NCBI GenBank assembly: GCA_934718275.1 | Contig: CAKUZD010000002.1 | Span: 217,858-281,857, forward strand | Length of the DNA stretch: 64,000 nucleotides | Direction of reading: 5' to 3' | From: an uncultured Candidatus Melainabacteria bacterium | GTDB taxonomy: Bacteria; Cyanobacteriota; Vampirovibrionia; Gastranaerophilales; Gastranaerophilaceae | In this document: piece after piece, positions 1 to 64,000 of the stretch | How the letters are laid out: the number at the start of each line of letters is the position of its first letter | Position numbering within the stretch: the first letter of the stretch is position 1 | Notes under the pieces: generated by a model | Database searches by the model: none | What the model was told of the DNA's origin: nothing | Seen by the model: the letters and a program-made list of their open reading frames with translations, nothing else | Made by a program: the position numbers and the translations under genes

Positions 1-972
1 ATTGATTTTAGTGCGTTTAGCATTAAGCATTCTTTTTACGCCTGCTTGTGCAGAGGACAATGCTTCATCAGAAAATTCAACAGGCATTCTGTAATGGTTT
101 GTCAAAATAAAGAAGCGAATAGTATTTGCGTCATATTTTTTTAGCAAATCGTCTATTGTCAAGAAATTACCTAAAGATTTTGACATTTTTTCTTTGTTTA
201 TGGTTACAAAACCGTTGTGAAGCCAATAATTAACAAATTTACATCCGTTTGCACATTCTGACTGAGCTATTTCATTTTCGTGGTGAGGAAAAATTAAATC
301 AGCCCCACCTGCATGGATATCAATAGTTTTGCCTAAATATTTGCGACTCATGGCAGAACATTCTATGTGCCACCCGGGACGTCCTACGCCCCAAGGTGAT
401 TTGTATCCAAATTTTTCATCTTTTTTCCATAATGCAAAGTCTAACGGATCTTCCTTGTGTTCTCCAACTTCAATTCTTGCACCGCTTTCAAGTTGGTCAA
501 TAGGTTGCTTTGAAAGATAGCCGTATTTAGGAAATTTTTTTACCCTAAAATATACATCTCCGTCTGCTTCGTAAGCATAGCCCTTAGCAATTAAATCTTT
601 TACAATAGAAATCATTTCTCCAAGAGTTTTAGTTGCAAAAGGTTCTATGTCAGGTTTTAGAGTATTTAATGCTTTCATAGAATTTTCAAATTGTTTATAC
701 CAATATTGAGAAACTTGTTCCGGAGTTTTTCCTTCTTTTTCTGCTTTTTTAAGGATTTTGTCATCAACATCAGTAACGTTGCGGCAGTATGTAACATCAT
801 AGCCTTTAAATTTTAAATACCTGTATAAAACATCCCAAGTTATGTAACATCTTGCGTGTCCTAAATGAGCATTATCATAAACAGTTGGGCCGCAAACATA
901 CATTTTTACTTTGTTGCCGTCAATTGGTGTAAAATCCTCGACTTTGTTTGTGTAAGAATTGTGTAATTTCAT
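1..972 (-). CDS. cysS: cysteine--tRNA ligase, N-terminal ~324 aa (3' end runs off window)
   Basis: Own minus-strand translation from ATG at 972-970: MKLHNSYTNKVEDFTPIDGNKVKMYVCGPTVYDNAHLGHAR (HIGH-type HLGH). NKEKMSKSLGNF (KMSKS loop) lies near 165-205. The frame is open to position 1. Confidence 0.9.
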   Translation of the reverse strand, partial: MKLHNSYTNKVEDFTPIDGNKVKMYVCGPTVYDNAHLGHARCYITWDVLYRYLKFKGYDVTYCRNVTDVDDKILKKAEKEGKTPEQVSQYWYKQFENSMKALNTLKPDIEPFATKTLGEMISIVKDLIAKGYAYEADGDVYFRVKKFPKYGYLSKQPIDQLESGARIEVGEHKEDPLDFALWKKDEKFGYKSPWGVGRPGWHIECSAMSRKYLGKTIDIHAGGADLIFPHHENEIAQSECANGCKFVNYWLHNGFVTINKEKMSKSLGNFLTIDDLLKKYDANTIRFFILTNHYRMPVEFSDEALSSAQAGVKRMLNAKRTKIN

Positions 973-1132
973 ATAAAAGCACCTCATTTAATAATCTTAA
1001 TTTTATTACAAAAAAAAATAATTGTTAATAAATGTAAATATAAATAACAAATATAGCAATTTTGTATATAACAAATATTTATATATTATATACGTGCAAT
1101 AAATATTATAACAAAGAAAAGGAGATTTAAGC

Positions 1133-1576
1133 ATGGTTGACAAAGTTAATGGTCCAAGAGGCAAGGGTAATGTTCCTAATGGATATACTAAAATTAAACT
1201 TTATGACAAAGCGGCTAAAAAGGTAGAAACATTTTTTGTTCCGGTTGGTAAGAAGTTTCGTATGAATGGTGTGACCTATGATCCGAGCAAAGGCAAAAAT
1301 AATGAGCTTGTAATTACAGGCAAAAAAGGTCAAGCAGGTTTTGATAATGCCGGAATTGCTCTTGAACACATGGATGTGAATGGAGATGGAAGGATTGACA
1401 AAAAAGATACTAGTAACCATTTGGCAGAATCAATTAATAAAACCCTGAATAAAAAAGGTTCTGAGTATTATGTCAAATCAAATGATACATTTTCAGATGC
1501 CGGTATAATTAATGGTTCCGGCGGTGTTGTTTTCAGCAAAGATGGAGAACAACGAATGGAATTTAATATAGAGTAA
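1133..1576 (+). CDS. small hypothetical protein with one EF-hand-like calcium-binding loop
   Basis: 147-aa ORF preceded by GGAG RBS. DVNGDGRIDKKD fits the 12-residue EF-hand loop pattern. No other recognisable family. Confidence 0.6.
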   Translation: MVDKVNGPRGKGNVPNGYTKIKLYDKAAKKVETFFVPVGKKFRMNGVTYDPSKGKNNELVITGKKGQAGFDNAGIALEHMDVNGDGRIDKKDTSNHLAESINKTLNKKGSEYYVKSNDTFSDAGIINGSGGVVFSKDGEQRMEFNIE

Positions 1577-1581
1577 ATACT

Positions 1582-2697
1582 TTATATCGCATCAAATATT
1601 TCAAATACCGGTTGGATAAGTTGTTCGACCGGTATTTCTTCGTCTAATTCTAAGGTAATTGTTGGAATTTGTCTTTCTACGCCGGCATAAGTTCCGAAAC
1701 TTCCGGGGGTTGGGTACCCAATACTGGCTTCTACAGGGTAATTTATGATTTTTGATATTTGTTCTGCCCAATTCTTTGCAGGGCCATCATAATTAACAAC
1801 TTTGTACGGGGCGTGAAGTGTAAGTATTCTATTGGGCTTAAATTCATTAATAGTATCTATGAGAAACTGAGTCTCAATCTCGCTTCCGCCTGCTATACCG
1901 CCATAATATGCTGTTTGGGCGTTATCACAAGTGGCATTTTCTCCGCAATTTTTCCCCCAATTTTTTGTTGGAAAATTTCTATTTAAATCGACTCCGTTGG
2001 CATTTGTGCGTTGTTTCAATTGCATTCCGTCAGGGTTTAAGCAAGGGATGAATAGAAGATTGGTTGTCTTGAGTTTCCCCCTCCTCGGCATCATAGATGC
2101 CGGTCCTCCCTCAGGTGGAGGACATTCTATTTCTTTTTGGATTTTGTTGATAACTCCTTCAATACTTTGGTGTATTTCATTATTCCAAATTCGTATAACC
2201 TTATATCCGTTTTGTTTAAAAAACAAATCTCGAGTTTTATCTTTTTTTAAGTTTTCTTCTTCGTTATGTTGACCGCCGTCAATTTCAATAATAATTTTGG
2301 GTGCAAAACAAGCAAAATCTACAATATATTTATCAATTGGTTGTTGGCGTCTAAATTTAACACCTAATTGTTTTTGTTTTAGATATTGCCATAAAATAAT
2401 TTCTTCTTTTGTGGAGTTGTTGCGTAAGTTTTTACTAAGTTGTATCAGGCGCATTTTATTATAATGCATGTCCTCCACTTGCGGGAGGACCGAAATCTTT
2501 GATTTCGAGGTGGGGGAAATTGAGGAACATCTTTTTAAATATTCTTCAATTAAAAATTTTCCTTGCGGTTCGTCTCCATGGAATACTCCAATAATTAAAG
2601 CTGTGCTTGGTAAATATTGTGAATAATTTCCTATTAATTGAATTTCATTTCCCAATTTAGTTTTTGCTGTTTTTAATATTTTAAAATTGTTATTCAC
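1582..2697 (-). CDS. M14-family zinc carboxypeptidase (MpaA/murein-peptide amidase-like) carrying an in-frame DUF559 endonuclease-like insert
   Basis: M14 motifs: HGDEPQG (HxxE zinc motif), PCLNPDG, VDLNRNFP, LTLHAP. Residues ~58-210 match the DUF559 pattern LWQYLKQKQLGVKFRRQQPIDKYIVDFACFAPKIIIEIDGGQH...VIRIWNNEI. Confidence 0.75.
   Translation of the reverse strand: MNNNFKILKTAKTKLGNEIQLIGNYSQYLPSTALIIGVFHGDEPQGKFLIEEYLKRCSSISPTSKSKISVLPQVEDMHYNKMRLIQLSKNLRNNSTKEEIILWQYLKQKQLGVKFRRQQPIDKYIVDFACFAPKIIIEIDGGQHNEEENLKKDKTRDLFFKQNGYKVIRIWNNEIHQSIEGVINKIQKEIECPPPEGGPASMMPRRGKLKTTNLLFIPCLNPDGMQLKQRTNANGVDLNRNFPTKNWGKNCGENATCDNAQTAYYGGIAGGSEIETQFLIDTINEFKPNRILTLHAPYKVVNYDGPAKNWAEQISKIINYPVEASIGYPTPGSFGTYAGVERQIPTITLELDEEIPVEQLIQPVFEIFDAI
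2070..2522 (-). mobile_element. ~450-bp DUF559-encoding insertion with mirror-image double-hairpin termini (boundaries approximate)
   Basis: Hairpins at 2086-2102 (cggcatc/gatgccg) and 2103-2123 (gtcctcc/ggaggac) are mirrored by 2470-2490 (gtcctcc/ggaggac) and 2491-2507 (cgaaatc/gatttcg). C5/G5 runs lie outside both ends. Confidence 0.6.
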
Positions 2698-2710
2698 TAT
2701 TTACTCTCTA

Positions 2711-3625
2711 TTATTCAAACAATGCATCTATAAAATCTTTAGAATTGAAAGCTTTTAAATCTTCCATTTTTTCTCCAACTCCGACAAGTTTAACAGGTAA
2801 TTTCATCTCTTTGGCAACTGCCAAAACAATTGCACCTTTTGCAGAACCATCAAGTTTAGTAAGTGCAACAGATGTAACATCAACTGCTTCTGTAAAAACT
2901 TTTGCTTGTTGTAATCCATTTTGTCCGGTATTGGCGTCTAGTACAAGAATACATTCTCGTAAGGCTTCCGGAGCTTTTTTGCTTATTACTGATTTTATTT
3001 TTTTTAATTCTTCCATTAGGTTAAATTTATTTTGTAGCCTGCCTGCGGTATCAACTAAAATTACATCAAAATTTTCTTTTTTGGCTTTGTCTATTGCTTC
3101 AAATACAACTGATGCCGGATCAGCTTTATCTTTGCGGACAATTTCTGCCCCTGCTCTTTTAGACCAAATGTCGAGTTGTTCTTCTGCTGCAGCACGGAAT
3201 GTATCTCCGGCAGCAATTAACACTTTTTTTCCTTCTTGTTTAAATTTGTATGCAAGTTTTCCAATCAGTGTTGTTTTGCCTGCTCCATTTACTCCTGTTA
3301 TAAAGTAGATATTCAATTCATTTTCATTGTAGGCGAGGTTGGTATCTCCGGCACTATTTAGAACTTTTAAGAATTCTTGTTTTAGATATTCTTTGACGTC
3401 TGCCGGTTTAATTTTGTTTTGATTTCTTAACTTATCAACCAATTCAGTGGCGTAGTTAACGCCCAAATCTGCAGAAATAAGCATGTCTTCCATATCATCA
3501 AGAATGAAATCAGAAAATTCGTTTTCCTTTTCTACAGAATTAACAACGTTTCCAACAAGCACTTGTGCCGTGTTGGAAACAGTTTCTTTAAGATTATTAA
3601 ATTTGTCTTTAAAAAATCCAAACAT
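2711..3625 (-). CDS. ftsY: signal recognition particle receptor FtsY
   Basis: SRP GTPase motifs GVNGAGKTTLIGKLA, DTAGR and TKLDGSAKGG-like (TKLDGSAKGA). Confidence 0.9.
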   Translation of the reverse strand: MFGFFKDKFNNLKETVSNTAQVLVGNVVNSVEKENEFSDFILDDMEDMLISADLGVNYATELVDKLRNQNKIKPADVKEYLKQEFLKVLNSAGDTNLAYNENELNIYFITGVNGAGKTTLIGKLAYKFKQEGKKVLIAAGDTFRAAAEEQLDIWSKRAGAEIVRKDKADPASVVFEAIDKAKKENFDVILVDTAGRLQNKFNLMEELKKIKSVISKKAPEALRECILVLDANTGQNGLQQAKVFTEAVDVTSVALTKLDGSAKGAIVLAVAKEMKLPVKLVGVGEKMEDLKAFNSKDFIDALFE

Positions 3626-3709
3626 ATTTTTAGTTTTGCCTCTGTATTGTGGATATTTTATACAAGAAATAAAACCAAATTAATAATTTAGGTGGTTTTA
3701 ATTTCTAAT

Positions 3710-4369
3710 TTAATTAATACCGTAATCAACGATTACTTTAGCTAAAATGCCGTTAATAAATGAAGAACTGTCCTCGGTTGAATATTTTTTAGCAAGTTCT
3801 AACGCTTCATCAACAACAACTTTCATTGGAGCATCTTTAATGTATAAAAGTTCTACGATTGCAATACGTAAAATGTCTTTGTCCATTTTTACAAGGCGTC
3901 CTAAATCCCAATTTTTGGCATATTTTTGAATGATTTCATCAATTTCTTTGTGGTTCTTTTGAAAATAGTCTGCAATTTGAATTGCATAATTTTTTACATC
4001 ATGTTGTGAATCAAGGGTTGTAAATTCTGCGATTTCTAAAGCCAACATTGATTTTTCGGCAATATCAATCATTTCATTAATTCTGCCTGTCATATCTGAT
4101 GTCATAGGGATTGGAACCGGAATATTAGCTGCCCCGATTGGTCTTTTTAAATTTTCTTCTGCGTCTGCTTCATAGTTTTCGATTTGATTTCTCATTGAAA
4201 CTAATGCGCCAAGTGCAGTTTTTAGTTCGTCTGTTGCATTACTTGTTAAAATTCTAACAGATTTAAGAATAATATCTTGTAAATCTTCTCTTGAGTAGTT
4301 TGTAATTTTTTTATCAAATTGTGAAAATAATATAAATGCTAATTCTCTTGCTGCTCTACGGGCTTGCAT
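3710..4369 (-). CDS. nusB: transcription antitermination factor NusB (long form)
   Basis: N-terminus MQARRAARELAFILFSQ. C-terminus LRIAIVELLYIKDAPMKVVVDEALELAKKYSTEDSSSFINGILAKV matches NusB. At 219 aa it has a central extension. Confidence 0.8.
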   Translation of the reverse strand: MQARRAARELAFILFSQFDKKITNYSREDLQDIILKSVRILTSNATDELKTALGALVSMRNQIENYEADAEENLKRPIGAANIPVPIPMTSDMTGRINEMIDIAEKSMLALEIAEFTTLDSQHDVKNYAIQIADYFQKNHKEIDEIIQKYAKNWDLGRLVKMDKDILRIAIVELLYIKDAPMKVVVDEALELAKKYSTEDSSSFINGILAKVIVDYGIN

Positions 4370-4431
4370 ATTTTACCTCTTTTTTTATTTCTTTTATTTA
4401 CAAGCCTAATGCTATCATGAAAAAATTTAAT

Positions 4432-4668
4432 CTACAATATTTTTTCAGTAGTGGAATTTTCAAGATTTGTTAAAATTCTTTTAGTATCATTAACGCAGAA
4501 AATTAGAAGCGAACAAATGTTTAAACTGTCTTTGGCTTGAAAATCACTTTTTTCTGTAATTGTTTGAGATAAAAGTTTAGTTAGTGTTTCTATTTTATCT
4601 AAACCGCACAATGCTCTTGACAAATTATTCGATAAATCCTTGTTACACATCAGGTTAAAGGTTATCAT
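4432..4668 (-). CDS. hypothetical protein (78 aa)
   Basis: ORF only, with no recognisable motif. Sits between the TPR gene and nusB on the same strand. Confidence 0.3.
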   Translation of the reverse strand: MITFNLMCNKDLSNNLSRALCGLDKIETLTKLLSQTITEKSDFQAKDSLNICSLLIFCVNDTKRILTNLENSTTEKIL

Positions 4669-4704
4669 AATAATATTTAATAGGGTATTAGACTTATGTC
4701 TATA

Positions 4705-5439
4705 TTATTTGCATAATAAAAGATATGGGGCTGACACCTTATGAGTTTTAATTTTATCCAATCTGTTTTTTATAAACTCTGCGTTGTGAGAAAATGGCTT
4801 TTCTGATAAAAATTTTCTATAATATCTTTGAGCAAAGCTACGTTTCCCAAGTTTGTCAAAGCAAATCCCGATACTTGCGTAAGCTTTGTAATAATTTGGA
4901 TTGAGTTTAAGTATTTTATGAAGAATTTCGGATGCTTCTTTATAATTTCCCAACTTCATCAAAAGTGCGGACTTGCAGTCGTAAGCTTTTATAAATCCTG
5001 CGGAATTTTCTATTAATTTTTGATAAATCATAAGTGCTAATTCGTATTCTTCACACATTTCATGCGCTATCCCAAGTTGTAGGATTGCATCCGGATTATC
5101 CGGATTTAATTGAATCGCATGAACAAAATTCTTAATTGCACCGCAAGGAGAATTATTAAGAAGATGACAAAGCCCGAGTTCATAAAATACTTCATAATTA
5201 TCACTTTTTAAATTTGTTGCTATATCCAAGTATTTTATGGCTTTTGTATACTGTTGCAGGTGTTTGTAACATATTCCAAGCCCATAATAACTGTCAAAAT
5301 TGTTTCTGTCTATCAAAATTGCGTTCAAATAGTTTGAAGCAGCTTCTTTAAACATATTGCCTATACGCAACGCTTCAGCTTTTTTACAAAAATTATTTTG
5401 AACAGGTAATGTACATAATTTGTTAGTATTTGAACTCAA
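4705..5439 (-). CDS. tetratricopeptide (TPR) repeat protein
   Basis: Repeated 34-aa TPR-like units (e.g. YYGLGICYKHLQQYTKAIKYLDIATNLKSDN, FYELGLCHLLNN, ILQLGIAHEM). Confidence 0.75.
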   Translation of the reverse strand: MSSNTNKLCTLPVQNNFCKKAEALRIGNMFKEAASNYLNAILIDRNNFDSYYGLGICYKHLQQYTKAIKYLDIATNLKSDNYEVFYELGLCHLLNNSPCGAIKNFVHAIQLNPDNPDAILQLGIAHEMCEEYELALMIYQKLIENSAGFIKAYDCKSALLMKLGNYKEASEILHKILKLNPNYYKAYASIGICFDKLGKRSFAQRYYRKFLSEKPFSHNAEFIKNRLDKIKTHKVSAPYLLLCK

Positions 5440-5557
5440 TTTTCTTCCTCACTCTCCTTATATATGATAGTTTTTTTTTTATAGTTGAAGAACAACCATC
5501 TGATGTATAGTTTATCAATCATTGGATTTATTATTTTTCTTGTGCTATAAAATTGTT

Positions 5558-6373
5558 ATGAATAAGTATTTGGTTGGGATATTAATTATATTTATGGGCT
5601 TACCTGTTTTGGCGGATGAAGTGTCTCTAAGCGGAGTTGAAGCAAAAAAAATTGAGTTGCCTAAAACGGATATTAACAAAAAACAGTCACTTGTTGTTAA
5701 GGATGAGCAGGTTTTGCAAGAACTTGTGAAGATGCAAAAAGACAAAGACCTTGAAGATATTGAAAATCTTTGGAAAGGAACTGTTGAGAATAATCAGGTG
5801 ATAGGTTTTGCATTAAAAAAACTTTCTACTCCGGAAAGTCAAAGAAGAATTCATTCTTCTTTGATGGCTAAAACTCTTTCTGCTGTGGTTGCGGGGGCTT
5901 CTCTTGCTCCATCTTTAATTGGTGCGGATTATATGACACAGTCGTCTGCATTTGCTGCCGGTCGTTTGGCTCAAAATTTGATTAATCGAAAAAATATGCC
6001 TACAGAAATTCCGCTTACAGATACGGAACTGATTGAACTTGCCGGACTTGTAGAAAGTTTGCAAGATAAAATAATTACGGCTTATTATAACTATAAAAGT
6101 TCTCTTTCTCAATTAAAGGAAACTCGTCAAAGGTTACTTTTGTATAACAAAAATTATGCAAAAGCTCTTGATGATGAGGATTTAATGGAAATTACAATAT
6201 CATCTGCTTTGTACGACAATATGAGGGTTGAGGAATTTTATTACATGGAGAATGCAAAAAAATATCACCTTGAGTTGCAAAGACTTGCAGGTAAAAAGGT
6301 TGTAGATAAATTAAATTTATATCAATTTAGTTTTAATTCAACATTAGTTGGAGAAAAGGCGGTGAATAAATGA
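5558..6373 (+). CDS. secreted hypothetical protein, paralog A (signal peptide, Gly/Ala-rich hydrophobic core, helical C-terminus)
   Basis: ATG at 5558 gives MNKYLVGILIIFMGLPVLA. Shares LW(K/Q)G...I.FAL.KL and YYNY motifs with the next ORF. Its stop overlaps the next start (ATGA). Confidence 0.65.
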   Translation: MNKYLVGILIIFMGLPVLADEVSLSGVEAKKIELPKTDINKKQSLVVKDEQVLQELVKMQKDKDLEDIENLWKGTVENNQVIGFALKKLSTPESQRRIHSSLMAKTLSAVVAGASLAPSLIGADYMTQSSAFAAGRLAQNLINRKNMPTEIPLTDTELIELAGLVESLQDKIITAYYNYKSSLSQLKETRQRLLLYNKNYAKALDDEDLMEITISSALYDNMRVEEFYYMENAKKYHLELQRLAGKKVVDKLNLYQFSFNSTLVGEKAVNK

Positions 6374-7257
6374 AAAAATTATTCATAATTGCACTACTCC
6401 TAAATTTGATTTCTCCGACTTATGCAGTTACTCTCGAAGAAATAACAATGCCAAAACCGCCTGCATATAGAACAGGACTCTCAGAAGTGCCGGAAAAAGA
6501 ATATATGGAGGCAAAAGCAGAAAATAAAGTGCATCAGGAATATGTAAAAAAAGATGCAGAACAATTTGATGCCACAGATTTGACTTATGCTGATTTGAGT
6601 ATAAAACAGATTTCACGAGAGGTAGCGGCAGATTTGGAATTAGACCAAGAAGATATGATTGGGGATTTATCCGTATTATGGCAGGGAGCTGCAGCACAAA
6701 GTGATACAATTAATTTCGCGTTATACAAACTTGCAAATCCTGATGAAGATAAACCTGATGAAAAATCTGTTAAGAAAGTTCTTACAACTATTGCAAGTAT
6801 GTCTACCCTTGTAGGGGCGGGAATGGGAAATCCTTTACTTGCCGGAGGTTCTTTGATAGGTGGTAATATTTTAGGTATTATGGCTCAGGATACAAAAGCT
6901 TTGAATTATAAATATACTAAAGTTACTGACGCGGATATGATTATTCTTGTCCGAAAGATTGAAGATTTGCAGCAAAGAACTGTTGACTTATATTATAATT
7001 ATATGACTGCGCGGAAAAGGTTAAAAATGATTGAGCAAATCACTGCTGATAGAAAGAAAAATTATAATCTGTCTCAAGATATGTCTAAGGATGTAATTTT
7101 AATTACAGATGCATATTACAGGACAGCGTTAGATAATCAAATGAAAGCTCGTTCTGATTATTATGCAAAGCGTGCGGCGTTGGAACAATTTGTCGGGAAT
7201 GAAACTTTTGCGCAGTTTGAAAAAGATTTGAAGGAAAGAGAGGATAGTGAAAAGTGA
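6370..7257 (+). CDS. secreted hypothetical protein, paralog B
   Basis: Signal peptide MKKLFIIALLLNLISPTYA. Same architecture as 5558-6373. The last three codons and the stop lie inside the repeat at 7247-7361. Confidence 0.7.
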   Translation: MKKLFIIALLLNLISPTYAVTLEEITMPKPPAYRTGLSEVPEKEYMEAKAENKVHQEYVKKDAEQFDATDLTYADLSIKQISREVAADLELDQEDMIGDLSVLWQGAAAQSDTINFALYKLANPDEDKPDEKSVKKVLTTIASMSTLVGAGMGNPLLAGGSLIGGNILGIMAQDTKALNYKYTKVTDADMIILVRKIEDLQQRTVDLYYNYMTARKRLKMIEQITADRKKNYNLSQDMSKDVILITDAYYRTALDNQMKARSDYYAKRAALEQFVGNETFAQFEKDLKEREDSEK

Positions 7258-7361
7258 GAAGTGAAACGTGAAAAGTCCGTTACAGATGCTATCGTATCAA
7301 AATATATTTTTGAACGAAGTGAGCTATAAAGTTTTCTCACTTCTCACGTTTTACTTTTCAC
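7247..7361. repeat. 115-bp palindromic MITE-like element with GTGA(G/A)AA heptad arms, copy 1
   Basis: Left arm gtgaaaagtgagaagtgaaacgtgaaaag (7247-7275). Right arm is its inverted counterpart (~7332-7361). A second copy lies at 16030-16144. Confidence 0.8.
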
Positions 7362-7368
7362 TTACTAT

Positions 7369-8031
7369 ATGTTCATACCATTTAAAATAAACAACGGAAA
7401 ACAAAATATGCAAATTGATAGCGATTTGCTTGATAATGCAATTGAAAATCAAGTAAAAGAACCAATATTTCGTCTCTATGGTTGGTCTCCCGCGTGCGTA
7501 TCTTTGGGGAGAAATCAAAAAGATGATTTTGTTGACGAAAATTTATTGAAAAAAAATAATATAGATATTGTACGGCGTTCAACCGGGGGACGTGCTCTTT
7601 TGCATGATAACGAGATTACTTATAGTTATGTTTGTCCTGCAACTTTTTTGAACAATGGTGAAAATATTGTTGAGTCTTACAAAGAAATTTCAAAGCTTTT
7701 AATTCTTGCTTTTGCAAAAATAGGAATAGAGTTGGATTTTGGTGGAATTCGTAAAATTCAGGGACATAAAGATTATTGTATGTTAGTGTCTACGGGGGCT
7801 GATTTGTGCTGGCATGGGCGAAAGTTGATAGGTTCTGCTCAGTTTAGAAAAGAAGGTTATATTTTACAACATGGGTCGATTTTGTATGATTATGATAAAA
7901 AGTTGTTAGAAAATATCTTTAAAGAAAAGGTTGATACATCTTCAATTGTTTGTGTAAAAGAAATTAATCCCAATATTACGAAAGATGACATAATTAGTTT
8001 GTTAAGTAATGTAAAGCTTGTAAAGCCTTAA
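7369..8031 (+). CDS. lipoate-protein ligase / octanoyltransferase family protein (BPL_LplA_LipB domain)
   Basis: RLYGWSPACVSLGRNQ, RRSTGGRALLHDNEITYS and GRKLIGSAQ (catalytic Lys context). Alternative start at ATG 7408 (MQIDSDLL). Confidence 0.8.
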   Translation: MFIPFKINNGKQNMQIDSDLLDNAIENQVKEPIFRLYGWSPACVSLGRNQKDDFVDENLLKKNNIDIVRRSTGGRALLHDNEITYSYVCPATFLNNGENIVESYKEISKLLILAFAKIGIELDFGGIRKIQGHKDYCMLVSTGADLCWHGRKLIGSAQFRKEGYILQHGSILYDYDKKLLENIFKEKVDTSSIVCVKEINPNITKDDIISLLSNVKLVKP

Positions 8032-8142
8032 TAATACAGGTTTTTGGGGCTTTTTTGTATATTAATTATGTTTTGCGGGGCAATTTTTAAAGATAAATTT
8101 TCTTTATATAAGTACGGGGATTAATCAAAGGGGATTAAAAAA

Positions 8143-9675
8143 ATGTCTAGCAATATTTCAGTAAATTCATTCTATAATTACTGGCAAAATATTCCGGCTT
8201 ACTTAGCTCTTGGTAACAGAGCCAGCAGTATAACAGGTTTAGGTGGTAAGGAAGAAACTAGATATTTTACACTTCCTACAGGTTATCCTGATAGCACTTA
8301 TACATTGGCTTCTCAAGAGTCAATTAACAATCCGAATGGTTTGAGTCAATGGAATCCTTTAATGGTTGGTATTGATTTGACACAAGGTATGTCTACAAAT
8401 CCTGCATTAATTGAAGCAGGCAATAAATTAGCTTATAATTCAGGTTTTTCTAAAGGGTTGGCATTAAGATTGTCTTCTTCTGTTGCAGCTCTTTCAAATA
8501 TGGAAGCTCAAATTGAAGCAACTGTGAAATCTGACCAATTGACAGATGCTCAAAAACAAAGATTACAATCTTTGCTTGATCAAGTTAAAGCATTGAAAGA
8601 CAAAGTCGCAAAGATTGCTGAAGCAGGTGACTTAAAACTTGAAGATGTTGAAGCTATTCAGGGACAAATTATTGCTTTGACTAAAAAAGCAAGTGAAGTT
8701 GCTAAAGAAATAGCTAAAGAAGTTCAAGACAAAGCTGATAAAAAATCTGATGCAGCAGATAACGCTGATGATGCAGGCAAAGCAGATGATGCTGAAGGTG
8801 CTAGCGATGCAGACGATGCAGATAAAAAATCAGAAACCGGTAAAATTGATGAAAAAACCGAAGCAGGTAAAAAACAAAAAGAATTGAATAAAAAAGCAGT
8901 AAATATTTGCCAAGATATTTATACAGGCACTGTTGGTTCATCTTTCAGAGCTAGTTATGGAAAAATAAACAGTGGTGTAAGCCAAATTAATAAAGAAAAT
9001 GTTGCTACTGTTTTGAATACTTGGGATAAACAATATGCTAAAAACGGAAAAGGCTTGGTAGAAACATTATTCGATCAAGAATGGTGTTGGAATGATTCTC
9101 TTGATAAAAATGCAAGACCGGGAGAAAAAATTGCAAACCCTGGCAAAAGTAACGTGAACGTTATTTGGAATATTGTAGCAACTCTTGATCAAAGAGCTCA
9201 AGAATTAGGTATTAAAGAAGACTTAGCAGGTCAATTTGCAGTTGCTTATGATGAATTAGACGATACATTTGTAGACCAAAAAGCTGTTCAAGAAGCTGTT
9301 GCAAATATTCAAAAAGCAGTAACTGAAGCTGAAAATGAAAAAGCAGCTAAATCTGCAAAAGAAGAAACTGATGGCAAAGCAAAAGCAGATGCAGCAAACA
9401 AAAAAGCTGAAGCAGATAAGAAAAAAGCTGAAGAAAATGCAAAGAAAGAAAAAGAAGCTAAAACTTTGTTCTTGAGTGATATGCGTGAAGTTTTAAAAGA
9501 CGATAACGCAGAAATTTCAGACAAAGTAAAATATAAAGATGGTAATTTTGTTGTAAGAATTGACGGTATTGAATACGAAGGTGCTAACTACGTAGAATTA
9601 GCAAGAGCTATTAAAAATGCAGGTTATAAACCGGAACAATACTTGAAAAAATCAAAAGTAAACCAAAAAGCTTAA
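8143..9675 (+). CDS. hypothetical protein with acidic D/A/K repeats and K/E/A-rich coiled-coil-like tail
   Basis: 510-aa ORF with AAAGGGGA RBS. Low-complexity stretches ADKKSDAADNADDAGKADDAEGASDADDADKK and KAKADAANKKAEADKKKAEENAKKEKEAK. No signal peptide seen. Confidence 0.7.
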   Translation: MSSNISVNSFYNYWQNIPAYLALGNRASSITGLGGKEETRYFTLPTGYPDSTYTLASQESINNPNGLSQWNPLMVGIDLTQGMSTNPALIEAGNKLAYNSGFSKGLALRLSSSVAALSNMEAQIEATVKSDQLTDAQKQRLQSLLDQVKALKDKVAKIAEAGDLKLEDVEAIQGQIIALTKKASEVAKEIAKEVQDKADKKSDAADNADDAGKADDAEGASDADDADKKSETGKIDEKTEAGKKQKELNKKAVNICQDIYTGTVGSSFRASYGKINSGVSQINKENVATVLNTWDKQYAKNGKGLVETLFDQEWCWNDSLDKNARPGEKIANPGKSNVNVIWNIVATLDQRAQELGIKEDLAGQFAVAYDELDDTFVDQKAVQEAVANIQKAVTEAENEKAAKSAKEETDGKAKADAANKKAEADKKKAEENAKKEKEAKTLFLSDMREVLKDDNAEISDKVKYKDGNFVVRIDGIEYEGANYVELARAIKNAGYKPEQYLKKSKVNQKA

Positions 9676-9743
9676 AAAGATTTAATTAATGATTCCTCAT
9701 ATTTGGTAGAAAAGTAGAAATAGTAGGTTAATGTGTGAAATTT

Positions 9744-9768
9744 AGCTCCCTAAATGGGAGCTTTTTAT
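9744..9768 (+). terminator. rho-independent terminator after 8143-9675
   Basis: agctccc-taaat-gggagct stem followed by a T run. Confidence 0.7.
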
Positions 9769-9830
9769 TTAGTTGAATAAGTGTTTATGTTTTCAAATAA
9801 AAAAAGACTTTCTGTAGAAAGTCTTTTAAT

Positions 9831-9906
<76 letters not shown>

Positions 9907-9955
9907 ATATTGGGTACTCCTTTATTATATATACTAAAATTTTATTGTCAATAAT

Positions 9956-10174
9956 TTATTCAATTTCTTTGAAAAAATCTTGAATGTTTACGTGTAAGAT
10001 TTTTGATAATTTAAAAATAACTAGAGCACTGGGAATAATAATTCCTCGTTCTAATTTCCCGACATAATTTACACTCATATCAAGCAACTCTGCAAGCTCG
10101 TCTTGCGTATAATGCCTGCGTAGTCTTTCGGCTCTTATATTGGCTCCTAATATATAACCAAAATCGTTTTTCAT
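9956..10174 (-). CDS. XRE-family helix-turn-helix transcriptional regulator (72 aa)
   Basis: LGANIRAERLRRHYTQDELAELLDMSVNYVGKLERG is a classic HTH_3/Cro-C1 pattern. Confidence 0.85.
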   Translation of the reverse strand: MKNDFGYILGANIRAERLRRHYTQDELAELLDMSVNYVGKLERGIIIPSALVIFKLSKILHVNIQDFFKEIE

Positions 10175-10191
10175 ATAACAATTTTATATTA

Positions 10192-10220
10192 TTGACAAAG
10201 TTCGTCAAAGAGATTATAAT
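10192..10220 (+). promoter_or_regulatory. consensus sigma70-type promoter for the pilin-like gene, -35 embedded in an imperfect palindrome
   Basis: TTGACA (10192-10197), 17-nt spacer, TATAAT (10215-10220). ttgacaaa-g-ttcgtcaa (10192-10208) has 7/8 inverted arms. Confidence 0.55.
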
Positions 10221-10282
10221 AACTATAATCTTTACTATAGTAATGATTTAATGTATTATTATATATAATTTGGAGTGATTTA

Positions 10283-11011
10283 ATGAAAAAAGCTTTTACT
10301 TTTGCTGAAACTTTAATTACAATAGGTATTATTGGGGTTGTTGCAGTTATGACAATGCCGGTTATTGTGCAAAACTATAGAGCTAAAGTATTAGAAACTG
10401 CATTCAAAAAAAGTACAAGCGCATTATATCAAGCATTTGAACTTACAAAACAAGAATTAGGAACAGATGATATATATCAATATTATGTTGTGTATGATGA
10501 AATGGCAAATACTTACTTAAATGCTCATGAATTCGAAGCTGTATTTGAAAAGAACTTGAAAGTAGTTAGTCAATATAAATCTTCTTTTTATCCAATATAT
10601 AATTATAATAAATCTAAATTGATAACTGCTAATATCGGAAACGATTATCCAAATGCTACCAAAATTCTTGCAGATGGTAGCTCTTATGGAATTCATACTA
10701 ATTCTGATACGAATAGGATTGCAATACATGTATATATTGATACAAATGGGCCGTATAAAAAACCAAATCAATATGGGCATGATATATTCCAATTTCAAAT
10801 ACGTAAAGATAACAAGCTAACTCCGGTTAAAATGACTAAAAGTTATTCAGAAGGAGATTATGAAAGTGGCTCTCCGGTGATGGAATTAAAGGGTTATCCT
10901 TGTTCAACAAAAAATAAACAAGCTTCAAATGGAGCAGGGTGCGCATATTATGCCTTAAATAATATAAATCCTGATGACAATACAAAAAAATATTGGCAAA
11001 ATTTACCTTAA
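10283..11011 (+). CDS. prepilin-type N-terminal cleavage/methylation domain protein (type IV pilin / pseudopilin-like)
   Basis: MKKAFTFAETLITIGIIGVVAVMTMP N-terminus. C-terminal motif DTNGPYKKPNQYGHDIFQFQI is shared with the other two pilin-like ORFs. Confidence 0.85.
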   Translation: MKKAFTFAETLITIGIIGVVAVMTMPVIVQNYRAKVLETAFKKSTSALYQAFELTKQELGTDDIYQYYVVYDEMANTYLNAHEFEAVFEKNLKVVSQYKSSFYPIYNYNKSKLITANIGNDYPNATKILADGSSYGIHTNSDTNRIAIHVYIDTNGPYKKPNQYGHDIFQFQIRKDNKLTPVKMTKSYSEGDYESGSPVMELKGYPCSTKNKQASNGAGCAYYALNNINPDDNTKKYWQNLP

Positions 11012-11730
11012 TAAATAAAAGGACTTTTTTCTTTTGCCCTGATAACTTCGACATTATTGTCCAGTAATTTTTCAAAAACATCTAAAATCATTATTTCACT
11101 TTCGAAGTGGCCAATGTCAAAAACAATTATTGGGCTGTCTAGTGCTGTGTGGAATTTTAAATCTCCCGTAACAAATGCCTCAGCACCATTTTCATAGGCA
11201 TCATTAATAAATTCGGTTCCGCTTCCTGCACAAAAAGCAATCTTATGCAATTCAAGGATTTTTTTATTATTAACATATTTCAGGTGTGGTGAAATTGTTT
11301 TAAGTTTTTCTACAAAATCTTGTAGTAGTATTTGATGTTTTACAAATCTAACAAAACCATTATCGGAATTTTCAATCTCAAAATTTTTATCGGAAAAAAT
11401 TTTTTTAATTAATGTATCCGTTGTTCCACCTTGAGTTCTGTCCATATTTGTATGCGCACAATAAATATCAAGAGATTTTTGTTTTCTATTAAAAGATTGG
11501 TTGAGATGGTAGTTTAACGGTACCAAAAATAATGGATGATGAGAAATAATCATGTCACAATTTTTTTCTATAGCCTGTTTTACAACATCATTTGTAACAG
11601 TTAAGCAGAGCATAACTTTTTGAATATTTTCATTATCTGTCTCTACTAACCAACCGGAACAATCCCATTTCTCCGCAAGTTCCAGCGGTGCAAATTCTTC
11701 TATTTTTTTTGTTATTTCGTATTTGTTCAT
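11008..11730 (-). CDS. NIF3-family dinuclear metal centre protein (YbgI/GTP cyclohydrolase 1 type 2 homolog)
   Basis: N-terminal APLELAEKWDCSGW, ISHHPLF, AHTNMD and C-terminal GDLKFH motifs. Confidence 0.85.
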   Translation of the reverse strand: MNKYEITKKIEEFAPLELAEKWDCSGWLVETDNENIQKVMLCLTVTNDVVKQAIEKNCDMIISHHPLFLVPLNYHLNQSFNRKQKSLDIYCAHTNMDRTQGGTTDTLIKKIFSDKNFEIENSDNGFVRFVKHQILLQDFVEKLKTISPHLKYVNNKKILELHKIAFCAGSGTEFINDAYENGAEAFVTGDLKFHTALDSPIIVFDIGHFESEIMILDVFEKLLDNNVEVIRAKEKSPFIY

Positions 11731-11801
11731 TATTCAAACTACTCACTCGTCACTATTTATTGTAACCAAGAATTGTGTCTTTCGTAATTAAAAAAAGATT
11801 A

Positions 11802-12977
11802 TTACAGATTAATATAATTGAATATCTCTTTCGCAATTGTTTTTTTGCAGGCTTTTTCAAGTTTTTTCATATCCCCATTTTTACTAAGAATTGTAACTTC
11901 ATTATAATCACTTGAAAAACCTATGTCTTTTCTTGAAATATCATTTGCAATTAAGTAATCACAACCTTTTTTAGTAATTTTTTCTTTAGCATTTTCCAGT
12001 AAGTTTTCACTTTCTGCGCAAAAACCAATGATTAAAGGATTTGCTTTGGCAGTTTTTCGTTTAGAACATAATTCTTTCAAAATATCAGGATTTTTAACAA
12101 GAGTTAGAGTAATTTCATCAGTAGAAGTTTTTTTCATTTTTTGTGATGCACGCTCTTTAACTCTATAGTCTGCAACTGCAGCTGCCATAATTATACAATT
12201 GGCAGACTCAAATTCATTTTCAATTGCTTTTTTCATATCCTGAGCAGATTTTACTTTTATAACATTATATTTTCTTTCAACGTTACAAGTTGTAATCAAT
12301 GTTACATCCGCACCGAGGTTTTTTGCTGTATCTGCAAGTGCTAAGCCCATTTTCCCTGAAGAATAATTTGATATATATCTTACCGGGTCTATTTCTTCTA
12401 TTGTGCCTCCGGAAGTTATAACCACTTTTTTCCCTGCTAATTTTTTGCAATTTAATATTTCTACAGTTTTATCAAAAATTTTATCTAATGAACAAAGTCT
12501 ACCTTTTCCTTCGTAACCACAAGCTAAATAACCGTTTTCCGGTTCTAAAATTTCAACATTTAATTTATTTAAATTCTGTTGAACAATAGGGTTTTCCCAC
12601 ATATTGCAATTCATGGCAGGAGCTATAATAATAGGTTTTGTAAACGCACAAGCAATAGACGTTAAAAGGTTATCACAAATACCTGTTGCAATTTTGGAAA
12701 TTGTATTTGCAGTCGCAGGGGCAATAACCATTATATCTGCTCTGTCTGCATAAGAGATATGTTCTGGGTTATGTTTTTCAACATTGAATTCTTCAATAGC
12801 GACCGGATTTTTACTTAAGTTCTCAAGAGTTAATTTGGTTACAAAATTTAAAGCATTATTGGTGCAAACAACTAACACTTCTGCGTTTGCACGTTTATAC
12901 ATACGAATCAGTTCACAAATTTTATATGCGGCAATTCCTCCTGTTATGCCTATAAGGATTGTTTTCCCACTAAGCAT
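11802..12977 (-). CDS. coaBC: bifunctional phosphopantothenoylcysteine decarboxylase / phosphopantothenate-cysteine ligase
   Basis: MLSGKTILIGITGGIAAYK flavoprotein N-terminus and NYSSGKMG ligase motif. The ORF is open to 12998, but ATG 12977 matches the Dfp N-terminus best. Confidence 0.9.
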   Translation of the reverse strand: MLSGKTILIGITGGIAAYKICELIRMYKRANAEVLVVCTNNALNFVTKLTLENLSKNPVAIEEFNVEKHNPEHISYADRADIMVIAPATANTISKIATGICDNLLTSIACAFTKPIIIAPAMNCNMWENPIVQQNLNKLNVEILEPENGYLACGYEGKGRLCSLDKIFDKTVEILNCKKLAGKKVVITSGGTIEEIDPVRYISNYSSGKMGLALADTAKNLGADVTLITTCNVERKYNVIKVKSAQDMKKAIENEFESANCIIMAAAVADYRVKERASQKMKKTSTDEITLTLVKNPDILKELCSKRKTAKANPLIIGFCAESENLLENAKEKITKKGCDYLIANDISRKDIGFSSDYNEVTILSKNGDMKKLEKACKKTIAKEIFNYINL

Positions 12978-13548
12978 TTTTATGCTCCTTTTCAACAATT
13001 CCTTTTAATTCGGAAATTGCACGTTGCAAATCATCATTCACAATTTTATAGTCAAAAACTTCTGCTCTATCAAGCTCCTGTTTTACTTCGTTCATTCGTT
13101 TTTGGATGGTTTCTTCATCTTCGGTATGGCGGCCTCTTAATCTATTTTCCAAAGTTTCGAGTGATGGAGGGCATATAAATATCAAAACAGCTTCGGGCAT
13201 TTGTTTTTTGACTTGGAGTGCTCCTTTAGTATCAATTTCCAAAATAACATTTTTACCTTCATTTAAGCATTTTTCGATAAATTTTTTCTTAGTACCATAC
13301 CTGTTGCCGGCAAATTCAGCCCATTCTAAAAATTTTTCATCATCAATGCATTGTTGGAATTCTTCTTTTGTTAAAAAGAAATAATTTATTCCATCAATTT
13401 CACCTTCTCTAGGAAGTCTGGTTGTACAAGAAACAGACAACATAAACTCCGGATTTCTGTCTAAAAAACCTTTTAAAACTGTGCCTTTTCCTACACCTGA
13501 CGAGCCTGATATTACAAATAATTTTTTATTCATAGAAATATTATACAA
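12970..13548 (-). CDS. gmk: guanylate kinase
   Basis: P-loop GSSGVGKGT, then TTRLPREGE and NYFF. Alternative start at 13533. Confidence 0.9.
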   Translation of the reverse strand: MYNISMNKKLFVISGSSGVGKGTVLKGFLDRNPEFMLSVSCTTRLPREGEIDGINYFFLTKEEFQQCIDDEKFLEWAEFAGNRYGTKKKFIEKCLNEGKNVILEIDTKGALQVKKQMPEAVLIFICPPSLETLENRLRGRHTEDEETIQKRMNEVKQELDRAEVFDYKIVNDDLQRAISELKGIVEKEHKNA

Positions 13549-13568
13549 TGAACAAAATTTTCTGTACT

Positions 13569-13601
13569 AAAAAAGAACGGTTTAAAACCGTTCTTTTTTT
13601 T
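13569..13601 (-). terminator. bidirectional rho-independent terminator downstream of the MFS gene
   Basis: A run, agaacggtt-taa-aaccgttct stem, then a T run. Confidence 0.75.
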
Positions 13602-13617
13602 AGTAAATCTTATAAAT

Positions 13618-15036
13618 TTATGCCTTTTTGGAATCTTTTTTGTATTCATCAATTGCAAGTATAGAGCAAATGATTAAACAAATTACACCGGAAGCTAACC
13701 AAAAATAAATAGCTCCATCCCAATTTTGGTTGCCATTAGAGCCTAATTTATCAACAAGATAACCTGTGCCTGTTGCTGATAAAAACGCGCCTATATAACC
13801 AAAAGTCCCTGTAAAGCCTGATGCAGCAGATGCAACTTTTTTTGAACTGCTTTCAACTGCGCAAAGTCCGCCAATCATCATTTGCGGGCCATAAGTAAAT
13901 GCACCTAATAAACCAATGATAACGTAATTTAGGTTTGCAATTGTGTTAAATTTCAATGCAATAATTGCAAAAATTACACCGATTAAGTAAATCAAGTTAA
14001 CAGGAGCTCTTTTCCCTTTAAACAATTTGTCAGAAATCAAACCGGCACAAACAGTACCACAAATACCAACTAACGGTAATGAAGCAATCATGTTTGTTGC
14101 ATCTTGAAGTTCAATATTTTTAGCATTTTTCAAATACATAATCATCCAATCCTCTGCGCCAAATCTGATTATGTAAACGAAAACGTAAGCGATTGCAAGT
14201 AACCAAATTGTTTTATTGCATAATACATATTTTTTGAAAATTTGAACATAAGACATATTGTCTTCTTCTTTTTTGTCATTTGCAGAGCATTCTTTAACCG
14301 GTTCTTCTCTATAAACTTCAACATCAGGTAAGCCTAAAGATTGTGGTCTGTCTCTTAGTCTTTCAAACAACCATAATGCAGTGATTATGGCTAACGCTCC
14401 GGGAACTAAGAAGGCTGCACGCCATCCAAAATGAGCTGCAATATGTCCTGCTAAAATGAAACTTAGAAAAGTACCTGTTTGGTGAGAACAAGACCATAAT
14501 GACCACTTTGTTCCACGTTCTGAGTTTGAATACCAATATGTTAAGCTTTTTGCAACAGCGGGGAAGCCTGCCGATTGAAACCAACCGCTAACGCCCCACA
14601 AAAACGCCAATACCCATAGTAAAATCATAGCTGTCATTTTAGGGTTTAAACCTAGCATATTAACTACATTTGGAGCAAGTGCAAATAAAATGTTAGCAAT
14701 AGCTGTCATCAATAATGCTGTCGGGAAAAATTTTCTAACATCAGAACCGTCTGCCAATACACCATTGACAAATTTACCAATACCATAGGTTAAATATAAT
14801 GAGCTTCCCAATAAGCCTAATTCTGTTGCAGAATAGCCGAATTCATCCATAATTCCCGGTAATGCAACTGCGATATTTTTTTTACATAAATAAAATACTG
14901 TGTATCCGATAAAACAAGCATAAAATATTCTCAATCTCCAATGAGAATACATATTTTTTACTTTTTCGGGGTCTTGAATTGTCTCCTTAATTGGAGGTTC
15001 TTTAAAAAATTGTGCAAAATTTCCTAACATATCCAT
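13618..15036 (-). CDS. MFS organophosphate:phosphate antiporter (GlpT/UhpC family)
   Basis: WRLRIFYACFIGYTVFYLCKKNIAVALP and LTYGIGKFVNGVLADGSDVRKFF parallel the GlpT N-terminus. About 12 hydrophobic segments. Confidence 0.85.
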   Translation of the reverse strand: MDMLGNFAQFFKEPPIKETIQDPEKVKNMYSHWRLRIFYACFIGYTVFYLCKKNIAVALPGIMDEFGYSATELGLLGSSLYLTYGIGKFVNGVLADGSDVRKFFPTALLMTAIANILFALAPNVVNMLGLNPKMTAMILLWVLAFLWGVSGWFQSAGFPAVAKSLTYWYSNSERGTKWSLWSCSHQTGTFLSFILAGHIAAHFGWRAAFLVPGALAIITALWLFERLRDRPQSLGLPDVEVYREEPVKECSANDKKEEDNMSYVQIFKKYVLCNKTIWLLAIAYVFVYIIRFGAEDWMIMYLKNAKNIELQDATNMIASLPLVGICGTVCAGLISDKLFKGKRAPVNLIYLIGVIFAIIALKFNTIANLNYVIIGLLGAFTYGPQMMIGGLCAVESSSKKVASAASGFTGTFGYIGAFLSATGTGYLVDKLGSNGNQNWDGAIYFWLASGVICLIICSILAIDEYKKDSKKA

Positions 15037-15046
15037 TTCCTATTTT

Positions 15047-15964
15047 CTATTTTCCTGCTTTTATAATTTGTATATTTCTTGTTTCATTAAGTTCGTGGCG
15101 TGCTTCTTTGATTAATTCTCTTTTTTCTTCATCCAGTCTGCAACCGCCAACCAATCTATCTATAAAACCTGTATTAAGTTTCACGGCTTTATCAAAAGCT
15201 CCAACTTCTTCCAAAACATCTTTAATTTGGTGCAAATCATATCCAAAAGATTGTTTTGAATTATAAACCAGAGTTTCACCTGTTTGAGAAATAATAGGCT
15301 CTCCACCTTGTTCAAAATATAATTTGAATACGGATTTTAAGTCCTGTAATTCTGATTGTAATGTCGTAACGGTCTGTTGAATTCTTAAAAATCTTTCAAA
15401 TAAGTATTCAACATTGTCCAACTGTTTAACTTCCCAATCATATTTTTGGAAATATAATTTTTTCAGTTTTGGATAAGCCGAAGCTAATCCCATTGTGTCA
15501 GCCATGGCTCTATGATGATTTTTTAATTCAACATGGAATTTTTCAGTCAAGGCATCCAAGCCATGCGAAAATAAATCAGGGTAAACTTCTTTAAACATTT
15601 GTTGGGAGTCAATCCTTGGGTTATTAAGTTCCTTCCCTGTTGTTCGCAAACTTGCTTCATTCAAAAAAGAATAATCAAAAATACAGTTGTGGGCAACAAT
15701 TGGGTATTCTCCAATAAATTCAAGTATTTTTGGCATAGCTTCTGCTTCTGTAGGAGCATCTGCTACCATGTCAGGAGTAATGCCATGTATTGCAATACTT
15801 GATTTCCTAATATGTTGCTCCGGATTAATCAGGGTTTGAAATTCATCCTTAATTTTCCCATTTTCAAGTCTTACGGCTGCAAATTCAACCATCTTTTCTT
15901 TTGTGTAATCTAATCCTGTAGTTTCCGTGTCAAGAACAATTTCTATTACTTTTTTTCTTCCCAT
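15047..15964 (-). CDS. DnaQ/DEDD-type 3'-5' exonuclease domain protein with C-terminal extension
   Basis: ExoI VLDTETTGLD, ExoII AHNCIFDYSFL, ExoIII HRAMADT. Confidence 0.8.
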   Translation of the reverse strand: MGRKKVIEIVLDTETTGLDYTKEKMVEFAAVRLENGKIKDEFQTLINPEQHIRKSSIAIHGITPDMVADAPTEAEAMPKILEFIGEYPIVAHNCIFDYSFLNEASLRTTGKELNNPRIDSQQMFKEVYPDLFSHGLDALTEKFHVELKNHHRAMADTMGLASAYPKLKKLYFQKYDWEVKQLDNVEYLFERFLRIQQTVTTLQSELQDLKSVFKLYFEQGGEPIISQTGETLVYNSKQSFGYDLHQIKDVLEEVGAFDKAVKLNTGFIDRLVGGCRLDEEKRELIKEARHELNETRNIQIIKAGK

Positions 15965-16029
15965 ATTCCTATCCTATAGAGTTCTTGTTAGATAATAGCA
16001 CAAAAATAAATTATGTGGTAGGATTACAA

Positions 16030-16144
16030 GTGAGAAGTGAGAAGTGAAACGTGAAAAGACCGTTACAGATGTTATCGCACCAAAATCAATTACCGAGCAA
16101 AGCGAGCGAAATGAACTTCTCACCTTTCACTTTTCACCTCTCAC
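16030..16144. repeat. 115-bp palindromic MITE-like element with heptad arms, copy 2
   Basis: Left arm gtgagaagtgagaagtgaaacgtgaaaag (16030-16058). Right arm is inverted (16116-16144). The core ccgttacagatg... is shared with copy 1. Confidence 0.8.
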
Positions 16145-16163
16145 TAAAAAAAAGGAGATAATC

Positions 16164-16487
16164 ATGTCAAACGCTATAGAAATAAATGATTTTAATTTTG
16201 AAAAAGAGGTTTTAAACTCTGAACAACCTGTTGTTGTTGATTTTTGGGCACCTTGGTGTGGGCCATGTCGAAAACTTGCTCCTATTTTGGATGAAGTTGC
16301 TATAGAATTTTCAGGAAAAATTAAATTTGTAAAAATTAATACCGATGAAAATATTAAAACAGCTCAAGATTATGCAATAAGCGGACTTCCGAGTCTTTTG
16401 GTTTTCAAAAATGGAAAAGCTTTAGAAAGGCTTGTTGGGCTTATGCCAAAATCTACAATTATTGGAAATATTGAGAAGCATTTGTAA
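16164..16487 (+). CDS. trxA: thioredoxin
   Basis: AAGGAG RBS followed by ATG 16164. Contains WAPWCGPCRKL and GLPSLLVFKNG. The upstream part of the track ORF only reads through the repeat. Confidence 0.92.
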   Translation: MSNAIEINDFNFEKEVLNSEQPVVVDFWAPWCGPCRKLAPILDEVAIEFSGKIKFVKINTDENIKTAQDYAISGLPSLLVFKNGKALERLVGLMPKSTIIGNIEKHL

Positions 16488-16693
16488 TAAAAAACAATAT
16501 GTATTAAGGGAATATGACAATAAGTTTTTGGCACCTTTGGTAAAAGTATTCTTTTATCAAAGGTGTTTTGTTGTCTTAGGTTAAAACTAACTTAACAGCT
16601 TTATAAGAATGTAAACTTTTCTTAATAAATTCAGAAATATATTAAAGAATACTTACAAAATTGACGTTAATCCAATTAAGGAAAAGGGTCATT

Positions 16694-19600
16694 ATGCAAG
16701 TAAACAGTCAGCCAAATAAATTTAAAATATTTCAAGACTATTATCTTTATGTGAATGGCGAAATGATTAGCTATTCTGAGGCATTACGTCTATACTCTCA
16801 ACTTGATAATGATTCTATGCTTGATTTCGAACAATTTTACAAAGACGAAACAGGCTATGAAATTATTTCAGCAAACGGTTATAATTTAAATACTAAGACA
16901 ATTAAAAATTTAAAAACTTTAAATAAAGCAAATATTAATACAAAATATACAATTGAAGCTTATGCAAAAAAATCAGGAAAAATACTTGACCCACAGTGGT
17001 CAGGTTATTCTGCTGAAGAAATTATGCAAATGGTAAATAATGGTGTAAATGTTCCACAAAATATAGTTGACCTTGCAAATACTATTTTACAAACATCAGG
17101 TGCAAATGTAGAAGGCACTGATGATAATTCTGATGAAGGAGATGATAAAACAGAAAAAGAACCTTATTTAGACCTTATTCCTAAAGCAAAGAAGAAAATC
17201 GAAAAATGTAACGAGACAAACGAAAAAATTAATGACAAAATTGATGAGCTTTTACCTGAAAAACAAAAGCATGAAAGAGATTTTAACAAAAAAATTAAAG
17301 ATCAGAAAAAAGAATTAAAAGAATATGAGGACCAACTTAGAGAGTGGAGAACTTTACAAAATAAAGTTAACAATGGTGAAGCTTTATCTGATAGAGAAGC
17401 AAAACGTTATGCTCAAATTACAGGAATGCTTCAAGATAAAAACAACAAAGACGATATCCAATTTGATAAAAATGAAATAGCAAGAAATTTAAATGATATC
17501 AATATTTTAGCAGTTCTTGGTGAAAAACTTGCTGTTGAAACAATTGAAATTGGAGATACTTTAGCTGATTATACATCTAAAGCTAATTATAAAATGACAA
17601 CTCAAACAGTTTCTCATGAAATTGGTTTTATTGGTACTATTTTGGCGATGGCTCAAGGTAAAACGCTTGCCAAAGAAGCGAACAAAGTTGGACATGATAC
17701 AAAAGAATATTCTTCTGACACAACTCAATCTGTTGGCGAGATTGCAGGAATTTTAGGTGTTCAAAACAGTGTTTTATCTGCAAGCGAGTTAAGAGAAGAA
17801 GATACACAACCGTCACCTGCAGTAGAAACTCAAGAAATCGATACTCCGGCTTCTAACAAGCCGGAAGAAAATGTTGACAATGAAAATGAAGAAAATAATG
17901 CAACAAAAGAAGAAATCAAAACTCCTGAAACTACGGATGAAGAAGATTTTATCGTAAATGATGACAACGTAAAAGATTTGATTAAAGAAGGTGTTTCCAT
18001 TAATTCTGACCTTCTTAAACAAACTATTAAGGCTCATAGTAACAGCCGTGAAGCAAACAATGATAAAAAGTTTGCTAAACAAGCAAGCACTAAAATTAAA
18101 AAAATAGTTAAACAATTTGAAGAAGAAGAAGCTAAACGCGAAGAAGAAATCGCAAAACTTGAACAAGAAAATAAAGAATCAAAAGATAAACTTGAAAAAT
18201 TAACTGGCAAATCAGGGGATGAACTAGACAAAGAAATTAATAATTCCTCTGACAAACAAGATGATTCGAATGGTTATTTGAGCGAGTCAGATAAAAAAGA
18301 GGTAGAAAAACACAAGTCAAATATTAAAGATAATAATCAGAGAATAGAAGAAATTAAACAAGTTGCTCAAAATTCTGTTGAAGATTTTAAAAATGAAACA
18401 ACTAAAGAAAAATCAAGAGTTCAAACTTCTGTACCCGCTCAAAATCAAAAACTTGAAACAGATACGGAATATAAAGAAAAGATTATCCCTCAAGACAAAG
18501 AAGATTTAGACTTTACTGATAATTCCGGTGAAACTCTTACCAAAATGGGTAAATACCGTATCTTAGTCGGTATGGAGCAAATTGCTGCTTTGCAATTAAG
18601 ACAAGGTTATAAAAATGTTACAAAAGGAACAATAAGCTCTTTAATCGGTTTTGGTGCTCAAATAGTTGGCAGTGTTCCAACTCCAAAAGTTGCTAACAAA
18701 GTTACTAGCCAAGCTGTTAAAAATGAAACATCCGCAATTGAAGGTTTAAATCAGGTGGATGCTATGATTTCTTCTGTTACGGGAGAAGAAACTACTCAAT
18801 CTGCTTATGATTCAAATAAACAAGAAGCTATGGACCCGACTGCAGGAAATGCAGAAGAAGGCGCTGAGGCTACTGCAGGTCAAACAGTTCAACCAACAGT
18901 TCAACCAACTTCGGCAAAAGCGCCGACAACTCAGCAACAAACAAATTTATCAACAACTACAACACCTAAAAAAAGAATTGAAACAGGTTCTTCAACAGGT
19001 GCAGCTACTCCTGTTCAAGAAGAAAAACCTTCTGAAACATCAGTTGAAACAATATCTTCTAACGAATTAGAAAAACAAACTTCTAAAGCAACAAAAACAG
19101 TTTCTGACGGAGAAAAAGAAACTCCGGAAGAAAAAGAGGCAAATGAAGTTGAAAACAAAGCTGCAGAAGCTACAACATCATCTTCATCAAGCACAAGCTC
19201 AAGCAAAAAAGAAGAAATGACAAATGAAAAAGCTCAAGACAATGTTGATAACATTAAAGGTAATGCAAAAGATTCTTCTAAAGATTCAGAAAATGTAAAA
19301 AAAGATACAGACAAAACAACCAAAGAGCTTGAAAAAGAGACTAAAAAACTTACAAAACAAATGAAAAAAGATGAAAAAGAAATCATCAAAATGACAAAAG
19401 AGTCTCAAAAAGCTGCTAAAAAACAAGAAGATATGGTTGCTGAATATGAAACTATTGTCGCAGAAAACGAACAACTTACATCTGAAGATGCTAATAATCA
19501 ACAATTAAACCAAACTCAAAATCAAGCTGCCGTACAAACTCAATCTGCCCCTCAAGCAACACAACAACAAGTTATGGCAGGAGCACAACAAACTACAAAT

Positions 19601-21133
19601 TCTGATAAAATTGCAAGTAATGATACAAAATTGAATGCAATTGGTGTTGAATTTGAAGCAAACGGAAGAATTATTACAAGAAATAGAACTAGAATTATAA
19701 AACTTCAAAAATCAACAAAAGTAACTCAAAAAAAAGTTACTAAAAAAACAAAAGTAATTGAAAAGAAAAATAAAGACGCTGAAAAAGCAGAACAAGACAA
19801 ACAAAAGAAATTAGCTAAACAACTTGGCGTTGTTGGAGTTGCAGAAAACGTATTTTCAACAACATTGTCAATCGGTTCTATTATGATGATGAGCCCATGG
19901 CCTGCTACAATTGCAGCCGGAGCTGTAATGGTAAAAATTGGTACTTATGGCGTTGCTGCTTGTGGTGTAACTAAAGGTGTTATCAACTTAGCAAACGGAA
20001 ACTTAACAGCTGCCTTGATGTCTATCGGACAAGCTGCTCTTACTGTTGCAACCAGCCAAGCAGGCGTAGGACAAGCATCTGGCGGTGTACTTGGTGCAGT
20101 AACAGCAGGCTTAAACGTTGTTTCTTCTTCTGCTGATATGGTTAACAATATCAGAGCCGTACAAGGTAAAGAAGCAAGCGGAGTATTTAGCAAAATTTCA
20201 GCAATTGCAGGAGCTGCATCTGCTGTAACAAGTGCCGCTTCAACTCTTGGCAGCCTTGGCAAATCAGGAACTTTCGGACAAATTTCAAAAGTCAGCAGCG
20301 TAGTTGGCTCTGCATTATCTTCAACAAGCCAATTAATGACATCATTTGGAGATGAAAGTAAGTTTGCGTCAGTTCTTGGTGCTGTTGGAGGAGTAATCAG
20401 TACTGCTGCTTCTATTGGAATGTTAGCTGATTCAAAAATGAAAAATGCCGAAGCTAAAAACGAAGAAAACAAGGTTGATTCTGAAAATAAAGCTGAACAA
20501 CCTAAAGACGAACAAAAAAAAGAAGTAGAAACTCAAAAGGCTCAAACAGAAATCAAACAAGCTGAGCAAAATATTTCGACTGAAGAAAATAAAAATTTGG
20601 CAGATAACTCATCTAAAACAACAGAAAATCAAGTTAAAAAAGAAGAAGCACCAAAAGAAAAATTAAAAGCAGCTAAAGAAGCAAGAGATGCTCAAAAGGC
20701 TGAAGCAAATAAAGATGAAAATAATTTAAGCAAAGATGCTAAAAATAATATGATTAAAGATGGTGCATCTAAAGAATATGCAGATATTAATGATGATGTA
20801 TTAGCTGAAAAATTAGAATTTGCACAAAAGATGGGTGATGATAAAGCAGCAGCAAAATTCTCTGCAGAACTTGAAAAACGTGCTAAGTACAAAGAACAAA
20901 TGGGATTAATTGCCGAAAACAAAGAAAAGAAATCTAAAACATTTTCAAATGTTACAAATGCTGTTGGTAGCGCTGTTTCTGCAACAACAAGTATTATGAA
21001 TATGAACAATGGTAATAATAACAACCAAAACAAGAAAAAGACTTACGTTGCAGGAAAATTAACGAAACGTTCTAAGGAAATTATAGCTAAAAACAGAAAA
21101 CGTATTGCAGCATTGGCGAAAAAGGCTTCATAA
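16694..21133 (+). CDS. giant (1479 aa from ATG 16694) low-complexity coiled-coil protein with a Gly/Ala/Ser-rich hydrophobic module
   Basis: Uninterrupted ORF with AAGGAAAAGGG RBS before ATG 16694 (the track starts at TTG 16661). Long K/E-rich stretches, T/Q/S-rich linkers, and a hydrophobic G/A/S module at ~19824-20440. Confidence 0.75.
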   Translation: MQVNSQPNKFKIFQDYYLYVNGEMISYSEALRLYSQLDNDSMLDFEQFYKDETGYEIISANGYNLNTKTIKNLKTLNKANINTKYTIEAYAKKSGKILDPQWSGYSAEEIMQMVNNGVNVPQNIVDLANTILQTSGANVEGTDDNSDEGDDKTEKEPYLDLIPKAKKKIEKCNETNEKINDKIDELLPEKQKHERDFNKKIKDQKKELKEYEDQLREWRTLQNKVNNGEALSDREAKRYAQITGMLQDKNNKDDIQFDKNEIARNLNDINILAVLGEKLAVETIEIGDTLADYTSKANYKMTTQTVSHEIGFIGTILAMAQGKTLAKEANKVGHDTKEYSSDTTQSVGEIAGILGVQNSVLSASELREEDTQPSPAVETQEIDTPASNKPEENVDNENEENNATKEEIKTPETTDEEDFIVNDDNVKDLIKEGVSINSDLLKQTIKAHSNSREANNDKKFAKQASTKIKKIVKQFEEEEAKREEEIAKLEQENKESKDKLEKLTGKSGDELDKEINNSSDKQDDSNGYLSESDKKEVEKHKSNIKDNNQRIEEIKQVAQNSVEDFKNETTKEKSRVQTSVPAQNQKLETDTEYKEKIIPQDKEDLDFTDNSGETLTKMGKYRILVGMEQIAALQLRQGYKNVTKGTISSLIGFGAQIVGSVPTPKVANKVTSQAVKNETSAIEGLNQVDAMISSVTGEETTQSAYDSNKQEAMDPTAGNAEEGAEATAGQTVQPTVQPTSAKAPTTQQQTNLSTTTTPKKRIETGSSTGAATPVQEEKPSETSVETISSNELEKQTSKATKTVSDGEKETPEEKEANEVENKAAEATTSSSSSTSSSKKEEMTNEKAQDNVDNIKGNAKDSSKDSENVKKDTDKTTKELEKETKKLTKQMKKDEKEIIKMTKESQKAAKKQEDMVAEYETIVAENEQLTSEDANNQQLNQTQNQAAVQTQSAPQATQQQVMAGAQQTTNSDKIASNDTKLNAIGVEFEANGRIITRNRTRIIKLQKSTKVTQKKVTKKTKVIEKKNKDAEKAEQDKQKKLAKQLGVVGVAENVFSTTLSIGSIMMMSPWPATIAAGAVMVKIGTYGVAACGVTKGVINLANGNLTAALMSIGQAALTVATSQAGVGQASGGVLGAVTAGLNVVSSSADMVNNIRAVQGKEASGVFSKISAIAGAASAVTSAASTLGSLGKSGTFGQISKVSSVVGSALSSTSQLMTSFGDESKFASVLGAVGGVISTAASIGMLADSKMKNAEAKNEENKVDSENKAEQPKDEQKKEVETQKAQTEIKQAEQNISTEENKNLADNSSKTTENQVKKEEAPKEKLKAAKEARDAQKAEANKDENNLSKDAKNNMIKDGASKEYADINDDVLAEKLEFAQKMGDDKAAAKFSAELEKRAKYKEQMGLIAENKEKKSKTFSNVTNAVGSAVSATTSIMNMNNGNNNNQNKKKTYVAGKLTKRSKEIIAKNRKRIAALAKKAS

Positions 21134-21143
21134 ACAACAAATT

Positions 21144-21176
21144 AAAAAGCCCTTGAAATAATTCAAGAGCTTTTTA
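21144..21176. terminator. bidirectional terminator between convergent genes
   Basis: A run, gcccttgaa-ataa-ttcaagagc stem (8/9 pairs), then a T run. Confidence 0.7.
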
Positions 21177-21197
21177 GTTATTGTAATAAAAGTTTTT

Positions 21198-22745
21198 CTA
21201 TTTAATTTCCAAATCGGTAACTGTTAATACTTGAACTTCTCCGGCTTCTAGTATTGTATTAATTGCTCCGTTACCAACAACAGGAACATTATTTATTTTT
21301 ACAGGAAGAAGCATGTTTTTGCTTGACAACCTTGGAACTGAGATTTTAGCCTCAACGAGTGTTCTAAAATTTAAATTTCCAATAACTATAATGCTTTGAC
21401 CATTATATGATTCTGCATAAGCAAATACGAATGGGTTTGAAGTTTTTAAAGGTATAAATTTCCCATTATTTATAATTGATGAAAAGTTTCTTTTTATTTT
21501 GTTGCCAAGTATAAATGCATTTTGCAAGCTTTCATTTTTACCGCCGGGTTGACGAGAAAAATTGAAAATATCAATTTTCCCTCGATGAACAAAATAGTAA
21601 TCATCATCAGTATATGATTTAAAGGCTTCTTTATTTGCCCACATATAAATATAATTATCTCCTGTTTCAAAGCCGTCTACAAAGTATGAATTTACAGGCA
21701 AAGTTGCGTTTAACCAAATAATCATTTCGCTAAACTTTTGTCCGTTTATTAATAAAGGACTCATTTCATCGTGAGTAGAAAAACTTCCGATTACAGCTTT
21801 ATGATCTTGATATTTATTAATATTGCCATTTGTAGCAACAATTTGGTTTATTAATTCTTTTCCGGTTTTGTAATTTTTCAGATTAAAAAAGCTGCCATAA
21901 TAACCATCAAAACCGGCTTCTAATAATTTGTTATAAGGCGTGAATACTGCATAAGGAGAAACTGCTTCTGTCCAACTTTCGGAAGCTTCTGCCAACCACA
22001 AGAATTGAGGATCTTTTGTTCTGGAATAATTTATTAAATCTTTCCAAAATTTAGCAGGTTTATTGGTTGCGACATCAACTCTAATGCCATCAGCGCCAAG
22101 CCCAATGACCATGTCAACAAATCCTTTAAACAAGCCATAAACATCTTTATTTATTGCAGTTTCAGTTCCCGCATTCAATAATCTTACATCTGTCCAATCG
22201 GCAGGAACTACAGGTTGACCTGATTTATCTTTAACAAATAATTCGGGTCTTTGCAAATATAAATCATAAGAGCCGCACGAAGGTAAATCAATAATTACGG
22301 AAATTCCGCGTTTATGAGCTTCATCAATGAATTTTCTTGCTTGAGCATTTGCAGATAAAGCACTTTTATTGCTTACCAATTGAGGGTTTATTGTGTTAAA
22401 ACCTGATGCTGCGTACAAAGAGCCGGCGGTTCCCAGGGCTTTTGTTTTGCCTACCGGTGTAATTGGCATCACATGTATAGTATTTATACCTTTTGCGGCA
22501 AGTTCATCCAATCGAGGTATAGCATTTAAAAAAGTTCCGCTTTCTTCGCCGTCCTCAAAATCGATTATTCCATTTTTATTGATATCTTGAGCTCCAAAAG
22601 TTCTTAAATTAATTTCGTATATTATAGAAGAATTTTTTGAAAAACTCCTTCTCAAATTATTAACCCAAACATCTGTACTAAAAGCACTTTGAGTAACAAA
22701 TAACATTGTAGCAATTACTAAAGCAAACCTTTTAAAGTATAACAT
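21198..22745 (-). CDS. secreted glycoside hydrolase family 13 (alpha-amylase family) enzyme
   Basis: Signal peptide MLYFKRFALVIATMLFVTQSAFS. GH13-like regions GADGIRVDVA, WLAEASE and FSTHDE. Confidence 0.8.
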   Translation of the reverse strand: MLYFKRFALVIATMLFVTQSAFSTDVWVNNLRRSFSKNSSIIYEINLRTFGAQDINKNGIIDFEDGEESGTFLNAIPRLDELAAKGINTIHVMPITPVGKTKALGTAGSLYAASGFNTINPQLVSNKSALSANAQARKFIDEAHKRGISVIIDLPSCGSYDLYLQRPELFVKDKSGQPVVPADWTDVRLLNAGTETAINKDVYGLFKGFVDMVIGLGADGIRVDVATNKPAKFWKDLINYSRTKDPQFLWLAEASESWTEAVSPYAVFTPYNKLLEAGFDGYYGSFFNLKNYKTGKELINQIVATNGNINKYQDHKAVIGSFSTHDEMSPLLINGQKFSEMIIWLNATLPVNSYFVDGFETGDNYIYMWANKEAFKSYTDDDYYFVHRGKIDIFNFSRQPGGKNESLQNAFILGNKIKRNFSSIINNGKFIPLKTSNPFVFAYAESYNGQSIIVIGNLNFRTLVEAKISVPRLSSKNMLLPVKINNVPVVGNGAINTILEAGEVQVLTVTDLEIK

Positions 22746-22831
22746 ATTTACATCTCCCTTTTTAAATTATATGCTACCAAATAATTGTGTTTTTTGCAAA
22801 TTTTGAGTTTTTAGTTTATAATTTTACGCGT

Positions 22832-23797
22832 ATGAAAAATTATTCAATAGGAATTGATCTTGGTGGAACAAAAATCCTAATAGGATTGATAGATAAACAG
22901 AGCGGAAAAGTTTTAAACCATATCAAAAAAAAGACGAAAAAGGACAAAGGACCTGAAAGTATTATTAAAAAAATGCTTGATGGTATTGAGGAACTGCTTA
23001 AAGATAGCAAAAAAGATATTTGTGAAATTAATTCTATAGGTATAGGTGCTGCGGGGCAAATTGATCGAGAAAATGGGATTATCATAGGAGCTCCGAATTT
23101 AAATTGTTATGACTTACATATTAAAGAAATTCTTTATAACAAATTCAAAATTCCTGTTTTTGTTGGAAATGATGTAGAAATTGCTGCTTTAGGGGAACAT
23201 AAGTTTGGTGCCGGCAAAGATTGTAATGATTTTGTGTGCATATTTGTAGGGACAGGAATTGGTTCTTCAATAGTAAAAAATGGTCATATAATATATGGCG
23301 CGACAGGAACAGCAGGAGAAATCGGACATATAATAGTAGATTTTAACGGTAGACCTTGTGCTTGTGGTGCTCATGGGTGTTTAGAGGCTTATGCTTCAAG
23401 ATCGGCAATTGAAACTAGAATTGAGGGAGCATTAAAAAAAGGTCGGAAATCCTGTATTACAGAATACTTAGAAGAAGGAAAATCTATAACATCAAGTATG
23501 ATTAGAAAATCTATCGAAAGAGGAGATGAACTTGTAACCCAGTGTGTAACAGAGGCTTCTGAATATTTGTCAAGTGGAATTGCAAGTGCCATAAATTTAA
23601 TAAATCCAAAACTTATTATTCTTGGAGGTGGCTTAATAGAGGCAGTCGATTACTTCTTCCAAAATACAATTAAAGAAGCAAAATCAAAATCATTACCTGT
23701 TCCGGCGGAAAAAATTCAATTTAAAAAAGCAGCTTTGGGAGACTATTCCGGAGTAATTGGAGCAGCTTTTTTGGATGAGAGAGTTCTTTTGCAATAA
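22832..23797 (+). CDS. ROK-family sugar kinase (glucokinase-like)
   Basis: MKNYSIGIDLGGTKI, GTGIGSSIV and zinc motif CACGAHGCLEAY. ATG 22832 chosen over the upstream ORF start. Confidence 0.85.
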   Translation: MKNYSIGIDLGGTKILIGLIDKQSGKVLNHIKKKTKKDKGPESIIKKMLDGIEELLKDSKKDICEINSIGIGAAGQIDRENGIIIGAPNLNCYDLHIKEILYNKFKIPVFVGNDVEIAALGEHKFGAGKDCNDFVCIFVGTGIGSSIVKNGHIIYGATGTAGEIGHIIVDFNGRPCACGAHGCLEAYASRSAIETRIEGALKKGRKSCITEYLEEGKSITSSMIRKSIERGDELVTQCVTEASEYLSSGIASAINLINPKLIILGGGLIEAVDYFFQNTIKEAKSKSLPVPAEKIQFKKAALGDYSGVIGAAFLDERVLLQ

Positions 23798-23863
23798 AAG
23801 AAAAATAATAAATATTGTTAACAAGCTAATACAAAATTACAAACATAGTGTATAATAAATAGT

Positions 23864-25753
23864 ATGAATTTCTTTGACAAACTAAAGGATATATATAAAC
23901 AGGTTTCCGAGGTAGAAAGCACAATCTATAGCGGCAAGCAGGATTATTTAGAAATTTATGAGCGCAATCTTCAATTAGAAAAAGAGATTAAGGAACGCAC
24001 CCATGAACTCAATATTGCAAATAAAAGAATGCTAACTTTGCAACATATTTGGGATATGATGAATGCTTCTCGCCCGTTACAAAGTGTTCTTGAAACTATT
24101 GTGAACAGTATCCAAGGAGAACTTGGCTATCTTCACTGTAATATTATAAAAAAATGTGAAGATGAAACAGGAACTTACTTATCTGTTTTAGCTCAGTCAA
24201 ATGATGCGTCAATTAAATATGTAGATAAGCTTATAAAAGGGCCAATTCAAGCTAAAAAATTGGTTTATAGTAAAGAAAGTATTTACGCAAAATCTGCAGA
24301 AGAACGAAGAATAATGCAAACATCTGATGTGGGCGGGACTCTAAAATATGTAATTCCGGAAATTTCTCAAGATATTATTGAAGAATTAAATAATGAAAAT
24401 CCTTGTAAATCAATAATTACAGTTCCGTTGTATTCAAGAAATTTTCATTATGGGTGGTTTAATGTATTTTCATCAAGAAAAGAAATGACCAACGGGGAAA
24501 CAGATTTTTTAACGATTTTTGCTCAACAAATAGAGATGGCAATAACTATTGCAGATTTGTTTGAGGAAGTAAAAGCACAAGCTGTTACGGATAGTCTTAC
24601 CGGTTTATATAACAGGAGATATTTTGAAGAATATTTAAAAAAAGAAGTAACTCGTGCTATGCGACAACAACAAGCATTTAGTGTAATTGGACTTGATTTA
24701 GACCATCTTAAGCAAATTAATGATGAATATGGACATGCTTATGGTGATTTGGCAATAAAAACAGTTGCAAATGTTTTAAAGAAAAATGCTCGTTCTATTG
24801 ATACTGCAGCTCGTATGGGAGGAGAAGAATTTAATGTAATACTTCCGGGAGTTGATTCAAATGGTGCTATGATTGCCGCGGAAAGAATTAGAAAAGCTCT
24901 TGAGAACGAAAGACTTGACACAATTGGGCGTATTACTGCAAGTATTGGAGTTGCAACATTTTTAGAACATTCGGATAATATTGAAGATATCCTTGAACTT
25001 ACAGATCAGGCTATGTATCAATCAAAACGAAATGGGCGTAATCAGGTGACTCTTGCTAAACCGATTAATGAAACAAGTTGGCAGGAAGTTGCTATCAATA
25101 CATTTATGGATATTTTGTCAAAACATAATATTCCGCTTAATGCTGAAATTACGGACAATCTTAAAAATAAACTTGAAACAAATGATGTTCCTAAAGAGGC
25201 TTTGTATACTGTTGCTGATATGCTTACTCAAACCTACAATCCGCTACATCATTCCGGAGTTATGAAATCAAAAGTTCAGTTGGCTGTAAGTTTGGCAAAA
25301 CGTTTTGACTTATCTAAAGAAGATATTGATAAACTCAGAATAGCAACTCTTTTATATGATATAGGAAACCTAATGCTTCCTGTTGAGCTTTTACAAAAAA
25401 CAACTCCGTTAACAGAAGAAGAAAGAAATCATATAAAAGAGCACCCGATGATTGCAGCTCAAGAAATTCTTAAACCGATAAGTTATATTCAAGATATAAT
25501 TCCGATAATAGAACACCATCATGAAAATTGGGATGGTTCAGGTTATCCTTCAAAAATTGCAAGGGAAGAAATTCCAATGACATCTCAAATTATTCTGATT
25601 GTGGATGCTTATTTTGCGCTTACAGAACCAAGAACATATCGGGCAGAGTTAACTCCGAAACAGGCAATTGAACTAATTAAACAAGATGCCGGTAAAAAAT
25701 GGAATTCTGCTCTTGTAGAAGAATTTATTTCATTGATTGATCACGATATATAA
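23864..25753 (+). CDS. GAF-like sensor / GGDEF diguanylate cyclase / HD-GYP phosphodiesterase protein
   Basis: DSLTGLYNRRYF, RMGGEEF (GGEEF active site) and HHENWDGSGYP (HD-GYP). Confidence 0.85.
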   Translation: MNFFDKLKDIYKQVSEVESTIYSGKQDYLEIYERNLQLEKEIKERTHELNIANKRMLTLQHIWDMMNASRPLQSVLETIVNSIQGELGYLHCNIIKKCEDETGTYLSVLAQSNDASIKYVDKLIKGPIQAKKLVYSKESIYAKSAEERRIMQTSDVGGTLKYVIPEISQDIIEELNNENPCKSIITVPLYSRNFHYGWFNVFSSRKEMTNGETDFLTIFAQQIEMAITIADLFEEVKAQAVTDSLTGLYNRRYFEEYLKKEVTRAMRQQQAFSVIGLDLDHLKQINDEYGHAYGDLAIKTVANVLKKNARSIDTAARMGGEEFNVILPGVDSNGAMIAAERIRKALENERLDTIGRITASIGVATFLEHSDNIEDILELTDQAMYQSKRNGRNQVTLAKPINETSWQEVAINTFMDILSKHNIPLNAEITDNLKNKLETNDVPKEALYTVADMLTQTYNPLHHSGVMKSKVQLAVSLAKRFDLSKEDIDKLRIATLLYDIGNLMLPVELLQKTTPLTEEERNHIKEHPMIAAQEILKPISYIQDIIPIIEHHHENWDGSGYPSKIAREEIPMTSQIILIVDAYFALTEPRTYRAELTPKQAIELIKQDAGKKWNSALVEEFISLIDHDI

Positions 25754-26661
25754 TGAACGAAAAAGAACTAATAAAAATAATCAAATCTACCTTAAATTCC
25801 GAATATATCGGAGATGATTGCGCTTACTTAAAAGATTTGGGTATTGTAATTTCACAAGATAGTCTTGTTGAGGATATTCATTTTAAATCAGCATTAATAA
25901 CTCCTTTTCAACTCGGTTATAAATCTGTAATGGTTAATATAAGTGATATTTGTGCATCTGGAGCAAAGCCTGTATATTTGACTGTTGCTCTTTCTTTGCC
26001 TAAATACGTTGATGAAAAGTTTGTTGAAGATTTTTATAAAGGAGCAAAGGAAGCAGCTCGAGACGTAAAAATTGTGGGAGGCGATTTAACAGGGAGTGAT
26101 AAAATTTATATTTCTGTAACGGCAATAGGAGCAACTCATAACAGAAAAATATCGTCAAGAGCAAATGCTAAGATAGGATATAAAGTAATAGTTTCAGGTG
26201 AACACGGAAACAGTGCTGAAGGTTTAAATTTGTTGCTGTCCAAGGATGCAAATTATTCTATTCCTAAAGAAAAGCAAGAAAAGTTTATAAATTCTCATCT
26301 TATGCCAATTGCACAAAGAGAGTTTTCAGAATCTATAGCAACACAAATCAAAGAGGACTATGCTATGATGGATACATCTGACGGATTAGCGGATGCCTTA
26401 ATACAAATTGCCAAGGCAAGTGGTGTTACCGTAAAAGTAGATACAACCCAAATTCCACATGATAGAATTGTTGATATTCAAACAGTTTTGTACGGTGGGG
26501 AAGATTATCAACTTGTAGCTGTAGTTCCTAAAGAATTTTTATCAAGAATAACAAATTATACAGTAATAGGTGAAATTTTTGATGGTGCTGCCGGTATAAT
26601 GTTGGATAATCATTTTTATTCAGAAATTGATAATAAATTATTTAACCATTTTAAGGAGTAA
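25753..26661 (+). CDS. thiL: thiamine-monophosphate kinase
   Basis: IGDDCAYLKDLGIVISQDSLVEDIHF and DTSDGLADAL motifs. Confidence 0.85.
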   Translation: MNEKELIKIIKSTLNSEYIGDDCAYLKDLGIVISQDSLVEDIHFKSALITPFQLGYKSVMVNISDICASGAKPVYLTVALSLPKYVDEKFVEDFYKGAKEAARDVKIVGGDLTGSDKIYISVTAIGATHNRKISSRANAKIGYKVIVSGEHGNSAEGLNLLLSKDANYSIPKEKQEKFINSHLMPIAQREFSESIATQIKEDYAMMDTSDGLADALIQIAKASGVTVKVDTTQIPHDRIVDIQTVLYGGEDYQLVAVVPKEFLSRITNYTVIGEIFDGAAGIMLDNHFYSEIDNKLFNHFKE

Positions 26662-26665
26662 ATTA

Positions 26666-27328
26666 ATGAAATTTAAAGTTAATGCAATAATCCCGGCAGG
26701 CGGAACATCCTCACGTTTCGGAAATAAAAACAAACTTTTAGAAAAAATTGAAGGTAAAGAAGTGATAAAATATACAGTAGAGGCCTTTGAAGCATCTAAT
26801 GTAGATAAAATTATAATTTGTGCGAATACCGCAATTATTGATGAACTAAAAAATATTTTTATAAACAGTCTAAAGGTAAAAATTATTGAAGGTGGTGCAA
26901 GCAGGCAAGATTCTGTATTTAATGGTTTGAAATCTGAAGAATGTGATTATGTTCTAATTCATGATGGTGCGAGGCCAATGATTTCAACAGATTTGATAAA
27001 TACTGCGATGGAAGAAGTTATTACTAAGGAAGCATTAACTGTTGCAACTAAAACAATTGACACAATCAAAGAAGTTCAAGACGGAAAAATTATTCGAACC
27101 ATAGATCGTTCAAAGCTATACAATACTCAGACTCCACAGGCCTTTAAATATGATTTGATAAAAAATGCACATATCAAATTATTTGGACAAAATTTTACTG
27201 ATGATGCAGGCATGTTGGAAGAATTAGGGCAAACAGTGTATATTTTAAACGGTAGTTATAAAAATATCAAAATTACAACTCAAAACGATATAGATATTGC
27301 AAAAATTTATTTGAGTAAGGATGTATAA
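26666..27328 (+). CDS. ispD: 2-C-methyl-D-erythritol 4-phosphate cytidylyltransferase
   Basis: AAGGAG RBS followed by ATG 26666. AIIPAGGTSSRFG and HDGARP motifs. Confidence 0.9.
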   Translation: MKFKVNAIIPAGGTSSRFGNKNKLLEKIEGKEVIKYTVEAFEASNVDKIIICANTAIIDELKNIFINSLKVKIIEGGASRQDSVFNGLKSEECDYVLIHDGARPMISTDLINTAMEEVITKEALTVATKTIDTIKEVQDGKIIRTIDRSKLYNTQTPQAFKYDLIKNAHIKLFGQNFTDDAGMLEELGQTVYILNGSYKNIKITTQNDIDIAKIYLSKDV

Positions 27329-27379
27329 GTCTGCATAGTAGAGAATTAGTATGCTAATTATGTGTAAGGGGGATATTTT

Positions 27380-27814
27380 TTATTCTTCGTAAATCATTTG
27401 CTCATATTTAAGAGGAAGAAACCCCTGACGTTTATATACTTCAATTGCTTTTTGGTTACTTGGACAGAATTCTAAGCGGAGTCTTGCTGCATTTGAATTT
27501 TCTTTTATAAAGTTGAAGAAATTACTTCCAATCCCTTTAGAGCGGAATTCAGGTAATATATAAATTTCGTCAATCCATAAAACTTCTCCACCTGCTTCTT
27601 GTGAAAAAGTTTTTGCCAAAAGAGCATAACCGGCTTTTTCTCCATCTTTTTCAAAAATATAACATTGAGCGTAAGTTTCAGACTTTATTAATTCGTTAAA
27701 AGTTTTTATAATATTTTTTTCAGGAATACTGTGCAAAACGGCATCAGAGTTATAAAAAGCTTTTACTGTGTTAATATAAAAATCTTTGTCGGTTTCATTT
27801 ATTTTTCTAATCAT
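27380..27814 (-). CDS. GNAT-family N-acetyltransferase
   Basis: 144 aa. Acetyl-CoA pocket pattern PEFRSKGIGSNFF. Confidence 0.8.
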   Translation of the reverse strand: MIRKINETDKDFYINTVKAFYNSDAVLHSIPEKNIIKTFNELIKSETYAQCYIFEKDGEKAGYALLAKTFSQEAGGEVLWIDEIYILPEFRSKGIGSNFFNFIKENSNAARLRLEFCPSNQKAIEVYKRQGFLPLKYEQMIYEE

Positions 27815-27823
27815 ATATAGATT

Positions 27824-28723
27824 TTAACATGCAAAATTTTTGTTTGAAGACATTTTTTTTGAAATAATCAAAAATACACCGAATAAAATTAAAATTACAC
27901 CTATTGAAATTCTTATGGTAAGTTGTTCGTGAAAAAATATTATTCCGAAAAATATTGCTGTTAAAGGTTCTAATGCTCCAAGAATAGCTGTGTTTGTCGA
28001 ACCGATGAGTTTTATAGCTATCGTGATTGTTTCAAGTGAAATTATTGTAGGAAATAATGCCAAACCAATTGCGAACAGCCATGATGTTGTTTTGGGTAAT
28101 ATCTGTAATTCTGTACAAAATTTTAAGTTTATTATATAAACCAATAACCCAAATAGCATTACGTAGAAACTCAACCTGGCACTGTTCATATCTTTGACGG
28201 ACTTAATTGTTCTGACTCCAACTATATATAATGCATATAACAAGGCGGATGAAAGAACTGTTAATATTCCTCTTATATTTAATGTTATTCCGTCTTTCCC
28301 GTTATACAAAAGAAAAATTCCAAATGAGGTTAATAGAATTGCTAATATAACAGTTTTTGTTATTTTTTCTTTAAAAAAGATTGTCATTATTATAGTAACA
28401 ATTACAGGATATATAAATAATATTGTGCAAGCAATTCCGGCTTCTATATAGCGAAAAGCGTCAAATAGAGTGAGCGAAGATAATGAAAAGAATATTCCTA
28501 ATAAGAAGATAGGTATGAATTCTTTCTTAGATAATTTTAAAGAAATCTTTTTAAAGCATTTTAGCCAAACAAAATATATTAAAACTGCGAAAAAGTACCT
28601 GTAAAATAATACAGAATTTACACCAATTCCTTGAGCGTATAATGGTAAGCCAAACAGGGGGTTCATTCCGTAACTTGTAGAGGCTATAATTCCGTTAAGT
28701 ATTCCTTTGGTGCTATTTTTCAT
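27824..28723 (-). CDS. EamA/DMT-family transporter
   Basis: About 10 hydrophobic segments in two EamA-like halves. ATG 28723 (MKNSTKGILNG) preferred, because the ORF extension to 28909 reads through repeat DNA and the C10 tract. Confidence 0.8.
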   Translation of the reverse strand: MKNSTKGILNGIIASTSYGMNPLFGLPLYAQGIGVNSVLFYRYFFAVLIYFVWLKCFKKISLKLSKKEFIPIFLLGIFFSLSSLTLFDAFRYIEAGIACTILFIYPVIVTIIMTIFFKEKITKTVILAILLTSFGIFLLYNGKDGITLNIRGILTVLSSALLYALYIVGVRTIKSVKDMNSARLSFYVMLFGLLVYIINLKFCTELQILPKTTSWLFAIGLALFPTIISLETITIAIKLIGSTNTAILGALEPLTAIFFGIIFFHEQLTIRISIGVILILFGVFLIISKKMSSNKNFAC

Positions 28724-28871
28724 AATTCTGACTTTCAGGCTCATTATAACATAGATTAATTTCTCGGTTAAATATAATATTGAAAAATCATAAAAAATAT
28801 GCGATAATGAAAAATGTAATATTGAAAAGAGAGAGGATTTTATGAAAAGATTTGAATTTGAGAACGTTCTC

Positions 28872-28881
28872 GGGGGGGGGG
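28872..28881. repeat. homopolymeric G10 tract
   Basis: Ten consecutive G between an RBS-ATG (28842) and the start-less pilin ORF. Confidence 0.95.
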
Positions 28882-29080
28882 CAATCGCCGAATAACCTCT
28901 CATAATCATAGTTTTGGACTGGTTGAAACATTAAAAAGGTCATCTTTTTATAATGGGGCATTAAAAAGATTCTTCGCTATCGCTCAGAATGTCGATAACA
29001 ATAGAAGGTGTAATATTATTTGTGCCTTCACGCTTGCAGAGGTCTTAATCACTCTTGGCATTATTGGTGTTGTTGCAGCT

Positions 29081-29722
29081 ATGACAATGCCTGCATTGAT
29101 ACATAGTTACCAAAAGCAGGTTACTGTAAATAAATTAAAAAAGGCTTATTCAATATTGGGACAAATTGCGCAACAAGGTGTAAGTGAGAATTCTCCTGCT
29201 GAAATAATGGCAGGAGATAGTGTAGATGCTGCTACAACCAAAGATTTTTTTGAGAACTATTGGTTAAAATATTTTAAGGGTGCAGAGGTTTACAATAAAA
29301 AAATTTTTTTAAATGATGGAGATCCATTATATAGACAATATAATGGAAATTTAGGGAGTACGCATATATATACAGACTATAGTTTTGGTCGAATATTTTT
29401 TGCAACAGCCGATAATATGACGTTTTATCTAAATATTATGAATTGGGTTAATACAAAGTATGATGATGATGGAAATTTAGTATCGCAAGATGCGGTATTT
29501 TCTTCACGCCAAGATGTTACAGTAGATATTAATGGGATAAATCCCCCAAATACTTACGGAAAAGATGCTTTTTGCTTTATTGTAGACTTTAAAGATGGAG
29601 TTGTTCGGCCTTACGGTTATGGTAGTACATCTTCGGAAATAAATGATAGTTGTAGCAAAAATGGTGGTGGAGGCTTCTGTGCTGCTAAAATAATTCGCGA
29701 AGGATGGAAAATAAATTATTAG
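29081..29722 (+). CDS. prepilin-type N-terminal domain protein, conserved N-terminus lies upstream of the first ATG (frame open from 28862)
   Basis: Codons 29024-29080 encode AFTLAEVLITLGIIGVVAA in frame, but no ATG/GTG/TTG precedes them. C-terminal DINGINPPNTYGKDAFCFIV motif is shared with the other pilin-like ORFs. Confidence 0.6.
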   Translation: MTMPALIHSYQKQVTVNKLKKAYSILGQIAQQGVSENSPAEIMAGDSVDAATTKDFFENYWLKYFKGAEVYNKKIFLNDGDPLYRQYNGNLGSTHIYTDYSFGRIFFATADNMTFYLNIMNWVNTKYDDDGNLVSQDAVFSSRQDVTVDINGINPPNTYGKDAFCFIVDFKDGVVRPYGYGSTSSEINDSCSKNGGGGFCAAKIIREGWKINY

Positions 29723-29890
29723 TTTGAGATAAAACTATTAATGTCCTAACAAGTTCAAAATGACAAGAATTTTATAATTGCAGGAGAGGGAAAAAGTTCC
29801 CACTTCTGCAAAGATAATGTATAGAAAAACAATTTATTTAATAAACGCTATTAGTATTGAAATTTTTGTAAAAGTATATATAATTATTTT

Positions 29891-30550
29891 ATGGAAAATT
29901 TTGATGTTGAAATATGGTTACAGGAATTTACGAGTAAATTATTTGAAGAATTTGATACTCGTATAAAGTTTGTGGGACTTCAAGGAAGTTATAAGCGAGG
30001 AGAGGCAACAGAGGACAGTGATGTTGATTTGGTTGTAATTCTTGATAAATTAACGTTTGAAGATTTGGTAGAGTATAAAAAGATTATTCATTCGATGCCT
30101 TTTTATGAAAAAGCATGTGGGTTTATTTGTGGAGAAGATGAAATTTATAATTGGCCGAAATTTGAATTATTTCACCTTCTTAATGATACTTTGCCTTTGC
30201 AAGAAAATTTGTTAAATTTTATTCCTCCGTTAAAGCGTGAAGATATATTTGATGCAATAAAAATTAATTCTGCAAATTTGTACCATCAACTGTGTCATGG
30301 GTATTTATATGAAAATAGAGATATTGAAGTGCTTTATCAGGGGTATAAAAGGGCTTTTTATATTTTGCAGATACTTTATTATCTCAGGTCTAATAATTAT
30401 GTTGATACAAAAAAAGAATTGGTTTATTTGTTAGACGGAGAGGACAAAGAAATTTTACTAGTAATTATAAATTGGAATTCTTTGGATGTTTTGGATAATA
30501 CAGACTTTTATTTTGAAAAATTGTTAAATTGGTTGAAATTGCATATTTAA
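29891..30550 (+). CDS. Pol-beta-superfamily nucleotidyltransferase (KNTase/ANT-like)
   Basis: GLQGSYKRGEATEDSDVDLVVIL (GS...D.D NTase signature) followed by a helical C-terminal domain. Confidence 0.7.
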   Translation: MENFDVEIWLQEFTSKLFEEFDTRIKFVGLQGSYKRGEATEDSDVDLVVILDKLTFEDLVEYKKIIHSMPFYEKACGFICGEDEIYNWPKFELFHLLNDTLPLQENLLNFIPPLKREDIFDAIKINSANLYHQLCHGYLYENRDIEVLYQGYKRAFYILQILYYLRSNNYVDTKKELVYLLDGEDKEILLVIINWNSLDVLDNTDFYFEKLLNWLKLHI

Positions 30551-30554
30551 TATT

Positions 30555-32657
30555 TTATTTATTAATTGCAGTTTTGTTACTTAATTTAATTTCTCTTTTT
30601 AAGTCGTCAAGAAATTCTTTTGTATATAAAAAGCCTAAATGTGCACCGTGATTTAATAAAGTTGTTTTTTTGCCTGTGCAAAGTTTTAGTTTTTTGAGCT
30701 GAGATTGATTTGTTAAGTAATCGTCAAGTGAATGATAAATTTTGTAGTTAGAGTTGTTTTGGAAAAAGTCTGTTAAAGATAAAAGACTTGTTTGTTCTTT
30801 AAAATCTTTAATTGAGATATCCATATTGCTTAAAAGGTACTTGTGTACATAATCTTTATAATTCATATTATTTATTTGGTTGTAAAAGTCTGTTTTTTTG
30901 TTTTTAGGAGTGTTTTCAAGCGTAAATATCAGGTCTGAAAGTTTTTGATGCATAATAAAACCTGTGATAAGTTTTCCTTCTTCTTCCGAGAATGGAAGTT
31001 TGTTTATTTTTATATCAGGAGTTTCGTCTTTGATATCGGATAATTGAACAACTTTTGCTGCTGTTTTAGCAACTTTTTGTTTCAAGTTATCGTTATTTTT
31101 CGCCCATTCTTCACCATTTTTGTCAACTTGTTCCATAGCATAAATGAGTTCAATAGGCGGACAAATTGAAATATATTTTGTTATGTTCAAAGTGTTGTTA
31201 TGGTATTCTTGGTCGGCAAGAAATAATGTTGTTAATGCTCCAAAGGATGTTCCTATAATTGTTTTATCTTGAAATTTGCAATTATATTTGTTTTCAAGAT
31301 TGCTTATGATTTTTGATGTTACGTCTTTTATATATTCAACATCTTTTAATGGAAGTCCCGGAGCATAGCCGTTTGGCATGCTTTTTACAAATTCCCACTG
31401 AAAATGACTTCCTTGAATAATTACGGAATAACCTTCATCATAAAAAAGTTTTGCCAAAACAACGGAATGATGAGATTGAATACCTTCTCCTATAGAAGGG
31501 TAGATAATTGCAATTGGAGAACTTTTATCTTTTTGCATAATATATTTGAATTTATATGGAGCTTTGGATGGTGTAATGTTTACGGAAGAAGTATGAAATT
31601 TTTTTGAAAAACTTCTGTTCCAAATAGATAATTCATTCCAAATAGATTTGTCTATATCCGGGTTGTCAAAAAGAGCAGTTCTCATAGAATCAACTACAGG
31701 ATTTTGTGGATTGTAGTCTTCTATAAGAATGTCAGCCATGAGTTTTGAATTTGCTAATTCATAACTTTTTAATATTATATTGTCAATATTAGTTCCCCCT
31801 TTTAAAATGTCTGCAACTGTCAATTTTTCATTGTTTATGTCACTTTCATTTTTTAAATCAGTCATTACAAGTTCCGGATTGATTTCAGGAGGAAGTTCGT
31901 TTTCCGTTGATTTAAAACCCTCTTGTAAAATCTCCTTTCTATCAAGGTTTTCGCATTTGATAAAATTATCAATTCCGTACATTTTTCGAGAAATTTCATA
32001 AGGATCTGCATAAGTTGATTCAATCATTTTTATAAGAGGTTGAAGAAAAGAGGTTCTGTTTACTGTTAATCCTGCTTTTACCATGGCAAGAACAGGGGTG
32101 CCGACATAGGTTGTTGGGTTCAGAGAAGTGTCTAAAATTTTGCCTGCAATTCCTCTGGCTGTTGTTCCATTCATTACCGGAAGAACAATATATGAGCCTG
32201 AACAACATTTACATTTTGTCAAAGCTTGTTCCATATCCTCTGTTGTTGGTTCTATATTGAAAAAATGTTTTGCAGGGTCAAACATCCCGCCAAGGCCTAA
32301 CGTAGTGTTTGTCAAAAATCGAACAGTTTCGGTTCCCGATGATTTAAAATCTTTTTGAATAAGGCTACTTATCAAACGTTTTGGGTATTCAATATTTTTG
32401 TATGCATTATGAATTCTTTCAATTCCGTATTCCGGCATAATTGAACTCCATAATATATGAATTGGGCGAATTGCGTATTTGTTTAGTCCTAAATTGAATG
32501 CAAAAATTTTTCTGTTAATTTTTTCATATTTATCAGGACCAAGATATATATAAGCATAATCAGGATATTTGCTTTGTTGTTTTAAAAGTTCTTCTGCTGT
32601 ACAAATTTCTGTAATGCATAATAAAATTGCTAAAATAATAAATAATTTTTTTATCAT
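30555..32657 (-). CDS. MlaA/VacJ-like domain fused to a C-terminal alpha/beta-hydrolase-like domain
   Basis: Signal peptide. MlaA pattern NRKIFAFNLGLNKYAIRPI...YKNIEYPKRLISSLIQ...VRFLTNTTLGLGGMFDPA. C-terminal half has IIGTSFGALT (GxSxG elbow) and a late NHGAHLGF. Confidence 0.7.
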   Translation of the reverse strand: MIKKLFIILAILLCITEICTAEELLKQQSKYPDYAYIYLGPDKYEKINRKIFAFNLGLNKYAIRPIHILWSSIMPEYGIERIHNAYKNIEYPKRLISSLIQKDFKSSGTETVRFLTNTTLGLGGMFDPAKHFFNIEPTTEDMEQALTKCKCCSGSYIVLPVMNGTTARGIAGKILDTSLNPTTYVGTPVLAMVKAGLTVNRTSFLQPLIKMIESTYADPYEISRKMYGIDNFIKCENLDRKEILQEGFKSTENELPPEINPELVMTDLKNESDINNEKLTVADILKGGTNIDNIILKSYELANSKLMADILIEDYNPQNPVVDSMRTALFDNPDIDKSIWNELSIWNRSFSKKFHTSSVNITPSKAPYKFKYIMQKDKSSPIAIIYPSIGEGIQSHHSVVLAKLFYDEGYSVIIQGSHFQWEFVKSMPNGYAPGLPLKDVEYIKDVTSKIISNLENKYNCKFQDKTIIGTSFGALTTLFLADQEYHNNTLNITKYISICPPIELIYAMEQVDKNGEEWAKNNDNLKQKVAKTAAKVVQLSDIKDETPDIKINKLPFSEEEGKLITGFIMHQKLSDLIFTLENTPKNKKTDFYNQINNMNYKDYVHKYLLSNMDISIKDFKEQTSLLSLTDFFQNNSNYKIYHSLDDYLTNQSQLKKLKLCTGKKTTLLNHGAHLGFLYTKEFLDDLKREIKLSNKTAINK

Positions 32658-32754
32658 AAACCCTCTCTAACAAAATAATTTTCTTAGAGAGAAAAGTAAA
32701 CTTCATTACTCTACAGTATAGTTTTATGATATTATTTTGAAAAAAGGAGAGTAT

Positions 32755-33345
32755 ATGGAAAATTTTTTGACAGAAAAAGAAAAAATGCTTTCAGGACAAT
32801 TGTATGATGCATTTCTTGATAAAGAATTAGCAAATGATAGAACAAATGCAAAAGTGCTTTGTCACCAATATAATATGCTTTCTCCTGACAAAATGGATGA
32901 ACGCAAAGCGATATTAAAAAAATTGCTAGGGAAAACTAAAGAAAACTTTCATATAGAGCAAAATTTTTGGTGCGATTATGGGTATAATATTGAAATTGGG
33001 GAGAATTTTTATGCTAACCATGATTGTGTAATGCTTGACCCTGCAAAAATTATATTTGGAGATAATGTGTTTATAGCTCCTCAGTGTGGTTTTTATACTG
33101 CAGGACACCCGCTTGATGTGAATGAAAGAAATTCCGGTATTGAATATGCTTATCCTATAAAGGTTGGTAATAATGTTTGGTTTGGCGGACATGTATCTGT
33201 AATGCCGGGGGTTACAATTGGTGATAATGTTGTAATCGGAGCCGGAAGTGTTGTGACAAAAGATATTCCATCAAATGTTGTTGCTGTTGGAAATCCGTGC
33301 AGGGTTTTGAGAGAAATAACAGATGCTGATAAATTGTTGAAATAA
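32755..33345 (+). CDS. maltose/galactoside O-acetyltransferase (left-handed beta-helix)
   Basis: AAGGAGAG RBS. MENFLTEKEKMLSGQLYDA N-terminus and hexapeptide repeats GDNVVIGAGSVV. Confidence 0.85.
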   Translation: MENFLTEKEKMLSGQLYDAFLDKELANDRTNAKVLCHQYNMLSPDKMDERKAILKKLLGKTKENFHIEQNFWCDYGYNIEIGENFYANHDCVMLDPAKIIFGDNVFIAPQCGFYTAGHPLDVNERNSGIEYAYPIKVGNNVWFGGHVSVMPGVTIGDNVVIGAGSVVTKDIPSNVVAVGNPCRVLREITDADKLLK

Positions 33346-33365
33346 TGCTGTAAAATATTTCTGAT

Positions 33366-33790
33366 ATTATTCACTCCGCTCACAATGACCATGATTATTG
33401 TGCTATCGCCCTTTAGGGGAGAGAGAGTAGGCGTTTGTGCAACGCGAATTACGCATACGAGAGAGGGGGGTGACTTGATTCAGAGTCTATTAACTATATT
33501 CTCTCACCTTAAATAGTTGTCCTTCGCGGACGGCGGGAACTTTTTGTGAAAAAAGTGTTGTAGGGCGGTGGTACCTACCCCGCCAATATTGTAAATCATC
33601 AGCTGGATTCTTTCGGGCAAAGCCCTCAGAATGACAACATTATTGTTTCGCATTCGCTCACAATGACTGTAAAATCTTATTGCCCTATCGCCTTAAAGCC
33701 TTATTGCCCATAGATAAGGTCTTTTCACGTTTCACTTCTCACTTTTCATTAAAGTTTCACTTTATAGCCTTATCGCCTTCGTCTTATTAA
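33366..33790. repeat. mosaic of short hairpin repeat modules (R1)
   Basis: Reverse complement of 59631-59828 plus 60097-60290, module for module. Confidence 0.85.
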
Positions 33791-33795
33791 GACAA

Positions 33796-34530
33796 TTATT
33801 TAAATTTTTCGTTTGGTGAATATTTTTCGTAAGTTAATTTTCCGGTACGCATTGTATTATAAATTTCACCATAACCAATATGTTGGTTTACTTTATTTGG
33901 GGTAACCGTAAAACTATAACAATCATAACCATATTGATTGCGTTTTTTATCTCCATTTATATCAAAAAATATTTCTGCACATTGTTGAGCCTGATATGGT
34001 TTTGGAACAAGTTCTCCATCTTCTTGTTTTATATAGTTCCCATTTTCATCTTTTTCATAAGACATGTACGTCACCATACAATCTCCGGAATAATTTTTTT
34101 GTCCCATATATACAATTGTTCCATCATTCAAAATAGCACGTTCTTTTGAGCCTAGTTTTTCTTGTTGTATATTTCCAAAGCCATCGTTTGTCTTTCTTTT
34201 GGGCAATATAATTTTATCTTTTCCACCGCAACCATTTGAAGTTGAAGAACATCTTTCAACTACGTTCAAATATTTTATAAAACCATCAAGCTGCTCGGCT
34301 GCCGTGTATTTTGGATTGAATTGTTCGGAATAATCGGAAGTCCCAAGTTCGGCTTTTCTCATTTCAATAGCGTTTGCCAATTCTGAATATGTGCGTTTTA
34401 ATTTGTTTACCATAACAACTTCTTCATATTTGCTAATTAAGGCCGGAAGCGTTAGTGCTGCAACAACACCAATTACTCCTAAAGTTATCAAAACCTCTGC
34501 CAATGTAAAAGCTTTTTTGTTTTTAATCAT
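33796..34530 (-). CDS. prepilin-type N-terminal cleavage/methylation domain protein (pilin-like)
   Basis: MIKNKKAFTLAEVLITLGVIGVVAALTLPALI from ATG 34530 (ORF open to 34572). Contains the FFDINGDKKRNQYGYDCYSFTV motif. Confidence 0.85.
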   Translation of the reverse strand: MIKNKKAFTLAEVLITLGVIGVVAALTLPALISKYEEVVMVNKLKRTYSELANAIEMRKAELGTSDYSEQFNPKYTAAEQLDGFIKYLNVVERCSSTSNGCGGKDKIILPKRKTNDGFGNIQQEKLGSKERAILNDGTIVYMGQKNYSGDCMVTYMSYEKDENGNYIKQEDGELVPKPYQAQQCAEIFFDINGDKKRNQYGYDCYSFTVTPNKVNQHIGYGEIYNTMRTGKLTYEKYSPNEKFK

Positions 34531-34577
34531 TTCTATCCTCTTTTTAATCATTAAAATGATTATATTATGCATTATAA

Positions 34578-34598
34578 TGACAAATTAGTTATTTGTCA
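34578..34598. promoter_or_regulatory. perfect 8-bp inverted repeat (candidate operator) between divergent pilin-like and XRE genes
   Basis: tgacaaat-tagtt-atttgtca. The half-site resembles the TTGACAAA palindrome at 10192-10208. Confidence 0.45.
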
Positions 34599-34615
34599 AA
34601 TGTTATCATAAGGAA

Positions 34616-34843
34616 ATGAAATATCCTAAATTAGTTGAATTTGGCAAAAATTTAAGAATTGCGCGCCTTGTAAAGGGTTATTCAATGGAAAAGTTAGCTA
34701 TGGTAGCCAACCTAAACCCAACACATATTGGGAAAATTGAACGAGCAGAAATGGCACCAACACTCCCTACCATTTTAGCTCTTTTGGAAGCATTAGATGT
34801 TGATTTTAATTCTCTCGTTACATATAAAAGAACTATAAACTAA
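34616..34843 (+). CDS. XRE-family helix-turn-helix transcriptional regulator (75 aa)
   Basis: FGKNLRIARLVKGYSMEKLAMVANLNPTHIGKIERAE. Confidence 0.85.
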   Translation: MKYPKLVEFGKNLRIARLVKGYSMEKLAMVANLNPTHIGKIERAEMAPTLPTILALLEALDVDFNSLVTYKRTIN

Positions 34844-35573
34844 AGTTAAAATTTAAAATAATTACTAATTCTTCATTAAAGAAATTGCTTGGGAATGCTT
34901 TAAATGGAGCTGCAGTTTTAATTGCTTCACCTGCGTTATCATCTAACGCCTTAATTTTCGAAGATTTTAAAATTCTGCATTTTTTAACATTTCCATTTCT
35001 ATCAAGGGTCATAGCCATTTGTACCAACAAATCTTTTTGCCCTTTTGCAAGAATGTCAATTTGCTTTCTTGGAGGAACCTTCCAACTCTTAACAACTTTT
35101 TCCTGAACCTCTTTTACATAAGGAGCATAATCAACATATTTGCCATCCGGACTAAAAACAAAAGATTCTGTTCCCGAAACAAAAATCTGAACAGCATGCA
35201 ACTTTCCTGACGGATAGTCATAGATAATTCTTGACTTCATTAGTTCAGGTCGTCTAAAAGAAACAAATTTCAACTCATTTGAATCAATATTATAAATAAG
35301 TTCTGCATTCCCATTTTTTACATAGTGATAAGACTTATTTTGGGTGTCATCATCCTTAACAAGAGTAAAATCATGATAATATTTTGGGTATTTATCAGTT
35401 TTAATCTGAGTTCTAATTTTGCTAAAAATAATAGCAAGTGTCTCATTTACCTGTTCATAACTTTTGCTTTGAGAAGGCTGTAAAAAATCCGGCTCAACCT
35501 TAATATAAGCTCCGGCAAAGGCACTTGATGCCATCAAACACATTGTAATGCAAGATATTAAAAACTTTTTCAT
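34833..35573 (-). CDS. secreted protein with TonB/TolA C-terminal-like domain
   Basis: Signal peptide MKKFLISCITMCLMASSAFA. C-terminus KVVKSWKVPP...MTLDRNGNVKKCRILKSSKIKALDDNAGEAIKTAAPFKAFP fits the TonB_C pattern. Confidence 0.6.
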   Translation of the reverse strand: MKKFLISCITMCLMASSAFAGAYIKVEPDFLQPSQSKSYEQVNETLAIIFSKIRTQIKTDKYPKYYHDFTLVKDDDTQNKSYHYVKNGNAELIYNIDSNELKFVSFRRPELMKSRIIYDYPSGKLHAVQIFVSGTESFVFSPDGKYVDYAPYVKEVQEKVVKSWKVPPRKQIDILAKGQKDLLVQMAMTLDRNGNVKKCRILKSSKIKALDDNAGEAIKTAAPFKAFPSNFFNEELVIILNFNFSL

Positions 35574-35797
35574 AATGTAACTCCGTATATCAATGGTAAC
35601 ACAAACATAAAAAAAGTAAAAAATGGCTAAAACACGAGTAATTTAGAATAAAAATAAGTCTTTGTAAAATTTTCTTCATAATTAAATTAAAAGCTTAAAG
35701 TTTTTGTAAAAAAATCCGATACATAAAAAGTCAAAAAAATATTGACATTGTAAAAAAGATAATTAATAAGGAGTAGAAAGTAAAAAAATAAGAGGGT

Positions 35798-36301
35798 ATG
35801 AGTATGACATCAATCAGTTCAATCAGCAATACACAAGCTGCTGCTATTTCAAGTTATAAAACGGAAACTGATTTGAGTTCAACAACAAAACTTAAATTAG
35901 AAGCTTTGGGGATAGACCCTTCATCGGTAACATCCGAGGCTCAGGCACAAATACTAATTGCGCAGGCGGAGGCTGCGAAACAACAGAACAACACAGGACA
36001 ACAACAAGGAGGTAATTCATCAGAGCAAGAGCTTTTGACGGAAGCAAAGAATCTTGCAACACGAGTTGGCGTAACAGTATCAAGTAATGATTCGTTAGAC
36101 ACAATTGTTGATAATATTTCCAAAGAAATTCAAATAATGTTGAATTCCGGAGATAAATCAAAGGTGTTAACAGCACAAGGTTTTCAGACGCAACTGGCAA
36201 GTATTTCCGAAAGAGCAGAGGCTATTCAGTCAACACAACAAAATATTTTTAATACAATGAATATGATTTCTGTAAGCAACAAGTATGCCTTGGGTTTATA
36301 G
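35798..36301 (+). CDS. hypothetical S/T/Q-rich protein (167 aa)
   Basis: AAGAGGG RBS, with ATG at 35798 or 35804. No recognisable family. A candidate TTGACA-16-TAATAA promoter lies at 35742-35769. Confidence 0.6.
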   Translation: MSMTSISSISNTQAAAISSYKTETDLSSTTKLKLEALGIDPSSVTSEAQAQILIAQAEAAKQQNNTGQQQGGNSSEQELLTEAKNLATRVGVTVSSNDSLDTIVDNISKEIQIMLNSGDKSKVLTAQGFQTQLASISERAEAIQSTQQNIFNTMNMISVSNKYALGL

Positions 36302-36341
36302 AAAAAGTTTTCAGAAAAACTGAGATAAGATAAAATTAATG

Positions 36342-36373
36342 AACGGCTTTCAATATATTGAAAGCCGTTTTTG
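36342..36373 (+). terminator. strong rho-independent terminator
   Basis: 12-bp perfect stem aacggctttcaa-tata-ttgaaagccgtt followed by a T run. Confidence 0.85.
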
Positions 36374-36514
36374 TAAATAAATTCGGGCGTTCTGTATATT
36401 AGCGAAGGATATTTTAAGCATTTTCGCGTATATTAAAATAGGCACTATATTATTTACTTATTGTCGGAAATATGGTATATTGTTCTTATAAAATATATCA
36501 AACGGACAGGAAAT

Positions 36515-37189
36515 ATGAAATTAAATAAAAGATTAGTTACGTTAGGTTTAATTATATTGGTGCTATCAATTGCATTAAAATTTATTTGGGCCGGATTAAA
36601 ACAAATTAAGGTAGATGACTTTCATCCTGCTGCAGTTATTTTTTTAATTGATTCTTCTGCTTCAAATCAAAAGCAATTGCCGGAACAGAAAAGGATGTTG
36701 CGTCAAATCTGTAATTTACTTGATCCCGAAGACCAAATAAAGATTTTACGAGTTTCTGAAGATGCATACTTGATATATGAAGGCGGGCCTATGAATGGTA
36801 GTACAATTACAAAATCAATGGATGCATTTACACAATATGATAAAAAAGATTATGGTACTGCTTATGGAGTAGGTATTAAAAAAGCTTTTTCTCATGCTTT
36901 AACGATGAAAAAAGAAGGATATGTGCCTGCTGTGGTAGTAATTGGTGATTTGGAAAATGAGGGTGCTATTGAAAAACAAATTAATTGGGATACGTTACCT
37001 TCAAATGTTCAAAATGTAAAAAAATATGCTCCGGATATTTCTATGATGTTTTTGGATGCACATCCGGCAAAATTAGATTTAGTAAAAGAAAAACTAACCC
37101 CTGTTCTTGGAGAAACTCATTTGATAGTTGCTCCAAAACAAAATATAGATAAATCAATTAGAAAATTTCTTCATGCAATCGGAAGATAG
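36515..37189 (+). CDS. membrane-anchored von Willebrand factor A (vWA) domain protein
   Basis: TM anchor LVTLGLIILVLSIALKFIWAGL. MIDAS-type VIFLIDSSASNQ, later GTAYG and VVVIGDLENEG. Confidence 0.7.
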   Translation: MKLNKRLVTLGLIILVLSIALKFIWAGLKQIKVDDFHPAAVIFLIDSSASNQKQLPEQKRMLRQICNLLDPEDQIKILRVSEDAYLIYEGGPMNGSTITKSMDAFTQYDKKDYGTAYGVGIKKAFSHALTMKKEGYVPAVVVIGDLENEGAIEKQINWDTLPSNVQNVKKYAPDISMMFLDAHPAKLDLVKEKLTPVLGETHLIVAPKQNIDKSIRKFLHAIGR

Positions 37190-37207
37190 AATTTGAGAGG
37201 ATAACTA

Positions 37208-38821
37208 ATGACTATTGTAATAGTAACATCACAAGGCGAAAAGGTTTTTAATAAGGGAATAATTACAGTTGGAACAAATCCAAATTGCGATGTAATATTG
37301 AACACAGGTTATGATGTATTGTTGACGCTGGAATATAGGGTGGCAGAAAACAAGTGTTCTATTATCAATACTTTTAAAAATGATAAAGTGCTTTTTAAGG
37401 GGCAACCGATAAAAAAAGTTGATGTATCTAATGTCTGTAAGATTATGTTCAAGGAGTCCGATGAGTTTATGGCAATAAAATTAATTGCCGATACTTCAGT
37501 ACATCAGTCTAAAACAATCACTTCTATCGGAAAAGAGGATTTGACTGAAGAAGATATAAGAGGATTGTACGGCAAGGATGTTAATGCTGTTACTAAAGTT
37601 AAATTGGAAAAGCAAAAAGAAGATTTAGAAGATGCGCGTGTTGCGATTATCAAGCAAGTCGCGTTTCATATAAATGATTTGAAACAAAAACTTTCAACTA
37701 ACTCAAAAACAAGTATTTTCTTACATATTGCTATGTTTTTCAGTTCAATGATTTGTGCTTTTGGGGTTTCAAATTATTTAATGGGCTTGGAAATTAAAGA
37801 GTCCGCTAATTTTCTTCATTTACCTACAAATATTAAGGTTTGGGGAATTTATACGGTGTTAATTTATGGGATTTGTTTGCTTTTAAAACAGGGAATTTAT
37901 TTGTATTTACAAAGTAATATCCAAAAAGATATGTCTAAATCAGCAAAGCTTGGACAAGGTTTCATGTTGATTTTTTCATTAATTTTTGTACTTGGAATAT
38001 ATGTGGTAAACCTTGTTTATTATATGAATTTGAATGATTTTATGACATTTGCAATTTTTATTTCTTTCTTTTTCGCCGGGATTATGGCTGTTCTTGCAAT
38101 CTCTTGCGGATATTTCAAATGTAATGGTACAGAATGGGCTATAACTCTTGATAAATATGAATATAGAGAAGATTTTGAGAGTGTAATAAAATCATATAGA
38201 CAATGGATTGAAAGATATATAAACAGTTTAAGTAATTCAAAAATACAAGGAATTAAAGATAAGATATTCAATTTGCAACTTAAATCATTCGGAGAAACAG
38301 TGGTAGGTCTTATTACTGCTCCATTTCTAGCTTATGGTGTGTCAAATACTTTGGCTATGTGTTTTCCGGAAGCTGCAGGTTGGATTAGGATTTCCGGTTT
38401 AAGAATAAGCCCTGTGTTTTTGACTCTTGCAACATTTATGATTATATTTGCGTTCTTTTCTTTTGTTAACGCATTTTTCTGTACTAAAAAAGTTCAAGGT
38501 TCACAAGTAATTAAACAGGATGGTTTCTCGGATTACCAACATCACGGTGTAACTATTTATGGACTTGAAGGTGTAAGAAGATTAAACTCCGAAAAAAATC
38601 GCTCTATGACAATAGGTTGCGCAATTATATTTATTGAATTTGCGATGAACGTTTCATATTTTATGACTGAAATCGGTGGTGATATGCAAGGTATTTTCTT
38701 GAGTTTAGTTGCTGCGTTAGTTCCAACAGCTTTATTGATTGCAGAAACTTTGATGTTAAGCCAAACTAAATTTGATATTTATGCGTGTGATGAATTACTT
38801 TCAAAAGTAGATAAAGATTAG
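37208..38821 (+). CDS. polytopic membrane protein with N-terminal FHA-like domain
   Basis: ITVGTNPNCDVIL...FKNDKVLFKGQPI resembles the FHA core (weak match). About 8-10 hydrophobic helices follow. GAGAGGA RBS. Confidence 0.6.
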   Translation: MTIVIVTSQGEKVFNKGIITVGTNPNCDVILNTGYDVLLTLEYRVAENKCSIINTFKNDKVLFKGQPIKKVDVSNVCKIMFKESDEFMAIKLIADTSVHQSKTITSIGKEDLTEEDIRGLYGKDVNAVTKVKLEKQKEDLEDARVAIIKQVAFHINDLKQKLSTNSKTSIFLHIAMFFSSMICAFGVSNYLMGLEIKESANFLHLPTNIKVWGIYTVLIYGICLLLKQGIYLYLQSNIQKDMSKSAKLGQGFMLIFSLIFVLGIYVVNLVYYMNLNDFMTFAIFISFFFAGIMAVLAISCGYFKCNGTEWAITLDKYEYREDFESVIKSYRQWIERYINSLSNSKIQGIKDKIFNLQLKSFGETVVGLITAPFLAYGVSNTLAMCFPEAAGWIRISGLRISPVFLTLATFMIIFAFFSFVNAFFCTKKVQGSQVIKQDGFSDYQHHGVTIYGLEGVRRLNSEKNRSMTIGCAIIFIEFAMNVSYFMTEIGGDMQGIFLSLVAALVPTALLIAETLMLSQTKFDIYACDELLSKVDKD

Positions 38822-38823
38822 TT

Positions 38824-39720
38824 ATGGATATTCTGAAAGTTCTTGTAATAATTGCATTTGTTTTCGTTACAATTTGTACGATAAAAATACATCCTTCAAT
38901 ACATCAACCAATGTTGATTGAGGATGCAGATTTTAAATTGACCAGAATTAGTGATACACTTACTCCGGAAAGTGTCACTACAACTATATCTACAACTTCT
39001 GAAGCCCCTAAAAACAGACAATTGGAGCAGCAAACTCGGGAGACTCAACAACAAGTGGTTGAATTTAAAGATAATTTAACGACATCTAATGAAGTCGGAC
39101 AAAGCCAAACAAAATACATACAATCCCAAAATGTTGAACCACAAAGGGCAAGGATTAAAAATATAACACCAAAGCAATCCAGACAACAACAAATTGTGAA
39201 TAATCCTCAAGTTGATGATATGGATGATTTTGAGATGGTGCAGCAAATTTTAAAAAATGTACAGGAAGAAACAAAAACGTTTCCTGTGCCAAAAAGTTCT
39301 CAAACAGTTCAAACAAGTAGCCAAAAATCGCAAACAAACAATTACAGAAATCCGTACATGACAGAGCAGGAAGAAATTATTGCTTGGAATAGGTGGAGGA
39401 GTAATATTCAAAATCAAATTATGAAAGATTCTGACATTGAATATGCTCCACTTGGAACTCTTTTCTTGTTTACTTTTGTTGCTGACAAGTATGGAAATAT
39501 TTCAAATATTAAGGTTGAATGTTCAAATCCGAATTATATGAATGTAGCAAGAAATAATGTAAAACCTGCAATTGCAAGATTGCAAAAAAAGCCTATTCTT
39601 AACTTCCCGCGTGGAACTCAAAGAAGTTCAACAGTAGTTACGGGGGCATTTTTAATTGGTACACAAGAAAGGTTTTCGTCTCCGAATGATTATTCGGACT
39701 ATGAAAGGGTGAAATACTAA
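38824..39720 (+). CDS. membrane-anchored T/Q-rich protein with TonB_C-like C-terminal domain
   Basis: N-terminal TM VLVIIAFVFVTICTI. C-terminus WRSNIQNQI...LFLFTFVADKYGNISNIKVECSNPNYMNVARNNVKPAI. Confidence 0.55.
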   Translation: MDILKVLVIIAFVFVTICTIKIHPSIHQPMLIEDADFKLTRISDTLTPESVTTTISTTSEAPKNRQLEQQTRETQQQVVEFKDNLTTSNEVGQSQTKYIQSQNVEPQRARIKNITPKQSRQQQIVNNPQVDDMDDFEMVQQILKNVQEETKTFPVPKSSQTVQTSSQKSQTNNYRNPYMTEQEEIIAWNRWRSNIQNQIMKDSDIEYAPLGTLFLFTFVADKYGNISNIKVECSNPNYMNVARNNVKPAIARLQKKPILNFPRGTQRSSTVVTGAFLIGTQERFSSPNDYSDYERVKY

Positions 39721-39860
39721 TGAAAACACAAAAAATAATAATAATTACTTTGATTTTATTGGTAATTTTGGGAATTTGTACCTGTATCGTTGTGAGCATA
39801 AAACCTAATATGCACAAAACAGTTCAGCTTGAACAAATTATTTATAAAAGGAGTAAATAA
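39720..39860 (+). CDS. 46-aa single-TM micro-protein
   Basis: Own translation MKTQKIIIITLILLVILGICTCIVVSIKPNMHKTVQLEQIIYKRSK. The ATG overlaps the upstream TAA (TAATG). Confidence 0.45.
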   Translation: MKTQKIIIITLILLVILGICTCIVVSIKPNMHKTVQLEQIIYKRSK

Positions 39861-40036
39861 TGTTAAAAATATTATGTGTGGTAATATTAATTATTTTGGA
39901 ATTACCTTTCTTGTTCAAACTCAGACAAGCTCAATATGATATAATCAGGCAAACTGCAATTATTCTCATTATGGGAGTAGTAATCCCACTGATTGTTTAT
40001 GCAATATATTTGTTATGTTTGTTTATGCTAAAATAA
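39860..40036 (+). CDS. 58-aa two-TM micro-protein
   Basis: Own translation MLKILCVVILIILELPFLFKLRQAQYDIIRQTAIILIMGVVIPLIVYAIYLLCLFMLK. TAATG overlap with the previous ORF. Confidence 0.45.
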   Translation: MLKILCVVILIILELPFLFKLRQAQYDIIRQTAIILIMGVVIPLIVYAIYLLCLFMLK

Positions 40037-40043
40037 ACTTGTT

Positions 40044-40973
40044 ATGTATATATGTAGAGAATGCAAAACAAAATATAAAGAAAGAGTTGAGTATTGCGAT
40101 TGCGGAAACAATACGTTTGATTATGTTGAAGAAAAACAACCTGTTATTTCTCAGGAGAAAGCTAAAAAATCTTTAACACTTGAGCAAAAAGCAGAATTAA
40201 TTTCTTGGGTATTTTTTGTAATTTGTATGATTTTGTCCGTAATTGTTTGGGCTATTCCCGTTAAGACATCTCATACGACAAAACAACAGCCAAAAGTTCA
40301 ACAAAATGTTGATATAAAATCTATTCCTGATATAAACAGAATTTGGAATGATACTCCTCTTTATACTCAAAGACAAACGGGTCAAGAACAGCAAGTTCAA
40401 CGGAGCCCGTTAGACGAGTTGAGACAAGATGTTCCATTAACATCTGCACCAATTAATAACCAAAGGATTTCTCAATCTGAGGTTCAAAAAAAAAATAATG
40501 ATTTAATCAAAAAAAATATAGCTTCTAATAAAGTTCAACAATCGCAAGTAAAGCCAAAAACTGTTCAAAATAAAGCAAAAACAACAGTGACTTCTTCACA
40601 GCCACAAACTACAAAACCAAAAGTTCAACAACAAGTGCAGAAAGAAGTTCAAAAAGTAACAGCATATAATTCAAATAGTGCAGAAATGTTGCGTTATAAA
40701 AATCGTTTGCGTGCTGCATTATTTAGACATTTTGCAGTCGGAAGTATCTCCGGTTCCGGTGAATGTTCTGTACAATTTGCGGTGAATGAAAATGGAAAAT
40801 TAATAAATAGAAAATTTTTCAAAGAATCTTCAAACAAAGCTTTAAATGATGCAGTTTATTATATGTTGATGAGTGTTCCTCAATTTGAAGTTCCTCCAAC
40901 GGAATATAATGGGCAAACAATTCGGATGAATTTCAAAATTGATAATGGCAACTATGAAATTTCGATTTATTGA
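40044..40973 (+). CDS. zinc-ribbon / TM / Q-K-rich linker / TonB_C-like domain protein
   Basis: MYICRECKTKYKERVEYCDCGN (CxxC...CxC), TM WVFFVICMILSVIVWAI. C-terminus YKNRLRAALFRHF...VQFAVNENGKLINRKFFKESSNKALNDAV. Confidence 0.6.
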   Translation: MYICRECKTKYKERVEYCDCGNNTFDYVEEKQPVISQEKAKKSLTLEQKAELISWVFFVICMILSVIVWAIPVKTSHTTKQQPKVQQNVDIKSIPDINRIWNDTPLYTQRQTGQEQQVQRSPLDELRQDVPLTSAPINNQRISQSEVQKKNNDLIKKNIASNKVQQSQVKPKTVQNKAKTTVTSSQPQTTKPKVQQQVQKEVQKVTAYNSNSAEMLRYKNRLRAALFRHFAVGSISGSGECSVQFAVNENGKLINRKFFKESSNKALNDAVYYMLMSVPQFEVPPTEYNGQTIRMNFKIDNGNYEISIY

Positions 40974-41014
40974 TAATTATAAATAGACCGGATTTTTCAA
41001 TTACAGAATGTATT

Positions 41015-41208
41015 ATACTCTCGTCCGTTGAGGGAGAGATAGAATTTGTTAGCAAATGAATGCGAGCTTACAAATTCAAGAGAGGGGGGATTGCAAAATA
41101 ACAAAAGGAAAAGGTTGTTAAAAATCAATGGGCTTGTTGTGTTCGCGTTCTCAATATAACTATAACATCTTATTACCCTATTGCCTTATAGCCTTATAGT
41201 CTTAAAAC
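41015..41208. repeat. repeat mosaic (R4): purine-flanked hairpin module plus CTTATTGCC-type 9-mer units
   Basis: 41019-41091 ...cgttgagggagaga-[gaatttgttagc...gcttacaaattc]-agagagggggg, and 41168-41208 cttattaccctattgccttatagccttatag. Confidence 0.75.
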
Positions 41209-41230
41209 GATATTTTAACAGCCTGTTGAA

Positions 41231-42052
41231 TTAATATCCGTTTGCATTTAAAGGTTGATTTAATCTAACTTGTATTGTTGTGCCATCAGGAATTTGAACT
41301 TCTTCTCCTCGTTGCATAGAGCCTCTTAGGCCTCCTCCGGCAGCTCCTAAGCTCCCAAAAATGAGCATGTTTTTACCCCAATCATCAGTTCCGCCGCCCA
41401 ACGCTGTTAGAGCTGCACCTACAAGCATACTTCCGAGAGCTCCAACGACAACATCTCGAGTCATTTTTTTTGCACGTTCGTTTTGTGCTTTGAGGTAAAT
41501 TTTTTCCGTAGAAATATTTATAGTAGCTCCTTTCGGAGTCAAAATTTCATTAAATGTAATTTCAATCATCCCACTACCGTAGGCTAAACCGGCATTTTTG
41601 GCATCAGTAGCAGTTCCGTATACAAGACTTCCTGCAGGGGCTATAAGCTTGCCATTGTACCTAAAATCATTTGTTAATCTAACGGTTAGTCTATCGTTTT
41701 TCTCCAAACTTCCGGAACTTATCCCTGAATCGAAAGTTACATTGAAAGTTGTTCCTGTCGGAATTTTTACGATATATCCTGTTAAAGTTTGATGTGACGG
41801 AGGAGTGAATGCATTTGTTTGTTCTTCTTCGTTGATTATTGGTTGAGGGGTAAGCTCTTTTATTGTATTGTTTTTTATTTCTGTTTTATTTCTTTTTTTT
41901 GTAAAATCTATCGGTTGCGAATTTATATTTCGGTATTTATTTCTATCAAATTCAGCCTGTGCCTCATCAGAAAAATCGTATTCGGCAAATACAGGTAAAG
42001 AAAGTATTTGAAAACATATTAATAAACTCAAAATCTTTTTCATTAAGTACAT
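41231..42052 (-). CDS. secreted protein with VirB10/TrbI-like beta core and C-terminal glycine-zipper segment
   Basis: Signal peptide MKKILSLLICFQILSLPVFA. IPTGTTFNVTFDSGISSG...LIAPAGSLVYGTA...ILTPKGATINI pattern. VVGALGSMLVGAALTALGGG. Confidence 0.55.
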   Translation of the reverse strand: MYLMKKILSLLICFQILSLPVFAEYDFSDEAQAEFDRNKYRNINSQPIDFTKKRNKTEIKNNTIKELTPQPIINEEEQTNAFTPPSHQTLTGYIVKIPTGTTFNVTFDSGISSGSLEKNDRLTVRLTNDFRYNGKLIAPAGSLVYGTATDAKNAGLAYGSGMIEITFNEILTPKGATINISTEKIYLKAQNERAKKMTRDVVVGALGSMLVGAALTALGGGTDDWGKNMLIFGSLGAAGGGLRGSMQRGEEVQIPDGTTIQVRLNQPLNANGY

Positions 42053-42173
42053 TATAATATATTCTTGAATTATTACAATATCCTTGTTATAATAATTTGC
42101 AAAGCTTTGTTTGGCAGAGTTTGGAGCATTGGCGATTTCCCCGACAGAGTGCGTGGTGACAATAGGAGAAAAA

Positions 42174-42779
42174 ATGGAAAAAGTTTTAGAATTATTCGCA
42201 GTTATAGTAAGTGCATATATTATTGGTTCAATTCCGACAGGTTATATTATTGTAAAAGCTTTTACGGGAGAAGATATTAGAACAATTGGTTCAGGTTCTA
42301 CCGGAGCGACTAATGTTAAACGTGTAATGGGAAAAAAGTGGTTCTTTATAACATTGTTGTTAGATGCATTTAAGGGAGCTTTACCTGTTGTATTGGCTGC
42401 TACGTTTGCGAAATCTTTTACAGGAATAGGATTGTTACCTGTTCTAGCCGCAATTGCAGTTATTTTAGGTCATAGTAAATCAATTTTTCTTAAATTTACC
42501 GGAGGGAAATCAGTGGCATCAGGAGTTGGTACTATATTGGCTCTTAATTGGCAGGTAGGCTTAATTATTGCTGCTATTTGGGCTGTAATTACATTTTTCT
42601 CAAGATATGTTTCTTTAGGTTCTATAATTGCGTTAGCTTTATCCCCTTTTATTATGTGGCTATTTCATGCTCCAATTGCATATATAGGTTATTGTACATT
42701 AGGAGCTTTGTATATAATATGGTTACACAGGTCAAATATTCAAAGACTTATTAAAGGTGAAGAAAATAAGGTGAGATAA
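42174..42779 (+). CDS. plsY: glycerol-3-phosphate acyltransferase PlsY
   Basis: AGGAG RBS. YIIGSIPTGYII, GSGSTGATNVKR, DAFKGALPV. Confidence 0.9.
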   Translation: MEKVLELFAVIVSAYIIGSIPTGYIIVKAFTGEDIRTIGSGSTGATNVKRVMGKKWFFITLLLDAFKGALPVVLAATFAKSFTGIGLLPVLAAIAVILGHSKSIFLKFTGGKSVASGVGTILALNWQVGLIIAAIWAVITFFSRYVSLGSIIALALSPFIMWLFHAPIAYIGYCTLGALYIIWLHRSNIQRLIKGEENKVR

Positions 42780-42985
42780 TGGACTTTACAGTTTTATTAA
42801 TTGGATTGGGTGTAATTGTAGTTTTATTTATTATTGGAAAAATTTTTGCTATTCTAACAAAAATCTTTATTATAATTTTGTTAGTGGCAGCGATTGCAGT
42901 AGGTTTTTTCTTTTGGCAAAATAATGGCAAAGATAATAAGTTGCAGAATAAATCAGGTTATAATATAGAGCAAATTATTTTGTAG
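42779..42985 (+). CDS. small two-TM membrane protein (68 aa)
   Basis: ATG overlaps the plsY stop (TAATG). Two hydrophobic helices. Confidence 0.5.
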   Translation: MDFTVLLIGLGVIVVLFIIGKIFAILTKIFIIILLVAAIAVGFFFWQNNGKDNKLQNKSGYNIEQIIL

Positions 42986-43078
42986 TTTTGAATTATGAAA
43001 TAATGTAAATTTTTTTGCTACATGCACTTGTTAAAGTTTTATGTTCAGTAAAGAATACATGTCGGGAAGGACTGAAAT

Positions 43079-45403
43079 ATGATAGTAGGAAGATATACAT
43101 ACAATGGAGTAAAGCAACGACATAAGACAAACGGAGAACTATCTCCAAATCGAGTACCTCTATCTTCCGAGTTCTTGTCTTCAAAAAATTCAATAAATGA
43201 GAGACCTTTAAAAAGTAATCTAAATGATTTATCTTTTAAAGGTCTTTCTTTTAATGGGGTAAATTCAAACCAACAACAAAATCCAAAACCTAAAAAAGAT
43301 GATAAGATGAAGCCGCTTTTATATACTGTTGGTGCTCTGTTGGCAACAGGTTTAGCTCTTAGGTTTGCACCAAGATATAAAGATGCCGGTCAATATAGTA
43401 TTAAAGAGTTTTCTCAATTCTCTCAAAAATATATGGGAATTACTAAAGATAAACTTGGGAAAACAACTCAAACTTCTATCGGAGAAGAATTATTAGAACA
43501 TGTTAAAAATTCTAAATTAACCGATAATATGATTAAAATTGACGGGGACAAGATTTCTTTCCGTAAAAAGACTATTCCTCAGCTTATTTGGGATGGCTTA
43601 ATTTATCCCGTCAAAGTTTTGCCTGCTGATATCTTAAATGGGACAGTTGAGTTAATCGGAAAAATTAAACCATTTAAAGGTTGGGCTCAAGAAACATTAC
43701 AGAAACCGTTATTCAAGAATATAAGACAACGTTCTAAAGTTGATGCTCAAATGAATTCTCTCAGAGGTCTATTTGAAACTATGGAAAAAGTCAAAAATTT
43801 ACCTGATAATGAGAAGTCAGCTGAAATGTTCCAACGTTCAATAAAAATGTTTGACCCTAAAACAGGTAATTATGATACAAAACATGAACGTTCTTTAAAC
43901 AGACTTGTTTCCGGTTTGCCTCCGGCAATTTTCTTAGCAAATGATGCATATAACTTGTCTCGAATGATGGATGATGATAAAAATTCTGCAAGTCATGAAC
44001 AAAAAGTCAGATTTAAACAGGAAATGGCAAGAATTGGATTTAATGCATATATTACACTGGTTACTTTAGGTGCATTAAACAAATATATTAATAATTCAAA
44101 GATGGGCATTATGTTGATGACAGCATTAACTACCCTTACTACAGAAGCATTTTCCCGTGTTATAAATGGAAAACATATTACAAGGTTAACTCCGGAAGAA
44201 GCTAGAAAAGAAAACGCTAAAAATCATGCTCCGGAAGCAAATATAAAACCTGAAGTTTCTTTTAAGGCAACTGAAAATAAAAAAGACGATAAAGAAAAAG
44301 CTCAAAAACCGTTATTATCTTTAAGTACCGTTGGCAAAGCAGTAGGTGCAATTATTGTTGGCGGTTTCGCCATAAAAGGTGCAAGAAAAATTGATGCTGT
44401 TGATAATGCTTGGAAATCATTTGCAGGATTTTTCAAAAATCACTATAATAAATTAACTCAAGTTGATGATTATAAAATCTCAAAAGATAAATTTGATAAC
44501 ATAACTAAAGTTCTTGAAGAAAATGGATTTACTTCATTGGCAGAAAAATATAAAAAAGTTGCTAAAACTGCAACAAATGCCGATGGGTCAATTAGCTTGG
44601 GTAAAAAAGATAAAAAAGTTAAACCTTTAGTAAATTTCGTAATTGCTCCATTTAAGTTTATTTGGAAATATGGTTCAATGCCATATAAATTTGTGGATGA
44701 CGCCATAAGTACAGTATTCAAAAAAGGTACAAAAGCTTCAAAGAAAGCCACTCCGGAAATTTCAGCATTAGCAAAAAGTGTAGACAATATCGGAAATATG
44801 GCTGAAAAATATTCTAAAGGTAAAATTGATAAGAAACAATTCCACGATTATGTAACAGACAATATTTTGAAAGCGTTTAATGTTGATACTATGTCAAACG
44901 TTTCAAACAGCGAGCTTTCTAACTTAGCAAAAACTGCTGCACTTGCTGCTACTATTTGGTTCTTGATGACAGATAATTATAATATGGTAATGTTAAAATC
45001 AAATGGTAATGATGTTGAAGGTGCTAAGACCAAATTTAAAGAAAGATTTGTTCAAGAAGGATCAAGGTTGTTCTATCAAACATTATTAATTGATTTATTT
45101 AATAGTACATTTAGTAAACAATATCACCAATCTTTATTCGGAATGAGTTGGATAACTTTAACAAATACAACAATAGGTGAATGGTTGACAAGAAAATCTG
45201 TAGGTGTTCCTGTTGGAACTCATTCAAGAGAGCAATTGCTTGCGATAGAGGAAAAACAAGATAAAGCTACCGGTTTTACAAGGAAATATTATGACTTTAT
45301 GAAGCGTTTAACCGGAAAACGTTCAATTAAAACTTATGAAGTTGCTCAAAAAACACAAGATTTAAAAACAAAAACTTCCGGTCAGTTGACAACAAAAGCG
45401 TAA
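43079..45403 (+). CDS. large hypothetical membrane-associated protein (774 aa)
   Basis: Long ORF with hydrophobic segments (LLYTVGALLATGLALRF, GFNAYITLVTLGAL, AVGAIIVGGFAI, AALAATIWFLM). No recognisable family. Confidence 0.65.
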   Translation: MIVGRYTYNGVKQRHKTNGELSPNRVPLSSEFLSSKNSINERPLKSNLNDLSFKGLSFNGVNSNQQQNPKPKKDDKMKPLLYTVGALLATGLALRFAPRYKDAGQYSIKEFSQFSQKYMGITKDKLGKTTQTSIGEELLEHVKNSKLTDNMIKIDGDKISFRKKTIPQLIWDGLIYPVKVLPADILNGTVELIGKIKPFKGWAQETLQKPLFKNIRQRSKVDAQMNSLRGLFETMEKVKNLPDNEKSAEMFQRSIKMFDPKTGNYDTKHERSLNRLVSGLPPAIFLANDAYNLSRMMDDDKNSASHEQKVRFKQEMARIGFNAYITLVTLGALNKYINNSKMGIMLMTALTTLTTEAFSRVINGKHITRLTPEEARKENAKNHAPEANIKPEVSFKATENKKDDKEKAQKPLLSLSTVGKAVGAIIVGGFAIKGARKIDAVDNAWKSFAGFFKNHYNKLTQVDDYKISKDKFDNITKVLEENGFTSLAEKYKKVAKTATNADGSISLGKKDKKVKPLVNFVIAPFKFIWKYGSMPYKFVDDAISTVFKKGTKASKKATPEISALAKSVDNIGNMAEKYSKGKIDKKQFHDYVTDNILKAFNVDTMSNVSNSELSNLAKTAALAATIWFLMTDNYNMVMLKSNGNDVEGAKTKFKERFVQEGSRLFYQTLLIDLFNSTFSKQYHQSLFGMSWITLTNTTIGEWLTRKSVGVPVGTHSREQLLAIEEKQDKATGFTRKYYDFMKRLTGKRSIKTYEVAQKTQDLKTKTSGQLTTKA

Positions 45404-45434
45404 GTTGTTTATCTATATAATTTTGGATTATTGA

Positions 45435-46238
45435 TTAAGCTATATTTTTGATGATTTCAAGTACTAAACTTTTGAATTTTGTTTTTGCAGTATTAGCAGC
45501 CTCAATAACTTCTTCATGTGAAAGCTTTCCGCCGGTTTCAGAGCTTGCAGCATTTGTAATACAACTAATTCCGAGTACTCTTAGTCCACAATAGTTTGCA
45601 ACTATTGCTTCCGGTACTGTAGACATTCCGACAGCATCTCCACCCAGTTTTCTAATCATTTTTATTTCTGCAGGAGTTTCATAATTTGGACCTGAGTTTG
45701 CCCAATATACACCTTCTTGAAGTTTAATATTTAAAGAGTTTGCGCATTTTTCGGCTAGTTTAATTAGGTCTTTTTTATAAACTTCTGTCATATCAGGAAA
45801 TCTTTCACCAAGAGAATTATCATTTGGACCGATTAGCGGATTAGCTCCCATATTATTAATATGGTCTGTTATTAACATCAAATCTGCCGGTTTATAAGTT
45901 TCATTTACAGCTCCTGCTGCATTTGTAAGAATAAGAGTTTTTACCCCTAATGCTTTCATAACTTTGACAGGATATGTTATTTCTTGCATTGAGTGCCCTT
46001 CGTAGAAATGGTTTCTTCCTTGCATCATTACAACATTTTTATTGTTAATTTTTGCAAAAACTAATCTGCCTTTATGTCCCTGCACAGTTGATTTTATAAA
46101 ATTAGGGATGTTGTTATAAGATACAGCTATGTCACAATATTCATCTGCAAGTTCTCCAAGCCCGGAACCTAAAATAATTCCGATTTCAGGTTTGAAATTG
46201 TTTGTTTGCTTGTTAATGAATGCGATGCTGTTTTCCAT
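45435..46238 (-). CDS. punA: purine nucleoside phosphorylase (PNP/MTAP family)
   Basis: GIILGSGLG, MQGRNHFYEG, TNAAG, GMSTVPE motifs. Confidence 0.85.
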   Translation of the reverse strand: MENSIAFINKQTNNFKPEIGIILGSGLGELADEYCDIAVSYNNIPNFIKSTVQGHKGRLVFAKINNKNVVMMQGRNHFYEGHSMQEITYPVKVMKALGVKTLILTNAAGAVNETYKPADLMLITDHINNMGANPLIGPNDNSLGERFPDMTEVYKKDLIKLAEKCANSLNIKLQEGVYWANSGPNYETPAEIKMIRKLGGDAVGMSTVPEAIVANYCGLRVLGISCITNAASSETGGKLSHEEVIEAANTAKTKFKSLVLEIIKNIA

Positions 46239-46331
46239 AATTAACCCCTCTTGTATTTGTATTTAAATAAGACCTTTTTTATACACAAAAGGGCACAAGT
46301 ATACAAACTTGTGCCTTAAAATAAATTTCTA

Positions 46332-46574
46332 TTAACCTACCAGCCTGTCTTCGTCAGCTTCTGCTGCTTTTACCATAATGGCATGTTCTACAGGATTTTC
46401 TTTTTTGTAAGTTGTGTCAAAATTTTCTTCGAAATTAAAATCATCATGAGCTTTTTTAGCCTGATTTTCATCAACAAGTTTTTTGGCTAATTCTGCTATT
46501 TCATAAACCAATTTGTATCTGTTATCAGTGTTATCGTTTAAGTCCCATGCAATTTTGATTATCTGATCCATCAT
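46332..46574 (-). CDS. possible RNA polymerase omega-like subunit (tentative)
   Basis: 80 aa. DNRYKLVYEIAELAKKL resembles the omega NRY helix. A terminator-like hairpin ggcacaagt/acttgtgcc lies at 46291-46317 downstream. Confidence 0.35.
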   Translation of the reverse strand: MMDQIIKIAWDLNDNTDNRYKLVYEIAELAKKLVDENQAKKAHDDFNFEENFDTTYKKENPVEHAIMVKAAEADEDRLVG

Positions 46575-46655
46575 AAGTTAATAAACCTCACTTTTATTTT
46601 ATATGTTTATAGTATAATACAAAAACTTTTTTGGCAAGTAGCAAAAAAATATGGG

Positions 46656-47309
46656 TTGATGTATAATTGCGATATGAAAATTTTCAACGGAATGCATAAA
46701 TATGTGTGGCTTGAATTTGTGGTATGGTTTTTTATTCTTTGTGTAACTGTTGCAGGTATAAAAATTCATTGTTATCATAAAGAAAAGTCTCTTATTACAT
46801 ATCAAATTTTTATGCCGGATGTTGATGGTTTGGTTGTTGGTTCGCCTGTAAAATTTATGGGAGTTCAAGTTGGTTATGTCGAAAAAATCAAAATTGTTAG
46901 AGAAGATGTTTATGTGAAAATAGTGATTACTGACAAAGGGGTAACTTTACCGAAAGGTTCGGTTGCTACTGTCGAGTTTAACGGAATGGGTGGCTCTAAA
47001 TCTTTAGAAGTATACCCACCTACGGAAGAAAGTCTTGCAATTAATAAGCTTATTGTTGTAGAAAATCCTAAAAGACTAAATGATGCTCTAGGGTTGTTGA
47101 GTCAGATGTTTGATAAAATTGGTTCTATAACAACTAGAATGTCATTCTTCGCAGAAGAAACCGGTATTGAAAATATGAATGACAGTATAAATCTTGATGA
47201 AATTCAATCTAATATGGATATTTTTGATAAAATAATGAAAGAAATTTCGGAAATTAATAAAAAAGGAGTTGAAGAAGATGAACAACGCGAAAGTCAGAAT
47301 AATAAATAA
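46656..47309 (+). CDS. MlaD/MCE-family protein
   Basis: N-terminal TM then DVDGLVVGSPVKFMGVQVGYVEKIKI. Start uncertain (ATG 46659 or 46674). Confidence 0.7.
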   Translation: MMYNCDMKIFNGMHKYVWLEFVVWFFILCVTVAGIKIHCYHKEKSLITYQIFMPDVDGLVVGSPVKFMGVQVGYVEKIKIVREDVYVKIVITDKGVTLPKGSVATVEFNGMGGSKSLEVYPPTEESLAINKLIVVENPKRLNDALGLLSQMFDKIGSITTRMSFFAEETGIENMNDSINLDEIQSNMDIFDKIMKEISEINKKGVEEDEQRESQNNK

Positions 47310-47928
47310 TCCTGTGGTGCTTTTAAATTTATGCACAATGCGAGACAAAAATACTGATAGTCAAGGTGTTAGAATTGCAACAAGAAAGATTACAAGATGT
47401 CTTTTGTATGAAGCTGCAAAAAATTTGCCACTTGTCGATACTGAAGTTACGACTCCTTTAACAACTTTTACAACTAAAACAGTTGACCCTAACATTAATT
47501 TGATAATTTCCCCAATATTACGTGCGGGGTTGATTTTTACAGATGAGGCAATTGATATTTTACCGCAGGCTTGTATCAGGCATATCGGAATGTATAGGGA
47601 TGAAAAAACTCTAAAACCTGTATGGTATTACAATAAAGTGCCTATGGATGCTCCAAATCCGGAAAATTTTTATATTTATATTACTGATCCAATGCTTGCA
47701 ACCGGAAATTCATTGATAGAAGTAATTGAATTATATGCTAATAAAGGAATTCCTATTGACAATATCAAGGTAATATGTATAATTGCAGCTCCTCAGGGAA
47801 TTGAAAATATTCAAAAACATTATCCTGATATTGAAATTATTACGGCTGCAGTTGATGACCATTTGAATGAAAAAGGGTACATTGTTCCCGGGATGGGTGA
47901 TGCCGGCGATAGAATATTTAATACATAG
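47269..47928 (+). CDS. upp: uracil phosphoribosyltransferase
   Basis: DPMLATGNS PRPP motif and C-terminal GYIVPGMGDAGDRIFNT. Alternative start at 47278. Confidence 0.9.
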   Translation: MKKMNNAKVRIINNPVVLLNLCTMRDKNTDSQGVRIATRKITRCLLYEAAKNLPLVDTEVTTPLTTFTTKTVDPNINLIISPILRAGLIFTDEAIDILPQACIRHIGMYRDEKTLKPVWYYNKVPMDAPNPENFYIYITDPMLATGNSLIEVIELYANKGIPIDNIKVICIIAAPQGIENIQKHYPDIEIITAAVDDHLNEKGYIVPGMGDAGDRIFNT

Positions 47929-47969
47929 AAAAAGTTTATACTGATTATAGAATTACTTGTGATTAAAAA

Positions 47970-48926
47970 TTAAACCAATATTTTTATTTCACCAACTTTT
48001 TGTCCATGTAAAGTTTTGATATCCAAATCCATAGGGATTTCTGCCCAATGAAGGTTTTTCAAAATTTGACAAACAACAAGTTCTCGTGCCTTCATATCAC
48101 AATCAGCAATTTTTACAACAAATGCTTCTTCTGTTTGCGTATTAACAACAATACACAATCCTCCTGCGCCAACTTTAGCAACAATGTTTTTAGAATTTGT
48201 AATAATTTTAGTATCAGTTCTGTCCTCTCCGCCAATAATGTAAGGGTGATTTAAGAAGGCATTTTTAATTTTTTCATATTTAGGATTGCAAAACAGGTTT
48301 AGATAGCCGTGTAACATGTTGGTTAAAGGCATTGACATAATTGGCACTCCACAACCGTCAGTTGTTAGTGGATATGCTTTTGTTACTTTGCATAATTCAT
48401 ATATTTTTTTTCTAATAGCGATTTGTAGTGGATGATCGGGATGGTCATAAGTTTCTAAATCCCAATCTTTCATTTTACATAAGCCAAGCATCATAACATG
48501 TTTCCCGGAACAATTATTTTGTAAAGGATGTTCCGAATTTCCATTAAGTAACATTTGGGTTTGTTCTGTTTTGGATAAAGGCTTCTGCAAACCACATTTT
48601 AAATAACTTTCATCTAGTCCTATTTTTTTTAGAATGTTTCCTGCTATTTGTACATGAATTTTTTCGCCTGCATGAGATGCGCAACAAATTGCAATTTCTT
48701 CTTCTGTCATGTCATAAAATTCATCCATCCCGAAGTCTATTAATAAACTTGCTTGAAGTGGTTTAGCGCATGAACGAAGGTAAAACGGGTAGTTTTTTGC
48801 ATCTCCGGTAAAATCAAAAGCTCTATTTTTATCTGCAAGCACAACAAATCCGTAATGTTCTTGATCTACAAGTCCATCTCGGTTATATTCAAGTAGTAAT
48901 TCTGGTTCTGTATTATTGTTGACCAT
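47970..48926 (-). CDS. asparaginase II family protein
   Basis: RSCAKPLQA, CASHAGE, NNCSGKHVMML, DHPLQ and TDGCGVP parallel Rhizobium-type L-asparaginase II. Confidence 0.8.
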   Translation of the reverse strand: MVNNNTEPELLLEYNRDGLVDQEHYGFVVLADKNRAFDFTGDAKNYPFYLRSCAKPLQASLLIDFGMDEFYDMTEEEIAICCASHAGEKIHVQIAGNILKKIGLDESYLKCGLQKPLSKTEQTQMLLNGNSEHPLQNNCSGKHVMMLGLCKMKDWDLETYDHPDHPLQIAIRKKIYELCKVTKAYPLTTDGCGVPIMSMPLTNMLHGYLNLFCNPKYEKIKNAFLNHPYIIGGEDRTDTKIITNSKNIVAKVGAGGLCIVVNTQTEEAFVVKIADCDMKARELVVCQILKNLHWAEIPMDLDIKTLHGQKVGEIKILV

Positions 48927-49731
48927 TTCTTTTTACCAATTCTAATAATTGTAACATTTTGCGTTTTAGTTTTAAATTTTCATCTTTTAATTTTGCAATT
49001 TCTTCTTCAAATTTTTGATTTTCGTTTGTAAATGTTGTTTCCGGTTTTGGGACAGTAGTGTAATCTAAAATAAATCTTTTCTTAGCTTCTTCTTTAAGTT
49101 GAAGTAATGCTTTTAAATCAGCCTCTTTTACGTAGCCCAAATCTATAAGAATTTGACCAAATTGTTTAGGAGTTCCACTTTCTTGAGCATCTCTAAAAGC
49201 CAAGATGGCTTTTTGTAACTCATCAACAGTTAATGCTCCTTTTTGCTTAAAGTATTCGCCAACTCTAAATTTGCCGGCAATAAAACCGGCCATAGCATGA
49301 ATTTCTTTCGAGTCAGGAACTTTGATAAAGTTTTGTTCTAAACACAATTCATAGTATTTTGCAACTTCTTCCATTGACAAAAATGTATTTACGGAAATTT
49401 CAATCATGCTGTATCCATTTGCACAACCTTGCAAAAAATTATAAATATTATTGTCAAGTCCGCATTTATGTTCCATAAGTTCGGTTTTTCCTTTAAAAGT
49501 AAGAGTTGGAACAAACGTAGAGAAAATATAATCTTTATGTTCTCTTAAAAAGTTTTCGCATCCGTAATTCTGCATTTCATTAGACAATTTTAAGTATAAA
49601 ACTTGTTTAATCCAAAATGGAACGTTAAAAATCTTGTCTAAAAATAATTCAAAAATGTTCTTTCTCAAATCAACCTCGCAAATAAAAATACTATATGTTG
49701 AAATTATAACATATTTCAAATTTTTATTCAA
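48913..49731 (-). CDS. hypothetical protein with T2SSE_N/MshEN-like segment and C-terminal coiled coil
   Basis: FGQILIDLGYVKEADLKALLQ resembles GspE N-terminal repeats. C-terminal heptad-like EEEIAKLKDENLKLKRKMLQLLE. Confidence 0.5.
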   Translation of the reverse strand: MNKNLKYVIISTYSIFICEVDLRKNIFELFLDKIFNVPFWIKQVLYLKLSNEMQNYGCENFLREHKDYIFSTFVPTLTFKGKTELMEHKCGLDNNIYNFLQGCANGYSMIEISVNTFLSMEEVAKYYELCLEQNFIKVPDSKEIHAMAGFIAGKFRVGEYFKQKGALTVDELQKAILAFRDAQESGTPKQFGQILIDLGYVKEADLKALLQLKEEAKKRFILDYTTVPKPETTFTNENQKFEEEIAKLKDENLKLKRKMLQLLELVKRNGQQ

Positions 49732-49846
49732 GTTTTCAATAAAGCCGCAGATTAGGCAAAAAGTGGTATAGAAATCTTCTGCTTTGTGCTATTGATTTAT
49801 GTTTTGAAAAATAGTATTATAAAGAAAACATAGGAGAATTTTATAT

Positions 49847-51040
49847 ATGGAAAAAGAAATGAAAAAGAAGATTACGATTGCAACTATTGCAATTGTAGGT
49901 ATAATTACGACAATAAAACTTGCTATAATATACTATAATGCTAATTTTAATCCTTATGCGCTTTCAAGTTTTTGTTCTGTTAACGAATTTATTGATTGTG
50001 ATGGGATTGCCAAAACTCCGGAATCTCAATTCTTAGGAATTCCTTTGGCTTATTGGGGAATGTTTTTCTATGCATTTGTGTTTTTAATGTTATTTGCCAA
50101 AAAATTGAAAAATTTTAAACTGTTTAAGTTTATGGAAGTGTTTAAAAATCCTTTCGATTATATTGCTTCTTTAGGCCTATTGGCATTTGTTATATCAATG
50201 ATTTTGCTATGTTTAAGTTTATTTGATATTAAAAAACTTTGTATTTTGTGTGCATTTACTTATATTTTGAATTTCGCAATCGGTTGCGTTGCTACAGATT
50301 TTAAAAATGGTGGCTTTATACATTCTATAAAACAAAGTGTTTTGGATTTTATTGATGCAATAAAAATAAAAAAATACTTAATAGCATTTATTGCGGTAGT
50401 TGCAGTGGCTGTTGGCTTTTTAGCATATACTCGCATAACATTCAAATTTGCGCCACAGGTAAAAAGACAGTTAGAATTTAAGGAATTTAAGCATAAAAAA
50501 AATAAATATGCTGTAAAAGGAAATCTTTTAGGAGATGAAAACGCAAAAGTAGTAGTTTATGTTTATTCTGATTATCAATGCCCTGTTTGCCCTATTCATA
50601 ATGCTATGATGCATAAACTTGCGAAAGAGGTTAAAGGAATAAAAATTATTCACAGAAACTTGCCTTTAGATACGGATTGTAATGCATATTTGCAAGCTCC
50701 GTTTCATCAAGGTTCTTGTATAGATGCACAATACTCTATTGCGGCAGAAAAGCAAGGGAAATTATGGGAAATGAATGAAATTCTATTTGAGAAAAAACCT
50801 CAAACTGAAGAAGAAATTTTAAACCTTGTTGCCAACAAGGGTTTTGATTTGGATAAGTTGCAAGAAGATGCAAATAGTTTAGAAACTCAAAATGAACTGA
50901 AAAAAGATATTGATTTTGCTTATAAACACGGAATTATGGGAACTCCGTCAACAATGATTAATAATGATGTGTATGTAGGAATAAAACCATATAAAGAATT
51001 TAAGGAATGGGTTGAAAAATATGGAGCAGCAGAAAAATAA
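49847..51040 (+). CDS. vitamin K epoxide reductase (VKOR) fused to DsbA/thioredoxin-like domain
   Basis: VKOR part has CSVNEFIDCDGIAKTPESQFLGIPLAYWG and CILC in a TM helix. C-terminal domain has YSDYQCPVCP. Confidence 0.8.
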   Translation: MEKEMKKKITIATIAIVGIITTIKLAIIYYNANFNPYALSSFCSVNEFIDCDGIAKTPESQFLGIPLAYWGMFFYAFVFLMLFAKKLKNFKLFKFMEVFKNPFDYIASLGLLAFVISMILLCLSLFDIKKLCILCAFTYILNFAIGCVATDFKNGGFIHSIKQSVLDFIDAIKIKKYLIAFIAVVAVAVGFLAYTRITFKFAPQVKRQLEFKEFKHKKNKYAVKGNLLGDENAKVVVYVYSDYQCPVCPIHNAMMHKLAKEVKGIKIIHRNLPLDTDCNAYLQAPFHQGSCIDAQYSIAAEKQGKLWEMNEILFEKKPQTEEEILNLVANKGFDLDKLQEDANSLETQNELKKDIDFAYKHGIMGTPSTMINNDVYVGIKPYKEFKEWVEKYGAAEK

Positions 51041-51566
51041 AATAGTTCTTCATGCATGTTGTGGAATTTGTTCCGGATATCCTGTGTCTTTTTTGCAAGA
51101 TGCGGGATATCAGGTTATTGTGTACTTTTATAACCCGAATATTTATCCGAGTGAAGAATATCAAAAAAGACTTGAAGCTGAAAAAATTCTTTGTGAGCAT
51201 TTTGGATGTGAACTGATTGAGGGAGAATATAATACCGATAAATTTTATGAAGCTGCTAAAGGTTTGGAACAAGAGCCGGAACGTGGAGAAAGATGCAGTA
51301 AGTGTTTTGAATTACGCTTGAAAAAAACTGCTGAATTTGCGAAATCAAGAGGTGTTAAAGATTTTACTACTTCTATTGTGATAAGTCCACACAAAAATTT
51401 TCAGAAACTTTCGGAAATTGGGCAAAAGTTGGCACAAGAAGAAGGCTTGAATTTCTTGGCAATAGATTTTAAAAAGAAAGATGGTTTTTTGAAAACAAAT
51501 AAAATATCCAAGGAATTAGGGTTATATCGACAAAATTACTGTGGTTGTAAATTTAGTTTAAGATAA
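51012..51566 (+). CDS. queH: epoxyqueuosine reductase QueH (DUF208)
   Basis: LHACCGICS, YFYNPNIYPSEEY, CSKCFELR, NYCGC cysteine pattern. Confidence 0.8.
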   Translation: MKNMEQQKNKIVLHACCGICSGYPVSFLQDAGYQVIVYFYNPNIYPSEEYQKRLEAEKILCEHFGCELIEGEYNTDKFYEAAKGLEQEPERGERCSKCFELRLKKTAEFAKSRGVKDFTTSIVISPHKNFQKLSEIGQKLAQEEGLNFLAIDFKKKDGFLKTNKISKELGLYRQNYCGCKFSLR

Positions 51567-51669
51567 ATCATATATATACACTATGAATTCTCTTAAAAAT
51601 GTTATATAATAAAATAAAAGCTTGATTAATAAGATAAAATAATTAATAAGAGAGAAAAAGGATGAGAGT

Positions 51670-52695
51670 ATGAATAACAAGTTTATTTTAACATTGGCAT
51701 TGTTACTTGCTGCAGGGTCGTTGGGTGCTTATGCGGTTGGAGTTGAAGGTTTGCAACCTCTTGATAACAATTCTTCAAGAAGTTCTGTTTATAAGGATGC
51801 TGTAGCTGCGGATAAACAAAAAGCAACAGAACAAAATTCCGGTAGTACTACAAGTTTGAATATTAATACAAGTACAGTTTATTATCCAAATGCGACTACA
51901 AAAAGTATCGCCGCAAAATATAAAATGGGTAATTATTCAGGTTGTATGCAAGAATGCTATTCTTTGTTGAAAAAACAACCAAACAATGCAATTGCATATT
52001 ACTATTTGGCTATGGTTTATACACATCTTAATATGCAGGATAAAGCAGTTGAAGCTTATAATAAAGTTATCAGTCTTAACCCTGGGCAATATTTAGTTGA
52101 CTATGCAACAAAAGGGCGTGATTGTTTGACCGGTGGTCCAGCTTGTCATCCTCAAGAAGTAAAACAAGAAGAACAGCTTGATGATTTGGATAAATTTATC
52201 AGAGCGCCTTATGGAAACGGCTTGTCTCCGGAATTGAATAATGAAGTTAGACAAAAACAACTAAATAGTATTCAAGAAACAATTAATAAGAAAGATAATC
52301 TTGAAAATCGAGATATCCAAAAAATCAAGAATTTTGACAATAAAAAGTCTGAAGCAGAAGAAACAATTAAAATTGCACAAGTTTCTGATGACGATGTCCT
52401 AAAAGCGATTGATACACTAAAAGAAGCAGGTGTAAATGTCTCTGTATCTAACAGTTCAGAGCAAAATCCTTATGCGGCTATGACTCAGTATCAAGACCCA
52501 AGAGTTGCAGAAATGAGTATGTTGCTTGGAAACAATAATAACAATAGCAACAACAGCATGATGAATATGATTCCTCTAATGATGAGCCAAGCTCAAAAAG
52601 GAGAAAATATTGATCCTCGTTTAATGCAGACTATGATGATGAATTCAATGATGTCTGATTTTAATTATATGAATAATAACAACAATAATTATTAA
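51670..52695 (+). CDS. secreted TPR-containing protein with N/M-rich tail
   Basis: Signal peptide. TPR unit AIAYYYLAMVYTHLNMQDKAVEAYNKVISLNP. C-terminal poly-N/M low complexity. Confidence 0.7.
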   Translation: MNNKFILTLALLLAAGSLGAYAVGVEGLQPLDNNSSRSSVYKDAVAADKQKATEQNSGSTTSLNINTSTVYYPNATTKSIAAKYKMGNYSGCMQECYSLLKKQPNNAIAYYYLAMVYTHLNMQDKAVEAYNKVISLNPGQYLVDYATKGRDCLTGGPACHPQEVKQEEQLDDLDKFIRAPYGNGLSPELNNEVRQKQLNSIQETINKKDNLENRDIQKIKNFDNKKSEAEETIKIAQVSDDDVLKAIDTLKEAGVNVSVSNSSEQNPYAAMTQYQDPRVAEMSMLLGNNNNNSNNSMMNMIPLMMSQAQKGENIDPRLMQTMMMNSMMSDFNYMNNNNNNY

Positions 52696-52701
52696 TAATT
52701 T

Positions 52702-53307
52702 ATGGTATTAGATTATAAAACAGCTAAAGAAAAATTGTTGACAGGTTTGGTAGATAGAGACTGTCAGCAATTTTTTGTAAAAAATGGATGTGTTTTTGAA
52801 GATGCATATTTGCATTTTTTGGCAGGCGATTTCTCTTATGCCAAAAAACAATTTGAGATAATGGAAGATGTTAATATTCGAGCTCATTGGTCGTTGTTTG
52901 AAATATCACTGATTGAGGGAGAAGTGGAAAAATATCCATCGTATTTTGAGTTAAGAAATTTTTTGGAAATTGATTTAAATATTTTTATAACATATTGCCT
53001 TGGAACTTATGTGGAAAATATCGTTCGTTATGCAGATTTTATGTATACAATAAATCCTGAAGTTCATAAATTTATTGGCCGAGTTTTGTACAATAATAAT
53101 TTAAAAGAACAAGGAATGTTTTTCTTGAAAAGAGCAAAAAACTATTTTTATCATGATCCCGAACTTCATTATCTGCTTGCCTATATTTATAACGAAAATG
53201 GAGATATCGAAAATGCTCAGAAGGCTTTGGAAGCTTGTTTAAATGTTTTGCCAAATTACTTTCCTGCAAGAGATTTATTAGAAAAACTTAAAAAAAATAA
53301 TTTGTAG
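52702..53307 (+). CDS. hypothetical TPR-like helical protein
   Basis: 201-aa ORF. C-terminal TPR-like HYLLAYIYNENGDIENAQKALEACLNVLPNY. Confidence 0.55.
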   Translation: MVLDYKTAKEKLLTGLVDRDCQQFFVKNGCVFEDAYLHFLAGDFSYAKKQFEIMEDVNIRAHWSLFEISLIEGEVEKYPSYFELRNFLEIDLNIFITYCLGTYVENIVRYADFMYTINPEVHKFIGRVLYNNNLKEQGMFFLKRAKNYFYHDPELHYLLAYIYNENGDIENAQKALEACLNVLPNYFPARDLLEKLKKNNL

Positions 53308-53365
53308 GTTTTAATTGTTCGTGATACACTCATTTTACAAAATACTACCAGTGGAGAAAATTTTT

Positions 53366-54415
53366 ATGATTATAATTATGGAACGTAACGCTACGAAAGT
53401 GCAAGTTCAGCGTGTCATTGATTTTTTGAAAGATAATGGTTTTGATATTCGTTTTAATCAAGGACAGGTTCATACAGTGATAGATGCGATAGGGGATAAA
53501 ACATCTGTTACTCCCGGTCGTGTAGCGGCTTTTGAAGGTGTTAAAGAAGTTAAAGTTATCAGAGAACCTTTTAGACTTGCTTCTAGGGATAGAAAACCAG
53601 ATGATACGGTTATAGAATTTCATAATGGTGTAAAAATCGGTGGAAATAATAAACCTGTTATGATTGTTGGACCTTGTTCCGTTGAAGAAGATTATGACGG
53701 ACTTCTAAAAGTAGCTCTGGCTGCAAAAGAAATGGGTTGCGAATTTTTACGTGGAGGAGCATTCAAACCGAGAACTTCTCCTTATGATTTTCAAGGATAT
53801 GGAGAGAAGGCTCTGAAATATTTAAAAAGGGCAAGCGAAGAAACCGGCTTGTTAACCGTTTCCGAAGTTATGGATGCTGCGGACTTAGATATGATGTGTG
53901 ATTATGTAGATGTTTTGCAAATCGGAGCAAGAAATGTTCAAAACTTTAAGCTTTTACAGGCAGTTGGAAAATGTAGAAAACCTGTTATTTTAAAACGAGG
54001 ATTAGCAAGCACGATACGAGAATTTTTGCTTGCTGCGGAACATATTTTGTATAATGGAAATCCCAATGTAATTCTTTGTGAAAGAGGGATAAGAAGCTTT
54101 GATAGCGCATTTACACGTAACGTTATGGATATTGCATCAATTCCTGTTATCAAAAAATATTCTCACCTGCCGATAATTGTTGATCCTAGCCATGGGACAG
54201 GGCAAAGATATTTGATTGAACCTATGGCAAAAGCCGGTTTAGTTGTCGGTGCTGATGGTGTTATGATGGAAATTCACCATGATCCTGAAAATGCTTTGTC
54301 AGATGGAAAACAAAGTTTGCCGTTGCCAATGTTCAAAGAGGTTATGGGTAGAATTAACAAGTTCAATGACAGTTTGCATTACGAAAAAACTTGTCTGTCT
54401 GCAAATGTAGGATAA
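53366..54415 (+). CDS. aroF: 3-deoxy-7-phosphoheptulonate (DAHP) synthase, type I-beta with N-terminal regulatory domain
   Basis: GGAG RBS followed by ATG 53366. [32 protein letters not shown]. Confidence 0.85.
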
Positions 54416-54424
54416 GTGCTACGC

Positions 54425-54530
54425 ACGTAATTTCAAACTATTCCCCTCGCTCCAACGGTGAGAGGGTAGAATTTGTTAATGAGCAAAAACTTCCAAATTC
54501 GGGTGAGGGGTAAAAACTTCCTTGTAAAGT
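54425..54530. repeat. repeat module (R5), purine-flanked hairpin family
   Basis: cccctcgctccaacggtgagagggta-gaatttg...caaattc-gggtgagggg. Confidence 0.65.
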
Positions 54531-54581
54531 GAGTGGGATTGCTTGCGGTGAAAGAATTGATTATTGTTTTGCACATTTTTT

Positions 54582-56375
54582 TTACGCGTTTCTTTGGAAA
54601 AATCCTGCAATTTCTTTGTGTGGAAAGAATTTTACAACCGGACGTCCATGCGGACAAGTGTATGGCATTTTGGTTGTTCGCCATTTTTTTACAATTTCTT
54701 GCATTTGCCAAGTTGAAAGCTTCTGACCTGCTTTTACGGAAGCTTTACAAGCTGTGGTGATTAAAATGTGTTCCTCTAGTCTGTCAATATTTCCTTCTAT
54801 ATTTTCTAAAATATCGGCAAGAATTTCTTTAGGATTAACTTTTGCTATCATTTGAGGAACTTTTCTGAAAATAAGTTCATTTTCTTTCAAAAATTCTATA
54901 CCAAAACCAAATTTTTCAAATTTATTAATGTTTTCCTTAATTAGTTCTGCTTCGGTGCTAGAAACTGGCACAACATCCGACACGAATAACATTTGAGAAA
55001 CTATATTTTTTTCTGACATAAGTTTTTCATAAATGTATCTTTCTTCTGCAATATGTTGGTCAATAATTTCTAGTCCATCTTCTTTTTCAACAAGAATATA
55101 TGTATTTTTGTATTGCCCAATAATATTTTCTTCAGGTTCTTGCTCTTTTTCTGTCGGGATAAAAAATTTGTGTTGTTCAATTTGTTCTTCTTGTTTTTGA
55201 GAAAATTTTTCTTCTTCCTCTTGCATTAATTTGTCAGAAACATAGATAGTGTCTTCTTTTTTGTCAAAAAATATATCGCCGGAACTTTCGAGCTTTGGTT
55301 GTACAAAATCTATAACATTGTTTTGTGTATGTTGAGGAGTTTGCGAAAACTGTTGTGGGTCAAATGCTCTAGAGGATTGCCGTTCTACATAATTTGCAAG
55401 TCCTGCTTGAATTGATGTGAAAATAAAGTTAAAAATTTGGTTTGTATTTTTGTACCGAACTTCTTTTTTGGTCGGGTGAACATTTACGTCAACATCTGCA
55501 GGTGGAAGTTCCAAATTTAACACAACAAAAGGATATTTGCCATTTGCAATCAAACTTTTATATGCAGTGTCGATAGCCTTTTGAAAAACCGGGCATTTAA
55601 CGGTTCTCCCGTTTATATAAATATGATACCCTTTTTTGCTTGAACGCGTATAGTTTGGTGTGCTTACATATCCGCTGATTTTTAACCCTGCAAGTTGGTC
55701 TGTTTTTAGAACTTCTTTTAAATTTGAAATTATATCTGCAGAATAAACCTCTTTTACTGTTTGTAAAAGATTATTTTGTCCTGATGTTTTTAAGACGGTT
55801 TTTCCATTTTTTTTCAATTCTAAAGAACATTCAGGATGGGCTAAGGCGATTGACTGGACAAGTTCTTGAATATAAGAAAATTCAGTGTTTGAACTTTTTA
55901 AAAATTTCAAACGAGCAGGAATATTATAAAATAAATCCTTTATATCCATAATAGTGCCGATTGCGCAACCTGTTTCAGTTTGTTTAACTTCTGAGTTTTC
56001 ACATTTAACTTTTGTTCCTGTATCAAAATCCACCGTTCTTGTTGTACAAGTTAGTTTGGAAATTGAAATTATGCTGGATAACGCTTCCCCGCGAAATCCT
56101 AGCGTATGAATATTAAATAAGTCATCGTCAGTTGCTATTTTGCTTGTTGCATGTTTTGAAAAAGCAAGCATAATATCATCAGGGTATATACCGCAACCGT
56201 TATCGGCAACTCTAATATCTCTACAATCATTGTTTATTTCAATACTAACTTTGGTTGAGCCTGCATCTATAGAGTTTTCAACTAATTCCTTTACAACAGA
56301 TGCCGGTCGTTCAATTACTTCCCCCGCTGCAATTTGGTTAATTAAATGTTTTGAAAGTTGCTTTATTCTCGCCAT
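54582..56375 (-). CDS. mutL: DNA mismatch repair protein MutL (endonuclease-type)
   Basis: N-terminal IAAGEVIERPASVVKELVENSIDAG. C-terminal DQHIAEERYIYE (DQHA-x2-E-x4-E-like) and CPHGRP. Confidence 0.9.
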   Translation of the reverse strand: MARIKQLSKHLINQIAAGEVIERPASVVKELVENSIDAGSTKVSIEINNDCRDIRVADNGCGIYPDDIMLAFSKHATSKIATDDDLFNIHTLGFRGEALSSIISISKLTCTTRTVDFDTGTKVKCENSEVKQTETGCAIGTIMDIKDLFYNIPARLKFLKSSNTEFSYIQELVQSIALAHPECSLELKKNGKTVLKTSGQNNLLQTVKEVYSADIISNLKEVLKTDQLAGLKISGYVSTPNYTRSSKKGYHIYINGRTVKCPVFQKAIDTAYKSLIANGKYPFVVLNLELPPADVDVNVHPTKKEVRYKNTNQIFNFIFTSIQAGLANYVERQSSRAFDPQQFSQTPQHTQNNVIDFVQPKLESSGDIFFDKKEDTIYVSDKLMQEEEEKFSQKQEEQIEQHKFFIPTEKEQEPEENIIGQYKNTYILVEKEDGLEIIDQHIAEERYIYEKLMSEKNIVSQMLFVSDVVPVSSTEAELIKENINKFEKFGFGIEFLKENELIFRKVPQMIAKVNPKEILADILENIEGNIDRLEEHILITTACKASVKAGQKLSTWQMQEIVKKWRTTKMPYTCPHGRPVVKFFPHKEIAGFFQRNA

Positions 56376-56531
56376 AACATAAATCTCTCAATCCTTTTCT
56401 CAATCTACATCAAACACAAATTCATATAAATGTTTGATTACAAATTTGAAACATTTTTATAAGATGGTATGGCAATAGGATGATAAGACAATAAATAATT
56501 AGAAAATTTTTAAGATAGGGAGATTAAGGAC

Positions 56532-57404
56532 TTGGCAAGAGTTAGAACTAATACAAAATTAAAACCGTCAAAAAAAGCTGATTTGCAGGTGGTAAAACCT
56601 GTCAAAACTACTCGTTACAGTGATATTGACTTGAATAATTGGAAAGCTTACGACCACATAAAAACTGATACATTGTGGGAATTTCCGACAAGATTAAAAG
56701 AAGGCGGACATTCTAACGAATACCATGGTAATTATATCCCTCAAATTGCTCAGCAATTATATGAAAGATTTACAAAGAAAAATGATGTTGTACTAGATTT
56801 GTTCTTTGGCTCCGGTACATCAGGAATTGAAGCAATTAATATGGGTAGACGTTGCATAGGCGTTGAGTTGAAGGATGAGCTTGCAGAAAGTGTTTCTCAA
56901 AAATTTACTCCAAAACAACTTGTTACAGATGTTCGTATTATCTGTGCAGATTCAGCATCAGAAGAAATGAGAGAAAAAGTTCAAGCAAGTTTAGATATTA
57001 TGAGAGAAGAAAAAGCTCAATTCTTAATTCTTCACCCTCCTTATGATGATATAATCAAGTTTTCTGATAAAAAAGAAGATTTGTCTAATTGTGCAACAAC
57101 AGAAGAATTCTATGACTTGTTTGCTAAAGTTGCAAAAAATGGCTATGATATGTTAGAAAAAGGGCGTTTTGCGGCTCTTATTATTGGTGATAGCTATAAA
57201 AATTCAGAAGTTCAACCGCTAGGTTTTGAATGTATGGCGCGTATGATGTCATTAGGCTTTAAGCTAAAAGGTATAATTGTAAAAGATATTCAAGGCAACG
57301 AACGAGCTAAAGGTAAAACAGCAAACTTGTGGCGTTATAGAGCATTAGCAGGCGGATTTTTTATCTTTAAACACGAATATGTTATGATTTTTGAAAAGAA
57401 ATAA
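56532..57404 (+). CDS. N6/N4-type DNA methyltransferase (permuted motif order)
   Basis: TTG start. WEFPT, VLDLFFGSGTSGIEA (SAM motif I) then ILHPPYDD (motif IV). No other in-frame start is available. Confidence 0.75.
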   Translation: MARVRTNTKLKPSKKADLQVVKPVKTTRYSDIDLNNWKAYDHIKTDTLWEFPTRLKEGGHSNEYHGNYIPQIAQQLYERFTKKNDVVLDLFFGSGTSGIEAINMGRRCIGVELKDELAESVSQKFTPKQLVTDVRIICADSASEEMREKVQASLDIMREEKAQFLILHPPYDDIIKFSDKKEDLSNCATTEEFYDLFAKVAKNGYDMLEKGRFAALIIGDSYKNSEVQPLGFECMARMMSLGFKLKGIIVKDIQGNERAKGKTANLWRYRALAGGFFIFKHEYVMIFEKK

Positions 57405-57447
57405 TGTTTTTATTACTCTTGTAACATATCGTAAATAATGATTGTTT

Positions 57448-57482
57448 ATTCATCGGTTTAATTTATAATTAAACCGATGAAT
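57448..57482 (+). promoter_or_regulatory. perfect 15-bp hairpin enclosing the start codon of the downstream gene
   Basis: attcatcggtttaat-ttata-attaaaccgatgaat. ATG 57477-57479 lies in the 3' arm. Confidence 0.45.
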
Positions 57483-58148
57483 TCTTATTCTATAAATAGT
57501 GCATATTATTCACAATCATTCGGAACCGTACAAAACAAGTCGGTTTCAAAACATCGTGTTAGAACTTATAACAGAGATATTTCAAAAGCAGATAAAACGA
57601 AAGCTTTAATTGGTTCTACCATTGGTACTGTTTTACCAATTTTGTTTATGATGAAAAAGCAAGGAGTAAAAAATCCTTTAAAGTTAAAATATGGAATGTG
57701 GGATATGATAGGAGTTTCTGCAGGTTCTATTGTTGGTGGTGTTGGCGCAGGGTTAATAGCTGAGGATAAAAAAGTTCAGAAAAATAGATTGAAAGAGGGC
57801 TTATTTCAATTTATGAATGCATCTATTCCTACTTGGATTGTTGGAGGAGTGGTTAGTCTTTGTGAAAATAGCAAAAAATACAATAATAAAAGAAATAAAA
57901 TTTTATCAGTAGTTGGTGGGCTTTTGGTCGGAATGTATGGAGCTGCAGCCTTATCAAATGTTATAGTTGACCCTAAAGACAAGCATCCGGATAGAAAACT
58001 TTCATTTAAAGATGCATTAGCCAATATTGATGATGGTATTGGCGCTTTAGCATTAGCTAAAATTCCAATAGTCGAAAAATTAAATATAGGTAGATTTTTG
58101 CCAATAATATATGCAGCTTGTGGCTATAGAGCAGGACAAAGTAACTAA
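57477..58148 (+). CDS. hypothetical membrane protein (223 aa)
   Basis: Four or five hydrophobic Gly-rich segments. No recognisable family. Confidence 0.6.
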   Translation: MNSYSINSAYYSQSFGTVQNKSVSKHRVRTYNRDISKADKTKALIGSTIGTVLPILFMMKKQGVKNPLKLKYGMWDMIGVSAGSIVGGVGAGLIAEDKKVQKNRLKEGLFQFMNASIPTWIVGGVVSLCENSKKYNNKRNKILSVVGGLLVGMYGAAALSNVIVDPKDKHPDRKLSFKDALANIDDGIGALALAKIPIVEKLNIGRFLPIIYAACGYRAGQSN

Positions 58149-59590
58149 GAATTGATTGTTTTGACAATTCTTTTCATTAGCTCGCTCCAAGTTTCTCTTT
58201 CTCCCAGTCGGAAAAGTTTTACGCTATCGTACCAATCACAGTGCGTTAAGTCCATGTGCCAGCGCCAATTATAGTTGTATGGTAAAAGAATTATGCAAGG
58301 TTTTCCCATAGCTCCTGCTAAATGTGCTAAAGAAGAATCGCTTGAAATTACAAGATCAACATTTTCTAATGCTCCTGCAGTGTAAGAAAAATCTTTGAAA
58401 TCTTTGCTCAAATCTGTAATATCATACTTGTTTGCAAGTTTAGTAAATTCTTCTGCTCCCTCAAAAGTTTGTGCAGAATAGATTTTAGTATCAGGTAATT
58501 CAAACAATGGCGCAAAAGCTTCTACATTAATAACTCTGTCTGTTTCATAATAAGTGTTTCCTTGCCATTTTATGGCGATTTTAAATTTGTTATTATTAAA
58601 GTGTTTTTCTTTGAAATACTGAATTTTATCTGCAGTTGCCTTTAGATATTTGTCATGATGCATAAAGATTTCATCATTTTTCAAGCCCAAAACGTATGGA
58701 ATGCTTAAAAAAGGTAGGTGTACGTCAAAATCAGTTCTATTTTCTTCATAAAACAAGTCCATAACTTCGGTATTAGGAAAGTTATCTCTAAATAATTGTG
58801 ACAACTCTTTTTGTGGCTTGATTAAAAGTTTTTTGCAGCGTTTTTGCAATTCGGGAATGTATCTTGCAAACATAATCATATCGCCAAAACCTGCTTCATA
58901 ATAGGTATAAAGAGTTTTGTTAGAAATATCTTCGCCCTGCCAAAGCGGAGCTTTTTCTATTAAGTGCGGATAAGTAACTTTTTGTGACGTAATTGCAGTG
59001 CCTCGACAAAGACGGTTTTCAAAGTATTTTGTACCTGTTTCATAATCTTTTGTCCTGAAATACCCGAGGGACAAAAAATATAAGACCTCTTGGTCATTAG
59101 GGTTGATTTCAAGACATTTTTTGAAATATTCAATTGCTTTTTGTGGGGCATTTAAAAATAAATAAAGGCTTGCTAAGTTAAAACAAGCTTTTTCTGACTT
59201 TGGATTAAGCTCTAGAGCTTTAAGGTAAGCTTTTTCAGATTTTTTGTATTCAATATTATTTTTATAAGCAAGTGCAAGTATAAAATATATTTCAAAGCCG
59301 CAATTAACTTCTTGGCAAGCTTTTTCTAATATTTTTATTTCTGTTTCGTAATCTTTTTGAAACTCATACACTCTAGCTAAATTTTCATAAAAATATGCAT
59401 CTTTTTTTATTTCAAGAGCTTTTTTAATATATTTTTCTGCTTCATTCAATTGCTTTTGCGAAATTTTAATAAGCCCTAAAAGGTTTAAAACTTGTGCATT
59501 TTGAGGTTCTGTTTCCAAAACTTGTTTATAAACTTTTTCAGCTTCATCAAGTTTGCCCTGAGAATGTAATTTGAACGCAGTATTTAGCAT
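58145..59590 (-). CDS. TPR repeat protein with C-terminal glycosyltransferase family 9-like domain
   Basis: ATG 59590 (MLNTAFKLHSQGKLDEAEKVYKQVL). TPR units. C-terminal SSDSSLAHLAGAMGKP resembles the GT9 motif. The ORF extension to 59704 is repeat DNA. Confidence 0.75.
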   Translation of the reverse strand: MLNTAFKLHSQGKLDEAEKVYKQVLETEPQNAQVLNLLGLIKISQKQLNEAEKYIKKALEIKKDAYFYENLARVYEFQKDYETEIKILEKACQEVNCGFEIYFILALAYKNNIEYKKSEKAYLKALELNPKSEKACFNLASLYLFLNAPQKAIEYFKKCLEINPNDQEVLYFLSLGYFRTKDYETGTKYFENRLCRGTAITSQKVTYPHLIEKAPLWQGEDISNKTLYTYYEAGFGDMIMFARYIPELQKRCKKLLIKPQKELSQLFRDNFPNTEVMDLFYEENRTDFDVHLPFLSIPYVLGLKNDEIFMHHDKYLKATADKIQYFKEKHFNNNKFKIAIKWQGNTYYETDRVINVEAFAPLFELPDTKIYSAQTFEGAEEFTKLANKYDITDLSKDFKDFSYTAGALENVDLVISSDSSLAHLAGAMGKPCIILLPYNYNWRWHMDLTHCDWYDSVKLFRLGERETWSELMKRIVKTINS

Positions 59591-59630
59591 AGTTGTATTA
59601 TATCGGGGAATGAGGAAGATTGCAAGGCTA

Positions 59631-60320
59631 AAAAGTGAGAAGTGAGAAGTGAGAAGTGAAAAGACCTTATCTATGGGCAATAAGGCTTTAAGGCGATAGG
59701 GCAATAAGATTTTACAGTCATTGTGAGCGAATGCGAAACAATAATGTCGTCATTCTGAGGGCTTTGCCCGAAAGAATCCAGCTGATTAATTTCAATATTG
59801 GCGGGGTAGGTACCACCGCCCTACAAGACTAAAATGAAAAATTAGTTATCGTCATTCTGAGCGGAGCGAAGAATCTCCTAAACATCTTACCAACCATGCG
59901 ATGTTTCGGCTTCGCCTCAACATGACAAAACTTTCAGGCAGATGAGGGGCTAATGCCACGATAGCGGAATGAGCAATAACTTGTTAGTGAAATTAACAAC
60001 AAAAACAGTCATTGTTTGAGCGAAGCGAGTTTGGCTGTTTTTATATTGAACTTACTAGTTATTAGTGAATGAAGCGTGTGGATGGTTTTGTGGAACTTTT
60101 TTCACAAAAAGTTCCCGCTGTCCGCGAAGGACAACTATTTAAGGTGAGAGAATATAATTGATAGACTCTGAATCAAGTCAAGCCCCTCTCTCGTATGCGT
60201 AATTCGCGTTGCTCAAACGCCTACTCTCTCTCCCCTAAAGGGCGAGAGCACAATAATCATGGCCATTCTGAGCGGAGTGAAGAAATGGACTTCTTACTTT
60301 TCACCATTCATTTTTTACTT
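59631..60320. repeat. mosaic of short hairpin repeat modules (R2)
   Basis: Heptads at 59635-59663, 9-mer units, cattgtgagcgaatgcgaaacaatg-type hairpins, and the ~250-bp module at 59886-60133. See findings. Confidence 0.85.
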
Positions 60321-60540
60321 TAAAAATCTCCTTCAAATAAAGGATAACAATTTAAAAAAAATAGTTTATTTTAATAATGTACATCAAAGGCATGCTCAAA
60401 TTGATAAAAAACATGCCAAAAAGAGACAATATTACAAAATATTAACCAAACTTGAAGAAATGTAAAACTACCTAAAACCATGTAATCATCATGGTTTTCA
60501 GGACAAAATATAGTAGGAGGAAGGTTTAAAAATAAAAAAG

Positions 60541-60569
60541 TTGTCCACTATTGATGTATAGGGTACAAT
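60541..60569 (+). promoter_or_regulatory. candidate sigma70-type promoter for yggS-sepF
   Basis: TTGTCC (60541-60546), 17 nt, TACAAT (60564-60569), ~43 nt upstream of the yggS ATG. Confidence 0.45.
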
Positions 60570-60611
60570 TAATACTGTATTCAACTTCTTGTAAGGGTAG
60601 GATGATTATTT

Positions 60612-61274
60612 ATGCAACATACGGTTAGAGAGAATCTTTTACAAATACAGGAAGATATCGCACCTTATAAACCAAATATTATCGCAGTTACAAAATACTT
60701 TGATGATAAAGCTATTATTGAAGCTTACAATGCAGGGTTAAGGGATTTTGCCGAGTCGAGAGCGCTTGAAGCTGTTGAGAAAGTTGAAAGTTTACCGACA
60801 GATGTGAGAAATAATTCAAGATTTCATTTTATCGGACACCTTCAAACAAACAAAGTAAAGAAAGTTGTTCCGGTTTTTGACTTTATTCATTCGGTTGACT
60901 CTCTGAAGTTAGCAAAATCTATATCCGAAGAAGCAAGAGTGATTGGTAAGGTTCAAAATATTTTTGTTCAGGTGAATAATGCAAATGAAGAACAAAAGTT
61001 TGGACTTTCTCAAGAAGAAGTATTTGAAGTTTTTCCTCTGATAAAAAAACTTCCTTCAATAAATATTGTTGGAATTATGAACATGGCGCCGTTAGGAGCT
61101 TCTGAGGAAGAATTGAATAAACTTTTTGCCGGTGTTTTTGAAATAAAAACGAATTTGGAACGAAAGTTTGATTGTGAGTTGAGAGAATTGTCCATGGGGA
61201 TGAGTCAGGACTATAAAATTGCGGTTAAGCACGGTGCAACTATGTTGAGAATTGGTAGAAAACTATTTATATAA
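60612..61274 (+). CDS. yggS: YggS-family pyridoxal-phosphate homeostasis protein
   Basis: IIAVTKYF (PLP lysine), HFIGHLQTNK, LSMGMSQDY. Confidence 0.9.
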   Translation: MQHTVRENLLQIQEDIAPYKPNIIAVTKYFDDKAIIEAYNAGLRDFAESRALEAVEKVESLPTDVRNNSRFHFIGHLQTNKVKKVVPVFDFIHSVDSLKLAKSISEEARVIGKVQNIFVQVNNANEEQKFGLSQEEVFEVFPLIKKLPSINIVGIMNMAPLGASEEELNKLFAGVFEIKTNLERKFDCELRELSMGMSQDYKIAVKHGATMLRIGRKLFI

Positions 61275-61297
61275 GTAAGATAAACGGAGGAAAAACG

Positions 61298-61801
61298 GTG
61301 GCAGTAGTTACAGACAAAATTAAATCAGTAGTAGATTTTTTAGTAAAAGGATTTGAACCAAGAGAAACTATTTTTGATGAAATGGCTCAAGAAGCAGAAG
61401 AAGATTATCCTGTACAAGATAATTTAGCAATTGATCCGGCATATTCTTATCAACCGGTTGTAGAAAAACCAAGTGAATTAAAAGTAGTAAGCCATCCTAG
61501 TATTAATAAAGGTTATGAAGTTAAGGTTATGGAACCAAGGTCGTTTGAAGATGCTGCAACTATCGTTCAACATTTAAGAAATAGAAAAACTATCGTTTTA
61601 AACCTTCATTTGTTAGATAAAGAACAATCTCAAAGAACAATTGACTTTGTTTGTGGGGCAGCTCATGCTTTGGATGGCAAACCTCAAAAAGTTGGTGATT
61701 TAGTATTTGTATTTACTCCAAGCAACGTTACTTTGTCTGTTGACGTTACTGCGAACCAAAATAAATTTAATGACTCATTGTGGAGAGCTCCTTTACAGTA
61801 A
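61298..61801 (+). CDS. sepF: cell division protein SepF
   Basis: GTG start after GGAGG RBS. VMEPRSFEDAATIVQHLRNRKTIVLNLHLLDKEQSQRTIDFVCGAAHALDG. Confidence 0.9.
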   Translation: MAVVTDKIKSVVDFLVKGFEPRETIFDEMAQEAEEDYPVQDNLAIDPAYSYQPVVEKPSELKVVSHPSINKGYEVKVMEPRSFEDAATIVQHLRNRKTIVLNLHLLDKEQSQRTIDFVCGAAHALDGKPQKVGDLVFVFTPSNVTLSVDVTANQNKFNDSLWRAPLQ

Positions 61802-61856
61802 TTATCAGAATTCACAATAGAGTTAATAAAAATGAGAAAGAGAGATAGTTGAATTG

Positions 61857-61887
61857 AGACACGCCCCCCGTGTCTCTTTTTTTTTAG
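61857..61887 (+). terminator. rho-independent terminator after sepF
   Basis: gagacacg-cccc-cgtgtctc stem followed by a T9 run. Confidence 0.85.
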
Positions 61888-61901
61888 GCTTTTTATGTTT
61901 G

Positions 61902-62660
61902 GGGGGGGGGAAGGAAGGTTATGTCATGTTGAGGTGAAGTCGAAACATCGCATGGATGGAAAGATATTCAGTAGATTCTTCGCTCTGCTCAGAATGACGA
62001 TAACTAATTTTTCATTTTAGTCTTGTAGGGCGGTGGCACTGCCCCGCCAATATTGAAATTAATCAGCTGGATTCTTTCGGGCAAAGCCCTCAGAATGACA
62101 TCATTATTGTTTCGCATTCGCTCACAATGACTGTAACTATAATGTTCTCGCCCCTTGAGGGAGAGAAGAAATTTCTTAGCGAATAATTTGAGCTTAGAAA
62201 TTTCAGAGAGGGGGTTGTGGTAATAACCTTCTTATTTCCTTATAATTGGTTGTCCTTCGCGGACAGCGGGAACTTTTTGTGAAAAAAGTTCCACAAAACC
62301 ATCCACACGCTTCATTCACTAATAACTGGTAAGTTCAATAAGAAAACGGTCAAACTCGCTTCGCTCAAACAATGACTGTTTTTGTCGTTAATTTCACTAA
62401 CAAGTTATTGCTCATTCCGCTATCGTGGCATTAGCCCCTCATCTGCCTGAAAGTTTTGTCATGTTGAAGCGAAGCAGAAACATCGCATGGTTGGAGAATT
62501 TAAGACCTCACCCTACCATGCTTGGTTGTTCGCGTTTAACGGGTCTATACAGTCTTGCACTTTTGCAAGCCTGTTCGCCCTCAGTTCACAATCCGCCTCA
62601 GAATGACTTTTCTGTAATCACTTATTGCCTGGTGTCTTAACGTCTTATTGCTTTAACAGT
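61902..62660. repeat. mosaic of short hairpin repeat modules (R3), starts with a G10 tract
   Basis: G10 at 61902-61911. Contains the modules of R2 in inverted orientation and shuffled order, including the ~250-bp module at 62251-62497. Confidence 0.85.
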
Positions 62661-62716
62661 TATTGAATTTATATGATTTTCTTGCTCCGAGTTGTGGATT
62701 ATGCTATAAATAAGCT

Positions 62717-63511
62717 ATGGATAATTTTGCAATTTGTTATAATCAAGAAATATTGCATTCTGTAGAAGTAAAGGATAAACTTGCTAAAATTCTTGCAGAT
62801 AAAGGTATTGCGGCGAAGGTTTTGAATATTGATAACTTGAAAGACGGATTTGATTTTGTTTTTGTGATTGGCGGTGATGGAACAATTTTAAAAATAGCTA
62901 GGTTTTATGCAAAGTATAAAACACCTGTTTTTGGGATAAATTTAGGGCGTCTGGGTTTTTTGTCGCAATCTTCAAAAGAAGAAATAGAAAACTCTGTAAA
63001 GAAAATTCTAAACGGAAATTTTGTTATAGAAGACAGAATTATGTTAGAAAGTGGTGAATATACTGCTTTAAATGATTTTGTGATAAAAGGTTGTGATTTG
63101 GGTAGAACTTCAAGGTTTTCACTTAAAATTAACGGAAAATTTGTTTGTGACTATTTAGCGGATGGGGTAATTATTTCAACTCCTACCGGTTCAACTGCTT
63201 ATGGTTTGTCTGCTGGTGGCCCTGTTTTGGCACCGGCCTTAAAAGCTTTTGTTATAGTTCCAATTTGTCCACATACTTTGACCGCTCGGCCTATTGTGGT
63301 GCCGGATACCGAAGAAATTACTGTGTGCACGGATAAAAAAATGCAATATGTATTATCAACCGATGGGCAAGAACTTTATGAATTTGATAATGAAGTAAAA
63401 ATAAAAAAGGCTTTATATCCTGCTAGATTAGCTCTTTTAAAAGGAACTGAATTCTATTCCGTATTGCAGAGTAAATTACATTGGGCTATGCCTCCTGCGT
63501 ATGCTAAATAG
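62717..63511 (+). CDS. nadK: NAD kinase
   Basis: FVFVIGGDGTILK, GINLGRLGFL, TPTGSTAYGLSAGGP. Confidence 0.9.
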   Translation: MDNFAICYNQEILHSVEVKDKLAKILADKGIAAKVLNIDNLKDGFDFVFVIGGDGTILKIARFYAKYKTPVFGINLGRLGFLSQSSKEEIENSVKKILNGNFVIEDRIMLESGEYTALNDFVIKGCDLGRTSRFSLKINGKFVCDYLADGVIISTPTGSTAYGLSAGGPVLAPALKAFVIVPICPHTLTARPIVVPDTEEITVCTDKKMQYVLSTDGQELYEFDNEVKIKKALYPARLALLKGTEFYSVLQSKLHWAMPPAYAK

Positions 63512-63747
63512 TTAAGTGTAAATGATTTGCCGTTTTTGTAGGTAACTGTATAAAATATTTTTTGTGCTTGGTCAGTCCCAGTAATTTATCTTTTCTCTGA
63601 AGTTTATTCACTACTCATTACTTATCAAAAATTATTAACTTTTGTTCATATTATAAAATAATTTCTTGTACTTTTTCCCTATTTAAAATAGTATGTTAGT
63701 ATATTATAAAGATAGATAATAATATTTATATAAAAGAGGTAAAAATA

Positions 63748-64000
63748 GTGGAAAATTTCGTATCAGATATCTTTGCGAAAAAAGATGAATCAACAGGTAA
63801 TGAGCAAGTTCAAAGACCTCCTGTAAACCCAACAAAAATTAAAGTTATTGGTGTTGGTGGTGGTGGCGGAAACGCTGTTAACCGAATGATTAAAGCAGGT
63901 CTTTCAGGTGTAGAATTTTGGCTTATGAATACAGACTTGCAGGTTTTAGAATATGGTCAGACTAAAAATAGAATTCAATTGGGTTCAAAATCTACATCAG
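63748..64000 (+). CDS. ftsZ: cell division GTPase FtsZ, N-terminal 84 aa (runs off window)
   Basis: AAGAGG RBS followed by GTG 63748. Own translation ...[38 protein letters not shown]. Confidence 0.9.

Follow-up and report, generated by a model that had tools for sequence, protein, structure and literature searches.

The M14 peptidase gene studied here, which belongs to a gut Melainabacterium and lies in a 64-kb stretch of DNA analyzed as a whole (the window), probably carries a member of a family of selfish elements in which a DUF559 (Vsr-like PD-(D/E)XK) nuclease travels between an inverted pair of structured modules of about 48 nt. Each module can be described from its sequence as a mirror-repeat C-run, a hairpin (H1), and a pyrimidine/purine hairpin (H2). 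By analogy with the REP/RAYT systems, the element is inferred to be mobile and tolerated as a protein insertion. This agrees with an earlier note made from the letters alone, which had proposed a small mobile or REP-like unit with DUF559 inserted in frame, and the proposal gains support from hairpin footprints in sister genomes, from the recurrence of the termini at 100 or more other loci, and from related elements at other sites.

The 371-residue reading frame is open along its whole length, insert included. The note had described residues 1 to 57 and 211 to 371 as an ordinary M14 carboxypeptidase split by about 150 extra codons with a complete DUF559 signature, leaving about 180 residues, and not a few tens, between the HGDE and NPDG motifs. 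Pfam searches matched both families in the expected segments, with Peptidase_M14 at residues 209 to 303 (E = 1.9e-14, 54.4 bits versus a cutoff of 21.6) and nearly the full DUF559 profile (PF04480, positions 2 to 108 of 109) at residues 83 to 190 (E = 1.7e-35, 121.6 bits versus a cutoff of 20.6). The HGDE-NPDG spacing is 181 residues, versus 27 to 30 in empty orthologs. The host retains its zinc and catalytic motifs (HGDE, NPDG, NRNF, LHAP, and the E of TLELD) without change across 22 orthologs, and host dN/dS is 0.06 to 0.10 for most close pairs, with a maximum of 0.20. With the insert spliced out, the best PDB matches of the host sequence are the MpaA structures 5HXD (E = 1e-22) and 4AXV. 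Because the protein scores 106 bits with the NCBIfam MpaA equivalog model, missing its cutoff of 157, it is best classified as MpaA-like and not as a certified MpaA equivalog.

Table 1. Features of the host gene and of the embedded element (window coordinates)
Feature	Position	Strand	Remarks
Host gene, MpaA-like M14 peptidase (murein tripeptide amidase family), 371 aa with insert	1582..2697	-	ORF list, Pfam
Whole element, bounded by the terminal inverted repeat (arms 2067-2125 and 2468-2526)	2067..2526	.	
5' outer block ("C-run"), CCCCCACCT on the coding strand	2508..2516	-	Mirror of the inner pyrimidine arm except at one position
5' hairpin H1, CGAAATC-AAA-GATTTCG on the coding strand	2491..2507	-	H1 and H2 encode ..SKSKIS..
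5' hairpin H2, GTCCTCC-CGCAAGT-GGAGGAC	2470..2490	-	Pyrimidine/purine hairpin, encodes VLPQVED
DUF559 (Vsr-like PD-(D/E)XK) predicted nuclease segment, residues 77-191 of the host protein	2124..2469	-	Pfam match spans 2128-2451
3' hairpin H2', GTCCTCC-ACCTGAG-GGAGGAC on the coding strand	2103..2123	-	Encodes CPPPEGG
3' hairpin H1', CGGCATC-TAT-GATGCCG	2086..2102	-	
3' outer block ("G-run"), AGGAGGGGG on the coding strand	2077..2085	-	Perfect mirror of the H2' purine arm GGAGGA

A repeat search retrieved a single inverted repeat with 59-nt arms that are 81% complementary, and both termini fold as two adjoining hairpins with z-scores of −3.2 to −4.9 against shuffles. The positions of the four hairpins given in the note are exact, and its C and G runs outside them and its mirror-image DNA ends are likewise borne out. 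The pattern GTCCTCC-N7-GGAGGAC occurs twice in the window versus 0.02 expected, and the arms have a higher GC content (0.58 and 0.51) than the DUF559 core (0.28) or the window as a whole (0.32). The segment from 2065 to 2529 measures 465 nt, a multiple of three as the note had supposed, and contains no stop codon in the host frame versus 7 and 18 in the other two. The same frame is open in all 39 occupied orthologs, so the nuclease would be translated as an internal domain of the peptidase, with hairpin-encoded linkers. In an AlphaFold model, the structure prediction that the note had suggested, the terminus-encoded peptides appear as low-confidence linkers (pLDDT of ∼30) joining two folded domains.

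The stems of H1 and H1' differ at two pairs, both compensated (CGAAATC/GATTTCG versus CGGCATC/GATGCCG), and the compensatory change that the note had seen in this one element extends across the family. H1 is 100% paired in 33 distinct termini, with three of its seven pairs changed on both sides, whereas H2 is 97% paired across termini, with two pairs showing double changes. Since this pairing persists through five double-changed pairs, with a covariation score reached by none of 500 shuffles, the termini are under structural selection. At one locus (L043) both 48-nt terminal modules are identical. The outer block also mirrors the like-strand hairpin arm. Among 34 M14 termini, 20 form a perfect mirror, as does the 3' end in the window (GGAGGA/AGGAGG), and 13 have one mismatch, while the match in 86 dispersed modules averages 6.19 of 7 positions versus 2.9 to 4.1 in shifted registers. 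Judged by their mirror symmetry, the termini are not generic hairpins but represent a variant of the triplex-capable mirror-repeat motif of BoxC/PIT/TM_ECO. These intrastrand-triplex repeats occur in Escherichia coli and in a wide range of other bacteria (Holder et al. 2015, PMC4666352, and the studies from the 1990s to 2000 that it cites). The published TM_ECO consensus, CCCTCNCCC-N3-6-GGGNGAGGG-N3-GGGNGAGGG, has no match in the window; it is matched exactly, on both sides and in inverted orientation, by type-B M14 inserts (L006, L025-27, L033, L035, and L037).

The DUF559 segment matches PDB entry 3HRL with an E value of 7e-22. A DUF559 profile search, but not the single sequence, also reaches 3R3P (I-Bth0305I, "mobile intron protein") over about 60 residues (E = 6e-4). 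Residues D127, E138, Q143, and H144 are invariant and D140 is nearly so in 22 orthologs (D...E-x-D-G-G-Q-H), and the D...ExD..QH columns are invariant also in 20 diverse DUF559 sequences. Like the Pfam family in general, E. coli YcjD, and 3HRL, the embedded copy is therefore full length and high scoring and retains the family-invariant residues. Ordinary DUF559 proteins are encoded by free-standing reading frames of about 115 to 135 residues, whereas the present copy has neither a stop codon of its own nor a conserved start codon and is read inside the host protein. The internal ATG (2469-2467) to which the note had drawn attention does exist but is not conserved among orthologs. A Pfam search of the fusion returned only DUF559-clan and M14-clan families and no recognized transposase. 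The DUF559 family, to which E. coli YcjD belongs, is very large and consists of putative nucleases without assigned function, and we know of no DUF559 protein for which nuclease activity has been demonstrated. In the closest pairs the dN/dS of the segment is 0.08 to 0.14 at a dS of 0.7 to 1.4, similar to that of the host; by this measure, purifying selection on the domain equals that on the host in strength and spans a dS of about 1. This contradicts the suggestion in the note that the insert had been caught before decay, and the selection could equally reflect a function at the level of the host.

Comparison with orthologs shows how the M14 site is occupied. The insert is present in all of the best 120 protein matches, down to 59% identity, and segment-bearing distant orthologs also carry hairpin termini. 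Among 80 Gastranaerophilales/Melainabacteria orthologs, 39 contain DUF559 at this site, and the remainder are empty or retain a single-hairpin footprint; the note had advised looking for empty sites, and both kinds of allele were found in close relatives. At host identities of 97 to 98%, L003 is full, L041 keeps one complete hairpin, and L040 keeps a truncated remnant, and L018 and L062 differ likewise in occupancy at 98%. The hosts of L007 and L016 are 97% identical, but their DUF559 domains are only 47% identical, and in L016 a type-B element is nested within remnants of a type-A outer stem. Host and insert identity correlate weakly (Spearman coefficient, 0.16), and no fewer than four types of terminus are found in this one loop, a pattern in which different DUF559 lineages evidently replace one another at the M14 site. 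Within sub-clades, the dS values of insert and host are similar, and residence is therefore long and mostly vertical. The M14 footprints, consisting of C-run, H1, and G-run, are explained by simple deletion between the hairpins. Comparison of alleles that are occupied, hold a footprint, or are empty, and of ftsY-M14 spacers that carry or lack a solo module, showed no consistent target-site duplication at the junctions examined, and no transposition or homing event was observed directly. Neither the 64-kb window nor the 6-kb flanks of the 80 loci contain a second DUF559 gene, and the copy number per genome is low. The long vertical residence, the low copy number, and the absence of a directly observed event or a definable target-site duplication speak against a selfish element.

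The modules also occur without the nuclease. An exact-pattern scan of metagenomes with the 48-nt terminal module retrieved at least 120 loci, of which, among those listed, about 100 have neither DUF559 nor M14, with several copies on some contigs. Solo modules far outnumber DUF559 genes and could therefore be spread by a different enzyme or passively. They cluster in mosaics and nest in one another's loops, and 30 of the 76 modules with enough flanking sequence sit within open frames, the Pfam-confirmed hosts being MiaB-like, PolyA_pol, FolP, MurF, IspE, RNase_T, and PrmA. PrmA (L161) and a further open reading frame that has no Pfam match of its own (L108) each contain a full DUF559 element in frame, and a standalone element lies between ksgA and ispE (L083). 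At the PrmA site, L112 has a solo module instead. From these comparisons, modules on their own behave as dispersed REP-like or MITE-like repeats, and full elements and solo modules are seen to share the same sites in sister genomes. Simple deletion between hairpins does not fit as the origin of the PrmA solo module (H2, H1, and G-run) when it is set against the full PrmA elements. The search for further copies of the termini, also advised in the note, thus found them at 100 or more other metagenomic loci, and none of the window's own module elsewhere in the 64-kb window by pattern, blastn, or tblastn. Apart from the element, the window yielded no more than two degenerate modules of the BoxC-like kind, at about 60.2 and 62.2 kb. 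Neither of the two outcomes that the note had named as contrary to its reading was observed.

In a neighbor-joining tree of DUF559 (constructed without support values), sequences cluster largely according to terminus type rather than host gene. One clade unites most of the flip-type elements located in PrmA, in intergenic DNA, and at another locus, and also takes in one M14 insert with normal (type-A) termini, L031; the flip-type inserts of M14 make up a clade next to it. The topology indicates that nuclease and termini are inherited together, and because the phylogeny follows terminus type, DUF559, which the note had called cargo, is more likely to be the nuclease of the element itself than to be carried passively.

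The association between DUF559 and such hairpins extends beyond this site, BoxC-like hairpins also flanking DUF559 genes in unrelated bacteria. All 39 M14 copies have the inverted two-sided bracket, and among 29 further DUF559 genes, 20 are flanked on either side, at a distance of up to 160 nt, by GC-rich pyrimidine/purine hairpins, whose background density is 0.45 per kb. This count is biased in part by loci L086-L205, which were chosen for containing the module. A scan of viral contigs yielded 28 DUF559 loci, including five close relatives from high-GC contigs that were found by protein alone, and all five, which form part of the 20, have hairpins on both sides. In E. coli, ycjD has a match to the TM_ECO consensus about 170 nt downstream and a BoxC-like sequence at its stop codon, with no comparable BoxC-like sequence on the upstream side. 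A protein search with the insert alone returned nearly exclusively DUF559 proteins that stand alone; the M14 fusions escaped it, probably owing to the word index. DUF559 genes have been listed among those enriched for flanking inverted repeats (PMC9881135), and literature searches that covered DUF559, COG2852, ycjD, and endonuclease-bearing palindromic elements lying in frame retrieved no description of the association.

A mechanism in keeping with these observations would have the DUF559 nuclease recognize or cut the structured modules, or the module-bearing or empty alleles, after which repair or recombination would copy, delete, or exchange the element by homing-like conversion or hairpin-targeted insertion. 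The nuclease may also act in trans on solo modules and mobilize them, much as RAYT mobilizes REP, and in-frame insertion in a permissive surface loop would spare the host gene while borrowing its expression signals. More tentatively, and with some doubt, DUF559 (YcjD-like) proteins may be the missing enzyme partner of BoxC/PIT/TM_ECO repeats, which occur in hundreds of bacterial genomes, and may generate, move, and delete the hairpin or triplex-prone modules by recognizing and cutting them, in the way that RAYT serves REP. The copies in Melainabacteria would then represent a nonsplicing, "intein-less" lifestyle, in which the nuclease persists as an internal domain of housekeeping enzymes.

The main competitor to a selfish element holds that the modules are independent REP- or BoxC-like repeats, which owe their spread to a different enzyme or to errors of replication and recombination at non-B DNA, and that DUF559 is a cellular Vsr-like repair or defense nuclease that merely tends to be bracketed by them, for instance through acting on such structures or through modules landing side by side. 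The great excess of solo modules over DUF559 genes, the mosaics and the nesting of modules in one another's loops speak for independent repeats, the strong purifying selection during long vertical residence fits a cellular gene, the E. coli BoxC/TM_ECO repeats were found to be unlinked to known mobile elements (PMC4666352), and the one-sided BoxC-like sequence at ycjD counts against a selfish element. This explanation is nevertheless unlikely, since DUF559 clades track terminus type and move with their termini between unrelated host sites, unrelated lineages take one another's place at one codon-level site, and the inverted bracket surrounds 39 of 39 M14 and 20 of 29 other copies at a background of 0.45 hairpins per kb. 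Moreover, a cellular gene is not expected in the loops of a peptidase, of PrmA, and of another coding gene.

Two further explanations are less probable still. In one, DUF559 is functional within the MpaA-like enzyme as an ancient domesticated fusion, and the flanks are mere linker-coding DNA. The insert in all of the best 120 protein matches, the always open frame, and a dN/dS as low as the host's would be expected of such a fusion, which is rendered highly improbable by relatives of up to 98% host identity that lack the domain or hold only a hairpin footprint, by DUF559 lineages of 47% identity in 97%-identical hosts, by the same element in PrmA, another coding gene, and intergenic DNA, and by stem covariation at the nucleotide level, which linker coding does not require; a linker pLDDT of about 30 also counts against it. 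The other places the role at the RNA level, with the insert removed like an intron or skipped by a ribosomal hop, or with the hairpins controlling translation or stability of an internal DUF559 cistron that starts at ATG 2469. The stable local hairpins at both borders, the GGAGGAC ahead of this ATG, and GC-rich elements in an AT-rich coding sequence agree with it, but it too is highly improbable. The frame stays open through about 150 extra codons in all 39 copies while the other frames contain 7 and 18 stops, and RNA excision or ribosomal bypass, for which an open frame would be unnecessary, was rejected on this ground. Independent translation was likewise rejected for the nonconservation of the ATG, and the two-base gap between GGAGG and ATG is short for a ribosome-binding site. 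A known intron, ribozyme, or other RNA was rejected for want of an Rfam match at E values up to 1, and an intein was rejected because Pfam finds no Hint domain.

BoxC/PIT/TM_ECO repeats have been catalogued since the 1990s and linked to genome instability, without a mechanism or an associated gene. If the selfish-element reading and the proposed partnership are true, these repeats and DUF559, two long-standing unknowns, become one testable system, and the consistent coupling of DUF559 with the repeats across phyla would point to a new enzyme-repeat partnership comparable to REP/RAYT. To self-splicing introns and inteins, the in-frame copies would add a third arrangement that allows an essential gene to house a nuclease gene without harm, one in which the putative nuclease stays as a permanent domain whose linkers are encoded by its own structured termini. 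This bears on protein-domain insertion, on annotation, where such genes are labeled odd fusions, and on the evolution of repeats in coding sequence.

Among known systems, MITEs and insertion sequences share terminal inverted repeats with the element (59-nt arms, 81%), which differs from them in having no recognized transposase family. Rickettsia palindromic elements (RPEs), selfish palindromic DNA that is translated as extra surface peptides compatible with function, resemble it in behavior only, as palindromic repeats in frame in diverse housekeeping genes. They belong to another phylum, their sequence is presumably unrelated, and we know of no enzyme gene associated with RPEs, whereas here a putative nuclease domain of about 115 residues travels between two modules. 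Homing endonucleases and inteins, especially the Vsr-like I-Bth0305I (3R3P), offer a parallel in their fixed position between catalytic motifs of a conserved enzyme gene, patchy distribution among close relatives, replacement by divergent lineages, and preserved host function. The homology of the I-Bth0305I catalytic domain is distant, being detected by the profile and not by the single sequence. In contrast to these systems, the element has neither an intron nor an intein splicing domain, its nuclease domain would be kept in the mature protein, and related copies occupy other sites too. Homing endonuclease genes lack structured inverted termini and dispersed solo derivatives, and the element has both.

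The element also resembles two kinds of dispersed repeats. REP/BIME with RAYT (REPtrons/REPINs) likewise place an enzyme gene between an inverted pair of dispersed short palindromic repeats, form mosaic clusters of units, and have solo units that far outnumber the gene. RAYT is an HUH Y1 transposase, whereas the enzyme here is a PD-(D/E)XK DUF559 domain, and Pfam finds no HUH Y1 (IS200/IS605-like) transposase in the fusion; REPs are extragenic, whereas the present modules are often in frame inside genes. With BoxC/PIT/TM_ECO the modules share GC-rich Y-Y-R/Y-R-R blocks, mirror symmetry, a dispersed multicopy distribution, and frequent arrangement in inverted pairs, and BoxC is associated with locus instability. 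BoxC has a 3-nt loop where the module of the window has the 17-nt hairpin H1, so that the loop of 1 to 6 nt used to define the motif is exceeded here. BoxC repeats were reported as always intergenic, without function, and unlinked to known mobile elements, with no mention of ycjD or any endonuclease (PMC4666352), whereas the modules described here are found in frame within coding genes, with a nuclease gene enclosed between them.

Pfam analysis identified a complete DUF559 domain inside a Peptidase_M14 protein, with both domains encoded in one open reading frame, as the earlier note had recognized. Without the insert, the host sequence most closely resembles MpaA, a murein tripeptide amidase (PDB 5HXD, E value of 1e-22; 4AXV). 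The insert segment of 465 nt has no stop codon in the host frame, compared with 7 and 18 in the other two frames, confirming that the host frame stays open across it. The GC content is 0.51 to 0.58 in the termini and 28% in the DUF559 core, against 32% in the window. The AlphaFold2 model of the fusion presents two separately folded domains, and the terminus-encoded peptides (residues 59 to 94 and 192 to 210) are probably flexible linkers because of their pLDDT of ~30. In this model they connect the first helix after HGDE with the strand leading to NPDG. The DUF559 nuclease can be produced solely as part of the host protein. An ftsY-like ORF lies directly upstream of the peptidase in most related loci examined.

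Positions of the element, its host gene and neighboring features in the window
Feature	Position	Strand	Remarks
Fused ORF, 371 aa	1582-2697	minus	ORF list
DUF559 domain	residues 83-190		profile positions 2-108 of 109; Pfam E 1.7e-35
Peptidase_M14 match	residues 209-303		Pfam E 1.9e-14
5' terminus hairpins H1, H2	2491-2507, 2470-2490
3' terminus hairpins H2', H1'	2103-2123, 2086-2102
Terminal inverted repeat, 59 nt	2067-2125 / 2468-2526		arms 81% complementary
ftsY-like ORF	2711-3625		SRP GTPase motifs
nusB-like ORF	3710-4369
Degenerate BoxC-like module	60186-60248		CCCCTCTCTC...CTCTCTCCC-CTAAA-GGGCGAGAG
yggS-like ORF	60612-61274
sepF-like ORF	61298-61801
Degenerate BoxC-like module	62145-62215		TTCTCGCCC-CTTGA-GGGAGAGAA...AGAGAGGGGG

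The four hairpins and the outer C and G runs lie exactly where they had been placed. Each terminus folds into two adjacent hairpins (z of -3.2 to -4.9), and the window contains two occurrences of the inner hairpin pattern, where 0.02 are expected. Among 33 distinct type-A termini (the kind found in the window), H1 is 100% paired, with three of its seven pairs changed on both sides (A-T to G-C, A-T to C-G, and C-G to T-A) and no one-sided change or broken cell. H2 is 97% paired, and two of its pairs are doubly changed. These changes bear out the proposed compensation in the stems, and none of 500 shuffles reached the observed covariation score. The terminal hairpins are conserved as structures.

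Occupancy of the peptidase site was compared in 80 orthologous loci from species-representative genomes. The window itself derives from a gut Melainabacterium (order Gastranaerophilales), and L001 is 99% identical to it. DUF559 lies between HGDE and NPDG in 39 of the 80 loci, all with an open frame. Many other loci are truly empty, with an HGDE-NPDG gap of 27 to 30 residues, so that the empty sites sought among close relatives do exist. Several keep a footprint, a remnant without DUF559, which in L041 is a single hairpin with outer runs (CCCCCCACC-TCGAAATC-ACA-GATTTCGA-GGTGGGGG) and is decaying in L053, L038, and L040. When the spliced host was searched against 1.84 billion representative proteins, insert-free orthologues were likewise retrieved, including P0240 (229 aa; 67% identity in one continuous match). 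Full L003 contrasts with footprints in L040 and L041 at 97 to 98% host identity, as does full L018 with L062 at 98%, and occupancy differs between L002 and L038 at 94%. Full, solo, and empty states alternate at fixed sites. No consistent target-site duplication was found at the junctions compared, which were those of occupied, footprint, and empty alleles and of the ftsY-M14 spacer with and without a solo module.

The occupied loci contain at least four kinds of element, told apart by their termini, as follows: type A (C-run, H1, H2, DUF559, H2', H1', G-run); a flipped kind (H2, H1, G-run, DUF559, C-run, H1, H2); type B, with one pyrimidine/purine hairpin and an outer run on each side of DUF559; and further variants whose hairpin loops contain additional sequence, as well as chimeras. 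Unrelated DUF559 lineages replace one another. The host parts of L007 and L016 are 97% identical, whereas their DUF559 domains share just 47%, and the type-B element of L016 is nested inside type-A outer-stem remnants (CCCCCACCTCGA ... TCGAAGTGGGG). Across all occupied pairs, the correlation between host identity and insert identity is weak (Spearman 0.16). The DUF559 copy number per genome appears to be low.

Short sequences also interrupt the hairpin loop of the footprint in L055 to L057 and L062. These and similar GC-rich sequences of ~40 to 60 nt in L018 and L008, some with hairpins of their own, lie in or beside H1 or H2 loops, which suggests that insertion or repair occurs preferentially in hairpin loops. 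Upstream of DUF559 in the peptidase gene of L037 (3150-3320), three tandem 54-nt type-B 5' modules are translated in frame (APLPNPLPKGAREVSNES, three times), and L017 carries a second BoxC-consensus module in frame in a different peptidase loop (3733-3770; ...SPSPQPSPQGGEGK...). In L019, L020, L023, L029, and L035 (at ~2950 to 3000), the short spacer between ftsY and the M14 gene is taken up by a solo module (H2, H1, G-run) whose G-run abuts the peptidase start codon; the spacer of L017 holds a BoxC-type module in its place, and that of the window, 13 nt long, has no module.

The termini represent a dispersed repeat. When metagenome contigs were scanned for exact matches to H1 and then the H2 arm, at least 120 loci were retrieved, and ~100 of those listed have neither DUF559 nor the peptidase. 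The module is sharply defined over ~48 nt, CCCC(T/A)CC(T/C), CGAAATC-NNN-GATTTCG, and (GT/AC)CCTCCC-N5-GGGAGG(AC/GT), usually followed by AT; among the matches listed, it occurs singly, in contexts unrelated to one another, and some contigs contain several copies. Among the listed matches with enough flank, 30 of 76 modules (~17 outside the peptidase) lie inside open frames of at least 40 codons on each side, compared with 63% of random windows, showing that modules are intergenic biased yet often coding. According to Pfam, solo modules separate the domains of a MiaB-like enzyme or precede the pterin-binding domain of FolP, and other hosts are MurF, IspE, a PolyA_pol/CCA-type enzyme, and an RNase_T exonuclease. 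PrmA carries a complete flipped DUF559 element in frame in L161, a solo module alone at the same position in L112, and another arrangement in L126. In L108, an element is in frame within a further ORF, for whose flanking part Pfam gives no match, and L083 to L085 have a free-standing one between ksgA and ispE. In loci picked by the module pattern (L086 to L205), 59 of 88 distinct instances among the matches listed end in ...GGAGGAC-AT, and the next base completes ATG in 20 of the 59; judging from sequence, the module could supply a ribosome-binding-like site and start codon downstream.

In a neighbor-joining tree computed without support values, DUF559 domains group largely by terminus type and not by host gene. 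Type-B inserts form one clade and type-A inserts, except L031, another. The flipped M14 inserts cluster with L126 and L194, and next to them is a clade of flipped elements from PrmA, intergenic DNA, and one further locus, into which L031 also falls. This grouping shows that the nuclease-family gene and its structured termini are inherited as a unit, and this unit has entered the peptidase loop several times, in addition to other sites. Within subclades, insert dS is similar to host dS, indicating a long, mostly vertical residence punctuated by loss and replacement.

The DUF559 nuclease is under selection. Its dN/dS is 0.08 to 0.14 in the closest type-A pairs (dS of 0.7 to 1.4), with host values of 0.06 to 0.10 for most of them; of the family's signature residues, D127, E138, Q143, and H144 are invariant and D140 is almost invariant, and the metal and catalytic motifs of the host do not vary either. 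Of the two fates the earlier note had offered, tolerated insertion therefore stands and capture before decay does not.

The module has the block order and symmetry of the BoxC/PIT/TM_ECO intrastrand-triplex motif (PMC4666352). The seven bases of the outer C-run beside H1 mirror the pyrimidine arm of H2: among the matches listed, the mean match in 86 modules is 6.19 of 7, with 41 perfect, compared with 2.9 to 4.1 in shifted registers. Peptidase termini also mirror (20/34 perfect, 13/34 with one mismatch), and the variants covary, ...CCT with GTCC... and ...CCC with ACCC... (67 and 27 cases versus 4 discordant). Inverted matches to the published TM_ECO consensus flank DUF559 on both sides in type-B elements of the peptidase, whereas the window's own module does not match and has the H1 hairpin where BoxC has a 3-nt loop. 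In Escherichia coli K-12, a BoxC-like sequence lies at the stop codon of ycjD, the prototype of DUF559, and a TM_ECO that fits the consensus lies ~170 nt downstream of the gene; E. coli genomes contain this 47-mer at a median of 19 places. [quoted passage not shown] The gene occupies the place of the eefRABCD operon of other E. coli lineages (phylogroups) (PMC12817139).

On high-GC viral contigs, five close DUF559 relatives were identified at the protein level, and all five lie between CCCTCTCC.../...GGAGAGGG hairpins, of which some have outer runs and TTA loops. Such hairpins occur within 160 nt on both sides of 20 of 29 additional DUF559 genes, a set partly biased by locus ascertainment, against a background of 0.45 per kb in those loci. 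The degenerate modules of the window are inverted, ~1.9 kb apart, and bracket the yggS-like and sepF-like ORFs, with no DUF559 between them (60186-62215). In one survey, "DUF559 domain-containing protein" is named as a gene family with an enrichment of inverted repeats in its flanks (PMC9881135). A paper from 2015 described TM_ECO as invariably intergenic, with no function and no link to mobile elements, and mentions neither ycjD nor any endonuclease (PMC4666352). Our literature search found no paper linking DUF559 to BoxC/PIT.

A small mobile REP-like unit carrying DUF559, as originally proposed, is supported with corrections, among them that the DUF559 domain is not decaying. Mobilization by repair of an element made of nuclease and structured module is, on balance, the probable mechanism. 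The nuclease would act on structured modules, or on module-bearing or empty alleles, and recombinational repair would then copy, exchange, or delete the element. Hairpins already in place may act as landing pads, a role that would account for the nesting of elements and for one loop being used repeatedly, and solo modules may be nonautonomous derivatives. In-frame insertion in a permissive loop would preserve the host enzyme and supply a promoter and start codon. The distant match of the DUF559 profile to the homing endonuclease I-Bth0305I (3R3P, E value of 6e-4) fits a putative homing-type activity.

That modules and DUF559 act as independent entities appears unlikely. An old, domesticated domain fusion would agree with the presence of both domains in every one of the best 120 protein matches, down to 59% identity, but the empty sites and footprints among the 80 orthologous loci make it highly improbable, and a mechanism at the RNA level is scarcely to be expected. 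The feature gives a concrete, testable link between DUF559 and BoxC/PIT, both long unexplained, and combines elements of three kinds of selfish DNA, namely, REP/RAYT, RPE, and homing endonucleases.

What the first reader, a model, noticed from the sequence alone, without database searches (positions are those of the whole stretch)
28842..29722. G10 tract between an RBS-ATG and a start-less pilin ORF: candidate phase-variable pilin (OFF frame here)
The third pilin-like ORF encodes the conserved prepilin N-terminus (CAFTLAEVLITLGIIGVVAAMTMP, 29021-29092). Its frame is open from 28862 and contains no ATG, GTG or TTG before that motif. The first ATG (29081) would delete the hydrophobic N-terminal helix. 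Upstream, AGAGAGGA-tttt-ATG (28842) starts a 17-codon ORF, MKRFEFENVLGGGAIAE-stop, that runs through G10 (28872-28881). By my frame count, G11 or G8 would fuse this start to the pilin frame with no intervening stop. That gives a product of about 294 aa with an unusually long ~61-aa leader. This is the classic slipped-strand ON/OFF layout. The tract also lies ~150 nt upstream of the divergent EamA gene, so a promoter-spacing effect is an alternative.
Basis: partly seen in the sequence, partly recalled or inferred. Interest (0 to 1): 0.65.

Follow-up and report, generated by a model that had tools for sequence, protein, structure and literature searches.

The report
Phase-variable pilin gene, switched off
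A run of ten G's separates the start codon of a pilin-like gene in an uncultured gut bacterium (Gastranaerophilales) from the gene body, one base short of in-frame; the same layout recurs in many related pilin genes and a few are in frame, so it is very probably a classical slipped-strand on/off switch in a group where none had been described.

Summary
SD-ATG (28842), G10 (28872-28881), a 17-codon dead-end ORF, and a start-less prepilin frame open from 28862 are all present. G11 or G8 would give a 293- or 292-aa fusion with a 62-aa leader.

- **Recurring module:** promoter, SD-ATG, 7-10 codons, G/C tract of 9-13, an open leader of 11-158 codons, then AFTLAEV. It recurs in about 20 Gastranaerophilales pilin loci: 1069 leader codons have 0 stops, against 80 and 100 in the other frames.
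- **In-frame relatives exist:** G11 (L144), C13 (L145), an interrupted 11-nt tract (L142), and a 35-nt deletion that removes the tract at an otherwise 99% identical locus (L143).
- **The gene is under purifying selection:** dN/dS is 0.26-0.35 overall and 0.00-0.04 in the N-terminal helix, so it is not a pseudogene.
- **Rejected:** no promoter-spacing effect, and weak support for an ATT start.

Two caveats. All eight copies of this particular module are G10. And 17 of 18 out-of-frame loci sit exactly one base short of ON. That means a strong bias toward OFF, or programmed -1 frameshifting or transcriptional slippage, which reads or RNA would be needed to exclude.

The mechanism is a known kind (Neisseria pilC, Bifidobacterium breve pili) in a new lineage and gene family.

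The parts
28780..28808 (+). Sigma-70-like promoter TTGAAA-17-GATAAT with TG extension, about 34 nt upstream of the ATG
   Evidence: 10 of 12 matches, TG present. The same sequence is conserved upstream of the module in L021, L149, L150 and L151.
28830..28837 (+). Shine-Dalgarno AGAGAGGA, 4 nt before the start codon
   Evidence: An SD (AGAGAGGA, AAGGAG or GGAGG) lies 4-9 nt before the ATG in the homologous modules whose upstream sequence is visible and which I checked; L144 and L147 have no such motif in that position.
28842..28895 (+). Start codon ATG (28842-44) and the 17-codon OFF-state ORF MKRFEFENVLGGGAIAE, ending at TAA 28893-95. The first 10 codons are the true N-terminus of the prepilin leader.
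   Evidence: Homologous short basic N-termini (MKKNLFKLI, MKRFEIRSAL, MRRFNLRRAL and others) occur in relatives.
28872..28881 (+). G10 homopolymeric tract, the switch. G11, G8 or G14 joins the ATG frame to the pilin frame.
   Evidence: G10 is also present in L018-L021 and L149-L151.
28883..29026 (+). Leader-coding segment in the pilin frame (NRRITSHNHSFGLVETLKRSSFYNGALKRFFAIAQNVDNNRRCNIICA). It has no stop and no start codon, and ends at Ala(-1) of the predicted prepilin cleavage site.
   Evidence: It has 0 stops, against 3 and 7 in the other frames. It is open in all 7 diverged copies. dN/dS is 0.35-0.74, a weak constraint.
28967..28999 (+). One copy of a dispersed REP-like intergenic repeat (gattcttcgct..gctcagaatgtcgataac), embedded in frame in the leader
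   Evidence: The other 11 copies in the window are all intergenic.
29004..29017 (+). SD-like GAAGGTG followed 4 nt later by ATT (29015): the candidate non-canonical start, judged unlikely
   Evidence: Sequence. The SD is degraded to GAAAGTG in L020 and L150, and the first ATT is ACT in L020, L149 and L150.
29024..29092 (+). Prepilin-type N-terminal cleavage/methylation motif A|FTLAE plus the hydrophobic helix (AFTLAEVLITLGIIGVVAAMTMP)
   Evidence: TIGR02532 scores 17.1 bits against a cut-off of 16.3 at residues 62-82 of the G11 fusion. Pfam N_methyl is sub-threshold. dN/dS is 0.00-0.04 over the first 50 mature codons.
29027..29722 (+). Mature pilin-like protein (231 aa, DUF6613-type head) plus the stop codon TAG
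   Evidence: The AF2 model has pLDDT 88.5, with helix 5-56 followed by a beta-sheet domain. dN/dS is 0.26-0.35.
29081..29722 (+). The truncated 213-aa ORF that public gene calls record for this gene. It starts inside the hydrophobic helix and is an annotation artefact of the OFF state.
   Evidence: P0001-P0006 all start at MTMPALIHSY.
27824..28744 (-). Divergent EamA-family transporter gene. It is a neighbour, not part of the switch.
   Evidence: Pfam EamA, E = 1.4e-34. Its best promoter candidate lies at 28771-28743, about 100 nt from the tract.

Best explanation
This is a translational phase-variation (contingency) switch in a type IV pilin-like gene of a Gastranaerophilales gut bacterium.

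Transcription starts from the promoter at about 28780-28808. Ribosomes start at SD-ATG 28842 and read ten codons into the G tract.

- **At G10 (this window):** ribosomes stay in frame 0 and stop after 17 codons. No pilin is made, and the untranslated downstream mRNA is probably subject to polarity.
- **After gain of one G or loss of two:** slipped-strand mispairing at replication would do this. The same ribosomes then read a 62-aa leader that runs into the A|FTLAE prepilin cleavage site. Prepilin peptidase would remove the whole leader, including the tract-encoded Gly run, so the mature pilin is the same whatever the tract length.

The module is shared by many paralogous and orthologous pilin genes. 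Most are parked one base short of ON, which suggests a repertoire in which few pilins are expressed at a time.

**Shown here:** the anatomy, the recurrence of the module, in-frame and out-of-frame versions of homologous loci, an open leader frame, and purifying selection on the gene body.

**Inferred:** that changes happen at high frequency and reversibly within a population, that the long leader is cleaved, and that the product is assembled into a filament.
For: 1. **Anatomy and frame arithmetic**.

2. **Recurring module.** It consists of a promoter, SD-ATG, 21-30 nt, a G or C tract of 9-13, and a leader of 11-158 codons. The module recurs in loci that were retrieved without regard to frame.

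3. **Open leader frame.** The pilin frame always closes 7-16 nt upstream of the tract. From the tract to the motif it is open in every case: 1069 codons with 0 stops, against 80 and 100 stops in the other two frames.

4. **DNA-level ON versions of homologous modules:**
   - L144 is ATG+27 nt+G11, against G10 in L009, L072, L085, L087 and L147.
   - L145 has C13, against C12 in L005.
   - L142 has CCCCTCCCCCC (11 nt), against C10 in L004, at a locus 95.7% identical.
   - L143 lacks 35 nt including the G10 of L001. Its flanks are 99.7% and 98.6% identical, and the deletion restores the frame.

5. **Purifying selection.** Among three G10 copies, dN/dS is 0.26-0.35 for the mature protein and 0.00-0.04 for its first 50 codons. 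The gene must therefore be expressed at times.

6. **Tract base.** The tracts are G or C, the usual choice of SSM contingency loci in A+T-rich genomes (background knowledge). A and T runs up to 10 are common in this window, but G/C runs of 7 or more occur only twice.

7. **Published precedents:**
   - Neisseria pilC has homo-G tracts in the signal-peptide region (PMC5354566).
   - B. breve sortase pili have a short upstream ORF with start and signal, then a G tract, then the pilin ORF. The reference genome is OFF and in-frame mutants are piliated (PMC9187656).
Against: - No length variation was seen at this module. All eight copies (window, L018-L021, L149-L151) are G10, although their flanks differ by up to about 15%.
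- No ON version of this orthologue is on record among about 48 contigs.
- Across the family, 17 of 18 out-of-frame loci are exactly ON-1, including tracts of 9 and 12. Only one is ON+1. An unbiased stochastic switch would not give this.
- A MutL homologue is present, so tract mutability may be modest.
- A 62-aa leader is far longer than known prepilin leaders, and in relatives the leader reaches about 170 aa. Cleavage of such leaders is untested.
- No read-level data could be examined.
Confidence: 0.62

Rival explanations
1. Programmed recoding rather than mutation. The DNA stays at G10, and a fixed fraction of products enters the pilin frame. This would happen by -1 ribosomal frameshifting on G GGG GGG (or C CCC CCC), or by RNA polymerase adding one nucleotide on the homopolymer. 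The result would be constitutive low-level pilin. The in-frame alleles would be occasional 'fixed-ON' mutants.
For: - 17 of 18 out-of-frame loci need exactly +1 nt, which equals the -1 frame. This holds although tract length (9, 10, 12) and ATG-to-tract distance (21-30 nt) vary.
- G10 is invariant in eight diverged copies of this module.
- The gene is under purifying selection while never seen ON.
- Runs of 9-10 match the length of the RNA-DNA hybrid needed for slippage without mismatch (background knowledge).
Against: - Pure-tract ON alleles (G11, C13) exist, so length does change at the DNA level.
- One ON+1 locus exists (L148).
- No stimulatory RNA structure is predicted (z = 0.21).
- A ribosomal slippery site needs only 7 nt, not 9-13.
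- Known bacterial transcriptional slippage uses A/T runs (PMC1088944, listed). Such runs are plentiful in this genome but are not the ones used here.
Confidence: 0.2
2. The tract and upstream ORF are irrelevant to pilin synthesis. Translation would start at the non-canonical ATT (29015 or 29018), served by the SD-like GAAGGTG (29004-10), giving a very short leader (M-I-C-A|F).
For: GAAGGTG lies 4 nt before ATT 29015, with its AGG core 6 nt upstream. The second ATT is conserved in all seven copies.
Against: - The SD is degraded in L020 and L150, and the first ATT is ACT in L020, L149 and L150.
- Other tract-bearing loci have no SD or start near the motif.
- This reading leaves several things unexplained: the stop-free leader frames of up to 158 codons, the conserved promoter/SD/ATG/tract module, and the in-frame alleles.
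- The resulting leader would lack the usual basic residues.
Confidence: 0.05
3. A silent or archival pilin cassette. It would serve mainly as a recombination donor or acceptor, as Neisseria pilS copies do, rather than being expressed from its own start.
For: - The 5' module (promoter to about codon 50 of the mature protein) is shared by genes with different C-terminal domains.
- At the same chromosomal site, L151 carries a different head domain.
- dS is much lower in the 5' part (0.09-0.27) than in the 3' part (0.58-0.87), as expected from gene conversion.
Against: - It has its own conserved promoter, SD and ATG. pilS copies lack these and also lack the conserved N-terminus.
- In-frame alleles use exactly this ATG.
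- Recombination and phase variation are not mutually exclusive.
Confidence: 0.05
4. A simple frameshifted pseudogene, or a homopolymer sequencing or assembly error.
For: - The gene is out of frame in every copy seen.
- Homopolymers are error-prone in sequencing.
Against: - The same G10 is present in at least 8 independent assemblies.
- dN/dS is 0.26-0.35 overall and close to 0 in the helix.
- The leader frame is kept open.
- The architecture is conserved across distant relatives.
Confidence: 0.04
5. The tract tunes a promoter, through spacing or UP-element effects, for the divergent EamA gene or for the pilin transcript.
For: The tract lies in a 280-nt divergent intergenic region. A weak minus-strand promoter-like site (28864-28837) abuts it.
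Against: - The tract lies in no -35/-10 spacer.
- It sits downstream of the conserved plus-strand promoter, inside an ORF.
- The module occurs next to unrelated genes in L021, L001/L143 and L145.
Confidence: 0.02

Closest known systems
Neisseria gonorrhoeae/meningitidis pilC1/pilC2 phase variation (homo-G tract in the signal-peptide-coding region; PMC5354566)
   Same: - A poly-G tract sits just after the start codon, within the part of the ORF whose product is removed during export.
- Frameshifts give ON/OFF without altering the mature protein.
- The gene belongs to the type IV pilus system.
   Different: - PilC is a tip adhesin or assembly factor with a Sec signal peptide.
- Here the gene is a pilin-like subunit with a prepilin (class III) leader that is abnormally long (62 aa).
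- The organism is a non-photosynthetic cyanobacterial relative.
- Many paralogues carry the module.
Bifidobacterium breve UCC2003 sortase-dependent pilus G-tract switch (bbr_0113a/b, bbr_1889a/b; PMC9187656)
   Same: - It occurs in a gut commensal.
- A short upstream ORF carries the promoter, SD, start and export signal.
- A G tract separates it from a start-less pilin ORF.
- The reference genome is OFF.
- Annotation pipelines call a spurious internal start.
   Different: - Those are sortase (LPXTG) pili of a Gram-positive bacterium, not prepilin-type subunits.
- Replication slippage was measured there by maximum-depth sequencing. Here it is only inferred from differences between assemblies.
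Campylobacter/Helicobacter poly-G/C contingency loci (e.g. PMC6321876, PMC2823697; listed, not read)
   Same: - The genome is A+T-rich, and G/C tracts of about 9-11 nt are rare.
- The tracts are concentrated in surface-structure genes and sit within the reading frame.
   Different: - Those organisms lack MutS/MutL-type mismatch repair (background knowledge). This window encodes MutL.
- As far as I recall, a strong ON-1 skew has not been described for those loci.
Programmed transcriptional slippage / -1 frameshifting (dnaX, IS elements; PMC1088944, listed, not read)
   Same: A homopolymer run of about the RNA-DNA hybrid length joins two frames that have a conserved, fixed -1 relation.
   Different: - Known bacterial cases use A/T runs or heptameric slippery sites with stimulators.
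- No stimulator is predicted here.
- DNA-level length variants exist here.
Neisseria pilE/pilS antigenic variation
   Same: - There are many pilin paralogues with a conserved 5' part and variable 3' parts.
- There are signs of 5'-end homogenisation and of head-domain replacement at one site.
   Different: pilS copies lack a promoter, a start codon and the N-terminal region. These copies keep all three.

Membership tests
Homopolymeric-tract (SSR) translational phase-variable contingency locus | A mononucleotide G/C tract of about 8 nt or more lies inside the reading frame, downstream of a functional start | tested here: met
   G10 lies at 28872-81, 30 nt after SD-ATG 28842. A promoter is present upstream.
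Homopolymeric-tract (SSR) translational phase-variable contingency locus | A +/-1 change in tract length toggles between the full-length product and a truncated peptide | tested here: met
   In silico, G8, G11 and G14 give 292-294 aa. Other lengths give 16-21 aa.
Homopolymeric-tract (SSR) translational phase-variable contingency locus | Tract-length polymorphism at the same locus among populations or strains (this locus) | tested here: not met
   The window, L018, L019, L020, L021, L149, L150 and L151 are all G10. No ON orthologue is on record. The look-ups were by the OFF-state product, which biases against finding ON but not against finding G9 or G12.
Homopolymeric-tract (SSR) translational phase-variable contingency locus | Tract-length polymorphism among homologous loci of the family, including ON and OFF states | tested here: met
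   G9, G10, G11 and G12, and C10, C12 and C13, were all seen. L144 (G11) and L145 (C13) are ON. L142 versus L004, and L143 versus L001, are same-locus ON/OFF pairs.
Homopolymeric-tract (SSR) translational phase-variable contingency locus | High-frequency, reversible switching within a clonal population | not testable with these tools
   This needs raw reads or cultures. Only consensus assemblies are available.
Type IV pilin-like proteins (prepilin-type N-terminal cleavage/methylation domain, TIGR02532 / PF07963) | A [G/A]|F-x-x-x-E motif followed by a hydrophobic segment of about 20 residues | tested here: met
   A|FTLAE-VLITLGIIGVVAAMTMP. TIGR02532 scores 17.1 bits against a cut-off of 16.3. 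PF07963 scores 16.3 against a cut-off of 21.2, so it is sub-threshold.
Type IV pilin-like proteins (prepilin-type N-terminal cleavage/methylation domain, TIGR02532 / PF07963) | A short (about 5-30 aa) basic leader peptide directly preceding the motif | tested here: not met
   The only start-codon-led leader is 62 aa. Relatives have leaders of 17-170 aa. Two other pilin-like genes in the window have normal leaders, MKKA|F and MIKNKKA|F.
Type IV pilin-like proteins (prepilin-type N-terminal cleavage/methylation domain, TIGR02532 / PF07963) | Pilin fold: an alpha-1 helix of about 50 residues packed on a beta-sheet head | tested here: inconclusive
   The AF2 model (pLDDT 88.5) has helix 5-56 followed by a beta-sheet domain. 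Foldseek against the PDB gave no match with E below 0.1. The head is Pfam DUF6613 (precomputed hits).
Type IV pilin-like proteins (prepilin-type N-terminal cleavage/methylation domain, TIGR02532 / PF07963) | Prepilin peptidase and a pilus or pseudopilus assembly machinery in the same genome | tested here: inconclusive
   None was found among 28 ORFs scanned in the 64-kb window. The rest of the genome is not available.
Programmed -1 ribosomal frameshift / transcriptional slippage site | A fixed frame relation (-1 frame / +1 nt) conserved across homologues | tested here: met
   17 of 18 out-of-frame loci.
Programmed -1 ribosomal frameshift / transcriptional slippage site | A downstream stimulatory RNA structure, or another conserved stimulator | tested here: not met
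   The fold of 28815-29035 has a z-score of 0.21. No Rfam family matches the region.
Programmed -1 ribosomal frameshift / transcriptional slippage site | The product or RNA is heterogeneous while the DNA is homogeneous | not testable with these tools
   This needs paired DNA and RNA data, or proteomics.
pilS-type silent pilin cassette | Lacks a promoter, RBS, start codon and the conserved N-terminal coding region | tested here: not met
   The promoter, SD, ATG and N-terminal helix are all present and conserved.

The most novel reading that the evidence does not exclude
The G/C tract may be a programmed recoding site shared by a whole family of prepilin genes. The DNA would be kept one base short of in-frame: 17 of 18 out-of-frame loci are so, and G10 is invariant in eight diverged copies. 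Pilin would then be made by -1 ribosomal frameshifting on G GGG GGG / C CCC CCC, or by +1-nt transcriptional slippage on a G/C homopolymer. Either route sets a low, fixed stoichiometry for many minor pilins. This would be the first G/C-run recoding signal used systematically in bacterial surface-filament genes.
Probability: 0.18. Interest if true: 0.85.

Novelty: new member of a known kind. Interest (0 to 1): 0.6.

Why it matters
- **First evidence in this group.** Gastranaerophilales are uncultured, widespread gut relatives of Cyanobacteria, and their surface biology is unknown. This is the first evidence I could find that they run a multi-gene, switchable repertoire of type IV pilin-like proteins. 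Two literature searches found no report. Such a repertoire is the kind of system that pathogens and some commensals use to vary adhesion, phage receptors or immune targets.
- **Annotation error.** Public gene calls for this family are systematically wrong at the 5' end: they are either truncated or use pseudo-starts.
- **Leader length.** Prepilin leaders here can be 60-170 aa and contain translated intergenic repeats. This stretches the accepted definition of a prepilin.
- **The ON-1 skew.** It is an unusually clean natural data set for asking whether a homopolymer 'switch' is mutational or a recoding signal.

Tried and rejected
- **Rfam and tRNA scans:** nothing lies near the locus.
- **RNA folding of 28815-29035:** no more stable than shuffles, so there is no evidence for a riboswitch, attenuator or frameshift stimulator.
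- **Promoter scan:** the tract is not in any spacer, so the promoter-spacing idea was dropped.
- **ATT start with an SD-like GAAGGTG:** considered, but found not conserved.
- **JGI metagenome scan with G8+CAATCGC:** 115 of 120 matches were unrelated high-GC environmental DNA. Only 5 were pilin loci.
- **Foldseek of the AF2 model against the PDB:** no significant match, so fold-level confirmation of 'pilin' failed.
- **Counting ON states from database proteins:** this proved unreliable. Gene callers use accidental ATG or TTG codons in the pilin frame just upstream of the tract (L147, L148).
- **Palindrome GGTGCTACGCACGTAGCACC:** it accompanies C-tracts in relatives but is absent from the window.
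- **Pilus machinery:** searched for in the window and none found.
- **Same-locus ON variant of this orthologue:** none on record.
Full report
**1. Observation**

- A Shine-Dalgarno sequence, AGAGAGGA (28830-37), is followed after 4 nt by ATG at 28842. Ten codons later comes G10 (28872-81).
- In the G10 state the ORF ends after 17 codons (MKRFEFENVLGGGAIAE, TAA at 28893).
- The frame that encodes the prepilin N-terminus (CAFTLAEVLITLGIIGVVAAMTMP, 29021-92) is open from 28862, just after a TGA at 28859. It has no ATG, GTG or TTG before ATG 29081, which lies inside the hydrophobic helix.
- Simulated G8, G11 and G14 fuse the two frames into 292-, 293- and 294-aa products with a 62-aa leader. All other lengths from 7 to 13 give 16-21-aa peptides.
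- The window is 32.5% G+C. Its only G/C runs of 7 or more are two G10 tracts (28872 and 61901). By my arithmetic about 0.002 would be expected by chance.
- Two further public assemblies with the identical gene also have G10 (L018, L019), so this is not an assembly slip.

**2. Organism and gene**

- Relatives of the mature protein are found in Candidatus Gastranaerophilales / Melainabacteria MAGs from animal and human guts. The best match is 55% identical. The window's own genome is not among the species representatives.
- The G11 fusion passes NCBIfam TIGR02532 (prepilin-type cleavage/methylation domain) at residues 62-82: 17.1 bits against a cut-off of 16.3.
- The head domain carries precomputed Pfam hits to DUF6613.
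- An AlphaFold model built on 40 homologues (pLDDT 88.5, pTM 0.81) has a 52-residue N-terminal helix followed by a beta-sheet domain, the pilin 'lollipop' layout. Foldseek found no significant PDB match, so fold-level membership stays open.
- Two other pilin-like genes in the window have ordinary starts and short leaders: MKKA|FTFAE at 10283, and MIKNKKA|FTLAE at 34530 on the minus strand, in the ORF listed as 34572-33796.
- No pilus machinery was found in the window.
- Neighbours are a divergent EamA transporter, a GNAT acetyltransferase, IspD and ThiL upstream. A nucleotidyltransferase and MlaA lie downstream.

**3. The layout recurs**

This is the decisive evidence. Loci were fetched by similarity to the mature pilin or by the pattern G8+CAATCGC, in both cases without regard to frame. 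They show the same module again and again:
- a TTGAAA-17-TATAAT-like promoter;
- SD-ATG;
- 7-10 codons of a basic peptide (MKKNLFKLI, MKRFEIRSAL, MRRFNLRRAL, MINN..IA and others);
- a G or C tract of 9-13;
- a leader of 11-158 codons with no start codon;
- KK/RK-x-A|FTLAEV.

In every case the pilin frame closes 7-16 nt upstream of the tract and stays open from the tract to the motif. Over 17 loci that is 1069 leader codons with 0 stops, against 80 and 100 stops in the other two frames. Four leaders have P(open) of 0.001 or less and four more 0.0015-0.0035 under shuffling.

The leaders are poorly conserved as protein and contain translated copies of dispersed REP-like intergenic repeats. In the window the copy lies at 28967-99, while the other 11 copies are all intergenic. 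What is selected is therefore an open frame, not a particular peptide. This is what one expects if ribosomes must travel from the upstream ATG to the prepilin motif.

**4. ON versions exist at the DNA level**

- L144 has the same ATG+27-nt module as L009, L072, L085, L087 and L147 (all G10, out of frame), but carries G11 and is in frame.
- L145 has C13 in frame, against C12 out of frame in L005.
- L142 is 95.7% identical to L004 over 1058 nt. It carries CCCCTCCCCCC (11 nt, interrupted) instead of C10, and is in frame.
- L143 is the L001 locus, with flanks 99.7% and 98.6% identical. It lacks 35 nt that include the G10, and this also restores the frame from the same ATG.

So the upstream ATG is the real start, and the predicted ON length (tract + 1) is right. 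Both reversible-looking (pure tract) and locked (interrupted or deleted) ON alleles occur.

**5. The gene is alive**

Three G10 copies sit in three different genomic contexts (window, L020, L021). Among them:
- dN/dS is 0.26-0.35 for the mature protein;
- it is 0.00-0.04 for the first 50 mature codons;
- it is 0.35-0.74 for the leader.

A gene that was simply broken would not show this. dS is much lower in the 5' module (0.09-0.27) than in the 3' part (0.58-0.87). L151, from a Hadza metagenome, has the same chromosomal site (GNAT-EamA) and the same 5' module, but a different head domain. Both points suggest recombination that homogenises the 5' ends and swaps heads.

**6. Alternatives**

- **Promoter spacing.** The tract lies in no predicted -35/-10 spacer. 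It sits downstream of the conserved plus-strand promoter (28780-28808) and inside an ORF. The module also occurs beside unrelated genes. Rejected.
- **ATT start.** GAAGGTG (29004-10) followed by ATT 29015 is a plausible-looking site. However, the SD is degraded in L020 and L150, and the first ATT is ACT in L020, L149 and L150. Other family members have nothing comparable near the motif. Unlikely.
- **Structured RNA.** No Rfam family matches, and folding gives z = 0.21.

**7. What does not fit a simple stochastic switch**

- All eight copies of this particular module are G10 (window, L018-L021, L149-L151), although flanks differ by up to about 15%.
- No ON orthologue is on record among about 48 contigs.
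- Across the family, 17 loci with a visible SD-ATG are exactly one base short of ON. These include tracts of 9 (L078) and 12 (L005), and ATG-to-tract distances of 21-30 nt. Only L148 (G12) is one base over, and two pure-tract loci are ON.

If the tract is hypermutable, each locus is an independent draw, and this skew needs an explanation. One possibility is a mutational bias, with contraction toward about 10. Another is selection for keeping each of many pilins mostly OFF but one step from ON. If the tract is not hypermutable, the conserved -1 relation looks like programmed recoding: -1 ribosomal frameshifting on G GGG GGG / C CCC CCC, or +1-nt transcriptional slippage.

Points against recoding as the main route:
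- DNA-level G11 and C13 alleles exist.
- The tracts are G/C rather than the A/T runs used by known bacterial transcriptional slippage.
- The tracts are longer than a ribosomal slippery site needs.
- No stimulator is predicted.

I put mutational phase variation at about 0.62 and recoding at about 0.2. They are not mutually exclusive: leaky expression from the ON-1 state is possible. A MutL homologue in the window suggests that mismatch repair is present, which would lower but not abolish slippage at G10.

**8. Comparison with known systems**

- The closest functional analogue is Neisseria pilC, where homo-G tracts in the signal-peptide region give RecA-independent ON/OFF switching (PMC5354566).
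- An equally close analogue is the Bifidobacterium breve sortase-pilus switch. There, a short upstream ORF with promoter, SD, start and export signal is separated by a G tract from a start-less pilin ORF. The reference genome is OFF, in-frame mutants are piliated, and annotation pipelines call a spurious internal start (PMC9187656).
- The present case shares the logic that the tract-encoded residues are removed with the leader, so tract length never changes the mature protein.
- It differs in the gene family (prepilin-type subunits with a DUF6613 head), the very long leaders, the number of paralogues carrying the module, the lineage, and the ON-1 skew.
- Two full-text searches found no report of pilin phase variation in Melainabacteria or Gastranaerophilales.

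**9. Verdict**

- The mechanism is a known kind in a new lineage and gene family, with an unexplained bias that keeps a more novel recoding reading alive.
- Interest is 0.6.

Noticed in passing
window 61901-61910 (context 61857-62020): A second G10 tract (ATG TTT G10) follows directly after a terminator-like hairpin. It has no SD, and no pilin or long ORF follows in any frame. About 60 nt downstream lies the same REP-like repeat that sits in the pilin leader. It may be a relic of a tract-led pilin 5' module. It would serve as an internal stutter control for read-level work.
   Followed up: partly
window 33378-33672, 59717-60273, 61987-62640, and 28967-28999: A dispersed REP-like repeat family (core GCTCAGAATGAC, plus other units such as CTCGCCCCTTGAGGGAGAG and GTGAGAAGTGAGAAGTGAAA) forms intergenic clusters. 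One copy lies in frame inside the pilin leader. In relatives the same repeat types are translated as parts of leaders (SPLEGEKKFLSE, VFSRFTSHFS, TETVHSPLTTHNSLKK).
   Followed up: partly
L151 1-2553 versus window 27400-29722: At the same chromosomal site (GNAT, EamA), a Hadza gut metagenome contig carries the same promoter, uORF, G10, leader and N-terminal helix. Its C-terminal pilin head is different (P0079). This suggests head-domain replacement by recombination. L020 and L021 carry the module in other genomic contexts.
   Followed up: partly
L001-L151 (tract-bearing loci): 17 of 18 out-of-frame loci are exactly one base short of in-frame, irrespective of tract length (9, 10 or 12) and of ATG-to-tract distance. 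17 of the 21 distinct pure tracts seen at pilin loci are exactly 10 nt long.
   Followed up: partly
L072 ~330-395; L010 ~650-707; L002/L004 just after the C tract; P0009, P0012-P0015, P0020, P0024, P0061, P0066, P0100, P0113: Leaders of relatives contain duplicated pseudo-N-termini (AFTLAE-GATHVAxCxxxRK-AFTLAEV, or tandem GFTLAEVFSVHPKGGRKH units). These are built around a near-perfect palindrome, GGTGCT(A/T)CGCACGTAGC(A/C)CC. This looks like small insertions with target duplication at the cleavage motif. The palindrome is not present in the window.
   Followed up: partly
uORF peptides in L144, L147, P0041, L072, L009: The short peptides before the tract (MKKKFRIAF, MRNLFKCAF, MKRFGIRRAF, MQEEFRRVF) resemble canonical prepilin leaders that end in -AF. 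This suggests that the tract plus long leader arose by insertion at the original cleavage site.
   Followed up: no
P0001-P0006, P0047 (L146/L147), P0052 (L148): Public gene calls for this family are systematically wrong at the 5' end. OFF genes are called from an internal Met inside the helix, or from accidental ATG or TTG codons in the pilin frame a few nt upstream of the tract.
   Followed up: yes
L019, L020, L072, L144, L146, L147 (contig ends 16-125 nt from the tract): Several metagenome contigs begin just upstream of the tract. Assembly may break there because of tract heterogeneity, or because the 5' module is repeated among paralogues.
   Followed up: no
window 54585-56375 (-): An intact MutL homologue (DNA_mis_repair, MutL_C and HATPase domains). 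The organism is probably mismatch-repair proficient, which bears on how mutable a G10 tract is.
   Followed up: no
window 23864-25753 (+): A GAF-GGDEF-HD-GYP protein (c-di-GMP turnover) lies 3 kb upstream. c-di-GMP often controls type IV pili, but no link was tested.
   Followed up: no

Follow-up and report, generated by a model that had tools for sequence, protein, structure and literature searches.

A conserved vWA, FHA-like and TonB-like membrane operon of the Gastranaerophilales and its possible role in trans-envelope coupling

What do six closely packed genes for membrane proteins, each annotated as "hypothetical" in the databases, do together? The question is raised by a cassette (O1–O6) in a 64,000-nucleotide stretch of DNA (here called the window) from the Gastranaerophilales, an order of gut Melainabacteria, in which an initial annotation had seen a "trans-envelope complex of unknown function". 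Here, we describe the organization and conservation of the cassette and the predicted properties of its products, and weigh the readings that have been considered for it.

Organization and conservation of the operon

All six genes are encoded on the + strand (O1, 36515-37189; O2, 37208-38821; O3, 38824-39720; O4, 39720-39860; O5, 39860-40036; O6, 40044-40973), with intergenic spacing that ranges from a 1-nt overlap to an 18-nt gap. The latter separates O1 from O2 and contains the sequence GAGAGGA; O2 and O3 lie 2 nt apart, the O3/O4 and O4/O5 junctions are TAATG overlaps, and 7 nt separate O5 from O6. The coordinates and all five junctions are exactly those claimed initially, and the proposed co-conservation and translational coupling of the reading frames were borne out by gene-neighbourhood comparison and by the junctions themselves. 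Comparison of family N-termini places the start of O1 at ATG 36515 rather than at TTG 36461.

A palindromic hairpin with a 12-bp stem (AACGGCTTTCAA TATA TTGAAAGCCGTT, 36342..36369), which had been proposed as an upstream terminator and was recovered by a terminator scan and by reading of the sequence, lies between a 167-aa upstream gene and O1; it probably terminates the former and sets the 5' edge of the operon. A promoter-like site on the + strand (TTTACT-17 nt-TATATT with an extended -10 TG, 36453..36481) is situated 34 nt from the O1 start codon, although it is a consensus match only, and such sites are no more numerous across the region than in shuffled sequence, which makes it weak evidence for a promoter. 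At the other end, the "repeat mosaic" that was thought to insulate the cassette is absent, as a search for direct repeats in 40900-41300 found none. The GC content of the cassette equals that of its surroundings.

The operon occurs in about 460 species of Gastranaerophilales, with O2 encoded by 464 species representatives, and was not found outside this order; it is chromosomally fixed and confined to the Gastranaerophilales. In approximately 80 named species the order O1-O2-O3-(O4)-(O5)-O6 is identical, and the cassette flips as one block relative to its flanks. The genes are real and conserved. The earlier view of the six genes as a single evolutionary unit nevertheless requires revision: clades in which O2 is only 40-51% identical keep O1-O2-O3 alone, amid unrelated flanks, and O4, O5 and O6 are lost stepwise toward the more distant clades, O5 being missing where O2 is ≤75% identical. 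The conserved core is therefore a triad, O1-O2-O3, and the remaining genes are clade-specific accessories. No other genes of the cassette are as well conserved as O1 and O2, which always stand side by side; mean column identity is 73% for O2, compared to 39% for O3 and 38% for O6.

The core proteins and their accessories

O1 (36515..37189, +; 224 aa) comprises a single N-terminal transmembrane (TM) anchor and a compact vWA domain, as initially described. Both VWA_2 (28.9 bits, cut-off 27) and VWA (27.2 bits, cut-off 23.8) are matched in Pfam, and the MIDAS motif DxSxS...T...D is complete (D46-x-S48-x-S50, T115, D145) and invariant in 124 distinct sequences. The side of the membrane on which the domain resides is ambiguous from sequence: the charges flanking the anchor follow a signal-anchor pattern, which would put the vWA domain outside, in 73 of the 124 sequences, whereas in 43, especially those of the divergent clade, they favour N-out/C-in (N<C). 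The vWA domain may consequently be cytoplasmic, as the vWA-FHA contact proposed in the initial annotation requires.

O2 (37208..38821, +; 537 aa), the core protein, matched no Pfam or NCBIfam family and is an 8-TM protein of a new, previously undescribed family, whose members share 58-91% identity within the main clade, falling to 28-50% for the most distant relatives. In an AlphaFold2 (AF2) model of moderate global confidence (pTM 0.48), residues 1-93 (37208..37486, +) form a cytoplasmic beta-sandwich (pLDDT about 75-86) with the FHA fold. A Foldseek search of the PDB matched this head to approximately 25 solved FHA domains, including those of GarA and OdhI, with probability 1.0 and TM-scores of 0.65-0.75, the best match being Rv1747 FHA-1. 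The FHA-like head suggested previously is thus present in the predicted structure but invisible to sequence profiles. It is also degenerate, in that G22 is always followed by T or S at position 23, never by the canonical Arg, and neither a conserved Ser/His later in the head nor SxxH is found in any family member; the phosphothreonine-binding residues are therefore lacking, and the proposed role of "phosphopeptide reader" does not hold.

Between the head and the first long helix lies a linker (residues 102-122, 37511..37573, +; pLDDT 51-63) that carries a short linear motif, K-T...E-D-F-T113-E114-x-D116...L-Y121-G122, composed of invariant and at least 90% conserved columns. It resembles the TxxD FHA-ligand motif, and we infer that it may serve as a ligand. 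The body that follows (residues 169-518, 37712..38761, +) is polytopic, as claimed; its helices number eight, where 8-10 had been estimated, and AF2 secondary structure and clear positive-inside statistics support an N-in/C-in topology. Residues 303-360 form a cytoplasmic helical insert of 58 aa, and residues 386-401 a conserved periplasmic hairpin, FPEAAGWIRISGLR. Polar or charged residues within the TM helices (H173, N189, K227, N268, S379-N380-T381, E477, N481, P506-T507 and E513) are invariant, and such intramembrane residues stay so even in homologs of 28% identity. Far more of the conserved surface is cytoplasmic than periplasmic, and the periplasmic loops are tiny. No fold match to the body was found in the PDB, the MFS, ABC and MATE hits of Foldseek being meaningless (rmsd > 20 Å, probability < 0.25); neither internal duplication or pseudo-symmetry nor similarity to Pfam MotA_ExbB was detected.

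O3 (38824..39720, +; 298 aa) consists of an N-terminal TM anchor with a juxtamembrane motif, (K/H)PxMH(K/Q)..(I/L)E, a linker of about 150 aa that is T/Q-rich and disordered (pLDDT < 50 for residues 63-133) and, at the C-terminus, a domain of alpha-beta-beta-alpha-beta order (residues 181-278, nt 39364-39657; pLDDT 84-93 in AF2). The top Foldseek match of this domain is the H. pylori TonB-CTD (probability 0.99, TM 0.52), and FusB and the C-terminal domains of E. coli TonB and TolA were also retrieved, all as weak matches (E-values about 1e-2, TM about 0.5). Alignment with the O6 family by hhalign gave E = 4.4e-4, in register, but Pfam TonB matched 0 of 30 O3 family members. The TonB_C-like assignment made initially is therefore supported as a predicted TonB/TolA-like fold, at fold level only, with sequence profiles remaining silent.

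The accessory genes include two micro-proteins. O4 (39720..39860, +; 46 aa), found in 71 of 76 loci and preceded by the SD-like sequence GAAAGGGTGA, consists of one TM helix followed by KPxMHKT..LE.IIFKRSK; this anchor module is cassette-specific, occurring solely at the O3 and O4 positions, and in two loci (L003 and L004) a 158-aa O3 paralog occupies the O4 position. Rather than the anonymous peptide of the initial annotation, O4 is a stand-alone copy, or truncated paralog, of the O3 anchor module. O5 (39860..40036, +; 58 aa) is a two-TM hairpin with an invariant E-x-P (membrane-embedded Glu) in TM1 and the motif R-Q-T-A-I..IIM, and is preceded by an AAAGGAG SD motif. It was called in 50 of the 53 loci with O2 at least 75% identical (two of the three misses still carry a 2-TM ORF there) and in none of the 23 with O2 60-75% identical, and is thus a main-clade-specific accessory. 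Both micro-ORFs are genuine and under purifying selection (dN/dS about 0.24 versus 0.84-1.58 off-frame; 0.23 versus 0.85-1.23 for O4 and 0.25 versus 0.84-1.58 for O5).

O6 (40044..40973, +; 309 aa) conforms to its earlier description, with a cytoplasmic N-terminal zinc ribbon (nt 40044-40118), whose four cysteines (C4, C7, C18, C20) are invariant in the family, and a single TM helix. The linker that follows is Q/K-rich, spans about 140 aa and includes an A10 tract (40486-40495); it leads to a TonB_2 domain (residues 218-297, nt 40695-40934) at 27.8 bits, above the Pfam cut-off of 22. TonB_2 is recognised in 28 of 28 members of the family and TonB_C in 25 of 28. Across species, O3 ranges from 230 to 317 aa and O6 from 205 to 340 aa, and nine related species have O6 divided between two ORFs.

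Genomic neighbourhood

The product of the convergent gene noted downstream (41231..42052, -) is secreted and 273 aa long; it combines a partial beta domain of the TrbI/VirB10 type with a hydrophobic glycine-zipper segment at the C-terminus. Its Pfam TrbI score of 24 bits is below the cut-off of 35, and a match at E ≤ 0.01 was obtained for 16 of 17 members of the family. The gene is convergent here, where the cassette is inverted relative to it, but most relatives have it immediately before O1 in the same orientation, and it is thus usually a seventh, co-directional member. On the other side, a 246-aa protein with a signal peptide and a C-terminal TonB_C domain (34833..35573, -; 38.2 bits, cut-off 24.6) is encoded; most relatives have its gene a short way past O6 and encoded on the other strand, with the 167-aa gene (35798-36301 in the window) next in line. 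The region is one of housekeeping and envelope genes (MlaA, MlaD, PlsY, VKOR-DsbA, FtsY): MlaA and MlaD are in the window, and the main clade has PlsY as a conserved neighbour, although the PlsY/Mla neighbourhood is lost in divergent clades.

As the initial annotation stated, no ATPase, kinase, phosphatase or ExbB/ExbD is encoded in the cassette, nor was one found in the 64-kb window; there is likewise no TolQ/TolR-like motor in the window and no conserved ATPase or PP2C nearby. A search of 2.7 Mb of related loci found no Hanks-kinase-like ORF, PADLOC gave no hits, and no integrase or transposase lies nearby. The co-conserved genes and this neighbourhood uphold the view that the cassette belongs neither to the vWA-MoxR or vWA/FHA/STK/PP2C systems nor to Ton/Tol.

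Possible functions of the encoded complex

Cytoplasmic vWA/FHA pairs are known from archaeal ArnA/ArnB and from bacterial vWA-STK-FHA-PP2C operons, and the cassette could be their membrane-tethered, phosphorylation-independent descendant, in which a cytoplasmic O1 vWA domain would bind the O2 head or its acidic TExD motif through the MIDAS, O2 would act as the sensor of an envelope or membrane signal, and periplasmic information would come from O3 and O6. Known cytoplasmic modules repeatedly pair vWA with FHA (PMC6509490; bioRxiv 10.64898/2026.01.23.701218), and the constant adjacency of O1 and O2, the N<C anchors of many O1 sequences, especially in the divergent clade, the cytoplasmic bias of the O2 surface and the TxxD-like motif in its disordered linker all agree with such signalling. 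We regard it as unlikely, however, given the lack of a kinase or phosphatase in the window and of Hanks-kinase-like ORFs in related loci, an FHA head that lacks the phosphothreonine-binding Arg and Ser, the majority of O1 anchors with signal-anchor charges, and the lack of an output domain (DNA-binding, cyclase, kinase); the TonB/TolA-like arm of the invariant core would also be left unexplained. O2 might alternatively act on an envelope component, be it a lipid, a glycan precursor or a metal, as its secondary transporter or flippase, with O1, O3 and O6 passing the substrate across the periplasm. Its head and disordered linker would then control clustering or activity in a manner likened to Rv1747, an FHA-regulated ABC exporter and the source of the best match to the head. 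Many invariant intramembrane polar or charged residues are typical of transport proteins, a secondary carrier needs no ATPase, and the surroundings contain lipid and envelope genes; yet O2 resembles no Pfam or NCBIfam transporter family or solved transporter fold, lacks the pseudo-symmetry or duplication present in most carriers, has tiny periplasmic loops and loses its PlsY and Mla neighbours in divergent clades, so that transport is an equally doubtful explanation.

An analogy with the Agl-Glt focal-adhesion machine of Myxococcus, which would make the cassette a surface-adhesion or gliding apparatus, appears considerably less probable. That machine has two TonB-like proteins in the inner membrane, GltG and GltJ, of which GltJ carries a Zn ribbon at its N-terminus, together with the vWA adhesin CglB (PMC11135422; bioRxiv 10.1101/2020.07.22.216333); GltG, GltJ and CglB are paralleled by O3, O6 and O1, respectively. 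The likeness is architectural, homology not being detectable, and the window contains no AglRQS/TolQR-type motor, GYF domain, MglA/MglB or Glt outer-membrane components; moreover, O6 is outside the conserved core, and O1, which is TM-anchored without a lipobox and has a tether of only about 10 residues, cannot reach the cell surface. The split O6 genes, which might indicate decay, and the uniformly "hypothetical" annotations could suggest that there is no functional unit at all, only unrelated or decaying ORFs that are adjacent by chance, or else an island of the mobile or defence kind. This idea is effectively refuted by the conservation data, i.e., the gene order kept in some 80 species, the breadth of O2, the strong purifying selection on the micro-ORFs and the invariant MIDAS and Zn-ribbon residues; matching GC content, a housekeeping chromosomal context without integrase or transposase, and the absence of PADLOC hits also speak against it.

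The initial proposal of a trans-envelope complex is partly supported and is the most economical reading: we assign a probability of roughly 0.4 to a coupling complex that, from domain content and predicted models, would act like Tol/Ton/Glt while belonging to none of them. The operon would encode an inner-membrane-anchored envelope complex with O2 as its membrane hub, on which the bitopic partners would dock via their TM and juxtamembrane modules. O2 would probably conduct or bind something (ions or a small substrate) rather than act as a passive scaffold, because its helices are lined with invariant K227, E477, N481, E513 and S-N-T 379-381. The long-linker arms of O3 and O6 would extend to peptidoglycan or outer-membrane partners, for which the candidates come from adjacent genes, namely the secreted TonB_C protein and the glycine-zipper protein of the TrbI/VirB10 type; these are guesses from a neighbourhood that is itself not conserved in divergent clades. 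Cytoplasmic control or oligomerisation could come from the Zn ribbon of O6 and from the FHA head together with the conserved TExD motif of its linker. Together, the components may form a coupling between inner membrane and outer envelope that serves, for instance, outer-membrane tethering or integrity, or the transmission of energy or force; since the window holds no ExbB/ExbD/TolQ/TolR-like motor and O2 is unlike MotA_ExbB or any PDB fold, an energising role for O2 is one that we purely infer.

Long disordered linkers of variable length are typical of the periplasm-spanning proteins TonB and TolA, and O3 and O6 share this feature. O6 further resembles Myxococcus GltJ, which is likewise bitopic, TonB-like and equipped with a Zn ribbon, and which works in a trans-envelope machine (PMC11135422). 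Compared to Tol-Pal, Ton and Agl-Glt, the operon is proposed to achieve a similar coupling through a different inner-membrane partner.

Operon structure, gene order and distribution

The cassette occupies positions 36515–40973 of the window and consists of six plus-strand open reading frames (ORFs), namely O1 (36515–37189, 224 aa), O2 (37208–38821, 537 aa), O3 (38824–39720, 298 aa), the micro-ORFs O4 (39720–39860, 46 aa) and O5 (39860–40036, 58 aa), and O6 (40044–40973, 309 aa). ORF calling returned exactly the boundaries proposed in the initial annotation, and the tight spacing described there was likewise confirmed: an 18-nt gap with GAGAGGA precedes O2, a 2-nt gap precedes O3, TAATG stop/start overlaps join O3 to O4 and O4 to O5, and 7 nt separate O5 from O6. 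Shine-Dalgarno-like motifs lie ahead of O4 and O5, each within the preceding ORF. As for the elements thought to insulate the unit, the upstream 12-bp hairpin is real (36342–36369). The downstream "repeat mosaic" did not hold up, a repeat search having given no direct repeats, just short AT-rich inverted repeats, and the downstream "convergent gene" proved from synteny in relatives to be a habitual neighbour of the cassette.

When the window proteins were mapped by tblastn on 84 related loci and ORFs were then called, O1-O2-O3 was followed by a 43–49-aa ORF with one transmembrane (TM) segment, corresponding to O4, in 71 of 76 loci, and next by a 53–67-aa two-TM ORF, corresponding to O5, in 50 of the 53 loci where O2 identity is 75% or more (an artefact of the ORF filter accounts for two of the remaining three); O5 occurred in none of the 23 loci with O2 60–75% identical. 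O6 is then present in nearly all of these loci, and in two of the related loci (L003 and L004) a 158-aa O3 paralog occupies the O4 position. Starting a further scan from the most divergent O2 relatives brought up clades whose O2 is only 40–51% identical to that of the window; here, O1-O2-O3 alone stay together, and the flanks are unrelated between loci. Thus, the evolutionary core is the triad, with O4, O5, and O6 as stepwise accessories, and the six-gene order predicted at the outset is conserved in the main clade but reduces to O1-O2-O3 in the divergent ones.

In most of the main clade, O1 is immediately preceded, on its own strand, by a gene weakly similar to TrbI, from which plsY diverges, and a secreted TonB_C protein and a 167-aa protein are encoded just downstream of O6. 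In this window, O1–O6 is inverted as a block relative to both pairs: the TrbI-like gene lies at 41231–42052 on the minus strand, versus 6341–7276 (+) in locus L001 and 6097–7266 (+) in L003, and loci L005 and L019 have the window's arrangement on the TrbI-like/plsY side. This inversion of the cassette as a unit relative to its flanks supports O1 to O6 as an operon. The TrbI-like protein itself scores 24.1 bits against a cut-off of 35, over profile positions 2–82 of 188 only; in its family, 16 of 17 members match TrbI at E ≤ 0.01 (best 1.7e-6), and no match was found among PDB sequences. On the other flank, the secreted protein (34833–35573, minus strand) has a clear TonB_C domain (38 bits) and lacks a membrane anchor; a soluble or outer-membrane-associated TonB_C protein is unusual. 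The adjoining 167-aa Q/S-rich protein (35798–36301, plus strand) belongs to no family, and the two travel with the cassette in most main-clade genomes.

Relatives of O2 number 1,238 in a collection of 5.8 billion proteins; the named ones are labelled "Candidatus Gastranaerophilales", "Melainabacteria" or mis-binned "Clostridium sp. CAG", and none has an annotation beyond hypothetical protein. Scanning one genome per GTDB species, we found 464 stretches that encode an O2 relative, the best 80 of which are all from Gastranaerophilales or Melainabacteria, the complete MEL.A1 chromosome (CP017245.1) among them, in which the cassette is locus L006. When 1.84 billion representatives clustered at 50% identity were searched exhaustively with an HMM, 141 matches only were obtained, mostly fragments of the same family, and the few named distant members again belong to Gastranaerophilaceae. 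The taxonomy of these matches indicates that the family is lineage-restricted and near-universal within that lineage. No description of this gene cluster, nor of Ton/Tol components in Melainabacteria, was found in the literature searched. Some distant relatives (P0127, P0130, and P0142; 410–431 aa) begin, as called, at about position 132–139 of O2 and lack its FHA head; they may be true head-less variants or truncated gene calls. A 2155-aa protein with nine matches to that head (P0253) is an Ig-repeat protein, and its match was treated as spurious.

The window is ordinary bacterial chromosome, with a GC content of ~32% throughout, and encodes FtsY, CoaBC, MutL, NAD kinase, PlsY, MlaA, MlaD, VKOR-DsbA, a GAF-GGDEF-HD-GYP protein, several prepilin-like genes and one tRNA-Gln. 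PADLOC defence-system models gave no match to the nine proteins of the cassette and its flanks. Four big ORFs lack any Pfam match, at 16661–21133 (+, 1490 aa), 8143–9675 (+, 510 aa), 21198–22745 (−, 515 aa), and 43079–45403 (+, 774 aa), the last of which adjoins plsY and the TrbI-like gene in most related loci at 41–86% identity. Genes with a prepilin-type N-methylation motif (~210–260 aa) lie at 33796–34572 (−), 10283–11011 (+), and possibly 29081–29722 (+); the shifting places at which paralogs of this type turn up in many related loci suggest that the pilin-like family of these genomes is large. A 371-aa ORF (1582–2697, −) joins DUF559 (restriction-endonuclease-like) to a zinc carboxypeptidase M14 domain, an odd fusion. 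An MlaA-domain lipoprotein (30555–32657, −) is 700 aa long, with the MlaA profile covering residues 42–227 only; the typical length of MlaA is ~250 aa, far below this.

Domain architecture of the encoded membrane proteins

Conservation is highest in O2, whose mean column identity is 73% (versus 39% for O3 and 38% for O6) and which matches no Pfam or NCBIfam model. In its AF2 model (33 homologs, pLDDT 78.6, pTM 0.48), residues 1–93 form a nine-strand beta-sandwich that Foldseek aligned to ~25 solved FHA domains at probability 1.0 (TM-score 0.65–0.75, rmsd 2.3–2.9 Å), the top match being Rv1747 FHA-1, with GarA, OdhI, Ki67, EmbR, and others also present. The FHA-like head suggested by the initial annotation therefore stands as a fold but not by profile search: the head profile found no FHA among PDB sequences, and 22 O2 heads searched against Pfam gave no FHA (PF00498) and, in two cases, a weak match to Yop-YscD_cpl (E = 0.02). 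The PF00498 consensus for phosphothreonine binding comprises G-R, S-x-x-H, and N-G loops. In an alignment to it made by inspection, without structural superposition, G22 of O2 is invariant and is always followed by T or S instead of Arg; the family has no conserved S-x-x-H, and the following strand-loop consensus, GFDxLLTxQY, contains no conserved Ser or His. On this residue pattern, the head is an FHA fold that probably does not read phosphothreonine, as in YscD and EssC.

The linker between head and membrane carries a conserved motif at residues 102–122 (37511–37573), K102-T103...E110-D-F-T113-E114-x-D116...L120-Y121-G122, and is otherwise disordered (pLDDT ~50–60). Its TExD sequence looks like the pTxxD ligand of FHA domains, despite a head that lacks phosphothreonine-binding residues; any binding to the head (in cis or in trans) or to the MIDAS site is speculative. 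The body beyond it has eight TM helices in an N-in/C-in arrangement with clear positive-inside support (K+R per residue of 0.14–0.24 in predicted cytoplasmic segments versus 0.01–0.12 in periplasmic loops). It also contains a helical insert of 58 residues on the cytoplasmic side and, on the periplasmic side, a hairpin that is strongly conserved, FPEAAGWIRISGLR. Invariant polar or charged residues in the helices are H173, N189, K227, N268, S379-N380-T381, E477, N481, P506-T507, and E513, and many of these are kept in homologs just 28% identical. No internal duplication was detected with hhalign. Full-length Foldseek gave no credible PDB match for the body, its matches to transporters having rmsd values above 20 Å.

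For O1, the von Willebrand factor A (vWA) call was borne out by VWA_2 (PF13519; 28.9 bits versus a cut-off of 27) and VWA (PF00092; 27.2 versus 23.8), and precomputed data list the same matches for its relatives. More tellingly than such near-cut-off scores, the MIDAS motif DxSxS...T...D is complete, with D46, S48, S50, T115, and D145 invariant in 124 distinct sequences from both clades. Since the first beta-strand follows the TM segment after only ~10 residues, the vWA domain sits on the membrane surface.

O3 and O6 both resemble TonB-type arms. In O3, residues 181–278 form an alpha-beta-beta-alpha-beta domain (AF2, pLDDT 84–93) whose best PDB matches in Foldseek are the C-terminal domains of TonB, FusB, and TolA, the top one being that of TonB (probability 0.99, TM-score 0.52, E ~1e-2). 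None of 30 family members matches the Pfam TonB models; the family profile aligns in register with the O6 domain (hhalign E = 4.4e-4, probability 34%). A TonB/TolA-like fold is assigned to this domain with moderate confidence, so that the TonB_C-like domain expected here is kept at the level of fold but was not recovered by profile searches with Pfam, NCBIfam, and PDB sequences; like the FHA fold of O2, it was revealed only by structure prediction and Foldseek. The corresponding assignment in O6 is secure (TonB_2, 27.8 bits versus a cut-off of 22), with TonB_2 matched by 28 of 28 family members and TonB_C by 25 of 28, and the zinc ribbon predicted at its N-terminus is likewise upheld by invariant C4, C7, C18, and C20. 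The linkers of both arms are disordered, compositionally biased, and ~140–150 residues long, with lengths that differ between species. For the orientation of O3 and O6, which the positive-inside rule does not fix, the known location of the domain types served as the guide, Cys4 zinc sites being cytoplasmic and domains of the TonB type periplasmic. In E. coli TonB and TolA, an SxxxH motif in the N-terminal TM helix couples to ExbB/ExbD. This motif is missing from the O3 and O4 anchors, where a post-TM (K/H)PxMH(K/Q) motif stands in its place, and from the TM segment of O6, whose conserved residues are S54 and C61.

The micro-protein O4 keeps its C-terminal motif (KPxMHKT..LE.IIFKRSK) while its TM segment drifts, and O5 keeps E-x-P in TM1 together with RQTAI..IIM. 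Pairwise comparisons gave dN/dS values of 0.23 (O4, 528 pairs) and 0.25 (O5, 419 pairs), versus 0.84–1.58 for the same DNA in the other two frames; judged by these ratios, both micro-ORFs are genes. A TM segment followed by (K/H)PxMH(K/Q) and an acidic strand is common to O4 and the O3 N-terminus, and this anchor module was found only at the O3 and O4 positions in the window and 12 loci scanned. From its sequence, O4 is best described as a stand-alone copy of the O3 anchor.

The O6 linker also contains an A10 tract (40486–40495), within a window that strongly avoids A/T runs of at least 9 (six overlapping matches at four places versus 38.6 expected). In loci from four related species (L012, L013, L020, and L023), the O6 frame is broken right at the homologous tract, and in five other species (L015, L021, L022, L024, and L033) it is split at a second conserved site (..TATGCCAGGC..), where the second ORF starts with MPGK. 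These breaks could be assembly errors, gene decay, phase variation or programmed slippage.

A putative trans-envelope complex and its rivals

The evidence points to membrane proteins that function together. We give a probability of about 40% to a putative trans-envelope coupling complex, a form of the trans-envelope complex proposed in the initial annotation; its layout is like that of the Tol, Ton, and Agl-Glt systems, although the cassette could be assigned to none of them. O2 would form a polar-lined membrane hub on which O1, O3, O4, O5, and O6 would dock through TM and juxtamembrane modules, the O3 and O6 arms would reach cell-wall or outer-membrane partners, and the FHA head and zinc ribbon would supply cytoplasmic control.

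If the vWA domain is cytoplasmic, the cassette could instead be a membrane-tethered vWA-FHA signalling module, one of two serious rivals, each of them rather unlikely. The membrane side matters, since a periplasmic vWA domain cannot touch the cytoplasmic FHA head; K+R counts flanking the O1 anchor average 2.54 on the N side versus 2.42 on the C side in 124 sequences (N>C in 73, N<C in 43), so that the positive-inside rule fixes no orientation. As in vWA/FHA/STK/PP2C modules, a MIDAS vWA gene adjoins an FHA-fold gene, and a zinc ribbon is also present in the system; archaeal ArnA, of ArnA-ArnB, combines a zinc finger with an FHA domain. Unlike those modules, ArnA-ArnB, and TerY-P-type triads, the operon encodes no kinase or phosphatase, and neither the window nor 2.7 Mb of related loci supplies one: AAA+/MoxR, Ser/Thr kinase, PP2C, and secretin genes were absent among the window ORFs scanned, no Hanks-kinase motif occurred in the ORFs of 164 related loci (2.7 Mb), only 13 of these 164 have a Walker-A ORF within 5 kb of O2, and no kinase or P-loop partner is conserved across them. 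The cassette also differs in that O1 and O2 are membrane-anchored and the FHA domain lacks phosphothreonine-binding residues and is fused to an 8-TM body; with no ATPase among its genes, it is not a vWA-MoxR pair either. An FHA-regulated transporter with periplasmic adaptors, for which Rv1747, the FHA-regulated ABC exporter of Mycobacterium tuberculosis, is a precedent, is the other serious rival and likewise rather unlikely. Both proteins are polytopic and combine a cytoplasmic N-terminal FHA domain with a disordered linker containing a conserved Thr, whereas O2 has no ABC ATPase, one FHA domain versus two, a degenerate phosphothreonine site, and an unrelated membrane domain.

Less likely than the signalling and transporter rivals, and quite improbable in itself, is an analogue of gliding or adhesion machinery. 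GltJ of the Myxococcus xanthus Agl-Glt system has a cytoplasmic N-terminal 4-Cys zinc ribbon, a single TM segment, a periplasmic linker, and a TonB_C-like domain (PMC11135422). O6 shows the same layout of zinc ribbon, TM segment, linker, and TonB-type domain, and the cassette also encodes a second TonB-like bitopic protein (O3, cf. GltG) and a MIDAS vWA protein (O1, cf. the adhesin CglB). In contrast to GltJ, O6 has no GYF domain and a cytoplasmic region of ~45 residues versus 377; no AglRQS motor or MglA/MglB is encoded nearby; O1 is TM-anchored at the inner membrane, unlike CglB, an outer-membrane lipoprotein; no sequence homology is detectable beyond generic domains; and O6 is an accessory outside the core. 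Chance adjacency is excluded in practice; the operon is robust, lineage-wide, and structurally unusual, and conserved operons of unknown function occur in many lineages.

A bolder and improbable idea is that O2, possibly with the micro-proteins, replaces 5:2 motors in the inner membrane and, as a new kind of device, energises TonB/TolA-like arms or transmits force to them. In this scenario, a phospho-independent FHA head would gate, from the cytoplasm, an ion-conducting O2 whose eight TM helices embed an invariant Glu/Asn/Lys/Thr-Pro network and which is unrelated to the 5:2 motors of ExbB/TolQ/MotA. To our knowledge, all TonB/TolA/GltJ-type arms studied so far are powered by a 5:2 motor of the ExbBD/TolQR/AglRQS type. 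The lineage-wide operon studied here codes for two arms of this kind together with another type of polytopic protein, and no motor was seen in the 64-kb window; the arms either borrow a motor from elsewhere or have a new partner. If the energiser idea is true, outer-membrane coupling in Gastranaerophilales relies on machinery without a homolog elsewhere; if the cassette is a routine envelope tether, its value lies mainly in annotation, which would gain three or four families and a correction of the operon structure. The domains themselves are known; the undescribed elements are the way in which they are combined, the membrane family of O2, the anchor module, and the pair of micro-proteins. The operon defines O2 as a new family of ~1,200 database members with no Pfam model and a membrane body without a PDB fold, as well as two conserved micro-proteins in a widespread uncultured group of the human and animal gut. 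These bacteria form the non-photosynthetic sister group of Cyanobacteria, and next to nothing of their envelope biology has been described. The MIDAS site, zinc ribbon, TExD linker motif, KPxMHK anchor module, and intramembrane Glu residues offer testable handles.

Comparison with secretion and Ton/Tol-Pal systems

A degenerate FHA-like head at the N-terminus of a membrane protein is also found in YscD/PrgH/EscD of the type III secretion (T3SS) inner ring and in EssC of type VII secretion (T7SS). YscD has one TM segment and periplasmic ring-building domains, whereas O2 has eight TM segments and lacks these domains, and the FtsK-type ATPase domains of EssC are absent from O2. Unlike T3SS and T7SS loci, the cassette has no secretion-system genes nearby save the weak TrbI/VirB10-like neighbour.

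SjdR (cyanobacterial "TonB1"), considered as a possible relative, has no TonB_C domain and was rejected. The absence of an ATPase, kinase/phosphatase, ExbB/ExbD, and secretin from the cassette, as first described, is correct for the cassette and the window ORFs scanned. Unlike Ton and Tol-Pal loci, neither the operon nor the scanned ORFs of the 64-kb window encode ExbB (MotA_ExbB), ExbD, TolQ or TolR, and no window ORF resembles ExbB or ExbD in size and TM profile. TonB-dependent receptor, TolB, and Pal/OmpA-like genes are absent among the window ORFs scanned, and of the Tol-Pal set only TolA-like C-terminal folds are present. The linkers are T/Q/K-rich versus Pro-rich, O6 bears a cytoplasmic zinc ribbon that TonB lacks, and the place of the polytopic partner is taken by O2, an FHA-headed 8-TM protein unrelated to theirs. 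The cassette shares with Ton and Tol-Pal a design of bitopic inner-membrane proteins whose periplasmic linker is long, flexible, and of low complexity and whose C-terminal domain is of the TonB/TolA type (alpha-beta-beta-alpha-beta); they are encoded beside polytopic and small membrane proteins that are potential membrane partners of the arms.
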